A stretch of DNA of 64,000 nucleotides, from positions 62,001 to 126,000 of the forward strand of contig OZ316895.1 in assembly GCA_973895155.1 (NCBI GenBank). The letters are read 5' to 3'. Positions 1-64,000 of this stretch are shown piece by piece (position 1 is the first letter of the stretch; each line of letters opens with the position of its first letter). Source of the stretch: Marsupella aquatica (lineage: Eukaryota > Plantae > Marchantiophyta). The notes beneath the pieces are model-generated. The model was not told the DNA's origin. It did not search any database and saw only the letters and a program-made list of their open reading frames with translations. The position numbers were made by a program, and so were the translations under genes.

Positions 1-1956
1 CGGTACGAAGAGTTCCGGGTGGTCCAGGTTGTGCCTGTCCGGAGTTGGGCACAGGCAGACGTCAACACGCGCGGGGGCCAGGGCAGTGACGTCCAGCCCT
101 GGGGACGTAACGTTGGAAGGGGCTGGAGTGTCCTCCTGCAGCAATGTCCGGTTCTCCGGAATAGCCACCGGTGGGTCTTTGGGAGACCTGGGCTCGGGTA
201 AGACCTCCGCCGTACCGACTTCTGTACTTAGCCCGGCTTGTTGGGTCGCATCAACGGTTGCGACAACCGACCCATCCGGTACCTCTTCGGTTACGACTAC
301 AGCTACTTGTGGAGGTGGGGTGGGTGAAGCTGGCGTGTCCGCTGGACTTCGGGCCTCGGGTTGGGGCCGTCTCTCCAAGGCCGGAAAAACCCACCTAGCT
401 GGGACCAGCTTTGTAACGTTGACACGGGGAAGGGTTCGTCGATCAAACCGGGCGTACCACTCAAGAATGATCTTGATGTGGCTAGCGAAGTACGCATTCC
501 CGCCAATGTACAGCGTCTTCCTTCGCCGCTCCATCTCTTCATGGAATTTCTTAGCGAAGTACGACGCCCACCTCCTAGGTCGATAGTTCTCGACCTGGAT
601 AACCTGGGCGGCGGAGATCTCCCCCCGGGGTTCCATCATGTGGAGGGCGTACCTCTGGAACTCCAGCCGCTCAGCTATATCGGGGATGAGGCAGGTCTTC
701 ATCACGAACCCGTTGTCCACTGCTCCCTCTGAGGGAAAACTTGAAGATTGGTACTTGGCTCCCTTGCCCCCGAGAGCCCGTGATTCGACTCGATGGTCAC
801 CTTCGGGTAACCCGAAGATCATCCTGAGCCGTTCTTCCGTGAGGGACATACTCCTTCCCCGCAGCCGAGTATGTTGACGCGCGTCGTCATAATTCCTGAC
901 GAACTCCGTCATGTCCTCCCCGTAGTACCTGCAAGTGTTCCAGGGGAGGGAGGCGAGGTGCTCGAATCCCTGAGTCTTCAGGTACACCGCATGCTTGGGA
1001 TGGAGGATGTTTTTGTGAACGTTTTCCCCCATGCGGTGCATCCTCACCTTGGCCACGGCTACCGTGGCCAACGGTAACCCGGATGCAGTGGCGGATTCCT
1101 TCCTCTTCTTCCCCCGTGACTGGCTCGGGGAAGGTGACACCTCCCCATCCTCCCGATCGGGCCTGGGTAGTGCCACTACCGTTAGTAACGGGCCCGGGTC
1201 GGCCACGGTCACCATGTTGTCTGCCGGGGCCGCTCCTGGGGTCAGAGCAGGGGGTGGGGACGATATAGTGTCGGCCCCCTGAGCGCTTGTTCCTCTGGGC
1301 CGCCTGGTCAAGGGTAGGGTAGCCTCGTCGTCATCGCTAAGATCCACAACGTTGATGACGGAGTGTACTTGTGCTGGCTGGGCGATCGGTGGTGGGGTTT
1401 GGCTAGGCTGCGGCTGAGGCTGAAGCTGAAGCTGAGCCTGAGGTTGTATGGGTACGGGTACGGGTACGGGTACGACTGAGTTGGTCATGTTGGTTGCTGG
1501 CCGAGTTTCTATGAAGCTCTGTAGGTGCTGGTAGAAGTTCTCCGAAGCGAGTGCAGACGACCTTGTCGAACGGGTAGTGCTGGACTCGCTGTTGATGATA
1601 GCCCAAACCTGAGCAGGGATGTGGTCGAAGTGATGTCGTTGCAAGTCGATCGTACCCGGGATATTGAAGACCTCGTCCGGAAGCCGAAGCAATGCTTCCC
1701 AGAACCCGATATATTTGTCTCCGTTGAAGAAGTACCCGGATACCTCTGCTGGTCGATAAAGCTCGCTCTGAGACGGGTAGTCAAAGTCAAGGATGTAGTG
1801 GTGTTGTCCTGCTAGGCGGATGGCTCTCTCGTACTCGCGTTCGATTTCGTATCAGCGCGGGTTGGCGTGTTTCAATGAGTCGGCCAAGTGCCTTCCGGTA
1901 GATAGGAACTGCGTCCAGAATCGAATGGCCGAGCTGAAGAGGATCGTGTGCGACAT
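1..1956 (-). pseudogene. LTR-encoded ORF, copy 1 (N-terminal part, premature stop near 1853)
   Basis: Colinear with the intact 871 aa ORF at 54574..57189. ATG at 1956; CGA>TGA near 1853. Confidence 0.85.
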
Positions 1957-2423
1957 TCAAAGGAGATAGTAGTGGCGACTTAGAGCGAACGAGAGAGCTA
2001 GGGTCGAAGCTGGCGCGTGGACTGATGGACTGGTGCACTACAAAGGGTTGGCTCCCCTTTTATACCTTGAGGGCTTGTCGATCCCCCGACGTCTCCTCGA
2101 CGCCCATAGGCTTAACCGCTCACGCTTGTGGTGTGCCGGCCACTCCGCCGGTCTGAGTCAGCGCGTGTCAGTGGCCGCTTCCTTAAGTTCGTTATACGGA
2201 CCCGAGGGAGGGGCCCCTCCACGCTCGTAACCCGGGTGTGCGAATAGCGACCAGCCGCCAGTCCGAACCTGAATTCCCCCTTATTGCCTAATGATATCCT
2301 ACCCATAATGATTACCTAAATACTATCGTTATGCTAATAATAGCGGCCTAAGACACTCCTAACGCGCGTGCCGAGCGCAGTTAGACCGAATCACTCATTA
2401 ACCGTCGTACCGGCGGCGTCACA
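1..2423 (-). repeat. 3' LTR of family A element (partial)
   Basis: Near-identical to 10099..12521 (about 9 differences in the first 600 nt by eye, mostly transitions). Starts TGTGACGCC on minus at 2423. Confidence 0.95.
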
Positions 2424-5400
2424 TAGCTCCCTGCTTAATTGTGAAGCGTCCTCGCAAACATCACTCTCGGCGTCGTTATCTTGATGGTGGTACTTTTTTA
2501 CACGATCGTAGCTGATTCGCGTGGGGAGTAAATCGCCGGCATACGTCGCAAGCTCCAAAGATCCGTTACGGTAGATCTGATTGACAAGGAAGGGCCCTAA
2601 CCACCGGGTACGAAGCTTCCCTGGAAACTGCATGTACCTACTATCGTACAGAAGGACTAGATCGCCTGCCACGACGTTGACCCTCCGTAGTCCTTTGTCG
2701 TGCTGCTTCTTTGAAGTTGCCTGTTTCTTCACGGCGTGTCGAGCTGCTAGTAGCCGTGCTTCTTCCAAGGCTTCAATCTGATAAGCTCGGTCTGACGAAC
2801 TTTCAGATTCAGGTAAGCGATCCCGAATGCTGACTTGTGGAGTGTGTACTTCAAACTCGACGGGCACCAACGAATGTTGGCCGAACATGAGAAAGTACGG
2901 GCTGTGACTCGTAGTAGTTTTGTAAGCGAGATTATACGAGTACACCGCTGCGTACAACTTATCATCCCAATCCGTTTTGTGCGCAGCTACAGTTTTGTTG
3001 AGGATCTTCCCAATGATACCATTTGCTCTCTCCGCCATCCCGTTGGCTTTAGGATGATACGGGGTAGTCTTGCGATGCTTGACTAGGTAACGCTCCGTAA
3101 GCTGGGCTACGGTGTCATTGAGGAAGTGGGTTCCACGGTCGCTTACCAATTCTAAGGGCGGGCCGAATCGGGTGAAAATCTGTTCGTATAAGAATCTGGC
3201 ACTGGTTGCGGCATCGTCCTTTACCGTAGCCCGCGCTTCGACCCACTTGGTGGAGTAATCAATAGCTAATAGGATGTACCTGCATCTTTGCCTTCGGGTA
3301 ACGGGAGTAAACGGCCCGATATAATCAATTCCCCATTTTTCGAATGGTGCCGATGGAAGCACAGATGTGAGCGGGTGATGATGAGCCCGCCTCGAGGCCC
3401 CAGCTCGCTGACACAAGTCACAGCCCTTAATGAAGCGCTGTACATCCCGATGCAACGTAGGCCACCAATACCCTGAGTCCAAAATCTTTCGGGCTGTCGT
3501 GACCGCCGTGAAATGGCCTCCAGCTTCTTCTTCATGCAGGGCCCGCATCACGATAAGCGTCTCCTTATACTCTAAGCAGCGTCGTAACTTTCCATTAATA
3601 CCTTCCTTATGTAGGTGACCCTGTATCATGACGTAAGGCCCGGCTTTCCGTAAAAACACAGCGGCGGCCTCCTGATTGATGCCGTCAGAGATGCAGCCTG
3701 TTAAAAGGAAGGTGATTATCGAGCCGTACCACGTTGGTGTCCCCTCCCCTACGTGGAACAACTCCTCATCCGGAAAAATATCATCAATTGGCTGATCGAC
3801 TGGTACACCGTCCAGCCGTGAAAAGAAATCGGCATTGAGGTGTGCCTTTCCTGGCCGAACCCGAACTTCATAGTTAAATTCCTGGAGAAGTAGCACCAAC
3901 GGGCTATCCGTCCCGTTACGTCTGCTTTGTTGACCATGTACTTCAGGCTGTCGTGATCCGTGTGGAAGATGACCTTGTAGCCAAGCAAATAGTGCCGGAA
4001 CTTCTTACATGAGTAGATTATGCCCAGTGCCTCTCGATCCGTGGGGGAATAATTTTTTCGGCTGTGAATAATTGACGGCTAGCGAAGTAGATAGGGTGAT
4101 CGCGTCCGTCTGTATCAAGCTGACTAAGCACAGACCCGATACAGAACCCTGACACGTCGACATACACGTGGAACTCCTTGTTCCAGTCTGGAGTGACCAT
4201 GATAGGTGCGGTGGTGAGTCTTTTACGGAGTTCTTCGAAAGCAACCCGTCTCCTTGGGGTCTCCTCGATCACCGCATCCTTTTTCATCATCTCTGTTAGG
4301 GGCAAAGCTATTTTAGCAAAATCTTTAATGAACCGACGGTAATACCCTACGCAGCCCAAGAAGGATCGTACTTCTTTTTGATCCACGGGGAACACCACTG
4401 CCATCCAGGCCGCAACTTTCTCTTGGTCCACCTCAATGCCCCGTTTGGACACACGATGCCCGAGTAACACCCCCTCCTCTACCCCGAAGAAGCATTTGGC
4501 GGGATGTAGTTTGAGGTTAACATCTCGGCATCGTTGCAATGTTTGTCTTAGGTGTTCGGGGTGCATGGCAACGGTTCCGAAGATGGCAAAGTCATCGATA
4601 AATATCTCTAGAAATTCCCGTAGGAAATCGTGGAAGATATTCATCATCAGGCGCTGAAACATGGCCGGGGCGTTACACAGACCGAAAGGCATCCTCCGAA
4701 ATGCGAAAGTCCCCCACTCCGTAGTGAAAGTTGTTTTGAGCTGATCCGCGAGGCGAATCCAGATTTGGTTATAACCTGAATACCCGTCAAGAAATGTATA
4801 GATTTCATTTCGGGCTACCATATCTAGAACCATATCCGTGAATGGTAATGGGTAATGGTCTTTTCGGGTTGCGTCGTTCAGCTTACGGTAGTCCTGACAA
4901 ATACGAATCTTAGGTTTCCCATCCGTACCTCCCTTCTTTGGTACAATGACAATGGGAGAGACCCAGTCGCTGGCCATTACCGGGTAGATGATATCGGCGG
5001 CGAGGAGACGATCAATTTCCTCCTTCACTAAGATGGAGTACCTCGGGTTCATGCGACGTTGTCGCTGCCGTACCGCATGGGCTCCTAGGTTCAGATCGAT
5101 CGTGTGTTCTCCCAACTCGGGGGAGACGCCTGTTAAATCATGATGACTCCATGCAAACACATCTTCATATTCCTTGAGCAAAGCTTGGATGGATTTTTCA
5201 GCCTCCCCTGTCAGAGCGTGGCCCAGGTTAAAAGATTTGTCCATCCCAATGGTGTACTTCCGGTAGTGCTCCTTCCTGATGACTTCAACCTGGTTTCGCA
5301 GGCTCGGGTCCAAGCTCGCATCAAGCTCAGCTAGCCAAACTCCTCCGTACATGGGTGGAACCGGGATTGGTCTCGGGATTGGAGTTACTTCCTCCAATTG

Positions 5401-6231
5401 CGGAATGGACGGATCCCATGAGACTCGTTTTTTATGTCTCGGTCTTGAGTTTTCGGCCTCGGGCGGTTGTTGGGCTGGTTCGTGGTCACAAGGCTCTGCG
5501 ATGGTAGAAGCAGCCTCGGCTCCCTGCTTAGCTGGAGCCGTGTCCTCCGTCTCGACGAGTTGTTCGTGCGGTTCCTCATCCCCGGCAGTAGATGTGCTTG
5601 GGGTGGACTCAATGGCAGCCCTCGGGTAATTTAGGAGATGTGTTTCGCGGGTTGCTTCAACTCCGAAGACATCTTCCTCGGACAGGGACGAGATGAGTTC
5701 AATCATATTGAGTTCCTCTTCCTCCGAGGTCTCCGAATCATATTCCTCGGGTCCTTGTGGGGTTTCTCCTTGATAATCGTCCATTGCCCATGATACCCGT
5801 ACGGTGGGTTCCCCGAACCGTAGCTCCTTCTTTCCCCAATCCGTGACTACGCGGCCACCGTACAGCCATGGCCTGCCCAAAAGAACCGGGTAAGAGGAGG
5901 GACGAACCGGCCTCATAACTAGGAAGTTGAGATAGAACTCCACCCCTCCCACCAGAGTGAGCACTCGTGTGAGCGTGCCTAATGGGAGGACCCTTGCCCC
6001 GTTTGCTAATCTGATAGCTCGGGCTGTGGGTTGATATGTGAGGTATCCTAACTTGACTGACGTTTCTTCAGTCATGATGTTGACTCCCGCTCCTCCGTCT
6101 ACAAGAACCATCTTGATGGTACAATTATTAATTTCGATCGAGATGTCCGGCGCTCCAAGGTCCTCGCATATCATGTTGCAGTCCGCGATCCCAACTCGGG
6201 GTAGTCTCCTCCTTCGGCGACCCATGAGCAA
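2391..6231 (-). pseudogene. pol: pol: aspartic protease, reverse transcriptase, RNase H, integrase (frameshifts near 4030 and 3900)
   Basis: VLVDGGAGVN (PR); FLDGYSGYNQI and IFIDDF (RT); YVDVSGFCIG and HTDHDSLK (RH); GGHF..CDLCQR, WGIDYIGP, SDRGTHF, NGMAER and WLGPF (INT). Confidence 0.95.
2424..2438 (-). promoter_or_regulatory. Polypurine-tract-like plus-strand primer site, inside the integrase coding sequence
   Basis: Minus strand TTAAGCAGGGAGCTA directly abuts the TG start of the 3' LTR. Confidence 0.55.
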
Positions 6232-6252
6232 CTCCCTTAGTTGCCGTCTGTA

Positions 6253-8388
6253 CTATGGGTTGTTCTGCAGTAGTTGCCCCACCGTCGCTGTAACCGGGCA
6301 ACTCTTCACGTCTTCCTTAATATCGTAGTTCTCCTTTTTATCCTCTTTCGGCTGCAGCTTGGCTTCCTCTTGCTTTTCTTGCTCCTCTTGCTCCTGGCGC
6401 CGGGCGGTCTCGGCTGCTTTGATGTCCTTATCGATTGCCTTCTGGTATTCCCGAGCTTCGTAGGCCTCCAGCTGTTTCTTTACCAATTCTTCGATGCGGG
6501 GGAAAAATAGCTTCGGGTCGTCCCGTCGGTAGTCATCGTCCTTCTCCGGGGGTATATCTATCGCTGGCTGCACCGGAGTAGTATCTTGCTTTTTCCTTCG
6601 TTTCTCCTCCGTCTTCTCTTCCTTCCGTTCGGCCCTTGTCGACACTCGGTAGCACTCGGCCTCATCCAATGGATCAGGGTGCTCTGCTACGTCCACCAAA
6701 TTCACCCACTCGGTGTTGTCATCTTGCCATTCTACAGCAATCATTTGGACGACTGCATCGCTCGTGGCCGGTCCAGCCTGGGTCGGTCTAGCTGCGCTCG
6801 TTCGAGCAGCAATTACCAACGGACAGTTGGCCGTGGAATGAGCCTCCGTTTTGCAGACTTGACATAGAGGGGTGCCTCAGCCATCTCCTTGACGTCTTGG
6901 TTCGGTGCATTCCCTTGCAAAGTGTCCTGGCTTTTCACAGTTATAACACACCGAGGATCGCCAAATCCCTGGCTTAGGAGGGATGCTCGGGTAACTGATA
7001 ACCTGGAAACTCCGGCCATTGTTTGGGTAGGGGTACGCAATTCTACCCGCTAAATTACACGGACCTACTGTTGAAATCTGGTACACGGAATCAGGAGGGT
7101 CCTCAAAGAAATACTCCGTGGACTCCGATTCGGGACCCGGGTTGTCAACATCATCCAGCTCTACTTGGTGAACTCGATTCTTCCACCTTGGGCATTCCTG
7201 CACCACATGGCCGGATTGGAAGCACTTTGAACACCACGCACGGGCTCGAATCTCAGATGGCTTCTTCTTCTCCACCGGCTTTTCCGCAAGATGTACTGAC
7301 AGTGCTTTGAGTCGATCCGTGATTTCGTTCAGCTTGTCAGCTTCGGCAGCCTTTGGATCTGGTATCGTTCTTCACGCCCGGGGTTTGATCTTCCCCTCCT
7401 TCTTCACTCGTCTCTTCTTCTTTTTGCTCCGGCTTTCGCTCTCCGAGTCACTTCCTGATGAACTGGAGGTAGAGGATCCGGTGCTTGAAGCTGAATCCAA
7501 ACTGGATTCCGTCTCCGAGTTGGACGAGGTCGAACGATGTTTCTTCTTCTTCTTGCGTTTCTTCTTCCTCTCGTCGTCCGATTCGGAGTCACTGTCACTG
7601 AAGGTCTCGTACTTACCCTTCTTACGGCATGCTCGTTGGCTCCGCCGGGAGTTATAGGTGGACTCCCGGTAAGTTTCAGCGCACGCTATGGCCGCCTGCA
7701 TTGAAATCGGATTATTTTGGCGTACCCAGAATTGCATATTCATGGGCAAACCATGAAGGAACCATGTAAGCTGGAGCGCGTCTCCCGGCCTGGGCCGGAT
7801 CTTGGCCGCAAGTTTTTGAAACTTCTGAATGAACTTCCGTAGGGACTCCTTCTTTCCCATGCGAAGCTGGCCAATCTTTAATAGAGAACGCTGTTCCGAT
7901 CCAATGGCACGAAACTCCTGCAGCAATGCAGCTTGGAATTGTGCCCATGTAGTCCCGGGTGGCAACGAGTTGTACCATGGACGAGCTTCTCCCCGCATCA
8001 CTCTCGGGAGGACGGTTAGCTTAATGGCGTCTTCCCCATTAGCTTTAGCAGTGGCTTCAAACTCATCCAACCATTCATCCGGATCATCCCCATGACGCCC
8101 CTTGAAAGGTCGATAATTAAATCGCGATCGTTGCGATATTTGTGGAGGAGCTTGAGCAGCGCGAGCCATCGGTGGAGCGGCTCCCATAGGTGGTGGTGGT
8201 GGTGGTGGTGGCCGTGGAACCACAGGAGGACCGGTCGAACCGGACCCCGAAGGTCCCGGGGGTATGTTCATACGTCGGGGCGAGTGCGAGTCTTCCAAGT
8301 CCGAAGAATCGGAACTTGTCGTGGTTGCACTTTCTCGTTCGCTGGTCAATCTCCTCAAGTAAGCTGCTTGAGAACGAGTGACGGGCAT
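6253..8388 (-). pseudogene. gag: gag with three CCHC zinc knuckles (frameshifted into three ORFs)
   Basis: FKGRHGDDPDEWL...GEARPWY capsid-like motif; knuckles CSKCFQSGHVVQEC, CYNCEKPGHFAREC and CQVCKTEAHSTANC. Confidence 0.9.
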
Positions 8389-8482
8389 TTACTCATATAA
8401 ATGCGATGGTTAGTACTACGTCCTGATGTATCCTGCCTAGGTGAATACGCACCTGTCTCCCCTCTACGATATGTAGAGTGCC

Positions 8483-8499
8483 CCCTCCATCTAGCGCCA
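8483..8499 (-). promoter_or_regulatory. Primer binding site, probably tRNA-Asn
   Basis: Minus TGGCGCTAGATGGAGGG is complementary, with one mismatch, to the recalled plant tRNA-Asn 3' end (CCCTCCTTCTAGCG-CCA). It lies 12 nt from the LTR end. Confidence 0.7.
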
Positions 8500-8511
8500 A
8501 AACAAAGGCTA

Positions 8512-11500
8512 TGTCACGTCATCGGCTGCGGCCTTAACTCAGACTTCAGCTTAGACGGGCACATCCCTCGTAAATCTGAGGGTTTGGGCAGGAAGGGAAG
8601 CACGTAATGCACCTTATTCTCGTAAACTAGCACTAAGTGCGCATACTGCTAAATACGGACACCTCCTAGGTATGGTTTGTGTTCCGCCGCCGGAACGTAC
8701 CTTAGTCGATAGCAGGATTGACCCCTGCTTAAGGGCTTCTAAGCCTTCGTGCTGTCCGCCTTCGATCCGGATTCGATGATACAGGTCCTCAACCCGTGCT
8801 CGCAACCACTTACCCACAGGCTGCACCTTGTGCACGTCTCGGGTAGTGCGTTTGGCCTGGCGCTGCCACCCATATACGAGAAACCCACACACATACACGC
8901 GCACATGCATACAATCTCGATTTACACGAAGGAAAATGATGGGAAAGGATTTTACTACAAAGGGAACATATGCGTACACTTAGTTGACCCGACAGCCCCA
9001 GAATGAATAGGTTCAAGGCCGAGGGTGCACACTACAACGGAGCCCGGCTCCGCACTCGCCTGGCGAGCTTAGTCCTACCCCCTCCCCTTGGTACTCTTTC
9101 ATTCCCAGAGGTCGGGACTCCCCGCACATCCCGTGGACGCCCAACTCTGCAACTAAAAACCCCCCCCCTCGTCTCTACCGAGGGGTGCACTAAATACTAA
9201 GGGACGAGGGACGGGGTGTCCTCTCGCCAAAGATTCACTGACTAAGGTCCTAACTAAGCTGACAGTCAGGCCGGAAAACGGCTGTGTCTTATTAGAAGAT
9301 CCTAATCTACGCAGGCTGGACAGCATGGCAGCGCTGCTGTACCTAAGGCAGGTGCCTGTCCCAAGAGTCTGACTAAGCCAGTCCTAATCCTAATCTATTC
9401 CTACTCCGCTGCTAATGCCTGGCACGCTTGCCAGAGCCGCCCGAATGGGAGCGGCCATCCCGCTGCCTTCGAAGCCTGTCATTGTCCGCCTTGAGGAGAT
9501 GGACCTGGTCCAGCAGAGATTCGTTCTCTCGCCTCGCCGCGTCCGTCTCCTCTGCTGCCTCCTGACAAGCCTCCTCTAGCTGCTGGGCGTCACTTGTCAG
9601 TTTACCCGCCAGCTGGTCCTACTTCTCGGCCTCGGTTTGGAGCCACGCCACCTCGGCCTGCAGCGTGGCTATCTCGGCCATGTCCCGTTGGGCCCGTTCC
9701 TCGGCCTCCTCCAGGTCTTTCTGCCAGGTGACAGTTTGATTCTTCAAACTGTCAATCTGGTTCCGGAGTCGTGTAATCTCGGCCTCGTTCCCAGCTTTGG
9801 CCTGTTCGGCTAGGGCGGTAAGAGCGTGCGCCTTTGCTAACAACTCATCGGCGGCTGCCACCTTGGGTCGTAGTTGCAGAAGCTCAGCCTCTTGAGCCGC
9901 AACTTTGTTCTTTAGGTACACAGACTCCACCCGGTACCGCTCTATCCTCTGAAGGGCCTCTGACTGGGCCCGACCTGCCTTTACTGCGGCAACCAACTCC
10001 TGATTGAAGAAACAGGCTACCTTCCGGGCCATGAACTCCCCGGTATCCCGGGCAATTTGATGAGAGAAATCTCCCAGAAGCCCGTTCAGAAATGTACCCG
10101 GTACGAAGAGTTCCGGGTGGTCCAAGTTGTGCCTGTCCGGAGTTGGGCACGGGCAGACGTCAACACGCGCGGGGGCCGGGGCAGTGACGTCCAGCCCTGG
10201 GGACGTAACGTTGGAAGGGGCTGGAGTGTCCTCCTGCAGCAATGTCTGGTTCTCCGGAATAGCCACCGGTGGGTCTTTGGGAGACCCGAGCTCGGGTAAG
10301 ACCTCCGCCGTACCGACTTCTGTACTTAGCCCGGCTTGTTGGGTCGCATCAACGGTTGCGACAACCGACCCATCCGGTACCTCTTCGGTTACGACTACAG
10401 CTACTTGTGGAGGTGGGGTGGGTGAAGCTGGCGTGTCCGCTGGACTTCGGGCCTCGGGTTGGGGCCGTCTCTCCAAGGCCGGAAAAACCCACCTAGCTGG
10501 GACCAGCTTTGTAACGTTGACACGGGGAAGGGTTCGTCGATCAAACCGGGCGTACCACTCAAGAATGATCTCGATGTGGCTAGCGAAGTATGCCTTCCCG
10601 CCAATGTACAGCGTCTTCCTTCGCCGCTCCATCTCTTCATGGAATTTCTTAGCGAAGTACGACGCCCACCTCCTAGGTCGATAGTTCTCGACCTGGATAA
10701 CCTGGGCGGCGGAGATCTCCCCCCGGGGTTCCATCATGTGGAGGGCGTACCGCTGGAACTCCAGTCGCTCAGCTATATCAGGGATGAGGCAGGTCTTCAT
10801 CACGAACCCGTTGTCCACTGCTCCCTCTGAGGGAAAACTTGAAGATTGGTACTTGGCTCCCTTGCCCCCGGGAGCCCGTGATTTGACTCGATGGTCACCT
10901 TCGGGTAACCCGAAGATCATCCTGAGCCGTTCTTTCGTGAGGGACATACTCCTTCCTGGCAGCCGAGTATGTTGACGCGCGTCGTCATAATTCCTGACGA
11001 ACTCCGTCATGTCCTCCCCGTAGTACCTGCAAGTGTTTCAGGGGAGGGAGGCGAGGTGCTCGAATCCCTGAGTCTTCAGGTACACCGCATGCTTGGGATG
11101 GAGGATGTTTTTGTGAACGTTTTCCCCCATGCGGTGCATCCTCACCTTGGCCACGGCTACCGTGGCCAACGGTAACCCGGATGCAGTGGCGGATTCCTTC
11201 CTCTTCTTCCCCCGTGACTGGCTCGGGGAAGGTGACACCTCCCCATCCTCCCGATCGGGCCTGGGTAGTGCCACTGCCATTAGTAACGGGCCCGGGTCGG
11301 CCACGGTCACCATGTTGTCTGCCAGGGCCGCTCCTGGGGTCAGAGCAAGGGGTGGGGACGATATAGTGTCGGCCCCCTGAGCGCTTGTTCCTCTGGGCCG
11401 CCTGGTCAAGGGTAGGGTAGCCTCGTCGTCATCGCTAAGATCCACAGCGTTGATGATGGAGCGTACTTGTGTTGGCTGGGCGATCGGTGGTGGGGTTTGG

Positions 11501-12521
11501 CTAGGCTGCGGCTGAGGCTGAAGCTGAAGTTGAGCCTGAGGTTGTATGGGTCCGGGTACAGGTACGGGTACGACTGAGTTGGTCATGTTGGTTGCTGGCC
11601 GAGTTCCTATGAAGCTCTGTAGGTGCTGGTAGAAGTTCTCCGAAGCGAGTGCAGACGACCTTGTCGAACGGGTAGTGCTGGACTCGCTGTTGATGATAGC
11701 CCGAACCTGAGCAGGGATGTGGTCGAAGTGATGTCGTTGCAAGTCGATCGTACCCGGGATATTGAAGACCTCGTCCGGAAGCCGAAGCAATGCTTCCCAG
11801 AACCCGATATATTTGTCTCCGTTGAAGAAGTACTCGGATACCTCTGCTGGTCGATAAAGCTCGCTCTGAGACGGGTAGTCAAAGTTAAGGATGTAGTGGT
11901 GTCGTCTTGCTAGGCGGATGGCTCTCTCGTACTCGCGTTCGATTTTGTATCGGTGCGGGTTGGCGTGTTTCAATGAGTCGGCCAAGTGCCTTCCGGTAGA
12001 TAGGAACTGCGTCCAGAATCGAATGGCCGAGCTGAAGAGGATCGTGTGCGACATTCAGAGGAGATAATAGTGGCGACTTAGAGCGAACGAGAGAGCTAGG
12101 GTCGAAGCTGGCGCGTGGACTGATGGACTGGTGCACTACAAAGGGTTGGCTCCCCTTTTATACCTTGAGGGCTTGTCGATCCCCCGACGTCTCCTCAACG
12201 CCCATAGGCTGAACCGCTCACGCTTGTGGTGTGCCGGCCACTCCGCCGGTCTGAGTCAGCGCGTGTCAGTGGCCGCTTCCTTAAGTTCGTTATACGGACC
12301 CGAGGGAGGGGCCCCTCCACGCTCGTAACCCGGATGTGCAAATAGCGACCAGCCGCCAGTCCGAACCTGAATTCCCCCTTATTGCCTAATGATATCCTAC
12401 CCATAATGATTACCTAAATACTGTCGTTATGCTAATAATAGTGGCCTAAGACACTCCTAACGCGCGTGCCGAGCGTAGTTAGACCGAATCACTCATTAAC
12501 CGCCGTACCGGCGGCGTCACA
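8512..12521 (-). repeat. 5' LTR of family A (4010 bp)
   Basis: TG..CA termini; same boundaries as the copies at 16695..20673 and 53677..57656; followed by the PBS. Confidence 0.95.
9412..12054 (-). pseudogene. LTR-encoded ORF, copy 2 (881 codons; in-frame stops near 11038, 9619 and 9578)
   Basis: Track ORFs 11038..12054 and 9619..11010 are one frame and match the intact copy. Stops are TGG>TGA and CAG>TAG. Confidence 0.9.
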
Positions 12522-14348
12522 CACTCCTTAAAAGTGGCAAAAACATCAGACTTATTGTGTAGAAAGTATATCCACACATACCTTGAGTAATCGTCTATGA
12601 ACGTGACATAGTGTAACCGTCCAGAATGTGAGGGAGTAGGGGCTGGACCCCACACATCACTATGTATATACTCAAGTACCTCCTTGCTGGTGTGAGTTCC
12701 AACTCCGAAGGGTTTCCTGTGCTGCTTCCCTAGCACACAGTGCTCACAAAATTCCAACTTACAAGATTTCAAATTAGAAAGTAATCCTTTCTTCTGAAGA
12801 ATAACCAAACCTTTTTCACTCATGTGGCCCAAACGGAAGTGCCACAGCCGGGCCGTCTCCTCATGAGATAAGGTTACATTGGCTTCATCACAGACTACAC
12901 TGCCCTCCAAAACGTATAGATTGCTATGTCTCTTTCCCTTCAATACAACTTTAGTACCAGTTGAAACCTGAAGGACACCATTAGCAGAGCTCCACTGATG
13001 GCCATTTGCTTGTAAAACTCCAAGTGAAATGAGATTTTTCATCATGCTGGGAATATGTCTCACATTCCTCAACGTTCTCACAACACCATCAAACATCTGA
13101 AATCTTACAGATCCAAGTCCAACAACTTGACATGGGATTCCATTTCCCATCAACACTGACCCGTTGGAAACCGTGTAAGAACTGAAACAATCTCTTCTAG
13201 AGCAAATGTGAAAAGTATATGCACTATCTAGAATCCAGTCATCTTTACCTGGATTTGACACTACGTTGAGAGCATAACTTTGACATCACAATATGTCATC
13301 ATCATCGAGTAAATCTACCTCATGCGAGCTCGATGCCGCATTAGCAGAGGTAGTAGGGACCTTTACTCGACAATCCCTTTTCATGTGGCCAGGCTTGCCA
13401 CAATTCCAACATGCAAGAGGCTTCCTCTCTTGCGATTTCCCTCTGGATTTAGATCTCCCCCGTGATGTAGATCTAAACCTATTCTGCCCATTCGTGCGCT
13501 ACGCTGCTCTTCCCCTGTTCACATTGAGCGCAGTGCCAGAAGAAGATGTTGTCTGTGAGACCTAGCTTCTTCTGAGCATCATCAGACAATAATGAGCTCA
13601 CCACCTCATTATACGAAATGGACTTCAGATCTCTGTACAAGAGCACCTGTTTCAAGCCCTGATAAGACGGCGGTAAGGAGCTTAGCAGAAGCAAGGCCTT
13701 ATCCTCATCTTCAACTCCTTTTCCCAGGTTTGACAGATCCACCGCTAGACTGTCAAATTCATCCAGGTGATCCTGCATCTTGCTCCCTTCCTTGAGCCTA
13801 AGGCTCATCAAAAGAGACTTCTTGTACAGCCGGTCTGACGCATCTTCTCGGTAGTACTTCTCTCTTAGAGCCTTGAACAGTGATGTACAATCCGCATAAT
13901 CATCCAGCTGCTTGATGATGTGCGGCTTGAGATATAGCATCATTGCATTGACAGCAATCACCTGCTCTTGTCTCCACTGTCTCAAAGAAATCTCCTCCTC
14001 TCCATCATACTGCTCTCGCGAAGAGAGCAGATGAGCTAAGCCCATGGCCCGTAGAACACCCTTCACTTGCTTCTCCCACAACAAGTAGTCAGTACGATCA
14101 TCGTACTTCTCCACCTCAAACTTTACTCCTCCGAATCTAGCCATCTCCCTCTTCTTCCCTACTACCGACAGCTCTGGTAGTAACACAGCTTCCTCCACTG
14201 CACGTCGTACCGGTGATCGTACCGATGTCACTAGTTCTTCCTCAAACGGTAGCAGCTCCTCCTCAGACTCTCCGTCTGACCGTCGCGATCCTGAAGCTCC
14301 ACCGACGCCAATTCTTCCAGTATCCTCTGAGTCACTCATATGAAACAA
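12522..14348 (-). pseudogene. Copia gag-protease-integrase (frameshift near 13530, truncated by insertion)
   Basis: KFEVEKYD..YLLW, LLSSLPPSY, CWNCGKPGHMKRDC, WILDSAYTFHIC, LWHFRLGHMSEKGL, CEHCVLGKQH, YIHSDVWGP. Confidence 0.9.
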
Positions 14349-15430
14349 TCACGAAAAAACGTCTTTTTTCAAAACTTCTCATAAAACTCAAAACTCAACA
14401 CCGCCGCGTAGCCCACGAAGCTAGGAGTCCAATACTGAAAGCCAAAATCAAAATCAAAATTCGACGGAAAAGTTATTCAAATTTCAGTCGGGGTGGGTAA
14501 AACCTTGGGAAACTCCCCCGTTTTGATCATCTCGGAGAATAACCGAAATACCCAGTACAACCCGTCGTCGGAATCGTGATGTGATCGGTGCGCCGCGTTG
14601 CTAACTCCAGTGGGCAACATCCTCGCCAAAAAAGAACCAAAAAAGTTACCGTTCGGCGGACGGAATCTTTGTCGGACGGCCGAAAAACAGCTCTCTATTT
14701 TTCGGGAATATTCCCACACAGTACAGCAGGTCTCATAGGGGGCAGTTCCCCCTGTCCAAGCGATTAAAACGGAGGGCGGCAGATCCCGGCACATGGGACA
14801 AACTAATGAGAGGGAAAATGTTGCCGAATTGCACCGGCGCAGTCTACTGCTCCAGCAGAATAAAAAAAATCCGTTGCGTCGCACTCACTCCGCGTCAAGT
14901 GCCAATCCCGGACTCAAAATGACCGCTTTGCCGCGATCAAACCGTTGAGCCGTAGCACTTCGCGTTTCTTCCACCGAGTCGGACGTCACGAAGAGAAACC
15001 CGGTTCAGATGAGAACAAGCTCCATAGCTTGTGAAAAAACCTGAACGCCTTCGTCACTCGTCACATCGCACTCGGTAACAACTCGGCAACAAATCAACTA
15101 CCAAAACGATCAGCTTGCTTCAACCTTCAACTTGAGCTACAACATGCGACGCCTCCCGCACCGCACAGCTCACACTGTTGAAAACACAAACTCTGGTCTC
15201 TCCCCCAAAAAACCGTCGAACACGAATAAAACCTGAACGACGCAAACTTTGATTCCTCCGCACCACGGATACCGATCAGCGAGTTCTAACCACCGTTAGA
15301 AATCCCTCTCACTAACCTATCCGCACAGCCACAGACATTCAAGTTTCATGCGACGAAACTCTGAATGTACCATCGACAATGAACGCTGGAAAAAACCTGT
15401 CACGAAAAAAACCTCGTCACCTCCCAGGCA

Positions 15431-15443
15431 TGCTCTGATACCA
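15431..15443 (-). promoter_or_regulatory. PBS, initiator tRNA-Met
   Basis: Minus TGGTATCAGAGCA, 2 nt from the LTR end. Confidence 0.92.
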
Positions 15444-15445
15444 CT

Positions 15446-15863
15446 TGTTGAGCATAGACGACATTCGTAACGGCAAGCCCATAAACCATCCAACGCACAA
15501 TAGTCGACACAGAGAGATACGTGGTTCACCTCCACATGAGGCTACGTCCACGGGAACACACAAGAGCTTTACTGCACTCTAGGCCAACCGGCCATACCAA
15601 GCATCCACAGCACAAGCTCTCCCTATCTCTCAACTAGCTCCGTAACAATGAGCCTTTGTTCCACCAGGGTCTGGCATCAGCCCTGGCTATATGCACAACA
15701 GCACTACCGCTAACCTGAGTTAGCCTAACTGTGGTTAGCACAAGAGTCACAAGACTAGAGCAATATCTAACACAAATGAGGGCCTTAGCGGTAATTAATG
15801 TACTAAAAACCTGTTTTTAGGAAATGGGTCCATTTTCTCGATCCCTACTATTGCAGACTAACA
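15446..15863 (-). repeat. Copia 5' LTR (~418 bp)
   Basis: Minus TGTTAG...CAACA, with a TATA-like TATATA inside. The outer end is inferred from the terminal inverted motif only. Confidence 0.7.
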
Positions 15864-17052
15864 AACAAGGGCCCCCTTTCATTTCATTGTACGTGGCAGC
15901 TTGTGATTAGTGAAACGTCGTTGGAATGTGTGTGACATCAACATTGCTTCCCCTTGTTTTGGGGGACAAAGCTGAGGAGAGGAGAGGAACCGAGAGGCTG
16001 GTAGAGAACAGAGCCGGAGGACTTATTCTTTTGTGGGAGAGAGAGAGAGTAATGAGGACCAAACAATCGCCACGAGGCCAGTTCCTTAGGAGATATACCC
16101 CGACGCAGCTGTGTGCCCGGCCAACAATTTGATGCTCCTTGCTTCTCTCGGTTGATTGGCACTCTCCGGTAAGCTGTTCCGAGAAATTGAGCTTTTGTTT
16201 TGCGCGTAGATAGCTGGTTAGGTGCTCATGTGATCTTTCGGATTTAGGTGGCATTTGTCGAGCTGCTTGGCATAAATTGATCGACCATGGAGAGGAGTGT
16301 GGGACATAGTTGTGCTGCTGTGTGGAGTCTCGTCGAGCTCACAATGTCTGTTGCTTTTCTTGTGGACCTGTGAATGGATTTTTTCGTGAATTTAGGTTTG
16401 GCAGGAAGGTAGGTGTCGATCGGTGGTGGGTAGTAAGCTCGGTCAAGCTGATTCTCTCTGTTGTTGTTGTTGTGTTGTTGACGGGTGGATGAATTTGGTG
16501 TGAATTTAGGGCTGCGACAAAGGTGGAGGTGCCGTAATTGATTTCAGTTGTGCCTGTGCTGCGTAGGAGGGAAGGAGATGAGGGCCATTTAGAGCTCGGC
16601 TTGGAGAGCGGGTTTTTCTTTGCAGAGGTATGAAGTTTCTTCCTCATCCTCAAGTCTAGTTGCACAGAGAAATCTGAGTGCTCCAGCTGCCTCCTCTGAC
16701 GCCGCCGGTACGGCGGTTAATGAGTGATTCGGTCTAACTGCGCTCGGTATGCGCGTTAGGAGTGTCTTAGGCCGCTATTATTAGCATAACGACAGTATTT
16801 AGGTAATCATTATGGGTAGGATATCATTAGGCAATAAGAGGGAATTCAGGTTCGGACTGGCGGCTGGTCGCTATTCGCACACCCGGGTTATGAGCGTGGA
16901 GGGGCCCCTCCTCGGGTCCGTATAACGAACTTAAGGAAGCGGCCACTGACACGCGCTGACTCAGACCGGCGGAGTGGCCGGCACACCACAAGCGTGAGCG
17001 GTTCAGCCTATGGGCGTCGAGGAGACGTCGGGGGATCGACAAGCCCTCAAGG

Positions 17053-17059
17053 TATAAAA
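17053..17059 (+). promoter_or_regulatory. TATA box of the family A LTR, ~108 nt upstream of the LTR ORF ATG
   Basis: GGTATAAAAGG, present in all four copies at the same position. Confidence 0.6.
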
Positions 17060-17160
17060 GGGGAGCCAACCCTTTGTAGTGCACCAGTCCATCAGTCCAC
17101 GCGCCAGCTTCGACCCTAGCTCTCTCGTTCGCTCTAAGTCGCCACTACTATCTCCTCTGA

Positions 17161-19775
17161 ATGTCGCACACGATCCTCTCCAGCTCGGCCATTCGATTCT
17201 GGACGCAGTTCCTATCTACCGGAAGGCACTTGGCCAACTCATTGAAACACGCCAACCCGCACCGATACAAAATCGAACGCGAGTACGAGAGAGCCATCCG
17301 CCTAGCAGGACGACACCACTACATCCTTAACTTTGACTACCCGTCTCAGAGCGAGCTTTACCGACCAGCAGAGGTATCCGGGTACTTCTTCAACGGAGAC
17401 AAATATATCAGGTTCTAGGAAGCATTGCTTCGGCTTCCGGACGAGGTCTTCAATATCCCGGGTACGATCGACTTGCAGCGACATCACTTCGACCACATCC
17501 CTGCTCAGGTTCGGGCTATCATCAACAGCGAGTCCAGCACTACCCGTTCGACAAGGTCGTCTGCACTCGCTTCGGAGAACTTCTACCAGCACCTACAGAG
17601 CTTCATAGGAACTCGGCCAGCAACCAACATGACCAACTCAGTTGTACCCGTACCCGTACCCGTACAACCTCAGGCTCAGCTTCAGCTTCAGCCTCAGCAG
17701 CAGCCTAGCCAAACCCCACCACCGATCGCCCAGCCAGCACAAGTACGCTCCGTCATCAACGCTGTGGATCTTAGCGATGACGACGAGGCTACCCTACCCT
17801 TGACCAGGCGGCCCAGAGGAACAAGCGCTCAGGGGGCCGATACTATATCGTCCCCACCCCCTGCTCTGACCCCAGGAGCGGCCCCGGCAGACAACATGGT
17901 GGCCGACCCGGGCCCGTTACTAACGGCAGTAGCACTACCCAGGCCCAATCGGGAGGATGGGGAGGTGTCACCTTCCCCAAGCCAGTCACAGGGGAAGAAG
18001 AGGAAGGAATCCGCCACTGCATCCGGGTTACCATTGGCCACGGTAGCCGTGGCCAAGGTGACGATGCACCGCATGGGGGAAAATGTTCACAAAAACATCC
18101 TCCATCCCAAGCATGCGGTGTACCTGAAGACTCAGGGATTCGAGCACCTCGCCTCCCTCCCCTGGAACACTTGCAGGTACTACGGGGAGGACATGACGGA
18201 GTTCGTCAGGAATTATGACGATGCGCGTCAACATACTCGGCTACGGGGAAGGAGTATGTCCCTCACGGAAGAACGGCTCAGGATGATCTTCGGGTTACCC
18301 GAAGGTGACCATCGAGTCGAATCACGGGCTCCCGGGGGCAAGGGAGCCAAGTACCAATCTTCAAGTTTTCCCTCAGAGGGAGCAGTGGACAACGGGTTCG
18401 TGATGAAAACCTGCCTCATCCCCGAGATAGCTGAGCGACTGGAGTTCGAGAGGTACGCCCTCCACCTGATGGAACCCCGGGGGGAGATCTCCGCCGCCCA
18501 GGTTATCCAGGTCGAGAACTATCGACCTAGAAGGTGGGCGTCGTACTTTGCTAAGAAATTCCATGAAGAGATGGAGCGGCGAAGGAAGACGCTGTACATT
18601 GGCGGGAAGGCGTATTTCGCTAGCCACATCGAGATCATTCTTGAGTGGTACGCCCGGTTTGATCGACGAACCCTTCCCCGTGTCAACGTTACAAAGCTGG
18701 TCCCAGCTAGGTGGGTTTTCCCGGCCTTGGAGAGACGGCCCCAGCCCGAGGCCCGAAGTCCAGCGGACACGCCAGCTTCACCCACCCCTGTAGTCGTAAC
18801 CGAGGAGGTACCGGATGGGTCGGGTGTCGCAACCGTTGATGCAACCCAACAGGCCGGGCTAAGTACAGAAGTCGGTACGGCGGAGGTCTTACCCGAGCCC
18901 GGTTCTCCCAAAGACCCACCGGTGGCTATTCCGGAGAACCGGACATTGCTACAGGAGGACGCTCCAGCCCCTTCCAACGTTACGTCCCCAGGGCTGGATG
19001 TCACTGCCCCGGCCCCCGCACGTGTGGACGTCTGCCCGTGCCCAACTCCGGACAGGCACAACCTGGACCACCCGGAACTCTTCGTACCGGGTACATTTCT
19101 GAACGGGCTTTTGGGAGATTTCTCTCATCAAATTGCCCGGGATACCGGGGAGTTCATGGCCCGGAAGGTAGCTTGTTTCTTCAATCAGGAGTTGGTTGCC
19201 GCAGTAAAGGAGGTCGGGCCCAGTCAGAGGCCCTTCAGAGGATAGAGCGATACCGGGTGGAGTCCGTGTACCTAAAGAACAAAGTTGTGGCTCAAGAGGC
19301 TGAGCTTCGGCAACTACAACCCAAGGTTGCAGCCGCCGATGAGTTGTTAGCAAAGGCGCACGCTCTTACCGCCCTAGCCGAACAGGCCAAAGCTGGGAAC
19401 GAAGCCGAGATTACACGACTCCGGAACCAGATTGACAGTTTGAAGAATCAAACTGTCACCTGGCAGAAAAACCTGGAGGAGGCCGAGGAACGGGCCCAGC
19501 GGGACACGGCGGAGATAGCCACGTTGCAGGCCGAGGTGGCGCGGCTCCAAACCGAGGCCGAGAAGCAGGACCAGCTGGCGGGTAAACTGACAAGTGACGC
19601 CCAGCAGTTGGAGGAGGCTTGTCAGGAGGCAGCAAAGGAGACGGACGCGACGAGGCGAGAGAACGAATCTCTGCTGGACCAGGTCCAGCTCCTCAAGGCG
19701 GACAATGATAGGCTTCGGAGGCAGCGGGATGGCCGCTCCCATTCAGGTGGCTCTGGCAAGCGTGCCAGGCATTAG
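17161..19775 (+). pseudogene. LTR-encoded ORF, copy 3 (stop at 17416..17418, frameshift near 19210)
   Basis: Three track ORFs reassemble the 871 aa protein. Confidence 0.9.
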
Positions 19776-21189
19776 CGGCGGAGTAGGAATAGATTAGGAT
19801 TAGGCCTAGCTTAGTCAGGCTCTTGGGACAGGCACCTGCCTTAGGTACAGCATCGCTGCCGTGCTGTCCAGCCTGCATAGATTAGGATCTTCTAATAAGA
19901 CACAGCCGTTTCCGGCCTGACTGTCAGCTTAGTTAGGACCGTAGTCAGTGAATCTTTGGTGAGAGGACACCCCGTCCCTCGGCCCTTAGTATTTAGTGCA
20001 CCCCTCGGTAGAGACGAGGGGGGGGTTTTTAGTTGCAAAGTTGGGCGTCCGCGGTATGTGCGGGGAGTCCCGACCTTTGGGAATGAAAGAGTACCAAGGG
20101 GAGGGGGTAGGACTAAGCTCGTCGGGCGAGTGCGGAGCCGGGCTCCTTTGTAGTGTGCACCCTCGGCCTTGAACCTATTCATTCCGGGGCTGTCGGGTCA
20201 ACTAAGTGTACGCATATGTTCCCTTTGTAGTAAAATCATTTCCCATCATTTTCCTTCGTGTAAATCGAGATTGTATGCATGTGCGTGTGTATGTGTGTGG
20301 GTTTCTCGTATATGGGTGGCAGCGCCAGGCCGAACGTACTACCCGAGACGTGCACAGGGTGTAGCCTGCGGGTAAGTGGTTGCGAGCACGGGTTGAGGAC
20401 CTGTATCATCGAATCCGGATCGAAGGCGGACAGCACGAAGGCTTAGAAGCCCTTAAGCCGGGGTCGATCCTGCTATCGACTAAGGTATGTTCTGGCGGCG
20501 GAACACAAACCATACCTAGGAGGTGTCCGTATTTAGCAGTATGCGCACTTAGCGCTAGTTTACGAGAATAAGGTGCATTACGTGCTTCCCTTCCTGCCCG
20601 AACCCTCAGATTTACGAGGGATGTGCCCGTCTAAGCTGAAGTCTGAGTTAAGGCCGCAGCCGATGACATGACACCTCCCCACCACCACCAGGACCTCCAC
20701 CTCCTCCACCACCGCCTCCCGTAGAGAAGACTCATTATGGAGGGCTTTCCGACGCGGATCGGATCTTCACCAACGTATATGGAATTCATGAGCCTTTTCT
20801 CAAGGGGGCGCAGAAGCGGGGCGACTGGTACCAAACGAAGGAGCTGGTCCAGAAAGGCACAGATTGGATTGTGAATGAGATGAAGAAGTCCAGTCTCAGG
20901 GGGCGAGGAGGCGCAGGTTTCCGTCCGGGTTGAAGTGGTCATTCATGCCTAAGGTTTCTGATGGACATCCATCTTATCTAGTCGTCAACGCGGATGAGAG
21001 CGAGCTAGGCACTTGCAAGGATCGCGAGATTATGAGGCATGATCCGCACAAGCTGATGGAGGGCGCCTGATCGCCGGCGTGGGAATGCGAGCAAGGGCGG
21101 TGTCGTAAGGAAATTAGATTATGTCGAGAAAAGCTTGGTTTTGTGTGAAAATATAAAAGTAGAGGTTTTTATGGTAAAAAGTAGATTTT

Positions 21190-21460
21190 GGGTTTTACCA
21201 AGTAAAATTATAAGTCTTGGTAATTTTCAAGATCTACCATAGTAAATAGTAACTTCTAGAATTTACCATAATAAAAAGGTAAATTCCAGTAACTTCTAGA
21301 ATTTACCATAGTAAGTAGTAATTTCTAGTATTTACCATAGTAAAAAGGTAAATTCCGGTACCTTCTAGAATTTACCATGGTAAAAAAGTGAGTTCTAGAA
21401 TTTACCGTGGTAAAAAAATAAAATCTAGTAAGTTCTAGTAAATTCTAGTATCTTCTAGGA
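21190..21460. repeat. Degenerate tandem repeats (TTCTAGAATTTACCATAGTAAA) in the putative U3
   Basis: About 7-8 imperfect copies visible. Confidence 0.75.
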
Positions 21461-22557
21461 TACTCTTGTAAAGGGACCAGCATGGCCTGGCTCCAACTAT
21501 AAATAAGAGGGAGGCTTGCCCTCCCAGGGGAAGTCCATTTTTCAGCATTTCAAGCGTATGAGTGTGAGAAGAGAGAGTGCATAGAGCGCATAGAGTGCAT
21601 AGAGTGCATAGTGTGCATTTGCATTGGAGGAATGCTTGAACATTGGTTCTAGGACTAAACAAAATGGCTATGCCGTCGGTTTCTATGGTGGAAGGATTCT
21701 AAGTTTCTTAATTCTTGGTCATGGAAGGCATTGCCACCATTTGAGTACCTTGAATATGGAGCTTTGAATCTGGCAAGGTCGGCTATGCCGCCAATACCAT
21801 AGATATAACGTCTACAAACCTGTGATCAAGTAGGAACGGCTCTGCCGCTGAACCTCTCTTAGTTAGTAAGCACATAGGAAGTATGAATGTCAATATTGAT
21901 TTGAATGAGAGTCCGCAGATTCTGAATTTGCGTTCTACGGTGAGTATTAAGTTGATTGTAAAGAGGAAGGTAGATATTAGACAAGTTCTTACATAGAAGT
22001 TTGGGGAAGAAGGATATACTGCAATTATCGCGTCGTCGGATCCATTGATACTATATAGATGCACAGATGGGGATGTGAGTGTGTTCATAATAGTGTAATA
22101 GAAGAGAGATCATAGTCAAGGGTTGATAGAAGCACGTAAAAAAGATTATCACTTGGAGGAGAGATTTGTGGAGTGTGGGCCTAGCCCCGACTACTCTGGT
22201 GTTATTGCCAATATCTGGAGTAGATCACACATATCTCTTGGTACCAAAAGTGCTTAGGAGTCTTTGCGGAAAAGGGTACGCCCTTCCCACCTAGCTTATC
22301 TGGAGAAAACCGCAAGAGGCACAGGAGAACCCAAGGAACTTGAGAAATGGCCAGGAGGGGACAAGGCTCTCAAGGGAATTGGTTCTAAGCATGAGGTCTC
22401 TTACAAGTGATAAGTAGCATAATTAGCACATGCAGCCAGGCACCCGGCGTGTTCTTGAGAACTTACTATTCCCAGGACATAAGTGACGACCATACTGGGG
22501 AAATCTCAAGGCTTGTGCTAATTAGAAGAGAGAATAGTTAGAGAGAATTAGGGCAAG

Positions 22558-24839
22558 ATGGGGCCCAAAGAGATTGCACAAATTGTCATGAGTGCTATGC
22601 GGGCGATGAAAGCCCAAGAAGAAGAGAAAGAGAAGAAGAGTGTATGAGCAAGCCAAATCACCAAGTGTTTGCGTGCAATGGTGGATCATGAAGGGGAATT
22701 TGACGGGAAGGATGTAACAAAATATCTGAAGGTGTATTGGAGAGAAGTCAAGCTCCACGACCTTGATGAGGAGACCGCAATCATGAAGTTCCCAACACTG
22801 GTGGAGCCAAAAATCAAGAAGGTGGTAGAGACATTGAGCAAGGAGGCCGAAGGAGAGAATGCGTGGAAAACATTCACTCAAAGGATGAAGGAGGAATTTC
22901 TTCTACAAGATGCGGACCAGATGACACAAGCCACATTCTTGGATTGGATCAATGAGCGTAACAAGAACTTGGGGCCGCAAGAGTTGTTGAAGGAGTTCAA
23001 CAAGAAGATGAATCAGCTTTCAATTACTGAAGCTGAGATAATCAAGCTACAGAAAGCGACATATTTTTTGAGATCTGCAGATAGCAAATTGCGAGATGAG
23101 TTTGAGTATGCACTTGACATACTACATCCTCAACGATTTGGGAAAGCTACATGGGAGCAGATTGAAAGTGCAGTTCTTTGGGTAAGCCAACGACAAAGGC
23201 AAAGAGAGTGGGATGATGAGGCTATAGCAAGGGCACCAATCCGAAGTAGTGAAGTTCACATCAAAACATCTGGAGTTGAGAAGAAAGAGAATGCGGTGGA
23301 CGAGTTGTCCAAGTTGATGGAAGGATTAAAAATCCTGACCACTAAAGTGCTTTGACAACAAGTCATTCAAGAGGAAGCTCATGAAAGAGGAAGCTCTAGC
23401 AAGAGCATAATCTATTCATGTATGTGGTGTGATAGCAAAGATCATACCAAGCGAGAATGCAGAGAGCTGTCTATGGCGCTCCGTAAGCAAATAATCAAGT
23501 TTGTTGGTGAACCAGACATGAAGAAGATATAATACTGGTGAATCTGTGCCATTGAACAACAACAAAGGAGGAATGAAAACTTTGGTGGAGAAGCATTTGA
23601 GAGAAAGGGAGTCAGCAATGGTTACCGCTGCGTTCGAGCCCAATGTCTACAATGCTCAAAGTGAGACAATATGCAAGAAGAAGCTAGGTGAAGCTGAAAA
23701 GAAAAGATTGGCGGAGCATTTGCGGCAAAAGACTGGTTGGGATGCACCAGTACTCATAACTTCAATCACAGCAGAAGTTGGAGCTGCATGGGAAGCCATG
23801 GTTGACGAAAAGAGGAAGAGTGATTCACAGTCACAAGAGGAAGTTCAATCCAAGGAAAAGCAACAACGAGTGGAAGCCGTCAAGAGACCACTTAGAAGAA
23901 AGGAAGTATGGTTCGAAGAGAAAGATCCAATGAATCACGATCCCAGTCCAGGTACTGCATGTGGCAAGTTCAAAGGATTCCGACAAACCACTGTCGACAA
24001 GCAAAAAAGGACCAGGATGGATGTTGAGCCGAGAGGTGGAGATGGAACTTGATCCGCAAGAAATTGCCAACAAGTTTTGGAGACAAGAAGTGAAGGGTTT
24101 CTCTAATGAGGAATTCTTTGGCAGTCTGAGAAGAGATGTGCAAGACATCATATTGTCCAAAGCAAAGAAAAAGTGATTCTACAAGGAAGGTCCACACACA
24201 CTTCAACTTTCACAAGAGGATGAAAGTGATATCAGAGAAAGTTATCAACTTGAGGTAGACCATGAAGATGAGTTGGAGCAAGTTGAGAAAACCGTTGCAG
24301 TCTATGAAGCTACAGGTGAAGAAAGAAGTGGGTCTTTGGCGTCCAAGGTCGAGGAGACACAAGAATCATATTGGGCCCGAGGGTGCAGTGAATGTGAAAT
24401 TGAGATGGAGGGGATTGAGGGACCAGTCTGTGCATTAATTGACACAGGATCGGAAGTGAACCTGATGTCAAAAAAATTGTACGAAGACGGGCAATGGGTG
24501 GTGGACTGTGACATCCAGTGGAAGGTGAATTCTGTCAATGCCACCAAAAATGCATTGTGGGGTGCTTGCCCAAATGTGAAGATAAAAGTGGGCAACGTAA
24601 TCGAGCCTATTAATATTTTTGTCCATGATAGTCTACCATATCCAATCATTTTAGGGCAGCCATTCATCACACAACTGAGAATGGAGACTAAGGTGTTGGA
24701 TGATGGCACACATGTGGCAAAGGTGAAGAGCCGCAATGGTATGAGAATTGTCCAATTTCCGACTGTTTGGCCAGGAAACGAGATAAATAGGCGGGAGCTT
24801 AGGGCTCCAGAGAAGAAAAATACTTGGGGTTTCCACTAG
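22558..24839 (+). pseudogene. gag (CCHC knuckle) and aspartic protease, multiply disrupted
   Basis: FDGKDVTKYL; CMWCDSKDHTKREC near 23418; ALIDTGSEVNLM and YPIILGQPF. Confidence 0.8.
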
Positions 24840-25063
24840 GCGTCCCGACAACAAAGGTGGGAGATCGAGGCGCCAAGAGGGTAACCCCACCACAAGCTGA
24901 AGAAGTCAGTATTGAGAAGTATTTCATATCCTCATGTGTTGGCATAGGGACAGATAAGGTTGTCTCCTTCTTACATACAAAGGAAGCAACTAGAAAACTA
25001 CAAAAAAGATTGAGGAGAAGAGAAGGTATGATGCAAGCAGCAAAAGAAATTGAAGAATGCTTT

Positions 25064-25083
25064 ACCCTAAACCCTAAACCCTA
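25064..25083. repeat. Short plant telomeric tract (CCCTAAA) x ~3 at the Gypsy/LINE junction
   Basis: ACCCTAAACCCTAAACCCTA. Confidence 0.75.
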
Positions 25084-27416
25084 GTTAACGGGATCTGGAC
25101 TGAAGATATTCAGTTGAGTCGGGGGGTGAGACAGGGATGCCCTCTCTCCCCACTATTGTTTGAAATTTCGACCCAACCGCTAATGGATTTTTGTAATGCG
25201 GAAATCAGGGCAGGGAGATTACAAGGATTTCAAATTACTCCTGACTTGAATATCTCATTTAGATTATTTGCGGATGACATGGGTCTATTCATCCCTGTTA
25301 CGGAGTTAGCATTCGAACAGGCTACAAGCACATTGAACACTTACGAATGTGCCACTGGAGCAAAACTCAATCTCAAAAAGTCCATTGTTATCCCCTTGGG
25401 AGTAGAGGAGACCCCTGGATGGCTTAGAGTGACAGGATGTGTTATCAGTGAATCAAGAATGGTGCAGAAATACTTGGGTGCTCCATTGGGAGCTGGCTTG
25501 TCAGAAGCGCAGTTACATGGCTTCTGTCTGGATAGGATTAGCGCACGACTGTCTTCGTGGTCCTCACGCTTTCTGTCATTTACGGGCCACCTTTTGCTTG
25601 TTAAACATGTCTTGCAGGCTATACCCATATATCATATGATGTTTCTACGCTCCCCGACTGCACTGGCTAGGAAATTGACAGCATTAAGCAGGAATTTCCT
25701 TTGGGGTAACAACAGGACGGGGGGTAAAAGGTTACCCCTTGTGGCGTGGGATAAGCTGTGCAGGCCAAAGAATGTTGGCGGACTTGGCCTGAAAGACTTC
25801 AGAAGTCATTCTGATGCACTCCTCTGTAAGTGGTTTACAGGGGCATTGGATCACCTGGAGACAGAATGGGCGAAACTCTTTGCTGTAAACTTGGGATTGA
25901 CAAAATGGAGAAACTATCGATCTATACGCAGGAACCACTACTCTATGTCAGATCTAATGCTACTGGGTTCACCACGATCGTTCGGGAAATTGACTTACAC
26001 GGGCCAACTCTGGGGCGCATGGGCACTTGCTAGGGAAAACCTGATTTTCCACCGTGGGGTGGATGCAATCCTTGGACACTGGATACTGGAAGATCTAGTT
26101 CGATGCTCTCAGGATTTCTATGACCTGCCTGAGGCATACATTGGGACAGTGACTCGACTTTGTGGCAACTTAGGAATCAGGAAGGTTGGGGAATTTTGGT
26201 CCTCTACTACGAATGACTGGAGGAACTTGGATACTAGGCTGAACCGATTGAGAGGCCTCACCGATGGAGACCGAACCTTATGCCTTGCACTGATCAGAGT
26301 GGTCCACGGATCCATTTTCCTGGGTAGTGGATTTGATACCCTCGCTTGTCAATGGCAGTGGTCTGACAAGGACATACGGATTCGGCAGTTTGGCCTACCC
26401 AACTGGCGGGTATACAAAATGTTCAGGCCTAAAGGAACGGATCACCTCAGGTTGAACAGAATATGGGAAGTGAGCCATACCGATGAAGAATGGAGCAAGA
26501 TTTGGTTGCTGATCTGGACGGCAGACCTTTCCACCAGAGCACAAACGTTTCTCTAGCGGGTCTTGGCATAGGGACTATTCTCTGGATCAAGAGCAGTGAG
26601 AATTGCCAAGTCAGATGGAATTTGCATTCTGTGCCCTGGGATGATAGAGACTATTCCTCATCTTTTCACTAAATGCAGACATGCACAGCGCTGCTGGAGG
26701 GAAGCGCAGGGCTGGCTGAATGGTACAATCATTCAACCACATCAGAACCGTTGAATTAATCTCCTTATCGCTTAGGAAGAGCCCTCGGAGCACGCTTTGT
26801 CTATTTTTGATGTATCAGATCATGTGGGCTATTTGGAAGGCACGCAATGATCAGACGTTTGACCTTGCCAAAAAACAAGTTTTTAACCAGATACTTACCA
26901 TCTCCAAAACTTTGGACCACCTGACCGCAGTGGCGACTGCTACTGGTTCTAAGAATAAGTTTTACAAAGTTACACAGGCGAAACAGATTTTAGTGCAGGA
27001 ACAGATTAGGATTATTAGGAGCAAAGTGAGATGTTTGACCTCTTTCTGAGTGTGCTGATTAGGATTACTCATGTTTGCATTAGTTTACTGGCTCAGATGC
27101 TTGTCACTGATATCTGGTTTACGGGGGGCAGGACCCTCACCCCAGGGTCTTGTTTTGTTTACTCCTTGTAAATTCTTATTACAGGCTTCGGAATGCTACT
27201 TGTTAGCTGGGCTGATATTGGCTACTTTACTTTTGCTTCCCACTCACAGGGTTATTGGGTAGCCTGTTGAATGATCTTGCTTAGTGGCAAGGCACCTGGC
27301 TTGACTCTGCCCAGCTGTTGTCACTTCTCTTGAAAAACTTTTTGCCTTTTGGCCTGTTGCTCCCCCCATCTGTGGGGTTCACGCGGAATAAAATTCAATA
27401 AATTGTTTTTTTAAAA
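25084..27416 (+). mobile_element. L1-clade LINE, 5'-truncated within RT (ORF2 C-terminal half, zf-RVT, 3' UTR)
   Basis: RGVRQGCPLSP, LFADD, KYLGAPL, LVAWDKLCRPK.GGLG; CILC..ETIPHLF.C after a TGG>TAG stop; AATAAA and an A/T-rich end. Confidence 0.92.
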
Positions 27417-27565
27417 GGGGTGCATTATGGAGAATTAATGCACTCAAATATACAAAGAGAAAAGCCACGAAAGTCTTTACGTATCAAAATTATAGTATTG
27501 AAGGTGAAGGGGGGTACATGGGATGGGGGTATTCTATAACACACAGCCACAGTTGAAGCCACTTT
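27413..27565 (+). repeat. 153 bp direct repeat, copy 1 (copy 2 at 48648..48800)
   Basis: Near-identical AAAAGGGGTGCATTATGGAG...GAAGCCACTTT. Confidence 0.9.
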
Positions 27566-27576
27566 CCTTGGAATGG

Positions 27577-29203
27577 TTTTTTTTATAAATTTTAATACCG
27601 CGAAAGACCCCACGGATAGGGGGAACAACAGCCCTTAATACAGGGACAGCAACAGCACACTAGCGAGCCACAAAGAGAGCCCAAAAGCACAATAGAGAGC
27701 ATCAAAGCCCCAGGGAGAGCCCCCCATCAAAGAAGGGAAATAACACCGATCAAGAGAGCACCCATGCCCTTCCCACAGCAGCCCCCCAAAAAGCACAGAC
27801 CCCTCAATCAGCAGCGCCGCCGCTAGAGGGCACAAAGAGAATCCTGTCCCCCTATCTCAGCCAGATTTGCCTCGTTCCCCGCAACCATTCCTGAGCCCGG
27901 TTCAACCGAGAGCGACGTCGCCCAAAGTGTAAACCAGCCCCAACCGCATGGATGTGGTTGGCAGTCTCAGCAAGCATCAGGCCCATGTCAAATAAACGTC
28001 CCACCTTATCAGAGAACATATGTTCATTTCTTCCCAGCCAAATCATCCAGAGAGTCTGATGTACACAAAAGATCCTAGCAGTGTGAATAGGCTCCGGTCC
28101 TGTCGATGCATCAAGAATAGCCAGCAGACCGCCTCCAATGGGTAAGCGTAGCTCTGTCAAAATCCTATTACACATCCTCCAGCAACACGAGGCATGGGAA
28201 CAGTCAATGAACAAATGTTGCATCGTCTCCAAGACCCCACAGCAAAGCTTGCAATTCCCAGTACCAGCCTGGATACGGAGGGCCCGTTGACCAGTAAACA
28301 ATCCACCAACCAGGATCCGCCAGATAAAGGTTTTTGCTCTGCAGGAGAGGTCAGAAATCCACACTCAGCTTCTTCCATCCAATGCACCATTCAATTTCCG
28401 ACCGGTGTGAGGACCAGCACCTATTAAGCAGCACATGAAGGCTCATCTTGGGTTCTCAAGAACTGGTAGACCCTGCAGTTGGTGATCTGAAAGTCCTTGA
28501 GAGGTTCTGCCCTGTCAGACCAGCGCCACTGTCTGGCCGGAGGATCCCTGTCCCACCTACAGGCAGTTGACTCCCAAATTCTCCCTAGGAACGCTCTAGC
28601 CAGCCCTCTGTGCTCCCCCGTGAATCCTCGCAGCACCTGCCCCCTAAGCGGAAGGTCTTTCCAACCCCCCGTCTCAGCCGACCATCCGTCCTGAATTGAT
28701 CTCATTCCCAAGCGTCCGCAAATAGTAGTGACTCCTACAATGTCCACATTTGGCAATGAATTGAAATCTACCATACATCTAATTGCATCGTTAATGCTCC
28801 AGCGTCCAGGGGCACCATATCTCCCAGGACGAAAAGCCAGATGGGCACGCAGCTCCTCCCAAGCCTTCCATAGACCACTTGTATACCTGAGACCACCGCC
28901 TGCCCTAGGAGTACAGAGCAGAAGCCTATCCTTGAGCGTGTAATTGTTTCTTCTGATCACCTTGTAATTCAACCATCCCATTAAAGATAAGTTGGCTGCC
29001 AGCATCTTTGACCATTCCCTGTCTGGATACTCTAGGGCCTTAGTGAACCATTATGATAATAATGCATTGGAGTGGCTTCTAAAGTCTTTGAATCCCAGGC
29101 CGCCCTCTATTTTTGGAAGTGTCATCTTGTCCCATGCCACCAGCGGAATTTTCTTCCCACCTGCAGGATTATATCCCCACAGAAAATCTCTACAACACCT
29201 ATT
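27577..29203 (-). mobile_element. Second L1-clade LINE, heavily 5'-truncated, tail to tail with the first
   Basis: DFLWG..IPLVAWDKMTLPK.EGGLG; CKLC...ETMQHLFIDC; LWMIWLGRN; A-tail at 27577..27584. Confidence 0.88.
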
Positions 29204-29844
29204 TGAGTAAAACCAGGGTATTCATTAAATTCCAGTATTCCCTAAATATAGTTAATAAAATATTCACTAATTATGACTTAGAAGTGGTTTGCTAACCATT
29301 CTTTAGTCAAGACTCCACCTAGAAATTGAGAAATCTATATTTCATGATTTATATTCTGAAATATAAATAATAAGAACATCTCACAACCACACCTTTTACC
29401 ATGATTGTCATTGAAGACCATCAGACATCCTTATTCCATATTAGAAATCTGAACTTGTGTGAAAGGGAAAGAGTAGTACACTCATTTACTGATTTGAATT
29501 TGAAATATTGGACTAAATGTGCTAACAAATAGTATTCATACAAGTATTATCTTTAATGAGTAATTGTTTATATTAATATTGATATTAATAAGCACTTAAC
29601 ATGTAAATTAATTCCATATTTCATGATTGAAGTTAACAAACTTCAAATTTCAGTCACTTGTGTCTACTAAAACACATAATTATAAATCATTCAAAAAAGT
29701 CACTCTTAAGTCATGATTGGAGTCTTTCTTGAATGGCAAAATGGGCCCGGGCCCTATGTAATACTCCCTTGCCTCAGAGTTGCAAGGTACACTAAGTAAT
29801 CATGACTACTACTTAAACTGGGTCATCATACTTGGCCACCCATA

Positions 29845-32800
29845 CTAGCCTAGCTTGTCTACATCAATACATCTATCAAGATTGTCTTGTGCTTTAACGA
29901 CAACTGCTTTTGGGATTGAAACCAAAGCAGTCTTGGTGTTTCGTGCCTTGTAGCACCATAATATACTGTTGACACTTATTCTTTGTGGCTCGGGATATCC
30001 TTGGTTGTCACGTTCCCATTTCTTAATCCAACAATGTTTCCATCTTTCTCTTTGTCCAACTTCACTCTTGCCCATATGTGGCCGAAACCACTCAACTAAA
30101 CACACATGTTCAAGCTTGTTCTCAACATTGAGGTCTCCTTCTTCAACGTCACTCACCACTCTTCCCAAATGAACCGGGTAATTATGTTCATCCTCTGTTG
30201 CTGGTCGTTGCAAGATAAAATGACCCTTCACAATATCTACTCTTGGCTGAAAGGCTTCACGAGGCCTATTCTTCACAGGTCCAACAAATTCTTCCCTTTC
30301 ATCCAACTCACATGCAACATTGCGAAAAGTGATGGGAACATTGTCCCTCCACTTTGTTCTTGGCCAAAATCCGGCCTTTAAGTCTTCCCCATCTTCAAGT
30401 CGATATTGCACAACCTCTGTTTCTAATGTGACTAGAACAGTCTTCCAATATTGAATGAGATCATCCCACGACTCTTTTAATTCTTCTGTCTCACTTCTGT
30501 CTCCAATCAATTGAAAGAACTTCAAATGCTTTTTTATCCCTTGACGCACATCAGCCAACATGCTAATCTCTGTCATAGGTAGTCTCTTTGGTATTCCATT
30601 TGGAAGGTTTGGACATCCATCTTGTCCCCACGACCACATTTCAATACCTTCATTAGGTAGCCAAGGCACATCATCGTTTGACTTCAACTTGTACTGAAAA
30701 CTTGGCATCCCGTCATCTCGAACATAGAATCGGAATAGACGGGGTTTTCCATGCCCCACCAATGTATCTGGACCCCTTAATAGAAAAGGCTCAACATATC
30801 CTTTGAAGTCTGGTACCTCTTGTACAAAATGTGGAACAGGACTAGGCGTTCTTGCTTTCATGAACAAGCTCATCAGATCAGGCAATGTCCAAGTTGGATT
30901 ATGCATTAAAGATTCGGAGAAATTCCCAAACATTGCATCAACATCTTCATGAGTGTGCCCTACCATAAGGAAGCCAAGCTGAATCTCCTCAAAAACCTTC
31001 CTTGCCGTTAAGAGTGATAAATATCCCATAACAAATCTGTTCTTGTTATCACTAGGAGCATTGTCAAGTTGTAGTTTCAGCGTCCGTGGGAGAGGTCTAA
31101 AGCAATCATGTTTTGGCCTTGATGAGGACTTTGCTGCATATTCAAAAATGGCACCATTTCAGAACCTGTGAAAGAACCAAAAGTAGCATTCATTCCAAAA
31201 TATCGCAAAACATAAAATTAAACACATAATTAATTGTTCAAATCAACTTGTTTTGTGGAAAATAGGCACCTTGATCAGCAATAAAACTTGTGTCCTCCAT
31301 AAATGCTTTACGTACATCTTCTTCAAGAACATCTTTTCTTCCCCATAAAAGATTGTTGAAGACATTTGTTGAGTCATGTCCCTCCAAAAGAGAATTCATC
31401 ATGGGTTCTGGATTTTCCAGCATCCTAAGGATAGAGTCGATTGAGCTAATACTTGCATTTGAATCTGGTGCCCAACAAGCAAGATTATACTGGGCTACAG
31501 CTTTTGGGCCATGACCATTTGTCAAAATTCCAGTGACAGTGATTGGGAGTCGTATCGCGCCATCACAATCTTTTGGAAACCATGGCATTTTGGGGAGGGC
31601 TGTCTTACAATGATCCATTTTGTCATGAATTATGCATATTGACTCCTTTGGATGGGCAACTGAGTGCGACCTCCAAGCATGATATAAGAGCCTCCCTTGA
31701 GTGTGATCTTCATGATGTGCCTTCTCATCCTGTCTAAAAATCTCTAACTCCTCCTTCCCCCCGGAAAGACGGGCTCTCCGTTGTTGCAACTCACTGCAAG
31801 TATTGCATTTTGAAAAGTTATTTCCCTTCTTGTGAATCAAAACTTCTTTGAAGTACTTTTGGTGAAGAAAGCTCATTGTCGGTTGAGAAATGAGACCAAG
31901 GCCAAGTTTAATGTTAATATCATTGACTTTATCCCTCATATTCTCCCATGTAAGGCTTGTTGGCAACTCCCGTAGACCAACACGAGTGTTATCATCCAAT
32001 GTTCTGAGCTTTGCTGGATGATTGTATGCGCTTTCATCAATGATCATTTTCATAGACATCAAAGATTGAGAAACTCTCTCTGACATCCGTTGCTTCCCTT
32101 GGTTTCCATGCTCGGAGATCTTCAAGCCCATCTTCACATGTTTCTTCATAATATCAAACTGGGTCTTCTTCTTTCCATGCAAGACCTTCCATGCCTCCAA
32201 ACAAATTGGGACTCCTTCAATTCCCAACAACCTTTCACCTTCAGACGTGTGGAGCGCATTTTGGATAGCAAGTATTTCTTCCTCCTTCCGTTGTTGAAAT
32301 GTCTTCCTAAAATATCTCTCCCTAATTATGAGTGCCAAATCACGATCAAAATATTGACAACATTTTCTCTTACAACAATTGTTTGTACTAATGTGTAGTA
32401 TATCTTCCACAGAAAGTGCTTTCTCCCTTTTTGAGACATCTATTCAAAGCTTTTTTCGGGATCTCACTTTAGTAACATAGGATCTCTTTTGACTCAAAGC
32501 GTCTTTCAGATCTAACCCTTGATTCAAAAAATGGTACTCTAGACTTCTCCCACCAGGAGCAATTAACCTTCTGATTGGCCAGGGAACAAGACAGTCTTTG
32601 TACCTCAAATGGTCCCTCCTAGCACCATCAACAAATTCCATAATGAGGATTCCAACGTGTGAGTCACCAAGCAGAGTCCCTTGTAGCACTGCTTCCGGAT
32701 TAATTGTGCTAACCATTGCTATTGAGAAATTGATATTCTCCTCATCAAGGACCTTCACTGTCAATTCCTTCCAGTTACACTTTTGAATTATAATGTCTTC

Positions 32801-33138
32801 AAGGTTTCCTCCACCTTGTGCTCGACCATTATCATCATCGCTGTTGTCTACGCACTTGATCACTTCCTTCACTTGGCCACCACTTGATGCTAAAGGTAGT
32901 AGCTGAGATTTATCCCAAGGCACATACGACCCTTCATGGAATACCATCTGACAATCTGAATTGTCTTTAGGTAAAACCTTGATAATCTTTACAAGAACTT
33001 GATTGGACCCTAGAACAAACTTCTCAACTGTCCTCAAAGGATCAACACTGATAATTACGCCTTTGGCAACCAGCAAAGCTCCAATGCACAGTCCAACCCC
33101 TTCTCCGACCACAATCCAATGTTTTGAAGAAACCATCC
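29845..33138 (-). pseudogene. Sola-like DDD transposase (intron ~31166..31269, stop at 32444..32446, probable 1 nt frameshift)
   Basis: Cys motifs CCKRKCC and KCNTC; IIHDKMD; LQLDNAPSDNKNRF; FLMVGHTHEDVDAMF. Superfamily is assigned from recalled motifs only. Confidence 0.7.
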
Positions 33139-33386
33139 TGAATTAAGATATAAGACTATTATTATTTGCATAAATGTATTGGAAAATGATATAAACTTAT
33201 AATTTACATAATCACTAAACATAAACAAATACTCGAACATAAACATTCTTAGTTAATCATATTCCATAATGGTCTTCCTCCAAACGGCAATCTGTCAAAT
33301 CTAAGCTAAGTATTGAATAATTATCTTGTACTCAACTAGTGATGTATCATACTAACTTATGGATCATCCATAGAAACTTTTGGATG

Positions 33387-33595
33387 ACGGAACACCATTT
33401 CGCCAAAAGTAAATTAAATGGATTATCTTAATGGAATAAATGGATTATATTATTATGGGTCATCAAAGCATCGAGAATCCAATTCACGGAACAGTGTTCC
33501 GCAAAAAACATACTTAGGTCATGCTTAACGTGATTTCAACTAGTGAACAATAGTCTATATAAGGATGGATGTGTTGCACGGAACGGTGTTTCGCC
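33387..33595. promoter_or_regulatory. Three copies of the CACGGAAC-N3-GTTCCG palindrome upstream of the transposase exon
   Basis: Copies at 33387, 33483 and 33577. Confidence 0.7.
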
Positions 33596-34181
33596 AAAAA
33601 CCTAAATCTGTAAGTCAAGGATTGAAAACTAGTCCAAATGAACTGAATTTGACATTAAATTGACACCTGTCCATAATTTTAGCATAATAGAAAGAATGAA
33701 GGACATTTACTCTAGAGTCCAAACTCTTATTTTCCTTAATTAGAGATCATCTTGTCTTTTGACTCAAGGTCATCATTTTGGGTGGATCTAATAATGGGCA
33801 AGAGTGCCATTATACGATTGAACTATTCCCTCCTAAATAATGATCAGATCCTCTTCTACGGTTACTCACAAAGATACATCAAATGAAGGCTTGAGGAATA
33901 TTATTCCAATTCCGTCCTTCATTGTTCTGTACTAAAGATTTTGATAGTCATAAAGTCAAAAGCTTTAAAAATTCTGGTTGAAACAATAAAATTTATCTAG
34001 ATACTCTTAGATTTCTTGAAATGTTTGGTTATTTGAAGCCTCCTATTCAACATTGTTAAGGATGATAGTGGATAACTCCTCGTCTTATTTGTTCTACAAA
34101 CAACTTTGAGTAGAAAAAAAACAACATTCAAAGAGTAATATACAAACTGACCTGAAGCAGATTGTGATAAATTGCTTGGTT

Positions 34182-34800
34182 GTTCTAGATCTCCACCCAC
34201 AGTCGAGCTCTCAAACAAAATACATCACAATTTTGTCTCTCTGAAAGACGTTCTTTGTCGACGGCTTGCTTCCTCTCTCCGCGAAATCACCAGACCACAT
34301 CCACTTATGGAAACGGAACAAGCTATAAAACAATTGACAGACCCGTCTGTCACTTCAATCAATTGCAGCTCCTGATTACAACCTTGTAGGTTTCTGATCC
34401 ATGTCGGACTTTGATTGTCGTTACTCGATCATCTTGATTCTAGTCAATTCTAGATCTCCGCCCAGAGTCGAGCTCTCAAACAAAATAGATACAATTCTAT
34501 AACTCTGAAACACGTTCTTTGCTGATGGATCGCTTCTTCTCTCCTCCAAATCATCAAATGATATCCACTTTGGAAGGATTGCCTCCTTTCGATTCTTGGC
34601 TGTTCTAGATCTCCACCCACAGTCGAGCTCTAATCAAAATCAGAATTCTGCAACATGTTCGCTGCTGATAAATCGCTTCTTCTCTCCTCCAAATCAAAAG
34701 ACCACATCCACTTCTGGAAAACAACACATTCAAGCTCAAAGCAACTGACAAAGCCTTTACTTCAATGAATTGCAGCTCCTGCTTACAACCTCACGAGCTT
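34182..34800. repeat. Imperfect tandem triplication (TTCTAGATCTCCACCCACAGTCGAGCTC...)
   Basis: Unit starts at ~34182, ~34448 and ~34603. Confidence 0.75.
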
Positions 34801-37800
34801 TCAATCCATCGCGGACTTTGATTGTTGCTTGGAAATACTCGTCTCCAAGTAAGCAATCCTCTCTCCTAAATGAGCTCAGGTCTCCAATCTCTTGGCTCGC
34901 TCCACTCAAAAACGCTGTTCGCTTCAAATAATGAAACAAAAAGGGGGACGACGCAAGGTTAGGAAAACCGGAAACACTGTAAACCAATCCCGCTCTGTGC
35001 GACTCCGAAGTTTTGGGCTGATCGATTTGAATTTTAAATTTTGAACTGAGATCCTGATATCTTCAGTCACGATTGCCCAAGAGTAACTTTCATCATACTT
35101 ACTCACCCATGTTATAGTCGCTTCTTGAATATCGAGGCTGGAATGAAAGAAATGCAAAAAAATGAATCGCAAGTAAAATAATTCACATTGACGTAGCTAA
35201 CAAATTTTATTATCAAATGAATATTTATATGAATCGTTTAGCCCCTGCTTATTAACTAGCCAGGTGTGTAACTCTTTGTAAGAAGGCGAAGGGTTTATTC
35301 TTGAGAGCATCATTTTTGCTCATTCAGGTTTGCAACAAATAAAATATATTAAAAAATTATGGTTAATTGATCTTATAATCTCCTAGACCCAATTTGCCCG
35401 CCAATTTGTGGGATTAGCAAAATAAATCCACTCTTTTCTTCACTGTCTACCTTTGGAAATATTAAATATCACAAATTTTTATGTAATTCACCCTATTTCT
35501 TATTTCTAACACTGGATTTTTATCTCCTCAATTTACTACTAACGGAGGACCATCAGATCTGGTGATTAGCCCCACTTGTTGAGAGAAAATACAACACTGT
35601 ATACCACACACCAACAACCAGACATGCCTTACACCAACTCCTAAAATACACAGTTCACCTTTGTCATGGCTAGCTACGTCTACTCAGAATCCCAATTTAT
35701 TGACCAAATGTATCCTCATTCAAGCAAAAATATTAAGCAACACTATAGGATGCCACAATCATGAAATTATTGTTCATGGTCATGGCTTTATTACTTACCT
35801 TTGACCAGATTTTTAAAAATTTTGTGCCCTGCAAATTTGAATGAAGACCCCTTTAAAAGTGGCGCAACTGTGTATTATAGGAGTTAATTTCCAAGGCAGA
35901 GAAAATACTCGCCATGTTTTTCACCAGACAATAACAAAGGGTTTAGGTGATGAGGCCCTAACAATTTGAAAAGGTTAGTCAGCTTAATCATGATATATAT
36001 CACATCTTCTCTTTTACTGTCACTATGTCTGAGTTGCATATACACCAGCCCTGAGTGGGCTTTATAATGGGTTCCAATGCTCCCTAAGTTCCACTTTGAA
36101 ACTCAAATAGACTAATGTGCAATCATCCATTTCATCACTGGTGCACACAACAAATTACAGTAAGTTAGTAGTTCTTCCATGATTGACCAGAGAAGAGACT
36201 CACTTTAATATTCAATCAGACTCAAAGGGATAAATATCCCTCACAAACACAAATAAACAAAGTACTTGACATATGACACCCATGATATAGACCACAAAAC
36301 CCAGATAGTATAATACACTATACTATCACTCCAAATGGTGTGACAGAGGAGATAGATTAATGAGCTATTTAGAAAGGAGGTTTGTTGGTGTCTCCAAAAA
36401 TTGTGATCCTTAGTTGTATCAGGGTTACTTGTGATTGCCCACATAGTTTTATGGACTAGAAAAATTTGAGATTGAAGCAACTTTTGAGGAGATAAAATAC
36501 AGTCACTCTAATGAGCTAGACAGTGTTTTATATGCCCCACCATTGCCTCAAGGCCCTTCAGCATGAAGGGAGCTAAATAGCTATGAAAGATCCTAGTCCT
36601 CAAGTAGAAAATGAGGGATTGAATTTCTCACCTGTGGCCATATCAACAAGGACATTTAACTCAAGCAAATGTGGACTCATACGTCATGGATTGAACAATT
36701 ATCAAGTAACTTGCAACTTCAAAATTGGATGAAGGGGCCTGAACTCTCGTGCTTTACAAAGAAACCCATTAATTTGAAGACAATTTCAGAATGCTTATAA
36801 ACTGACAGACAAATATAAGAAGCCTCAATGTTTGACAGTAAACCCTAAACCCTAATTATAGTTAGGGTTTAGACCCTAATGAGACCTTCACACGGAAAAC
36901 CATACAACTACATAACACAAGGTAGTGTGAGATTCTATTAAAGGATTGTAAGCAAGGGGTCTAGCTGAGGTGGTAAAGCAATTGAGAGATACCCCAGCCT
37001 GGGACCTCACTCCTTTCTAATACCAGCGGGAATACCAGGCAATGTGAGGAATATGAAACAATGTTTTTGGGCAAAGTGGGGAGGCAATAGGCCAAGATAT
37101 ATGCATGATAATATTACTGGTACACGAGTTTTACTAACTATAATTGCTACACATGGCAACCCGTGGCCACCTTTATAAATGGACAAGTTCTCTGAGGGGT
37201 GAGGATTCAGAGTTGGTGGGCATGTGGCAATGGACTCCATCCAATGGTGCATGATTGAAGTATTAACCCCACCACCCCCTTGAGATATAACCCCCCCCCC
37301 CCCCCCCTCACCTTTGAAATAAAACCCCCTCTAAACCCCCTTAAGTGTATTCTTGCTAATTTGTCATTCATACTTTGGCATGAAGGGTTTGATGTGTGGG
37401 GTGAGTTTAGGAACAAACTTATCTTCATGTAACCCTGGAATTGAAAAGTAACCCTTTTAGTCACAAATGAAGCCATTTAATGAGTTATGCCCCTTGCCTA
37501 TACATGATTACCCCTCCTTCCGACTGCATTGTTATGTTTTATACACAAACTATGGTTTTACGTCCAATGGTAGTGCATTTTTTGGACTTTGGGTTGGCCT
37601 CATGTGTACTTTGTATGTGCCCATGTAAATACCTTTGTGAAATTTAGTAAAGGGGCCAATGGAGTAAAGGAACAATAAAGAGGAGGGGCCGATAGGAGGC
37701 AATCATCCCCCTGTTTTTACTAGACAGTGAAATGCCATATAGTTCTCTTGTGGTCAAGGAAAGTTGGTGCCCTGGAAAAACAAAGCATTACTTTAGATGT

Positions 37801-38171
37801 GTTTAATAAGGATGGTACAATATATCATCATTCCTAGGCTTTAATATCAGCTGGGCACTTACACACCAAACAATGATAATACCCCTTTTGAAATATGTCT
37901 ATTGATGACATTTTCTATGTGAGGGTCTATTTCTAGGAGGTCTCTAATACGACTAGTGGCATTTAGGGGTCCTAAAAGTACCAAAACAAGAAGGTCAAGA
38001 TAGCCCATACCAATAGTAGCCACGTCTCCTCCTCACAAAAGTCATAAAAGGTGTAAGTTTTAAAAGACAAGCCAGTTTAGTTCCACCATTGGGTAGGATA
38101 GTGCACTCTATTTGCCCTAATCTTAGGTTTATTGGAAAGCTGGCTATCAACGAGCTCTTCATTTCTATTAT

Positions 38172-38862
38172 ATATACTAGTGGTCCTCAAGGGAAACACA
38201 ACAATTGGATGATAATTGGGAAGGTATATAGGGTTTAGAAAATACCCCGGAAAACTAAAGGAGGGGCTCTAAAGTGGGGGTTTGGCGACATGTTGAGCAA
38301 AAAATACAAAGGAAGGGTAAGGTTGGGAAAACGGGGATATTTAGGGAAGGGGACATGGTCTCAGAAAATTGAGTTTGTATTTGGAATCAGGGGGTACTGC
38401 TTACTCTACTCAGTGAATTTGGGTTCCACTTGAGAAGTTCAAAAAATGGCATTTCTGGAAGGGTACTAGGCTTTCGGAACACTTGTTTCAAAATTGGATA
38501 ATTATCTAAGAAAGGTGCACTCTATTACAGCTAATGTTAGGCTCAATAGAAAGCTATTAACAACCTCTTCACTTCTCACATAGTAGTCGTCAATAATAAA
38601 TCCATTTTGTGCACATTCAGCGGGATTCAGTTTGGGGAGTTTTTGAGCAAAAAGTACACAAAATGACTTTCTTATTGAGCAAAAAATACATAATGCAAGT
38701 TGATGGCATGACAAATATGGTACACTTAAGAAAGAATTGATAATGCAAGAAATAAGATGCGTTGACTTGCATGAGGGCATTGTGTTTCTATACTAGTGGT
38801 CCTCAAGGGCAACACAACAATTGGATGATAATTGGGAAGGTATAGGGTTTAGAAAATACCCC
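38172..38862. repeat. ~75 bp direct repeat pair about 615 bp apart
   Basis: TATACTAGTGGTCCTCAAGGG.AACACAACAATTGGATGATAATTGGGAAGGTATA.GGGTTTAGAAAATACCCC at ~38172 and ~38789. Confidence 0.8.
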
Positions 38863-41460
38863 AAAAAACACCTGTCTAGTAAAGGTATAAGGGGTACTCT
38901 AACCTCAAGGTAAGGTATCAAACTATATATAGGGTCAAAGAGATGTGGACTACTGATCAAGGTAATAAGGCAAGCATGATGCGCTATACAGATTTTGGTA
39001 ACTCATAGACAGTGTACTAACATATCCCATCTTGACACTAAAGAGGAGCCTAATCCTGAATACCAATCTTGTGTTGTGTTCAAGCCAAAACTATGTTGTC
39101 TTCAAGGTAACCTTGTGTCTTCTCTATACAAATACTTGTATGAAACAGTTGTTTGGGGGTAGGTTAAACATTTACCTCACTTAAATATGCCATCATCCAT
39201 AAAAGCAATCTACATTTTCTTTCAATATCCTTGTGAAAGGTATGGATAATAGTTTTACTACTATTATAGTTATGTACATTTATCTTTTATCAAATTATAT
39301 ATATGTGCAAGGTATTTAAGCCAAGTACTTAATTTTCAAAGTTGTCACTTGAGCTATCTGGTAACGTGAATACCATCCATTTTAATCTGTAAAAATTAGT
39401 ATGCATGGGTGCAGATGGATGTGTGATGACATGCGTAGGTAGTATGACAGGATGCCCCGCCGAGTCAAGGAATCTTTTGCCCTCATTCTCTCATTCTTGA
39501 ATTGGCGCTCATTTTGCTGATCGTTTGTTCATGATGCACCTTATTGTTTGTTCGTGCTTCGATTGACAGTGTAATCTTAGCACTCGCATCTTGTTCTATT
39601 GTTGCTGCTTGCATCAATGTCGCTCGCACCGGGTGTGCATTCCTTCGTGCTCTGATTGTCAGGAGTACTCGCCCGTGGATCTTGAGTGTGCCTGTCTTTA
39701 TGCTCCGACTGTCAACCGGTTTTACTCGATCTTGAGTGACTGTGCATGTCTTTATGCTTCGACAATCAGTGCTAATCGTCTGTGGCCATATTAGTCAGGC
39801 TTTTTGGTGTGTGCCCTCACGTACTTGGACCTGTGCGCTCTCACATGTTCGGCTCTGCACAAATGTTATGCTGCGCGCGCCGGTGGCGGTCCCCCACAAC
39901 TAGTGATTGACATTCGTGGTACGTGGTACGCTCATTCGTGCTTCCAAATTTTGTGGTTTTCTTGTGAGCATCCCAAGTTTTTGTAGTGGCGCTTGCTTGT
40001 CTTTGCTTGTTCCTCTTGCTAAAAGCTAGCAATGTTTGGCAGTCGCTCGCTTGATGTCTAAGCTTGTTCCTCCCATAATTTTGAAGAAGCGGGATTCAGC
40101 GGCCCTTCACCATTCTCTGTATTCCAGCTTTTCAGGTAGGTTTGGCCAGTCCTTGCTCTAGTTTGGATTAATTTTATCAGTTATTGCTTGAATATCTTTA
40201 CACAGTCTCCACATTATGGTTGCGGCTGCATATAGGTTGTCTTCTTGTCCATTTGTTCATACTGAGTAGTCTGGATCAGAAGGTTGATTGAAACTGTGTT
40301 GAAGCTTCTCTCACTTGGCTCTCTCGTGTCTCATTGTCATGCTCTCTATCTGTCGTTAGTGTGACAATCTACACTCAGTGAGGCAAAGTACATTTGAAGG
40401 CCACGATCAATCAAAACTCTTCTCGGTCTATCTCGGCTCGGGCTTTTCACTTGGCACCAAGGTATTTAATTACATTTTTCTTACCCCCTTTGTCAAATTG
40501 TTGCTCTGTGGCTGAACAGTCCTTTCCACTACCATCTCCTTCATTGTCTCCACTCTTCCCATTGAGTCTCCACGTCTCCACGTCTTCCTTGCTTTCGCTT
40601 GGTGATATCCTTCCAGCTCAGTTCTGTGCCATTGGAATGTCCTCTGTGATGCCTCTCGCCGTCCCTCTCCCAATCCGGAGAATTATCATGCTCACTGATC
40701 CTTTTAAATTTTGATAAATGATTTTGACTCTTATCCGCAGTCTTTTGAATTGGCCCCTCTTCTTCCTCGTCACCTTGCCCTAAAACCCCGCCTCAATCCT
40801 ATGTGCACTCCTTCCTTCATCTCCATTCGCATCCCTACCATCTTCCATGGCGTTTAACTCTCTTTCACCCGAAGCATAAACAGTACACTTCACAAGATGA
40901 CGTAGCTAATTTTAAGGTTAATGAAGGATTGACCTGTTCTGTGAAAATCTGGCAGTGTACTGGATTTGACATCGACCACCAATCACGCTGCATTTTCAAA
41001 GAGTTCAATCATTTTGAAAGAAAGGAGCAACCAGCAGCTGACAAGCAACAAACTGACTAGTACACAGTCATAACAAACCAAATTAAGGTGAGTGATCTTT
41101 GCTTGGCTTAGTTATTGGTTGGAATTTCCAAGAGTGCAAGAGTGATTGGAGAGATAGATGTGAAAGATCCAATTGAATACAACTCTATGAACATATTACA
41201 GTCACATGGAAGAATCTAAATATGTGTATCAATGTCTAATAGTAATTGATAGAAGAATAGGAATTGGAGTCGGCCACAAGTGAACATGCTTAAATGAACG
41301 ATTGAAACCCTAAATTCCACTGCAAAAACCAGTCACAGGTCATTTTTCTCTGAAGCTCAACTCAATAAGAACCCTAAAATCCATTTCATGGGTCACCAAG
41401 ACATGGAGAATATCTTCATGATTCTTTAATACATAAAAACACCCGTAACCCTATCTGATC

Positions 41461-41800
41461 CACGGAACACTGTTTCGTGACTCCCTGATTCAGGAAACAT
41501 GGTTCATAGTCTATGATCTACATACCCTTGGATCCACGGAACACAGTTCCGTGAGTGCCTAGTCCCATCAAGCACTGGATGAACGGAACACTGTTCCGTG
41601 ACTCCCTGATTCAGGAAACATGGTTCATAATCTAGACATACACTTGGATCCACGGAACACAGTTCCGTGAGTGCCTAATCCCGTCAGGCACTGGATGAAG
41701 GGAACACTATTCCGTATACTTCCCCTAGATATTGTCTAAAATTAATCCAAGAACTCTAAACTAAATAACTAACATGTACCACGGAACACCGTTCCGTGAA
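41461..41800. repeat. Cluster of six CACGGAAC-N3-GTTCCGTG palindromes, partly from a ~120 bp tandem duplication
   Basis: Copies at 41461, 41535, 41583, 41651, 41701 and 41780. Confidence 0.9.
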
Positions 41801-41941
41801 TCATCTAAATATATGGAAAACGACAATGCTACTAGGAATGCTCATCAGTAATGTCTGTCAATTGAAACAAATAAGCTTTTCTCTATAGATCTCCTGAGAT
41901 AACTTGTTTGTATTGTGATAATTAACAGACGTCAAGGAGCA

Positions 41942-42481
41942 ATGGACAGATGCTCAATACAAAACATTGAATCTTTCTTACCGGTCTTTGTGAGAATACT
42001 TTCCGAACAGGAATTGGTGAAGTCAGCAACTCAGCTATCTGGGAATCTTATTCCCGGACTTCCGGATGACATTGTTGTAAACATAATATGGCCAATAATA
42101 AAAATGTCATTTGACCATGGGGCTCAGTCGGGGAATCTAACACACCCAATCATCCTTAGTTTTTTCTCCTTACGAGGACTCTCAAGAAAGTGGAATCATC
42201 TAGTCAATAATACATACTTGATGGGAATCATTAAAATCACAGAAAGTGATTTAAAAGGCATACACCCATTAGTAATTCCAGAAGAACATCTTTCTCAGAC
42301 AATATCATGTCTCTACTCAAAGTATCCTACATTTCGGTTTTTTGGAACTATGTCCTCTAAGCACATTAACCAATTCGCAAAAAGTTTTGATCGGTTACAT
42401 CCAAGACTAAAATGGGACTTTCTAATAGATTGTTGGAATTTAGGATACATTGAAAGTGCACCATGGGATCAGATGAATTGA
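41942..42481 (+). CDS. Small hypothetical protein with an F-box-like motif
   Basis: LIPGLPDDIVVNIIWP...LRGLSRKWNHLV resembles the plant F-box pattern LIPGLPDD..VS+.W. Open frame of ~179 aa. Confidence 0.45.
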   Translation: MDRCSIQNIESFLPVFVRILSEQELVKSATQLSGNLIPGLPDDIVVNIIWPIIKMSFDHGAQSGNLTHPIILSFFSLRGLSRKWNHLVNNTYLMGIIKITESDLKGIHPLVIPEEHLSQTISCLYSKYPTFRFFGTMSSKHINQFAKSFDRLHPRLKWDFLIDCWNLGYIESAPWDQMN

Positions 42482-42728
42482 TTCACGGAACACTGTTCCG
42501 TGAATGGTTCATGAGCTACAGACCTTCAATGCAAACTAGAGAAGATTAGACTTGCAGCATAGGCACAATATCACTAGAGCTGCTTGATTTGTTTCCTCTC
42601 AGAAACAATTTGTAATCGTTACATATTTTGTGAATAAAAAGTTTTGGCCAGAATCTATTTCTCTATCTACGGTTGTGTCATCGATCTAAGAATTTAATTC
42701 TTGAGACACATCATATTGATTTCTACAG

Positions 42729-45700
42729 ATGGAGGACAAAGATGATGGGAAAGGAAAGAGGAAGGTGGAAGAGAGTACATCAAATCCTCGAGGAAAAATA
42801 CAGAAGGTGTCTGAATCGGCTGAAGACACACTATTAAGAAAATACAGAGGTCCCAAGATAAAGAAAGTTGTTTGCGATGAAGCTTTGGTAGTCCATCCAG
42901 TGAAATTTGACAGTGTTGATAGCTGGGGAATCGTGCTCTATAATGAAAACATTTACATAGCAATGGACTGTGGCACTCTGAGAGTGATATCAGATCATCG
43001 GGTCAATGGTTGCTTCTTCAAGAAGAACCTAGGCATGGAAGACTTCCAAGAAGCATTGTGCTTCTTGATGGAAGATGTGAATTCCAAAACTATGGTTGGG
43101 CTTTGTATGCGAATGAATGACTACACAAAATTTGATCAGAGTCAAATTGATGATCTAGTCAAACTGTCTCCAAGGTACAGACCTTCACCAGGACAGGAGA
43201 TGATGCCTTTGACTCCCGAAGATACAACTGGTGAAGACATTGCAGCCTACATAGTTGAAGTGCTTGAGAGCACTGGATCACCATTTGTGAATTTGTTTTC
43301 CATTGGGAGGAAAGGGGAGATAGGACCAGGAAACTTGCCAGAAGAGTTGACTGCAGAACGTGCAACTGAATTGTTCAATTCCCTTTTGACAGAGTACAAA
43401 GATCTCACTCTTTTTGATGGTGAATCAATTACTGTTAATACACTATGATGTAAGATAGGGCCAGACGATTACAAGTGTAGAGTCTTTGATAGAAAATACT
43501 GTGAGTTGTTAAAAGGGTCACTCATGGGTCACTCATCAATTTCTCTGGAAAAGAAGACTGTCTACCTTGTCCCCATCCAATGGGATTCTGAATCCGCCAA
43601 GGCAAACAATATGTACAATGGAACACCGTTCAAATCAAGACCATCCCGAAGTGTTCTTGATTCCTGTTACTTTTGGATTGTTGGTGGACAACATACCATC
43701 AAAGCTTACAAGATGCTGATGTTAGATCCCAAATTTGATCCAAAGAGGAAGGATCTGCTTCAAACTGTCAACGCCTATCTTTTTTGGACTCCATTCAATA
43801 TGTCAGGAAACACACGGATAATGGGGTTGTCTCAAGCTCTGAACAACATGAATCGGACATCGATGCCAGAAAGCCAGTTCCTTCTTATGGCAAAGCAAGT
43901 CCGCTCAATTTGGATTTCTGCTGGTCGACCGGATCCAGCTTTGTCAAAGTCAGCCAAGTCAACGTATAAGGTAAGCACAATGTAATTCATAGATTTTTGG
44001 GTGCCTTATGCAAGTAGTTTTTATACAAAACAGTGTTCCCTAGCTGGTCCATGTCTTCTCAAAAGTAAATTCACCTTTTTGTGAACTGTGTTTGCAGGCA
44101 TTTCTGAAACCTGCAAGGATCGCTTACCCGACAGCTGTTATAGTGAATGGCCAGATGCAATTTGTAGAAATGTCACCTTTCCTATTTGAAATGTCAGACG
44201 AGACATTTCAAAAGTGGATGGAAGTGCAGCGGATGTCAGAGGAAGGAGAACTCATTCACTATAATCGACTTCGACAGGCAGATGCAAAACCTTATCAGGA
44301 GCGCACAACTTGGCATCTGAAGAGAAGGTTTTTTACACACCTTCAAGGGCTTGAAGACCGGGACTTGTCCAAAATAGCCACTTATCTGATTGAGGGAAGG
44401 AAGATCTCTCTCTATCCTAAGAAGAGAAATGATAAGTCATACGATCCAGTGGCGGAAAAGGAGTGGAGATCATTTGAGCAATATTGTCGAGGCAAGAAGT
44501 ACAAGAGGGTTTTTCAGGTGATATGCTTGAAGCAATTTACAGAGAAAACTAGGGTGAACGATTTCAAGAAGTTGAACAAGGTGCAGCTCAAGCGTAAGTT
44601 CAAAGAGGTGAAGGAGTTCTTCCATCTTGATTCTGAGAGGATTGCTTTGCTACGCGAGGCTATGGGAGAGAAAGTTCTGAAGATGGGAATTAATCAAAAT
44701 TGCAAGTGGACTCACTTGATTGAAAAACTTCCTGCGCCTTTTGAGAACCTTGTTGAGTCTATTCAAATGATGTTTGACCAGGCTGGAAACTTGAGAGTTG
44801 TCAAGACAAATGACCTCTTCCGTCTTAGATCAATAAGTGGATTTGGGAGCATAACGTTTTTTAGAAAATTGGCTGAGGGTTACAAAAACAAAGCCAACTT
44901 TTTCTTCTTTGACCTGACAACGTCCCCAACGTTTGGTCCATACAACCGAGAGTTTTATGATGGATTTTTCAAAGCAACAGCGGTCGTCGGTTGTCCAACA
45001 CACAAGATTGTGTTGATCATGAATCCAATGGAGGTAATGGACATGACTTCGGCAATGTGTCGCATCCCGGGGTACATCACAGTGCAGGCTCAATACATGC
45101 GGAAGAAAACAGGAGGAGATGGAACACAACTTTTGGAAAATGATGGCAAAGTAGTCCAATATGTCTCATATATCTTTTTCAATCAGGCATTTGATGCTTC
45201 AAAAGATCAACCAGATAGGCAGGAGGCCATTCAGGCTTGCCTAAACGACAATATCAGGAATTTTGAAGAAGCGGAAACGGAAGAGAGTCTTGTCGAAGAG
45301 AAGAGCACTGAATTTTATCAGTACCTAGTGAAACTTCTCATGAAGCATCAAGATACAGCAATCTGTTTTGGTGAAGGCCGCAGGTTAACTCAATGTCTTA
45401 TGGTAAGAATGATCTTTCCTCAAATTTAGTTTGCAGTAAAAGTTTCCCTATTGCTTTCTGAAGATGGTTTGAGACTAATTTCACATTGCCAATTTCAGGA
45501 GTTTGAAGTCAATGTCAGAAGCTATTGCTCAATAGAAAGTCATGAAGCAACCACAAATTACTTCAACACTTTGTTTCCGAGATTTGAGGAAGTGCCTCAA
45601 AAATGTCCTGACAGAGAATCTTTTGAAAACCTCCTAAAGAGAAAGGTCGAGAAAAAGAGAAGCATTTATCATGTCCGAGATGATTTGACTGACACATTAA

Positions 45701-47023
45701 AAGAAAACTATCGACTCAGTGATGATGAGATCTATCGAGTCATTCGAGAGGATGGACTTCAGGAACAAAGTGATCCTATTGCAGACTCCTTACCTTATGA
45801 GCTTCCTACAATTATCCCAAAAGGACCATTAAGAGGTAACATTGAGACAACTAAGGACTAAATAGTTGTTTGAGTAATGAACTAGGATAATTGCAGAAAA
45901 CCATTCTCTGAATTTCAGTTTATTTAAATGTGTTTATTCAGTTTATCTAGTTTATTCAGTTTAAGATGGGTGCTGAAAGATTGTTCCATCTTAGATTTTT
46001 CATTCGAATGTGTTGGGTTCAGTCTATTAATGTTAGTGTAGTATGGAGAGTTTTAGATTTCTCAGGATCTGCAATGAAATCCAAGCACTTGTCAGATTGG
46101 TTATTGATTATTCAAATTGATATCAAATACAGTTATTGAGTATATTTGAGTAAATCTCTTGGCATCTATGGCGGAACACCGTTCCGTGAACTGTACATAT
46201 ATCATGTATAGAAATTTGTTCATTTCCATCTCCATTAACTTGTCTACTAGTATATTAAAGTTTTCCTTTGATTGCACTAGGTGACCATCGGGTCGAGATC
46301 ATTGGGGAATATCATAAGAGGTCTAAGAGAGGTATAACTGAAGAGGATCAATTGAGAGTGAGTGGAAAATTTTCTGCTGATAAGGAAATCGAGAAGAGGT
46401 CCAACCTGAGTGAGGATGAGCCCAAGAGGAAAGAGTGGCGTTCTAAAGTTTTCGAGGAAAAAAAAGGAGAGGTCACATTTGAATGCCAAGATGATACCCC
46501 CTCTAAAGACAATTCAGACAGTCGAGAAACTATTCCTGAAAGTGAAGGTGAAGATGTAGGTTCTTTGGAGGAAATGGCAAGTGAAATAGGGGATGACAGT
46601 GAGAATGAAGATGTTCCACAATTGGGCCAGGAATTGCAAGGTGAAGGTTTTCGGGGACCATGGGATGAGGATAGCGACAAAGATGATGACGAAGAACAAA
46701 TGAGCTATCCAATTGAGGGAAATTCAAAAAAATGTATCCATATTCCTATTCAAAGTCTTGGGGTGGGACCTCGACCGTATTGTAGATATTGCAAAAGAGA
46801 GGCAATAAGGAATACACATGACGCACAAAAAAGGGAGCAAGAAGTTCAAAACACCGAAGAGAAACAAAAGGCCAAAGTTGAAGAGGAAGCAAGGAAGCTC
46901 AAGGAGGAGATGGTTCATAAGGAAAAACAACACAAGGAGAGGGAGGAGAGGTATAAGGAAGAGAAAGAGAGGGAGGAGAGGGAAGCGACTGTATATATCT
47001 TCTCTGCACAGCGCGTGCAATGA
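42729..47023 (+). pseudogene. Four-exon gene (~1200 aa): ParB/Srx-like domain, degenerate N4/N6 DNA-methyltransferase-like domain, acidic and coiled-coil tail; one in-frame TGA at 43446
   Basis: Phase-compatible GT-AG introns at 43971..44097, 45403..45498 and 45836..46280. ParB-like R.FD...LLK.SL / FWIVGGQHT.KA / QALNNMNR. MTase-like DLTTSPTF and EKS..F...LV......DT..CFGEG...R.YCSIE. Confidence 0.6.
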
Positions 47024-47109
47024 GGCCGGTCTTCAGGCCATTTCAGGGTATTTAGGGAGCGCGGTGCATGGTCTCCTACATGCAGTGCACGGTCTCAACG
47101 TTTCATTAT

Positions 47110-48385
47110 TTGGACTCCCACAACATTATTATTAAAACCTTTAAACTCCGCTAGTATTGATTAGGGTGACTTACGGGTGGTTGCCGTAGGCTCCCATAAC
47201 ATTATTTTTTAAGTGTTCATACACCACTAGCATTCATTGTGACTCACTTGTAGTCCCGTACTCCCATAACATTTCCAATAAAAGTCTTTTGCAGCTATAA
47301 CATTCATGTTGAAACCATTGGACTCCGTTAGCATCAAAAGTGTCACCATTCAATTTGGGTTCGTGAGAAATACAAAGGAAACAAAGCTTGGTCAATGCTT
47401 CTAGAATTCCTGTACCAGCCTTCAATCTGGTTCCTTAATGTGCTCGTCACCTTCAAATTCCCTTCTGCATTATTGTTGGGTCGGTATTTTGGTCGGGAAG
47501 CATTGGCCTTCGAGAATTCCTGTCGCTGGCCTTCAATCTGGTCCTTGACTGTGCTCGCCACCTCCAAATTCCCTTCAATCTGCATCTTGAATCTTGCATC
47601 GCTTGGATGGCGTACTGACGTCGTCAATAATTGCAGCAAGTGATGGATTAGAGTCGTTGTCGGATGCAGTCTTCAAGCGAAGGCGTTTCCGAATGGTTGT
47701 GTTTTTTATGCTTACTGGTGGCAGTGGCGTGGCATGGTTTCAGGCCGAGTGTGCAGTGATGGAGCTTCTCTTCTGTACAACATCCATGGTTGCAGTATTC
47801 ATGCCTTGCTACTCACCTCCATCTGTGTTGCAACTCCATTCAAACACTCCTAGGACCCAAATCGCCTTCACTGTCCAACCCACCATACAAGACTCTTATG
47901 TAAAGGCTGTGTCTCACATGCGATACATGGTATGTCTCCAAGTTTCAGCATATGGACTCCCACAACATTTCCGGTTAAAGTGGAGGCTCCCATAACATTT
48001 CCGGTTAAACCGTAGACTCCCATAGCTTTCATGTTGAAACCTTTAAACTCCGTTAGCATCAAATGTGTCACCATTCAATTTTGGACGTGGGAAATGAGAT
48101 ACAAAATTTTGGACGTGGGAAATGCCCATGTGCTCAGATGGGTATGTATGTTTCAAATTACAGTATTTTGAAGGTTGGGGGTTAGGAGGGATGGGGGAAT
48201 TCCAAAACGCACAGCCACCATGTGTTGGGGTAATGCAAGTGCCAATGTGCTCCGAAGGGTATGTATGTATCAAATTACAGTATTTTGAAGGTTGGGGGGT
48301 ACGAGGGATGGGGTATTCTAAAATGCACAACCACCATGGGCTGGGGTAATGCAAATTAATGCCCATGTGCTCTGAAGGGTATTAA
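47110..48385. repeat. Patchwork of local direct repeats, including a ~118 bp tandem unit at 48122..48385
   Basis: TGGACTCCCACAACATT at ~47110 and ~47952; AACTCCGTTAGCATCAAA.GTGTCACCATTCAATTT at ~47320 and ~48045; GCCCATGTGCTC.GA.GGGTAT x3. Confidence 0.7.
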
Positions 48386-48647
48386 TAGGATAATGTCCTG
48401 GTTAGAGGGCATTGTGGGATATAATGCCCGTAACTAGGACATTTAATGTACGTAAAAACTTGAGTGACTTTTTGGTAACAAACAAGAAAAATTGAATCCC
48501 TGAAATAGAAAATTCAAATTAAAGGGTCATCCAAGAAGTGGTTGCTATGGAATTGGCCAAAAATATACCTTCTTTAGTTATATTAGATTCTATTCATAGA
48601 TATTGTGTTAGTATCAGGTAGGTGTTTTGTATAATCCCCTCCTCAAA

Positions 48648-48800
48648 AAAAGGGGTGCATTATGGAGAATTAATGCACTCAAATATACAAAGAGAAAAGC
48701 CACGAAAGTCTTTACGTATCAAAATTACAGTATTGAAGGTGAAGGGGGGTACGTGGGATGGGGGTATTCTATAACGCACAGCCACAGTTGAAGCCACTTT
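48648..48800 (+). repeat. 153 bp direct repeat, copy 2
   Basis: Matches 27413..27565; its 3' half is a variant of the 118 bp tandem unit. Confidence 0.9.
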
Positions 48801-49489
48801 GATAAGTGATTACTCAGTTGAACAGTAGGAGAGCAATGCTGCTCTAAGTGGAATGTCTTATTTTGTTTACGAGTGGAATGTCTTGTTTTGTGGACTACCG
48901 TAAACAGACATGTTCATTAATGAAGAAATGCGGTGCTGGTCAGACTGTCCTCACTGTTGTTTTTATAAAGTGGGATGAGAAGCTATTGACAAACCACATC
49001 ATCACTGACCACACACACTCTTACTGTATAATAATCAGAAGTACTCACTGTACTGTCCAGTAGTCTGCGTTTTTGGATTAGTTGTGATGATTTCTGTTTA
49101 GTCTGCTACTGTAAGGAGGTTGAATGGGCAACCTTCCAGTATGGGTGAAGGTTTTTTCGGGAACAAACAGGCACAGCAGGGTAGTATGGTTGAATTGCCT
49201 AATCTATCTTGTTGTGGGCATTGTATTGCACCTCGCGCCAGCTAACCCTTGGTACACTCTTAATCTTAAAAGGTGTTCATCTGTAAAGGCCAAGTATTCT
49301 GATAAACCCACACAACACTATTGAAAGAAAAGGAACAAGGTTTAGGGTTTAGAGTATTCTGAGAAAACCACACACTGTTGACACTGTTTACATGATAAAT
49401 GGCCACTGTCAGTAAGAGATACAAAAGTTGAGGTCATGTAATGCGGTATTATGGTTCATATTATTTAGGAAATTGGGCCATATACGTGG

Positions 49490-49885
49490 ATATCATGCAC
49501 AAGCTAGGGTAATCTAATAATCGAGTAATGTACAACTAAGGTTAATGTTAGGAATACATCCGAACCTCGGGGTAATCCAATCACAAAGCAATGTACTAGA
49601 CAAGTTAATCTTAGGATATTGTGCCATACACACGGATGCGAAAGTTGGGGTAATCTTATCCATCAATAAATATACATTAATTAATGTTCAGGATTTGTGC
49701 CATACACATGAATACAAAAGCCGGGGTAATCCTACACAAGGATACGAAATGCAAGCCGGGGTAATCTTATAATCAATAAAGTACTAGTAAGGTTAATGTT
49801 TGGAAATTGGCCACCCATGGATACAAAGCTGGGGTAATCCTACACATAGATACGAAGCGAATGCCGGGGTAATCTAATAATCATA
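49490..49885. repeat. Degenerate repeats built on a GGGGTAATC motif
   Basis: About 7 copies of (G)GGGTAATC with recurring flanks. Confidence 0.7.
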
Positions 49886-49903
49886 ATTAAAGTACAAATG
49901 AAT

Positions 49904-50496
49904 GAGTAAAGCTACATCATCAGTTATTAGTGTTTTCCATCAGTCGACCTGATATCAGTCGTCACGTCATCCTAGAGAGGCCGCCAAGTTGGGGCGCCAA
50001 AAAAAAATGCGAAAAAAAAACTTTTGCACATCTCAGCTGACCTCGCCGAGATTTGCGTAAGGCCAAAAAAATGGGAAAAAAAATTAAAAAATTCCAAAAA
50101 TTCTCAAAACAAAAAAAATTCCCCAAAAATATTTTTTTCACTATGGGTGTCCGTACCGTACGGACACCCATCTCGGCGAGACCCGCCGAGATAGTCCGAT
50201 GTCCGTATGGTACGGACACCGAATTTTGTCGGAATTTTTTTTTAGATTTTTTTTTTTTGAGAATTTTTGAAAAAAAAAATTTAATTTTTTTTCTTCGTTT
50301 TTTTTGTCCTTACGTCGATCTCGGCGAGGTCAGCTGAGATTGACTCAATCTCAGCTGCCCCAGCTGAGATCCTTACGCCGATCTCGGCAAGGTCAGCTGA
50401 GATGCGCGAAAGTGCGAAGGCCCTATCTCAACTGCTCAGCTGAGATTCAGAAATTTCAAGGCAACCAAACTGATAACTGATGATCCTCGCTACCCC
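49904..50496. mobile_element. Mutator-type foldback MITE with 9-10 bp TSD
   Basis: CAAATGAAT(G) on both sides (49895.. and 50497..); terminal inverted core ATCATCAGTTAT.AGT; nested internal inverted repeats. Confidence 0.8.
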
Positions 50497-51672
50497 CAAA
50501 TGAATGTATTAAGGAATGTACTAAGCTGGGCTGTAAAAATGTGGGGTTTTACATACATGGACACAAGACTATAAACGTGACGAAATGATGTAATCATGCA
50601 GGTCAGGTAAAGTAGGAAGACTGTTTGTTACACCAACAGTCTTCGGCCACAAATGAGTTTTCGGCCACAAATGAGGTGTTGTACAACACATTTGTTATGT
50701 CGTACAGCCATCCATTTGAGTAGTGTTTTTTTAAATAGATGTAAGAGGGAAAATTGGCAGGTCATGTGGGACTGGGGAAAAATAAATTTTGATTTGTGTG
50801 AAGTGCGCCTCACACGTCGCTTCTAGGTTCTGAAAATCTAGGGTTGATGGTAAAAATGAAAATGTATAATCTGAGTATGAAATAGATACGGAGGTGTCGA
50901 GGAGTAAAACTAGACCAGACCAGAATGGGGCAGGGGGAGTTTAGGGTCCATTTATATTGAATGTAATGAGAGAATTGTTTACTAGAATACATGGTACCCC
51001 ATATTTAAATAACGTGTCTATTGATCGATACCCAGGAAAGAAAATACCGTCCTATCTTCTTTGCACTTCAACCGATGCACAATGCTTGCCTTTCTAGGGA
51101 ACAAGGTAGCCAAAACAAATTCACCAAAGAGAATAGATACGTTCAAAACTCCTGACTCTAATTTACAAATACTAAAAAAAAACATTTGACTCTTACCTGA
51201 AGTTTTCCTATCGTCTAAAATCGTAAAGTTTCCCTCTCCTAAAGCTCAAATTGTTTTTCCTTCCCTGCCCTTCCTCAAGTTTTTTTCCCTAGCGCCTGAA
51301 GCTGGAGTTTTTTTCCCTTCCCCCCTGACGGTGAAGTTTTTTTTTCTTCCTGGAAAAAGCTGAATTTTTTTTTGCTTGCTTTGGTTTTTGCTGTTTTTCT
51401 TCTCCCCCACTTTCACATTATGTAGGTTTGTACATCATGTGCGAAAAAAACTAGGATACAATGTATGGATTTGATGAAAAAAATCACCTCTGGTTTAGGG
51501 AACCAATATAGAGCAGATAAATTCAAGCATGTACTTCGGCCGGTATTTGTCCCTGCAATACCCAAAATGCTGGTCCGGTGAGGTTTAGGGTCTTTTCAGT
51601 ACGTTTGGAGTCCTTCTACCGGCGCAGGGCGCCTTCATGGGGTCCCTGCCCGCTTCGTTGCTTGCTATGACT

Positions 51673-52119
51673 AATAAAAGTACCCTCATTAATAAGAGTA
51701 CCCTCATGGACAAGGCCCAACACAAGGATACCCTTAGGAGATAAGAGTACCCTCACTGATAAGGGTACCCTCATTATCAAAGTACCATTGTTGATAAGTG
51801 TATCCATTGATAAGAGTACCCTCATTGATACTTAAGAGTAGTACCCTCATACGCAAGCCCTCACTGATCAAAGTACCATTGTTGATAAGCGTACCCATTG
51901 ATAAGAGTACCCTCGCTGATAAGAGTCCCTCGCTGATAAGAGTACCCTCGTTGATAAGAGTACCCTCAAGCACAAGGGTACCCTCAGGAGATAAGAGTAC
52001 CCTCATTGATCTAATTAAGTACCATCGTTGATAAATGTACCACATTGATAAGAGTACCCTCACTGATAAGAGTACCCTCATGCACAAGGGTACCCTCAGG
52101 AGATAAAAGTACCCTCATT
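51673..52119. repeat. ~18 bp minisatellite (GATAAGAGTACCCTCATT)
   Basis: More than 20 degenerate tandem units. Confidence 0.9.
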
Positions 52120-53676
52120 CACATGGGGAGCAATGAAAATAGGGATAATTGTAACCACGTCCAAAAGGTGAGATCTGTGATCATAGCCATTCAAAAATAC
52201 TGTCCTTCAAAACCTTGAGGACTTTTCTAACAAACAGTTCAAGAATGTTTTTATAACAAAGAATCCAATAAAGTGTAAACTTTAATTTTATGGTGTTCAA
52301 TTTTTTTTAGATTTTCCCACACTATAGCAAACAAATCCACTGAATTTTTTTATTCTAATTCCAATTCAGTAAAAATTACAATTCCGGTCAAATAGTACAC
52401 GAACCATTTCACATCTGAGTACCGAAATGCCGTAAGTTGTAATTTTTATCATTAGATTTATGAATAATTCAACATGTAGGTGGGGAGAAAGGGGGAATTT
52501 TGATGTTGAGGTACTCACCTTCATAAATCTACTATTGATTTGTCCCAAGGAGTGTACAGTTCTTTCCTTGGTCTCGCCTCAATATTTGTACAATGTTGGC
52601 ATGAATGACACTGCACAGAACACTAAAAGGATTTAGTGTCTTGAGGATGACCAAAAACAATAACAAGAAACCTGAAACTGAAACTCATTTGTCCAAGTGC
52701 ATGTAGAGCTTCATATCATTGGCAACAATAGTGCTTGAAGCCAACTTACTTTTGAATGACGTGTAAGGCAATATCTTGTGGAAGAGGGCCGATAGCTTCC
52801 CAACTACTAAAGGAAGTAGATTTTGCACTCACAAAGTCATCCCAACAACCAGATCCCCTTGTGCAATCTGAGAAACGTGGAGAAATCAGCTGGCAGTCTC
52901 GAACAGTCTACAAGGCCCAATGTTAAGCTTTGATGGCGGCGAGGCAGTCTAATCACAAAAATGTCGAGTCTGAACCCAAAACGTTGCAGCAGGAAGTGGA
53001 GAAAAAAACAGGCGCAATGTGTACTACTTTAAAAAGTTCCAAAAGTGGCGTTTTGGGTAGAATAGGGTGCTGCCCTCACCCTTTTGGTCCCGACCCCCTA
53101 ACAACTTCGTGGCGGGCTTCGGCTAACAGGTTCATTATTGGTGTGGGAGTTCTACTCGACCAGCCACCAGAGGCCTTAGTGGACATAAACGCAGTAGTAC
53201 AGTAGTTCACTTGACGTGACCAGTGAGGTGCAACAACCACTCGGTTGAAGCATCAAAAGAATTGGCTGAAACGGCCACAATCTCATACAACATACACGGC
53301 AAGGTCTCTATGCCAATTTCCCAGCCTTATCTAGGGACAGATTGAAGGCAGCTTCCGACCACGAAAGTCACAAAACTGCCTATGAGCCATCCGTACCTCT
53401 AAAGATCCGCCATATATAGACCCTCTTCACAGCTTTATAGAATCACGCATTGTCAGAACACACAAGTCAATCTACACCGATCTTCCGACTACCGCAACCA
53501 CAATAGTGTGCTAAAATTCACCGTGAAGTACTGGATTGGCTCCACTCTAATTCGTGCCTTACTCGAGACATGAGAAACGGAAAAATTGACGCGTCTAGTT
53601 TCGTCTCACCTTGTTTAAGTAAGCAATGTTGACAATCGGGTCGAGAAGGTACTGGAGGAATGCATCCAACGTGAAG

Positions 53677-56600
53677 TGTCATGTCATCGGCTGCAGCCTT
53701 AACTCAGACTTCAGCTTAGATGGGCACATCCCTTGTAAATCTGAGGGTACGGGCAGGAAGGGAAGCACGTAATGCACCTTATTCTCGTAAACTAGCGCTA
53801 AGTGCGCATACTGCTAAATACAGACACCTCCTAGGTATGGTTTGTGTTCCGCCGCCGGAACGTACCTTAGTCGATAGCAGGATCGACCCTGGCTTAAGGG
53901 CTTCTAAGCCTTCGTGCTGTCCGCCTTCGATCCGGATTCGATGATACAGGTCCTCAACCCGTGCTCGCAACCACTTACCCGCAGGCTGCACCCTGTGCAT
54001 GTCTCGGGTAGTGCGTTCGGCTTGGCGCTGCCACCCATATACGAGAAACCCACACACATACACGCGCACATGCATACAATCTCGATTTACACGAAGGAAA
54101 ATGATGGGAAAGGATTTTACTACAAAGGGAACATATGCGTACACTTAGTTGATCCGACAGCCTCGGAATGAACAGGTTCAAGGCCGAGGGTGCACACTAC
54201 AACGGAGCCCGGCTCCGCACTCGCCCGACGAGCTTAGTCCTACCCCCTCCCCTTGGTACTCTTTCATTCCCAGAGGTCGGGACTCCCCGCACATACCGCG
54301 GATGCCCAACTTTGCAACTAAAAAAACCCCCCCGTCTCTACCGAGGGGTGCACTAAATACTGAGGGCCGAGGGACGGGGTGTCCTCTCGCCGAAGATTCA
54401 CTGACTACGGTCCTAACTAAGCTAACAGTCAGGCCGGAAACGGCTGTGTCTTATTAGAAGATCCTAATCTATGCAGGCTGGACAGCACGGCAGCGATGTT
54501 GTACCTAAGGCAGGTGCCTGTCCCAAGAGCCTGACTAAGCTAGGCCTAATCCTAATCTATTCCTACTCCGCCGCTAATGCCTGGCACGCTTGCCAGAGCC
54601 ACCTGAATGGGAGCGGCCATCCCGCTGCCTTCGAAGCCTGTCATTGTCCGCCTTGAGGAGCTGGACCTGGTCCAGCAGAGATTTGTTCTCTCGCCTCGCC
54701 GCGTCCGTCTCCTCTGCTGCCTCCTGACAAGCCTCCTCCAACTGCTGGGCGTCACTTGTCAGTTTACCTGCCAGCTGGTCCTGCTTCTCGGCCTCGGTTT
54801 GGAGCCGCGCCACCTCGGCCTGCAACGTGGCTATCTCCGCCGTGTCCCGCTGGGCCCGTTCCTCGGCCTCCTCCAGGTCTTTCTGCCAGGTGACAGTTTG
54901 ATTCTTCAAACTGTCAATCTGGTTCCGGAGTCGTGTAATCTCGGCTTCCTTCCCAGCTTTGGCCTGTTCGGCTAGGGCGGTAAGAGCGTGCGCCTTTGCT
55001 AACAACTCATCGGCGGCTGCAACCTTGGGTCGTAGTTGCCGAAGCTCAGCCTCTTGAGCTGCAACTTCGTCCTTTAGGTACACGGACTCCACCCGGTACC
55101 GCTCTATCCTCTGAAGGGCCTCTGACTGGGCCCGACCTGCCTTTACTGCGGCAACCAACTCCTGATTGAAGAAACAGGCTACCTTTCGGGCCATGAACTC
55201 CCCGGTATCCCGGGCAATTTGATGAGAGAAATCTCCCAGAAGCCCGTTCAGAAATGTACCCGGTACGAAGAGTTCCGGGTGGTCCAGGTTGTGCCTGTCC
55301 GGAGTTGGGCACGGGCAGACATCCACACGCGCGGGGGCCGGGGCAGTGACGTCCAGCCCTGGGGACGTAACGTTGGAAGGGGCTGGAGCGTCCTCCTGTA
55401 GCAATGTCCGGTTCTCTGGAATAGCCACCGGTGGGTCTTTGGGAGAACCGGGCTCGGGTAAGACCTCCGCCGTACCGACCTCTGTACTTAGCCCGGCCTG
55501 TTGGGTCGCATCAACGGTTGCGACACCCGACCCATCCGGTACCTCCTCGGTTACAACTACAGGGGTGGGTGAAGCTGGCGTGTCCGCTGGACTTCGGGCC
55601 TCGGGCTGGGGCCGTCTCTCCAAGGCCGGGAAAACCCACCTAGCTGGGACCAGCTTTGTAACGTTGACACGGGGAAGGGTTCGTCGATCAAACCGGGCGT
55701 ACCACTCAAGAATGATCTCGATGTGGCTAGCGAAATACGCCTTCCCGCCAATGTACAGCGTCTTCCTTTGCCGCTCCATCTCTTCATGGAATTTCTTAGC
55801 GAAGTACGACGCCCACCTCCTAGGTCGATAGTTCTCGACCTGGATAACCTGGGCGGCGGAGATCTCCCCCCGGGGTTCCATCAGGTGGAGGGCGTACCTC
55901 TCAAACTCCAGTCGCTCAGCTATCTCGGGGATGAGGCAGGTTTTCATCACGAACCCGTTGTCCACTGCTCCCTCTGAGGGAAAACTTGAAGATTGGTACT
56001 TGGCTCCCTTGCCCCCGGGAACCCATGATTCGACTTGATGGTCACCTTCGGGTAACCCGAAGATCATCCTGAGCCGTTCTTCCGTGAGGGACATACTCCT
56101 TCCCCACAACCGAGTATGTTGACGTGCGTCGTCATAATTCCTGACGAACTTCGTCATGTCCTCCCCGTAGTACCTGCAAGTGTTCCAGGGGAGGGAGGCG
56201 AGGTGCTCGAATCCCTGAGTCTTCAGGTACACCGCATGCTTGGGATGGAGGATGTTTTTGTGAACGTTTTCCCCCATGCGGTGCATCGTCACCTTGGCCA
56301 CGGCTACCGTGGCCAATGGTAACCCGGATGCAGTGGCGGATTCCTTCCTCTTCTTCCCCCGTGACTGGCTTGGGGAAGGTGACACCTCCCCATCCTCCCG
56401 ATCGGGCCTGGGTAGTGCTACTGCCATTAGTAACGGGCCCGGGACGGCCACGGTCACCATGTTGTCTGCCGGGGCCGCTCCTGGGGTCAGAGCAGGGGGT
56501 GGGGACGATATAGTATCGGCCCCCTGAACGCTTGTTCCTCTGGGCCGCCTGGTCAAGGGTAGGGTAGCCTCGTCGTCATCGCTAAGATCCACAGCGTTGA

Positions 56601-57656
56601 TGACGGAGCGTACTTGTGCTGGCTGGGCGATCGGTGGTGGGGTTTGGCTAGGCTGCGGCTGAGGCTGAAGCTGAAGCTGAGCCTGAGGTTGTACAGGTAC
56701 GGGTACAACTGAGTTGGTCATGTTGGTTGCTGGCCGAGTTCCTATGAAGCTCTGTAGGTGCTGGTAGAAGTTCTCCGAAGCGAGTGCAGACGACCTTGTC
56801 GAACGGGTAGTGCTGGACTCGCTGTTGATGATAGCCCGAACCTGAGCAGGGATGTGGTCAAAGTGATGTCGCTGCAAGTCGATCATACCCGGGATATTGA
56901 AGACCTCATCCGGAAGCCGAAGCAATGCTTCCCAGAACCCGATATATTTGTCTCCGTTGAAGAAGTACCCGGATACCTCTGCTGGTCGGTAAAGCTCGCT
57001 CTGAGACGGGTAGTCAAAGTTAAGGATGTAGTGGTGTCGTCCTGCTAGGCGGATGGCTCGCTCGTACTCGCGTTCGATTTCGTATCGGCGTGGGTTAGCG
57101 TGTTTCAATGAGTCGGCCAAGTGCCTTTCGGTAGATAGGAACTGCGTCCAGAATCGAATGGCCGAGCTGGAGAGGATCGTGTGCGACATTCAGAGGAGAT
57201 AGTAGTGGCGACTTAGAGCGAATGAGAGAGCTGGGGTCAAAGCTGGCGCGTGGACTGATGGACTGGTGCACTACAAAGGGTTGGCTCCCCTTTTATACCT
57301 TGAGGGCTTGTCGATCCCCCGACGTCTCCTCGACGCCCATAGGCTAAACCGCTCACGCTTGTGGTGTGCCGGCCACTCCGCCGGTCTGAGTCAGCGCGTG
57401 TCAGTGGCCGCTTCCTTAAGTTCGTTATACGGACCCGAGGGAGGGGCCCCTCCACGCTCGTAACCCGGGTGTGCGAATAGCGACCAGCCGCCAGTCCGAA
57501 CCTGAATTCCCCCTTATTGCCTAATGATATCCTATCCATAATGATTACCTAAATACTGTCGTTATGCTAATAATAGTGGCCTAAGACACTCCTAACGCAC
57601 GTGTCGAGCAGAGTTAGACCAAATCACTCATTAACCGCCGTACCGATGGCGTCACA
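53677..57656 (-). mobile_element. Solo LTR of family A without matching TSD
   Basis: Full TG..CA copy with flanks TGAAG and CAGAG; no PBS or PPT adjacent. Confidence 0.92.
54574..57189 (-). CDS. Intact LTR-encoded 871 aa protein: globular N-domain, P/Q-rich linker, NLS-like KKRK, plant-retrotransposon accessory-like domain, C-terminal coiled coil
   Basis: Uninterrupted ORF wholly inside the LTR; three disrupted paralogues and two diverged homologues lie in the window. Confidence 0.85.
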   Translation of the reverse strand: MSHTILSSSAIRFWTQFLSTERHLADSLKHANPRRYEIEREYERAIRLAGRHHYILNFDYPSQSELYRPAEVSGYFFNGDKYIGFWEALLRLPDEVFNIPGMIDLQRHHFDHIPAQVRAIINSESSTTRSTRSSALASENFYQHLQSFIGTRPATNMTNSVVPVPVQPQAQLQLQPQPQPSQTPPPIAQPAQVRSVINAVDLSDDDEATLPLTRRPRGTSVQGADTISSPPPALTPGAAPADNMVTVAVPGPLLMAVALPRPDREDGEVSPSPSQSRGKKRKESATASGLPLATVAVAKVTMHRMGENVHKNILHPKHAVYLKTQGFEHLASLPWNTCRYYGEDMTKFVRNYDDARQHTRLWGRSMSLTEERLRMIFGLPEGDHQVESWVPGGKGAKYQSSSFPSEGAVDNGFVMKTCLIPEIAERLEFERYALHLMEPRGEISAAQVIQVENYRPRRWASYFAKKFHEEMERQRKTLYIGGKAYFASHIEIILEWYARFDRRTLPRVNVTKLVPARWVFPALERRPQPEARSPADTPASPTPVVVTEEVPDGSGVATVDATQQAGLSTEVGTAEVLPEPGSPKDPPVAIPENRTLLQEDAPAPSNVTSPGLDVTAPAPARVDVCPCPTPDRHNLDHPELFVPGTFLNGLLGDFSHQIARDTGEFMARKVACFFNQELVAAVKAGRAQSEALQRIERYRVESVYLKDEVAAQEAELRQLRPKVAAADELLAKAHALTALAEQAKAGKEAEITRLRNQIDSLKNQTVTWQKDLEEAEERAQRDTAEIATLQAEVARLQTEAEKQDQLAGKLTSDAQQLEEACQEAAEETDAARRENKSLLDQVQLLKADNDRLRRQRDGRSHSGGSGKRARH

Positions 57657-58093
57657 CAGAGCGAGCTTTACCGACCCGAAGAGGTATCAGGGTACTTCTT
57701 CGACGGAGGCAAATATATCGGTTTCTGGGAAGCATGCTTTGGCTCCCGGACGCGGTCTTCACTCTCCCGGGCACGATCAACTTGCAGCAACACCACTTCA
57801 ACCACATCCCCGCTCAAGTCCAGGCTATCATCAACAGCAAGTTCAACACTACCCGGTCGACAGGGCCGTCTGCACTTGCTTCAGAAAACCTCCACCGGCA
57901 CCTGCAGAACTTCATGGCAACTCTACCATAACCGACCAGTGCCGGCCAACCCGTGCCCATACCCGTACCTACACCTCCTCGGGCCGGTCCCTGCCACCGG
58001 TCCCACCACCTCTCCGAGTACGATCCATGGTGAATGCGGTGAATACTAGCTCCGAAGATGAGGAGGCTCACCCTCCTCTGAATTGACGGCCGC
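57657..58093 (+). pseudogene. Fragment of a diverged sister (A') of the LTR ORF, cut on both sides by LTRs
   Basis: QSELYRPEEVSGYFFDGGKYIGFWEA/LPDAVFTLPGTINLQQHHFNHIPAQVQAIINS aligns by eye to about aa 62-215 of the 871 aa protein. Confidence 0.85.
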
Positions 58094-61000
58094 TGTGATG
58101 CCTAGCCAGGAATCACTCGGCCAGTTAAGTGGGTAAAGAAGGAGTGCACCCTAGAAACACCTTAGTATAGGGACAAAACAAGGAAAATATAAACAATTAG
58201 GGGCGACTAAGGAACCCAGGCCGAGGCCGGATGTAAGGATGCTGGGGTGAAAACAAGATTAGGGTTAGGGCGCGCTAAGCATTGGCGGCTAGGAAGGATC
58301 AACGGGAGAAAGGACCGAAAGAGGAGAGGGGTAAGGAGCGCTTGCAGGAGATGGTGGCTCATTTGCGAGCACAAACTAGGCAGACGACTACGGGAGGCCA
58401 ACTACTGTCAGCTGCTTAGGCAAGCACTCGGGGAGAGAGTAGATATCGACGATCGACCTAAGGAGGGTATGAGCAACGTCAATCAAGCGGCACATTTCTG
58501 GGGATGCCTGTTCGAACGGGCAACTGAGTACATCAAGACTTACAAGGACGAAGAATCAGAAAGGGCAGCTCGAGAACGACATGAGCTCGCTCGATTGTGG
58601 GAGCTGCAGAAGACGGCTTTCTTAGGAGGCGAACTCATCAAGGCCGAGTTCTTGTGGACTCCTACTTCCAATCAGCTCGACGATCTTCTGTTTTGCGAAG
58701 ACAGAATCATCGGCATTCGAGAGGCCATCAAGAACTGCAACGACATACACTGGGAATTGAAGGGTAGCATGGAAAGGTGGACCCAGGCAACGGTGCTAGG
58801 AGAAACCTCCACGGCAGCCGAGATGAAGAGGAAGGGAGCCGTCAACGATGAAGCCACCCCGGCAAAAAGAACGAGGTCGGCGGCACCAAAGAAGCCAGCC
58901 GAGCAGTAGAGCAGGAGGCAGGGAGAAGCCGAAGAGGAGGAGGACGATCCCATCAATGCCATTCCAACCAGGGATGACACCTGGAAGGGCTGGGCGGCAA
59001 CCCTACCAGCGGAGGTGCAACTACATTTTGCACGGGAGGAGGATGCATGCTTTACGGCCATGCAGACCAAGAAGTACCAAGGCTTCATGGCCGGATCCGG
59101 CTTAGAGGCCTTTGTAAGATTACCATGGCTGAAGCCGGAGGTACCGGAGTCAGACCTATTAGAATTCGTGGGGTCATGGGAACCCGAGACCAATTGCACG
59201 AGGATATATGGGAAGGATTTCTATCTTACTCCCAAGGTGATTGCCGAAGTGTTTGGCTTGCCGATAGGCAATAAGACCAAAGTTGATACCAGGAAGACCT
59301 TGCCTGACAAGGAGTTCCGGTCGTTCCCCGGGCCATCAACGAAGAATGGCTTCTTCCGGAACACCTGCACCAACCCGCACATAGGAGAGATGATCGACTT
59401 CTTGCGGGTGACCATGCATTGTAACTTGCCGAGGGCAGAGATCGGCAAGGCACAGGTCTATCTGGCAGAAAGGTCAGACCCAAGCCGGGACTACAACGGG
59501 TACCTCCTCAACCAATTGAAGAAGATCTTAAAGGAGGAGCAGCAGGTAATTGGCATGGGGAGCGTGTCGCGGCTTGGCTATCACATGCCACTGTTGTGCC
59601 GGTATGCCAGAGGTCAGACCTTTGCCCCAATACTTCCCCTGTAGGTAAGGGCACCCGAGGAAGCCCCAGCACCGAGGCCGGTAGTAGAGAAGCCTCAACC
59701 ACCTGTTAGCCCTACGATTGAGCAGGTGTTTAGGCCAAGGAAGCAAGACTTGCCGATGCAGCAACCAAGCATACAAAATCTGCTGAAAATGCTGGAGAAG
59801 GAAAAGATGACACCGGCTTCGGCAGCAGCACCAATACAGGACACTACCCCAGAGGTCAACCTAAGCAGAATCAGGCCAGAATCCAAGCCGGGTGTTCGAA
59901 TGTACATGGGAGTCTCAAGCTCTGAATCTGAGGCAGAATTGCCTGAAGCTCCTACCGACGAAGAAGAGAGGGAGAAGCCGGAAGTCCAAGAAGTAGAGGA
60001 GGCAGTGGAGGACTGCAGCCATGATAACTCCGGCTATGGGTCGGACCATCACGTTCCAGGAGTAAGGACCTATGGCCGGTTTATCCCCACACTTCCAAGG
60101 GTAGTACAAGGGGACCCCAACCAGCAGAGTAGCCCTGAGTCTCCCCCACCAGATGTTGCTCCCCCGAGCTTTGACGGCATAAAATAGACGGCGCAGGAAT
60201 TTCAGGAGCGAATCAGGCAGGAAGAGGAGGCAGCCCTGGCTAGGGAAAAGGATTTGCCAGGAGGAGATTGGCCGGAGGACATCAGGCGGCTAGCCGAAAA
60301 AGGAAGCAAACCTCTAGCCATGATTGAAGAGATCCGCAAGACGGCTTGGGAGCAGAGGCCGCGATGGGCGATGCCGATCACTTCTACTTATTCCACCTAC
60401 GCTAAGAATAGAGCCATGGAGTATGGTGAGATGTGTGGGGAACTTGCGCTCGGCATCTTTGGGGAGGAGTTGGAGGTAGGACCCTTTTTCCATAGGGAGC
60501 AGTTGGAGAAGAACCAATTAGAAGAAGCGGTGGCTTTAGAGAGAAGCAAGAAGGACGAGGTCATCCGGCGGCTTAGGAGGATGGAAGCCGAGATTGAAGA
60601 TCTAAAGGCGGCCAAGAAAGCCCAAGATGAACTACGGATTAAGCGGCATGAGCTGAACATCATGCAGGGGCAGTTGGACACAGCGCAGGCTGATAATCAT
60701 AATATCAAGGATAAACTGACTCAGACCCAGGGAGAATTGGCCGACGCAATCAAGGACAGTGAGAAATGGAAGAAGGAGCTGAGAAACGCAGAGGAGGCCC
60801 ATATAGCAGTCAACAACCGGGTCACGGCGGAGACTCAAAGAAAGGAATGGGCGTTGAAGGGGGAGCTCGAGAAAATCCGCGGAGCCCTTGAGCAGAAGGA
60901 GGCCGAGTTAGGGAAATCCTATCAAGGGATTATTGCGCTACAGCAGGAGCTTGCGTCCCTGACGGCCAGCTTCAAGGCCGACCTGCGGGAGAAGGACGCC

Positions 61001-62732
61001 CAGCTCGACCAGACTTATGCCAAGATGCATAACATGGAATCTGAGGTCGTAGCGGAGCTCGACAAGGAGCTGAGAGCAACCCAGGAGGAGAGGGCTACCA
61101 CCAAGAAGGAATTGGAGGAAGCCCACAAGGAATTGGAGGAAGCCAAAAACGAGCTAGAGGAGGCACGTAAGGACCTGGATGAGACCCAGGAGGAGTTGGA
61201 GGAAATCACGAGGAAGATGGAGAACCTACAGCGGCGGGCCGACAACCAAACAGAGCGGCTGAAGAAACAAGCCGCAATATTTAAATGCTTAGCTACGTCA
61301 GGTCCATCTCCCATTGGGGCAAACCAGTTACCAGGGGTGGTAATTACCGAAGGACCAGCCGTGACACATGGCCCGGTGCCGGACGTTGGTGGCAAAGGGA
61401 AGGAACAGGCTGTGGAGATAGTGAAGAAGAAGAAGCGGAAACCTTCGGGGTCCGGAGGTTATTCGACCCCTCAAGCCGTACTCAAACCAGCGCCAACCTC
61501 CGGCATGAACACGGCAATAGATTCCGCTATCACCAAAGGTGGGGATGGCGCGGCCCAAGCCGAACTACTCAGTAATGAGGCCGGTATCCCAGATCCACCT
61601 CTTGAGCAAGCCGGGGAGACAGTGGCTGAAGCCGTGGCTGAGGCCGTAGTCGAGAATGATTCCCGAGCCGATGCCGAAGCCGAGGGTGGGCCCAGTCATG
61701 CCGATGAAAAGTTGACTCGGTCAGAGGCAGGTAATCTGTCAGAGGACGGACCAACGGCAGTGGTTGCGGAGGAAGCATTGGGGGCGTCCATTGAGGATCC
61801 ACCACCGGTGTCGTGACGGTGCAAGGGCGCCGTTCCTTTTAGGAAGGGCGGACGTGGAGGTAGGAGGCGTGAGTGGGCAGGGCGGGCGCTGATCTCCAAG
61901 TTTAGGATTAGGATCAGGACCAGGAGCGGCCCTGACACTTAGCTTAGTGGGATTGCGGTTCCACTGGTAGGAGCAACACTTGTGCTCCTGCCTTGCTGTA
62001 CATAGGTAGATTCGGGCAGGTAGGTTACTGTTAGGTAGATTAGGCTTACGCTGCAAAGAATTAGGCGGATCCACTACCAGGATAAGTACCTGGGCAGCGG
62101 GGAGCTCAGGGCCTCTTCTTTAGCAAGTTTTTAGTTTGCACCAGCCGGGCTGGGATCAAGCAATAAGAGAAGCTCTCGGTTAGTCATACCGTGACCTTTT
62201 GTATATTCATGTTTCCTCATGCCTAAGAGCTTAATAGAGTTGGCCTCACGGCTTAGTTCGTAGAGCTTGTGTATGAGATGTACTGTTTGTATGGCAAGTG
62301 CATGGTATGACTCAGTCAGAAGGAGTCATTTTGCTATTTGTGTGTCGCATTAACTTGTGTGAAGAGTGCCCACATCAACCAGAAGGAAGGAAAGTAAGCA
62401 AGGGAGTGAGAGTTGGATGTGTCGAGCTGAGAGAGGTCTTAGCGGCTTAACCAAGCCTATTGGGGATCATTCCGGCGGCGGAATCCAAACATACCTAACC
62501 AGAAGGAGAGGAAGACAAGGGAAGGCCTAGATTAGGCCGGCTACGTATCTCATGACCCGATGAAGGATCTGTCCAGTATATGTGTGTAAAAGGCTAATAG
62601 TAATAGTAGAAGGAGGTTAGCAGCGTCCCATGCCGCTAAGCCGCGGAAACGGCCTCGCCAAGCACGAAACCTGCGGGAATCGGCTTGAGCTGGGGGGTTT
62701 CTTGGGTTTAGGGAGCCATGGGACGCACCACA
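58094..62732 (+). mobile_element. Putative ~4.6 kb coding LTR of a second family (B), solo, no TSD
   Basis: TGTGATGCC start (family A: TGTGACGCC) and CACA end coincide with breaks in both flanking ORFs. Same layout and 3' motifs as family A. Only one copy is present in the window. Confidence 0.7.
58469..61816 (+). pseudogene. Family B LTR ORF (~1115 codons, three in-frame TAG stops)
   Basis: Track ORFs ending 58909, 59644, 60187 and 61816 share one frame. GLEAFVRLPW..EFV..W....RIYGK...LT...I..VFGLP..NGF parallels the family A domain; a long coiled coil follows. Confidence 0.8.
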
Positions 62733-64000
62733 CTTCTCCCGTAATGTTGGCCAATTGTACGGAGCCATTGGAGAACTTCATGGTTACTCTAAAGGGTCCT
62801 AACTAGCGAGTGTAAAGCTTCCCTGGAAACCTACTATACCTACTGTCATAAAGTAATACAAGATCACCAGTGTGAATACTAACTTCTTTCAACTCTTTAT
62901 CATATTGCTGCTTCATGATATTCTGTCTATATTCTACTCTCTCGGCTGAAATCATTCTCGCCTCTTCTAAAGCTTCTAACCTATATTCTCGCTCCTTTAG
63001 GCTCTCCTCCGCTGAGGCTCTTTCCTCAATTGTAACTTGAAATGTCGGTATCTCAAGTTGCATGGGTACCAGGGCTTCTTGTCCAAAGGTTAAGGAGAAG
63101 GGTGTATGACCGGTAGTGGTTTTATAGGCTAAATTATAAGCAAAAACAGCAGCAAATAATTTATCATCCCAATCGAGTTTATTCTGAGCTACTGTCTTGT
63201 TCAATATCTTTCCTATAATTCCGTTTGCTCGTTCTGTCAACCCATTTGCCTTTGGATGGTAGGGAGTAGTAGGCCTATGTCTAACTAAATACTGCTCATT
63301 TAAACGACTAATTATATCATTCAGAAAATGGTTTCCTCTATCACTAACTAATTCTAGGGGTGCACCATACCTGGTGAAGATCTGCTCATACATGAATCTA
63401 GCCGTAGTAATTGCATCATCCTTCATGGTCGGTCTGGCCTCTACCCATTTAGTTGCATAATCCGTAGCCAGGATTATATACTTGTTTTGTCGGGGGTGGG
63501 TCAGTGGTTTCAGAGGTCCGATGTAATCAATACCCCACTTCTCGAATGGTGCCAGAGGTAGAATAGGGTGCAGTGGATGTCTGGTGGACGCCCTTGGTCC
63601 TCCCGTTCGTTGACAAGGATCGCATTGTTTGATAAACTGATAGACATCCTTGTGCAAGGTGGGCCACCAGTAACCGGCATTTAATATCTTTTTAGACGTG
63701 GTTACTAGGGCAAAATGTCCGCCGGCTTCTTCTCCATACATAGCCCGTAAGACTCATTTTACCTCTCCCTTTTCTAAACACCTTTGAATCGTGCCGTTGA
63801 TTCCATGCTTGTGCAGTATGCCTTTAATGCACTGATACTGTCTGACCTTCCGCAAAAAGACTGCGGCTTGTTCTCGGCTTAATCCTGGCTGTAATCTGGA
63901 AGTGCTGAGAAATTGTAAAATCTCAGGGTACCATGTATCAGCTAATTCCACAACGAATAGTTCCTCGTCGGGGAATCGATCATCGATGCAATCCGTGGCA
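62733..64000 (-). pseudogene. pol: Gypsy integrase related to family A, interrupted near its C-terminus by LTR B
   Basis: GGHF, CDPCQR, WGIDYIGP, SDRGNHF, NGLTER, then (W>stop)LGPFRV..SNGSVQL. Stops at 63754 and 62803. Confidence 0.92.

Follow-up and report, generated by a model that had tools for sequence, protein, structure and literature searches.

An 871-codon ORF under purifying selection inside the 4-kb LTR of a liverwort Ty3/gypsy retrotransposon, with a core domain predicted to resemble the VANC/PMD fold

Results

Organization of the locus

Here we describe an 871-codon open reading frame (ORF) that is located wholly inside a long repeat, found in four copies (c1 to c4) in the window, by which we mean the whole 64,000-nt stretch of Marsupella aquatica DNA that was analysed. 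Pairwise divergence of the copies is 2.0–3.7%. The copies, the ORF and the parts of the element bounded by two of the copies are as follows:

1..2423, minus strand: LTR copy c1, the full element's 3' LTR, incomplete because it runs off the window; ORF with a stop in codon 35
8512..12521, minus strand: LTR copy c2, the full element's 5' LTR; ORF with stops in codons 335 and 803
16695..20673, plus strand: LTR copy c3, solo LTR with TSD CCTCC; ORF with a frameshift and with a stop in codon 86
53677..57656, minus strand: LTR copy c4, 3980 bp, TG..CA, solo-like; holds the intact ORF
54574..57189, minus strand: intact 871-codon ORF, wholly inside c4
2394..8388, minus strand: gag-PR-RT-RH-IN (Ty3 order), Pfam matches, broken by stops and frameshifts
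8482..8499, minus strand: PBS-like sequence, starting with TGG, 12 nt after the LTR end
2424..2436, minus strand: weak PPT-like tract, whose last 4 nt, GCTA, mirror the TAGC after the 5' LTR

The original prediction of four copies of one TG..CA repeat stood as to their number. The terminal TG..CA is present at both ends of c2 and c4 and at the 5' end of c1, but c3 begins with TC instead of TG (it ends with CA). Two copies, c2 and c1, do flank gag-pol as had been claimed, in direct orientation, but of the PBS and PPT named along with them we noticed a PBS-like sequence some distance off and a weak tract. These two copies are also the closest pair (2.0% divergence vs 2.7–3.7% for the other pairs), and 22 of 26 two-against-two codon splits put c1 with c2. 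Inner junctions of the full element form an extended inverted repeat, GCTA/TG and CA/TAGC. Copy c2 has no TSD of its own, and no LTR candidate other than the 4-kb repeat was found flanking gag-pol. Copy c3 has inserted cleanly, with its 5-bp duplication, into the 5' portion of the coding sequence of an NDUFV1-like gene copy. In the case of c4 there is no TSD (flanks CTCTG and CTTCA), neither PBS nor PPT adjoins its edges, and read placement at its termini gave no PBS or PPT flanks as loose ends among the 24 of 431 matches listed.

Since the closest pair flanks gag-pol and c3 is a solo copy with a TSD, the claim that the repeat is a true LTR is supported: the 3,980-bp unit behaves like a plant Ty3/gypsy LTR and not like a separate element. 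A separate TG..CA mobile element, inserted by chance on both sides of gag-pol, would accord with the 12-nt distance of the PBS, the weak PPT, the lack of TSD at c4 and at unit B (see below) and with c1 running off the window, which puts the outer TSD of the full element, about 14 kb long, beyond view. Against it stand the closeness of c1 and c2 with their neutral differences, the absence of a TSD at c2, the symmetric inner junctions with the PBS-like sequence and the lack of any other candidate LTR around gag-pol, and we regard it as very improbable. The layout of the LTR copies also bears out, and thus supports, the prediction that the full element carries two ORF copies, one of which is kept in a solo LTR.

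The Pfam matches follow the Ty3/gypsy domain order gag, PR, RT, RH, IN. The internal region is gag-pol from end to end, with no extra ORF found in it, and the integrase frame runs 30 nt into the 3' LTR and ends there. Read depth was greater over the LTR than over this region; such depths are not copy numbers. The PBS-like sequence presumably matches tRNA-Asn. For comparison, a PBS search distance of 0–5 nt from the LTR was used in PMC6317226. A Pfam scan of the pol frames gave no second RNase H family at E<=0.1, and hence no aRH of the Tat clade; RH-to-IN spacing is about 100 codons. Absence of aRH and the 5-bp TSD both fit Athila, listed in the published lineage table with no aRH, a 5-bp TSD and a PBS mostly of Asp/Asn/Ala type, but the internal extra ORF and long non-coding part of Athila have no counterpart in an internal region that is all gag-pol. 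As in Phygy and Selgy, the polyprotein fills nearly the whole internal region; those lineages, however, have a 4-bp TSD and no extra ORF, as against the 5-bp TSD and 871-codon ORF noticed here.

State of the reading frame and selection

In c4 the ORF occupies 2616 of 3980 bp (66%) of the LTR and has the same sense as gag-pol. The predicted extent (about 65%) and sense strand of the ORF were thus confirmed for c4, but the ORF is intact in this one copy out of four. The four stops are each private to one copy, and the one at codon 335 of c2 is missing from >99% of depth in runs X1, X2 and X5 (X1 or X2 may be the source of the window). For neutral decay at post-insertion rates 1.65 stops are expected per copy, the probability of no stop being 0.19 and that of at least one of four copies remaining intact 0.57. 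One intact copy therefore fits neutral decay, and survival of the ORF is no evidence of its upkeep in a solo LTR. According to the original prediction the ORF survives intact in a solo LTR, and a solo LTR with a perfect TSD was named. Copy c3 does have the TSD, but its ORF is broken, and c4, which is intact, is without one; the title of the prediction merges these two copies. Because the intact copy has no TSD and its intactness fits chance, survival in a solo LTR is not supported.

Directly beside c4, related units were found, and one short non-coding block is common to the LTR of the four-copy family (A) and that of unit B:

57657..58093, plus strand: fragment A' of a related ORF (nucleotide identity 81–85%), its left end cut off by c4 and its right end by B
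58094..62732, plus strand: unit B, a 4639-bp TG..CA unit, interrupting A' and a pol gene
62733..64000, minus strand: integrase of a related Ty3 element, 64% amino acid identity to family A, truncated by B
53832..53860, unstranded: non-coding block common to LTR A and LTR B, 29 nt, 26/29 identical, near the LTR 3' end

Unit B has no TSD, and its ORF (58469-61816) is a distant sense-strand homolog with three internal stops, sharing about 21–26% protein identity with the ORF of family A. An antisense ORF or inverted LTR in B was considered and rejected, the unit being a sense-ORF one inserted opposite to the pol gene that it truncates. As the LTR position is common to A and B at such low identity, it appears to have lasted long.

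For five pairs of copies compared between insertions, dN/dS was 0.23, 0.26, 0.30, 0.35 and 0.37, with Fisher p of 0.0013, 0.0005 and 0.008 for the three of these pairs that were tested, the pairs not being independent. The comparison of c1 with c2, two LTRs of one element and therefore an internal neutral control, gave 1.13 (8 synonymous, 27 nonsynonymous), and these differences fall mostly at CG/CHG. A vs A' gave 0.34 over 85 codons (bootstrap 0.16–0.81). Values near 1 were thus not obtained between insertions or between A and A', and the codon comparisons support the view that the 871-codon ORF is a real gene under purifying selection.

Predicted protein and its fold

The 871-codon product consists, in this order, of an N-domain, P-rich linker, core, linker, coiled coil and basic tail (GKRAR), with the following domains:

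56800..57177, minus strand: N-terminal domain, helical, aa 5-130, with conservation across B and the full-length homologs
55690..56304, minus strand: core domain, aa 296-500, pLDDT mostly >90, structural match VANC21
54619..55122, minus strand: long coiled-coil helix, aa 690-857, predicted

Homologs comprised 39 representatives at E<=0.001. The full-length ones are 21–31% identical and have a common three-part layout, two of them coming from the liverwort Calypogeia fissa. Loci of interest in that species are those of CAM6086213.1, CAM6101870.1 and CAM6082161.1 and of the P0054/P0055 genes. Homolog P0040 aligns to aa 13-870 (29% identity, pairwise E 1e-97); identity is highest in the core, reaching 45% for P0040 and 24–27% for four other homologs. 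A search of longer proteins with profile A1 gave 2 homologs, and neither the whole ORF nor alignment A2 retrieved any match in word-index homolog searches. In Pfam, the query had no match to DUF1985, PMD, ATHILA or Transposase_32, and 1 of 27 aligned homologs matched Transposase_32 weakly (E 0.059); the same four families were the Atlas leads, all <0.9 (DUF1985 0.82). PDB sequence searches with A1 and A2 yielded weak hits or coiled-coil noise alone, and a BFVD fold search no match at E<=0.001. Viral-contig match L001 (16 residues) was taken as chance, as was L002, a coiled-coil-only match from metagenome scans that otherwise gave none. An env-like membrane protein is unlikely, the best 19-residue hydropathy being 1.47 and located in a linker.

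The AlphaFold2 model was built from 46 sequences and has two confident domains; in single-sequence AlphaFold the coiled coil alone was modelled. Structure searches were made with 530 residues of the model, not with the single core domain. The top Foldseek match was VANC21 (E 0.40, prob 0.69), and superposition of the core on VANC21 residues 294-588 gave a VIA Z of 8.3 (rmsd 4.2, 214 aligned). In the comparison with 48,161 solved chains, VANC21 was the only one with Z>=5 (Z 8.2, rmsd 4.4, 217 aligned), a borderline value; the next-best chain reached Z 4.9, on the N-domain rather than the core. The VANC21 match covers the whole core domain at 8–11% identity. For the N-domain, taken within the model and not folded alone, no fold match above Z 4.9 was present among the 48,161 chains, and the best Atlas value was 0.76. 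The core is predicted, on borderline scores, to have a VANC/PMD-like fold. The anti-silencing role guessed in the original prediction thereby gains independent structural support from the model, while a shared fold with VANC21 shows no function.

That the ORF is a frame open by chance, or a dead one, within GC-rich repeats could be suspected from the composition of the LTR and ORF (57–58% GC, long low-complexity linkers) and from the absence of a Pfam family, but this is refuted by dN/dS well under the neutral control, by same-domain homologs at 21–31% identity and by the confident fold, and we give it practically no weight.

Non-coding parts of the LTR

57291..57297, minus strand: TATAAAA box (LTR position 360), 108 nt before the ATG

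This box, the only TATA[AT]A[AT] match in the LTR, may act as a promoter, and no poly(A)-like signal was seen between it and the ATG. With the sole canonical TATA box situated ahead of it, the ORF would come first on the genomic RNA, and the gene might then work only in full-length elements, for example as a first cistron, its LTR place being accidental and the solo copies silent. With this agree the three broken copies out of four, the single intact one that fits neutral decay, and the neutral, mostly CG/CHG, differences between c1 and c2. However, a solo LTR retains the TATA box, ORF and trailer, with no poly(A)-like signal seen from TATA to ATG, and the LTR position shared with B is a long-lasting one; we find such a restriction to full-length elements unlikely.

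Among 4-mers, TTAG ranks first in the non-coding part of both LTR A (19 vs 7.4, max-statistic p 0.007) and LTR B (21 vs 8.4, p 0.003), its excess being strand-biased and not present in the ORFs of A or B. The bin at 15.4-16.8 kb, mostly non-LTR, is likewise rich in TTAG(G), which is telobox-like. The excess lends weak support to a possible target motif. VANC targets form tandem arrays of a long motif, and nothing of the kind was seen in k-mer counts. Another weak indication in favour of anti-silencing is the CpG o/e, 0.85–0.95 in family A vs 0.41–0.67 in 8 other stretches, which can simply reflect the youth of the family. Private transitions per 1000 sites amount to 34 at CG, 20 at CHG, 4.9 at CHH and 1.0 at A/T; this is a methylation footprint, so the copies here were not kept unmethylated.

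Discussion

In our preferred reading, to which we assign a probability of roughly 0.45, the ORF encodes a DNA-binding accessory factor of VANC/PMD fold, likely anti-silencing, carried by the LTR. Each LTR, solo ones included, would then likely be a self-contained gene for a factor that keeps the LTRs of its own family transcribed. Transcripts would start from the TATA box and be polyadenylated within the 0.9-kb trailer; the ORF would belong to R or, if it has a promoter to itself, to U3. The basic tail may serve nuclear import and the coiled coil oligomerisation, while the product would bind short motifs in the non-coding parts of the LTR and locally relieve DNA-methylation or Polycomb silencing, both in cis and in trans. 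Such a gene may have originated from an internal PMD-CC or Athila-type ORF, taken into the LTR when the priming or poly(A) site shifted, which could explain an internal region consisting now of gag-pol alone.

The same anatomy and selection data apply to an LTR-encoded gene of this fold with another nuclear job, be it chromatin tethering of the integration complex, plain transcriptional activation, or copy-number control through repression of, or interference with, related elements. MAIN and MAIL1 share the fold and were first described as required for silencing (PMC5418596); according to the literature, the PMD-CC and Tr28-CC proteins of retrotransposons have no known function (PMC4408406, PMC11963269, PMC7264820), and the N-domain, without a fold match, could carry the main activity. 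On the other side, VANC and PMD-C, the two members of the fold that have been characterised, each act against a silencing mark at DNA motifs, and the LTR position, multiplying the gene via solo LTRs, would suit a trans-acting factor better than a particle component. We look upon such another job as less probable than the anti-silencing one.

More far-reaching than the preferred anti-silencing reading, and held only tentatively, with more doubt than belief, is the view that the LTR of an old plant Ty3 lineage has taken in a VANC-like anti-silencing gene whose product is sequence-specific, with solo LTRs acting in trans. If true, each LTR would unite promoter, gene and binding target, and solo-LTR formation, the main route by which the host deletes retrotransposons, would leave behind working anti-silencing genes whose products act on the full-length copies that remain. 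On this view retrotransposons had the VANC/PMD fold as a weapon before flowering plants arose, and it would be a candidate source of VANC and MAIN. In any case, a gene placed in the LTR changes the meaning of solo LTRs, as recombination deleting gag-pol would spare the accessory gene. What extra ORFs do in plant retrotransposons has long been an open question (PMC7264820, PMC4408406), and the existence of VANC-type anti-silencing proteins in LTR elements is stated as another (PMC12844716). The locus makes the question directly testable, as it offers a naturally intact ORF, a hypothesis drawn from the fold and, in the 1.4 kb of the LTR that is non-coding, a small candidate target.

Comparison with known systems

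Coding frames inside LTRs, and hence at both ends of the provirus, are represented by MMTV sag and the HIV nef overlap. These vertebrate retroviruses have much shorter LTRs, and their proteins are unrelated to the product described here.

With VANC21 (PDB 9LNJ, 9LNK) the likeness lies in the superposing core and in both being transposon-encoded accessory proteins with a coiled coil. VANC is described as binding short motifs in non-coding TE regions and removing methylation (PMC5735166), and as structurally homologous to MAIN, with a coiled coil in VANC21 (PMC13547354). VANC is, however, encoded by a VANDAL Mutator-like DNA transposon, whereas our ORF is intronless and located in a Ty3 LTR, and its product has an extra N-domain, 8–11% identity and no DUF1985 Pfam match. 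VANC target motifs pile up in the non-coding parts of their elements, often in tandem, and k-mer counts here showed no tandem array. Furthermore, VANC is called dicot-specific (PMC13547354), while the only named homologs of the ORF are from a liverwort.

MAIN, MAIL1 and MAIL2 (PMD-C) belong to the same fold family via published VANC comparisons and act at short DNA motifs, but they are host genes, unlike the LTR-encoded ORF. According to bioRxiv 10.1101/2024.09.27.615353, PMD-C proteins counter Polycomb silencing at DNA motifs and resemble the DUF1985 of VANC, and the retrotransposon PMD-A proteins are called untested.

The PMD-CC and Tr28-CC proteins of Tat elements (Ogre, Retand, TatIII) and the Transposase_32/ATHILA ORF of Athila are likewise accessory ORFs of non-chromovirus Ty3 elements. 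PMD-CC and Tr28-CC have a globular domain followed by a coiled coil (PMC4408406), and the ORF product has the coiled coil too; its relation to the PMD, Transposase_32 and ATHILA domains consists of fold and weak leads only. Those ORFs lie in the internal region, once per element (PMC7264820, PMC11963269), whereas here each full element has two, one in either LTR. For Tat-like elements of mosses, extra ORFs were reported to be lacking (PMC4408406), and surveys finding none in moss non-chromoviruses may need their LTRs re-examined. In the papers covered by a literature search, PMD-type extra ORFs belong to internal regions, and no such ORF inside a plant LTR was found among them. The ORF product resembles those of PMD-CC, Tr28-CC and Athila type, and the new point is its position in the LTR.

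Repeat copies and layout of the element

Self-BLAST of the window returned four copies (c1 to c4) of one TG..CA repeat, within which the accessory ORF is situated:

1-2423, minus strand: c1, stops at the window edge; private ORF stop at codon 35
8512-12521, minus strand: c2; private ORF stops at codons 335 and 803
16695-20673, plus strand: c3; private ORF stop at codon 86 plus a frameshift
53677-57656, minus strand: c4; the only copy of the four with an intact ORF

The ORF of c4 comprises 871 codons; it opens at LTR position 468, leaving 897 nt between its end and that of the LTR. The 6.1 kb between c2 and c1 are filled entirely by gag, protease, RT, RNase H and integrase, arranged in the Ty3 order, in frames interrupted by stops and frameshifts. 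The integrase frame terminates 30 nt inside c1, therefore the element has no internal 3' non-coding region. It has inserted into a Ty1/copia element, within the integrase (window 12522-15900; minus strand, gag 13479-14339, pol 12479-13150, Met-type PBS, LTR from ~15448). Elsewhere, minus-strand ORFs with DUF7869 at 29845-33136 probably belong to a DNA transposon, and four plus-strand ORFs of 153-424 aa at 41942-45429 possibly represent a spliced transposon or a host gene; the three of these four that were scanned gave no Pfam family at E<=0.05.

Identity of the repeat as an LTR

A separate element, in place of an LTR, would accord with a PBS-like sequence starting as far as 12 nt past the repeat, a weak PPT, the lack of a TSD at c4 and an outer TSD position of the full element that falls outside the window. 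Against this stand the following observations, which make it very improbable. The copies c1 and c2 are the closest pair, with 49 differences over 2425 aligned positions (2.0%) as compared to 2.7-3.7% in the five remaining pairs, and 22 of the 26 codons splitting the copies two versus two put c1 with c2. No TSD of its own was found at c2. Both inner junctions are symmetric past TG/CA (GCTA/TG and CA/TAGC, window 2424-2427 and 8508-8511), as would be expected for two processed ends of one cDNA. Finally, c3 is a cleanly inserted solo LTR, bounded by a CCTCC duplication and lying immediately upstream of an NDUFV1-matching stretch. The repeat behaves as a true LTR, with one solo copy in a perfect TSD, as the original prediction held.

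The 12-nt spacer preceding the PBS is T-rich, and some of the run depth shows it with one extra base; together with the four-base symmetric extension, it suggests unusual end processing by the integrase of this element. Junctions present in many copies were looked for in the run reads, and none occurred among the matches listed. The solo copy c3 interrupts the 5' coding portion of a gene copy for NDUFV1, the 51-kDa subunit of complex I (window 16690-20930); 84 residues past the insertion match plant NDUFV1 (E 1e-42), and the interrupted copy is probably a pseudogene. This plant-like fragment and the DUF7869 ORFs mark the host as a land plant. Both c4 and the related unit B lack a TSD, and they are oriented away from one another on either side of A', a 437-bp piece of a related ORF from a third family member (window 53677-62732). 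The arrangement resembles the outcome of nested insertion and subsequent recombination or deletion.

Integrity of the ORF and selection

The frame is indeed shared by all four copies, as predicted, while its intactness is limited to one of them. Survival of an intact ORF in a TSD-flanked solo LTR was not borne out: c3, which has the TSD, is broken, and c4 has none. The codon-335 stop of c2 is missing from >99% of the depth in three of four sequencing runs, the fourth having no cover there. At the rates seen in c1-c2, 1.65 stops per copy are expected, with a probability of 0.57 that at least one of four copies is stop-free; c4 therefore says nothing on the upkeep of solo copies. In runs X2, X5 and X7, some contigs match up to just beyond the ORF stop (54557-54562) and diverge from there on, an indication of related subfamilies in which the ORF end is shared and the trailer differs.

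Because both LTRs are identical at insertion, c1-c2 served as an internal neutral control, with 8 synonymous against 27 non-synonymous changes (dN/dS 1.13). In the five between-insertion pairs dN/dS was 0.23-0.37: dN was no higher than in the control (0.014-0.022 vs 0.019), and dS reached 0.046-0.076 vs 0.017. Fisher tests, run on three of the five pairs, gave p 0.0005-0.008; the pairs are not independent of each other. For A' vs family A, dN/dS was 0.34 (85 codons; bootstrap 0.16-0.81).

A search of 1.84 billion representatives yielded 39 matches at E<=0.001; five of the 20 checked are named Calypogeia fissa proteins, the rest being unnamed or "hypothetical", and a separate profile search added two full-length C. 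fissa proteins. Five homologs of substantial length (630-906 aa; identity 19-31%) all share the N-domain and core, four also a coiled coil and three a GKR tail like that of the query; the homolog P0040 is alignable with the query end to end. The gene is real, under selection and deeply conserved, and it lies within a true LTR.

Unit B and age of the LTR position

Unit B (58094-62732) starts with TGTGATGCC, compared to TGTGACGCC in A, and ends with CA; its ends are the breakpoints of the A' frame and of a pol gene. Between a 375-nt leader and a 0.9-kb trailer it carries a sense-strand homolog of the ORF in which the N-domain, the core (25% identical to A) and the coiled coil are all present. 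Since B has no TSD and stands beside no gag-pol of its own in the window, its LTR status is one that we infer. The position of the ORF in the LTR is probably old. A 29-nt non-coding block is common to A (53832-53860) and B (62470-62497); it contains a short hairpin-forming palindrome, and its antisense strand opens with a splice-donor-like AG/GTATG in both. The block may act in packaging or priming, or else mark an antisense spliced RNA.

Predicted structure

AlphaFold2 with a 46-sequence alignment gave two confident domains, aa 5-130 and ~296-500; the model from the single sequence also shows a helix at aa 690-857. The proposed Foldseek comparison gave a borderline result: its top match was DNA-bound VANC21, a Mutator-transposon anti-silencing protein (9LNJ, E 0.40, prob 0.69). 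VIA-align of the model with VANC21 gave Z 8.3 (rmsd 4.2, 214 residues), and VANC21 was the sole chain with Z>=5 among 48,161 (Z 8.2, rmsd 4.4, 217 aligned, model 296-528), values near 8 being such as may reflect a common structural arrangement. Speaking for the match are the gap to the next-best chain (Z 4.9, on the other domain) and the cover of the whole domain. Atlas leads, all below 0.9, pointed in the same direction as the fold (DUF1985 0.82, PMD 0.81, ATHILA 0.81, Transposase_32 0.80); the query matched none of these four in Pfam, and no transmembrane segment stands out in the protein. By its predicted fold the protein is a remote relative of known accessory proteins; what is new is its position in the LTR.

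Possible function and regulation

VANC21 recognises a 9-base motif located in non-coding stretches of its own transposon and removes methylation (PMC5735166), the domain named for VANC being DUF1985; VANC structurally resembles MAIN (PMC13547354), and MAIN/MAIL proteins counter Polycomb silencing at DNA motifs (bioRxiv 10.1101/2024.09.27.615353). By analogy, the ORF product may be a nuclear, oligomeric, DNA-binding factor through which cognate LTRs would stay active, a reading to which we give somewhat less than an even chance (roughly 0.45).

The only canonical TATA box in the LTR lies 108 nt 5' of the ATG, and the trailer contains GU-rich and AATAAG stretches; with these signals a solo LTR would hold a putative promoter, the ORF and a terminator, with the ORF placed either in R or in U3. 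Among 4-mers, TTAG is the most enriched in non-coding parts of both A and B, on the sense strand only; being short, similar to the telobox and also dense in one other bin, it is no more than a lead. Private changes among the copies are concentrated at CG and CHG, therefore the copies were methylated after insertion, which counts against their steady protection. CpG o/e is 0.85-0.95 in family A vs 0.41-0.67 in eight other stretches, and may reflect youth.

Comparison with known plant elements

In plant LTR elements, extra ORFs have been reported from the internal region (PMC7264820, PMC11963269, PMC11728184). Angiosperm Gypsy-encoded PMD-A clades are known (PMC5418596), the existence of VANC-like modulators in LTR elements is called an open question (PMC12844716), and a liverwort genome paper gives lineages only (PMC12885004). 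In the literature searched, which excludes most subscription papers, no ORF of comparable type was listed as encoded within a plant LTR. The extra ORFs of Tat code for PMD-CC or Tr28-CC, and moss Tat-like elements reportedly lack them (PMC4408406); in Tat they are internal, whereas here the ORF is inside the LTR. In Phygy and Selgy the polyprotein fills the internal region, with 4-bp TSDs and no extra ORF, and Athila has 5-bp TSDs (PMC6317226). Our element resembles Phygy and Selgy in its gag-pol-filled internal region but differs in the 5-bp TSD and the extra ORF; the 5-bp TSD, seen at the solo copy c3, would fit Athila, yet the extra ORF lies in the LTR and not internally. By these features the element agrees fully with none of Tat, Phygy, Selgy and Athila.
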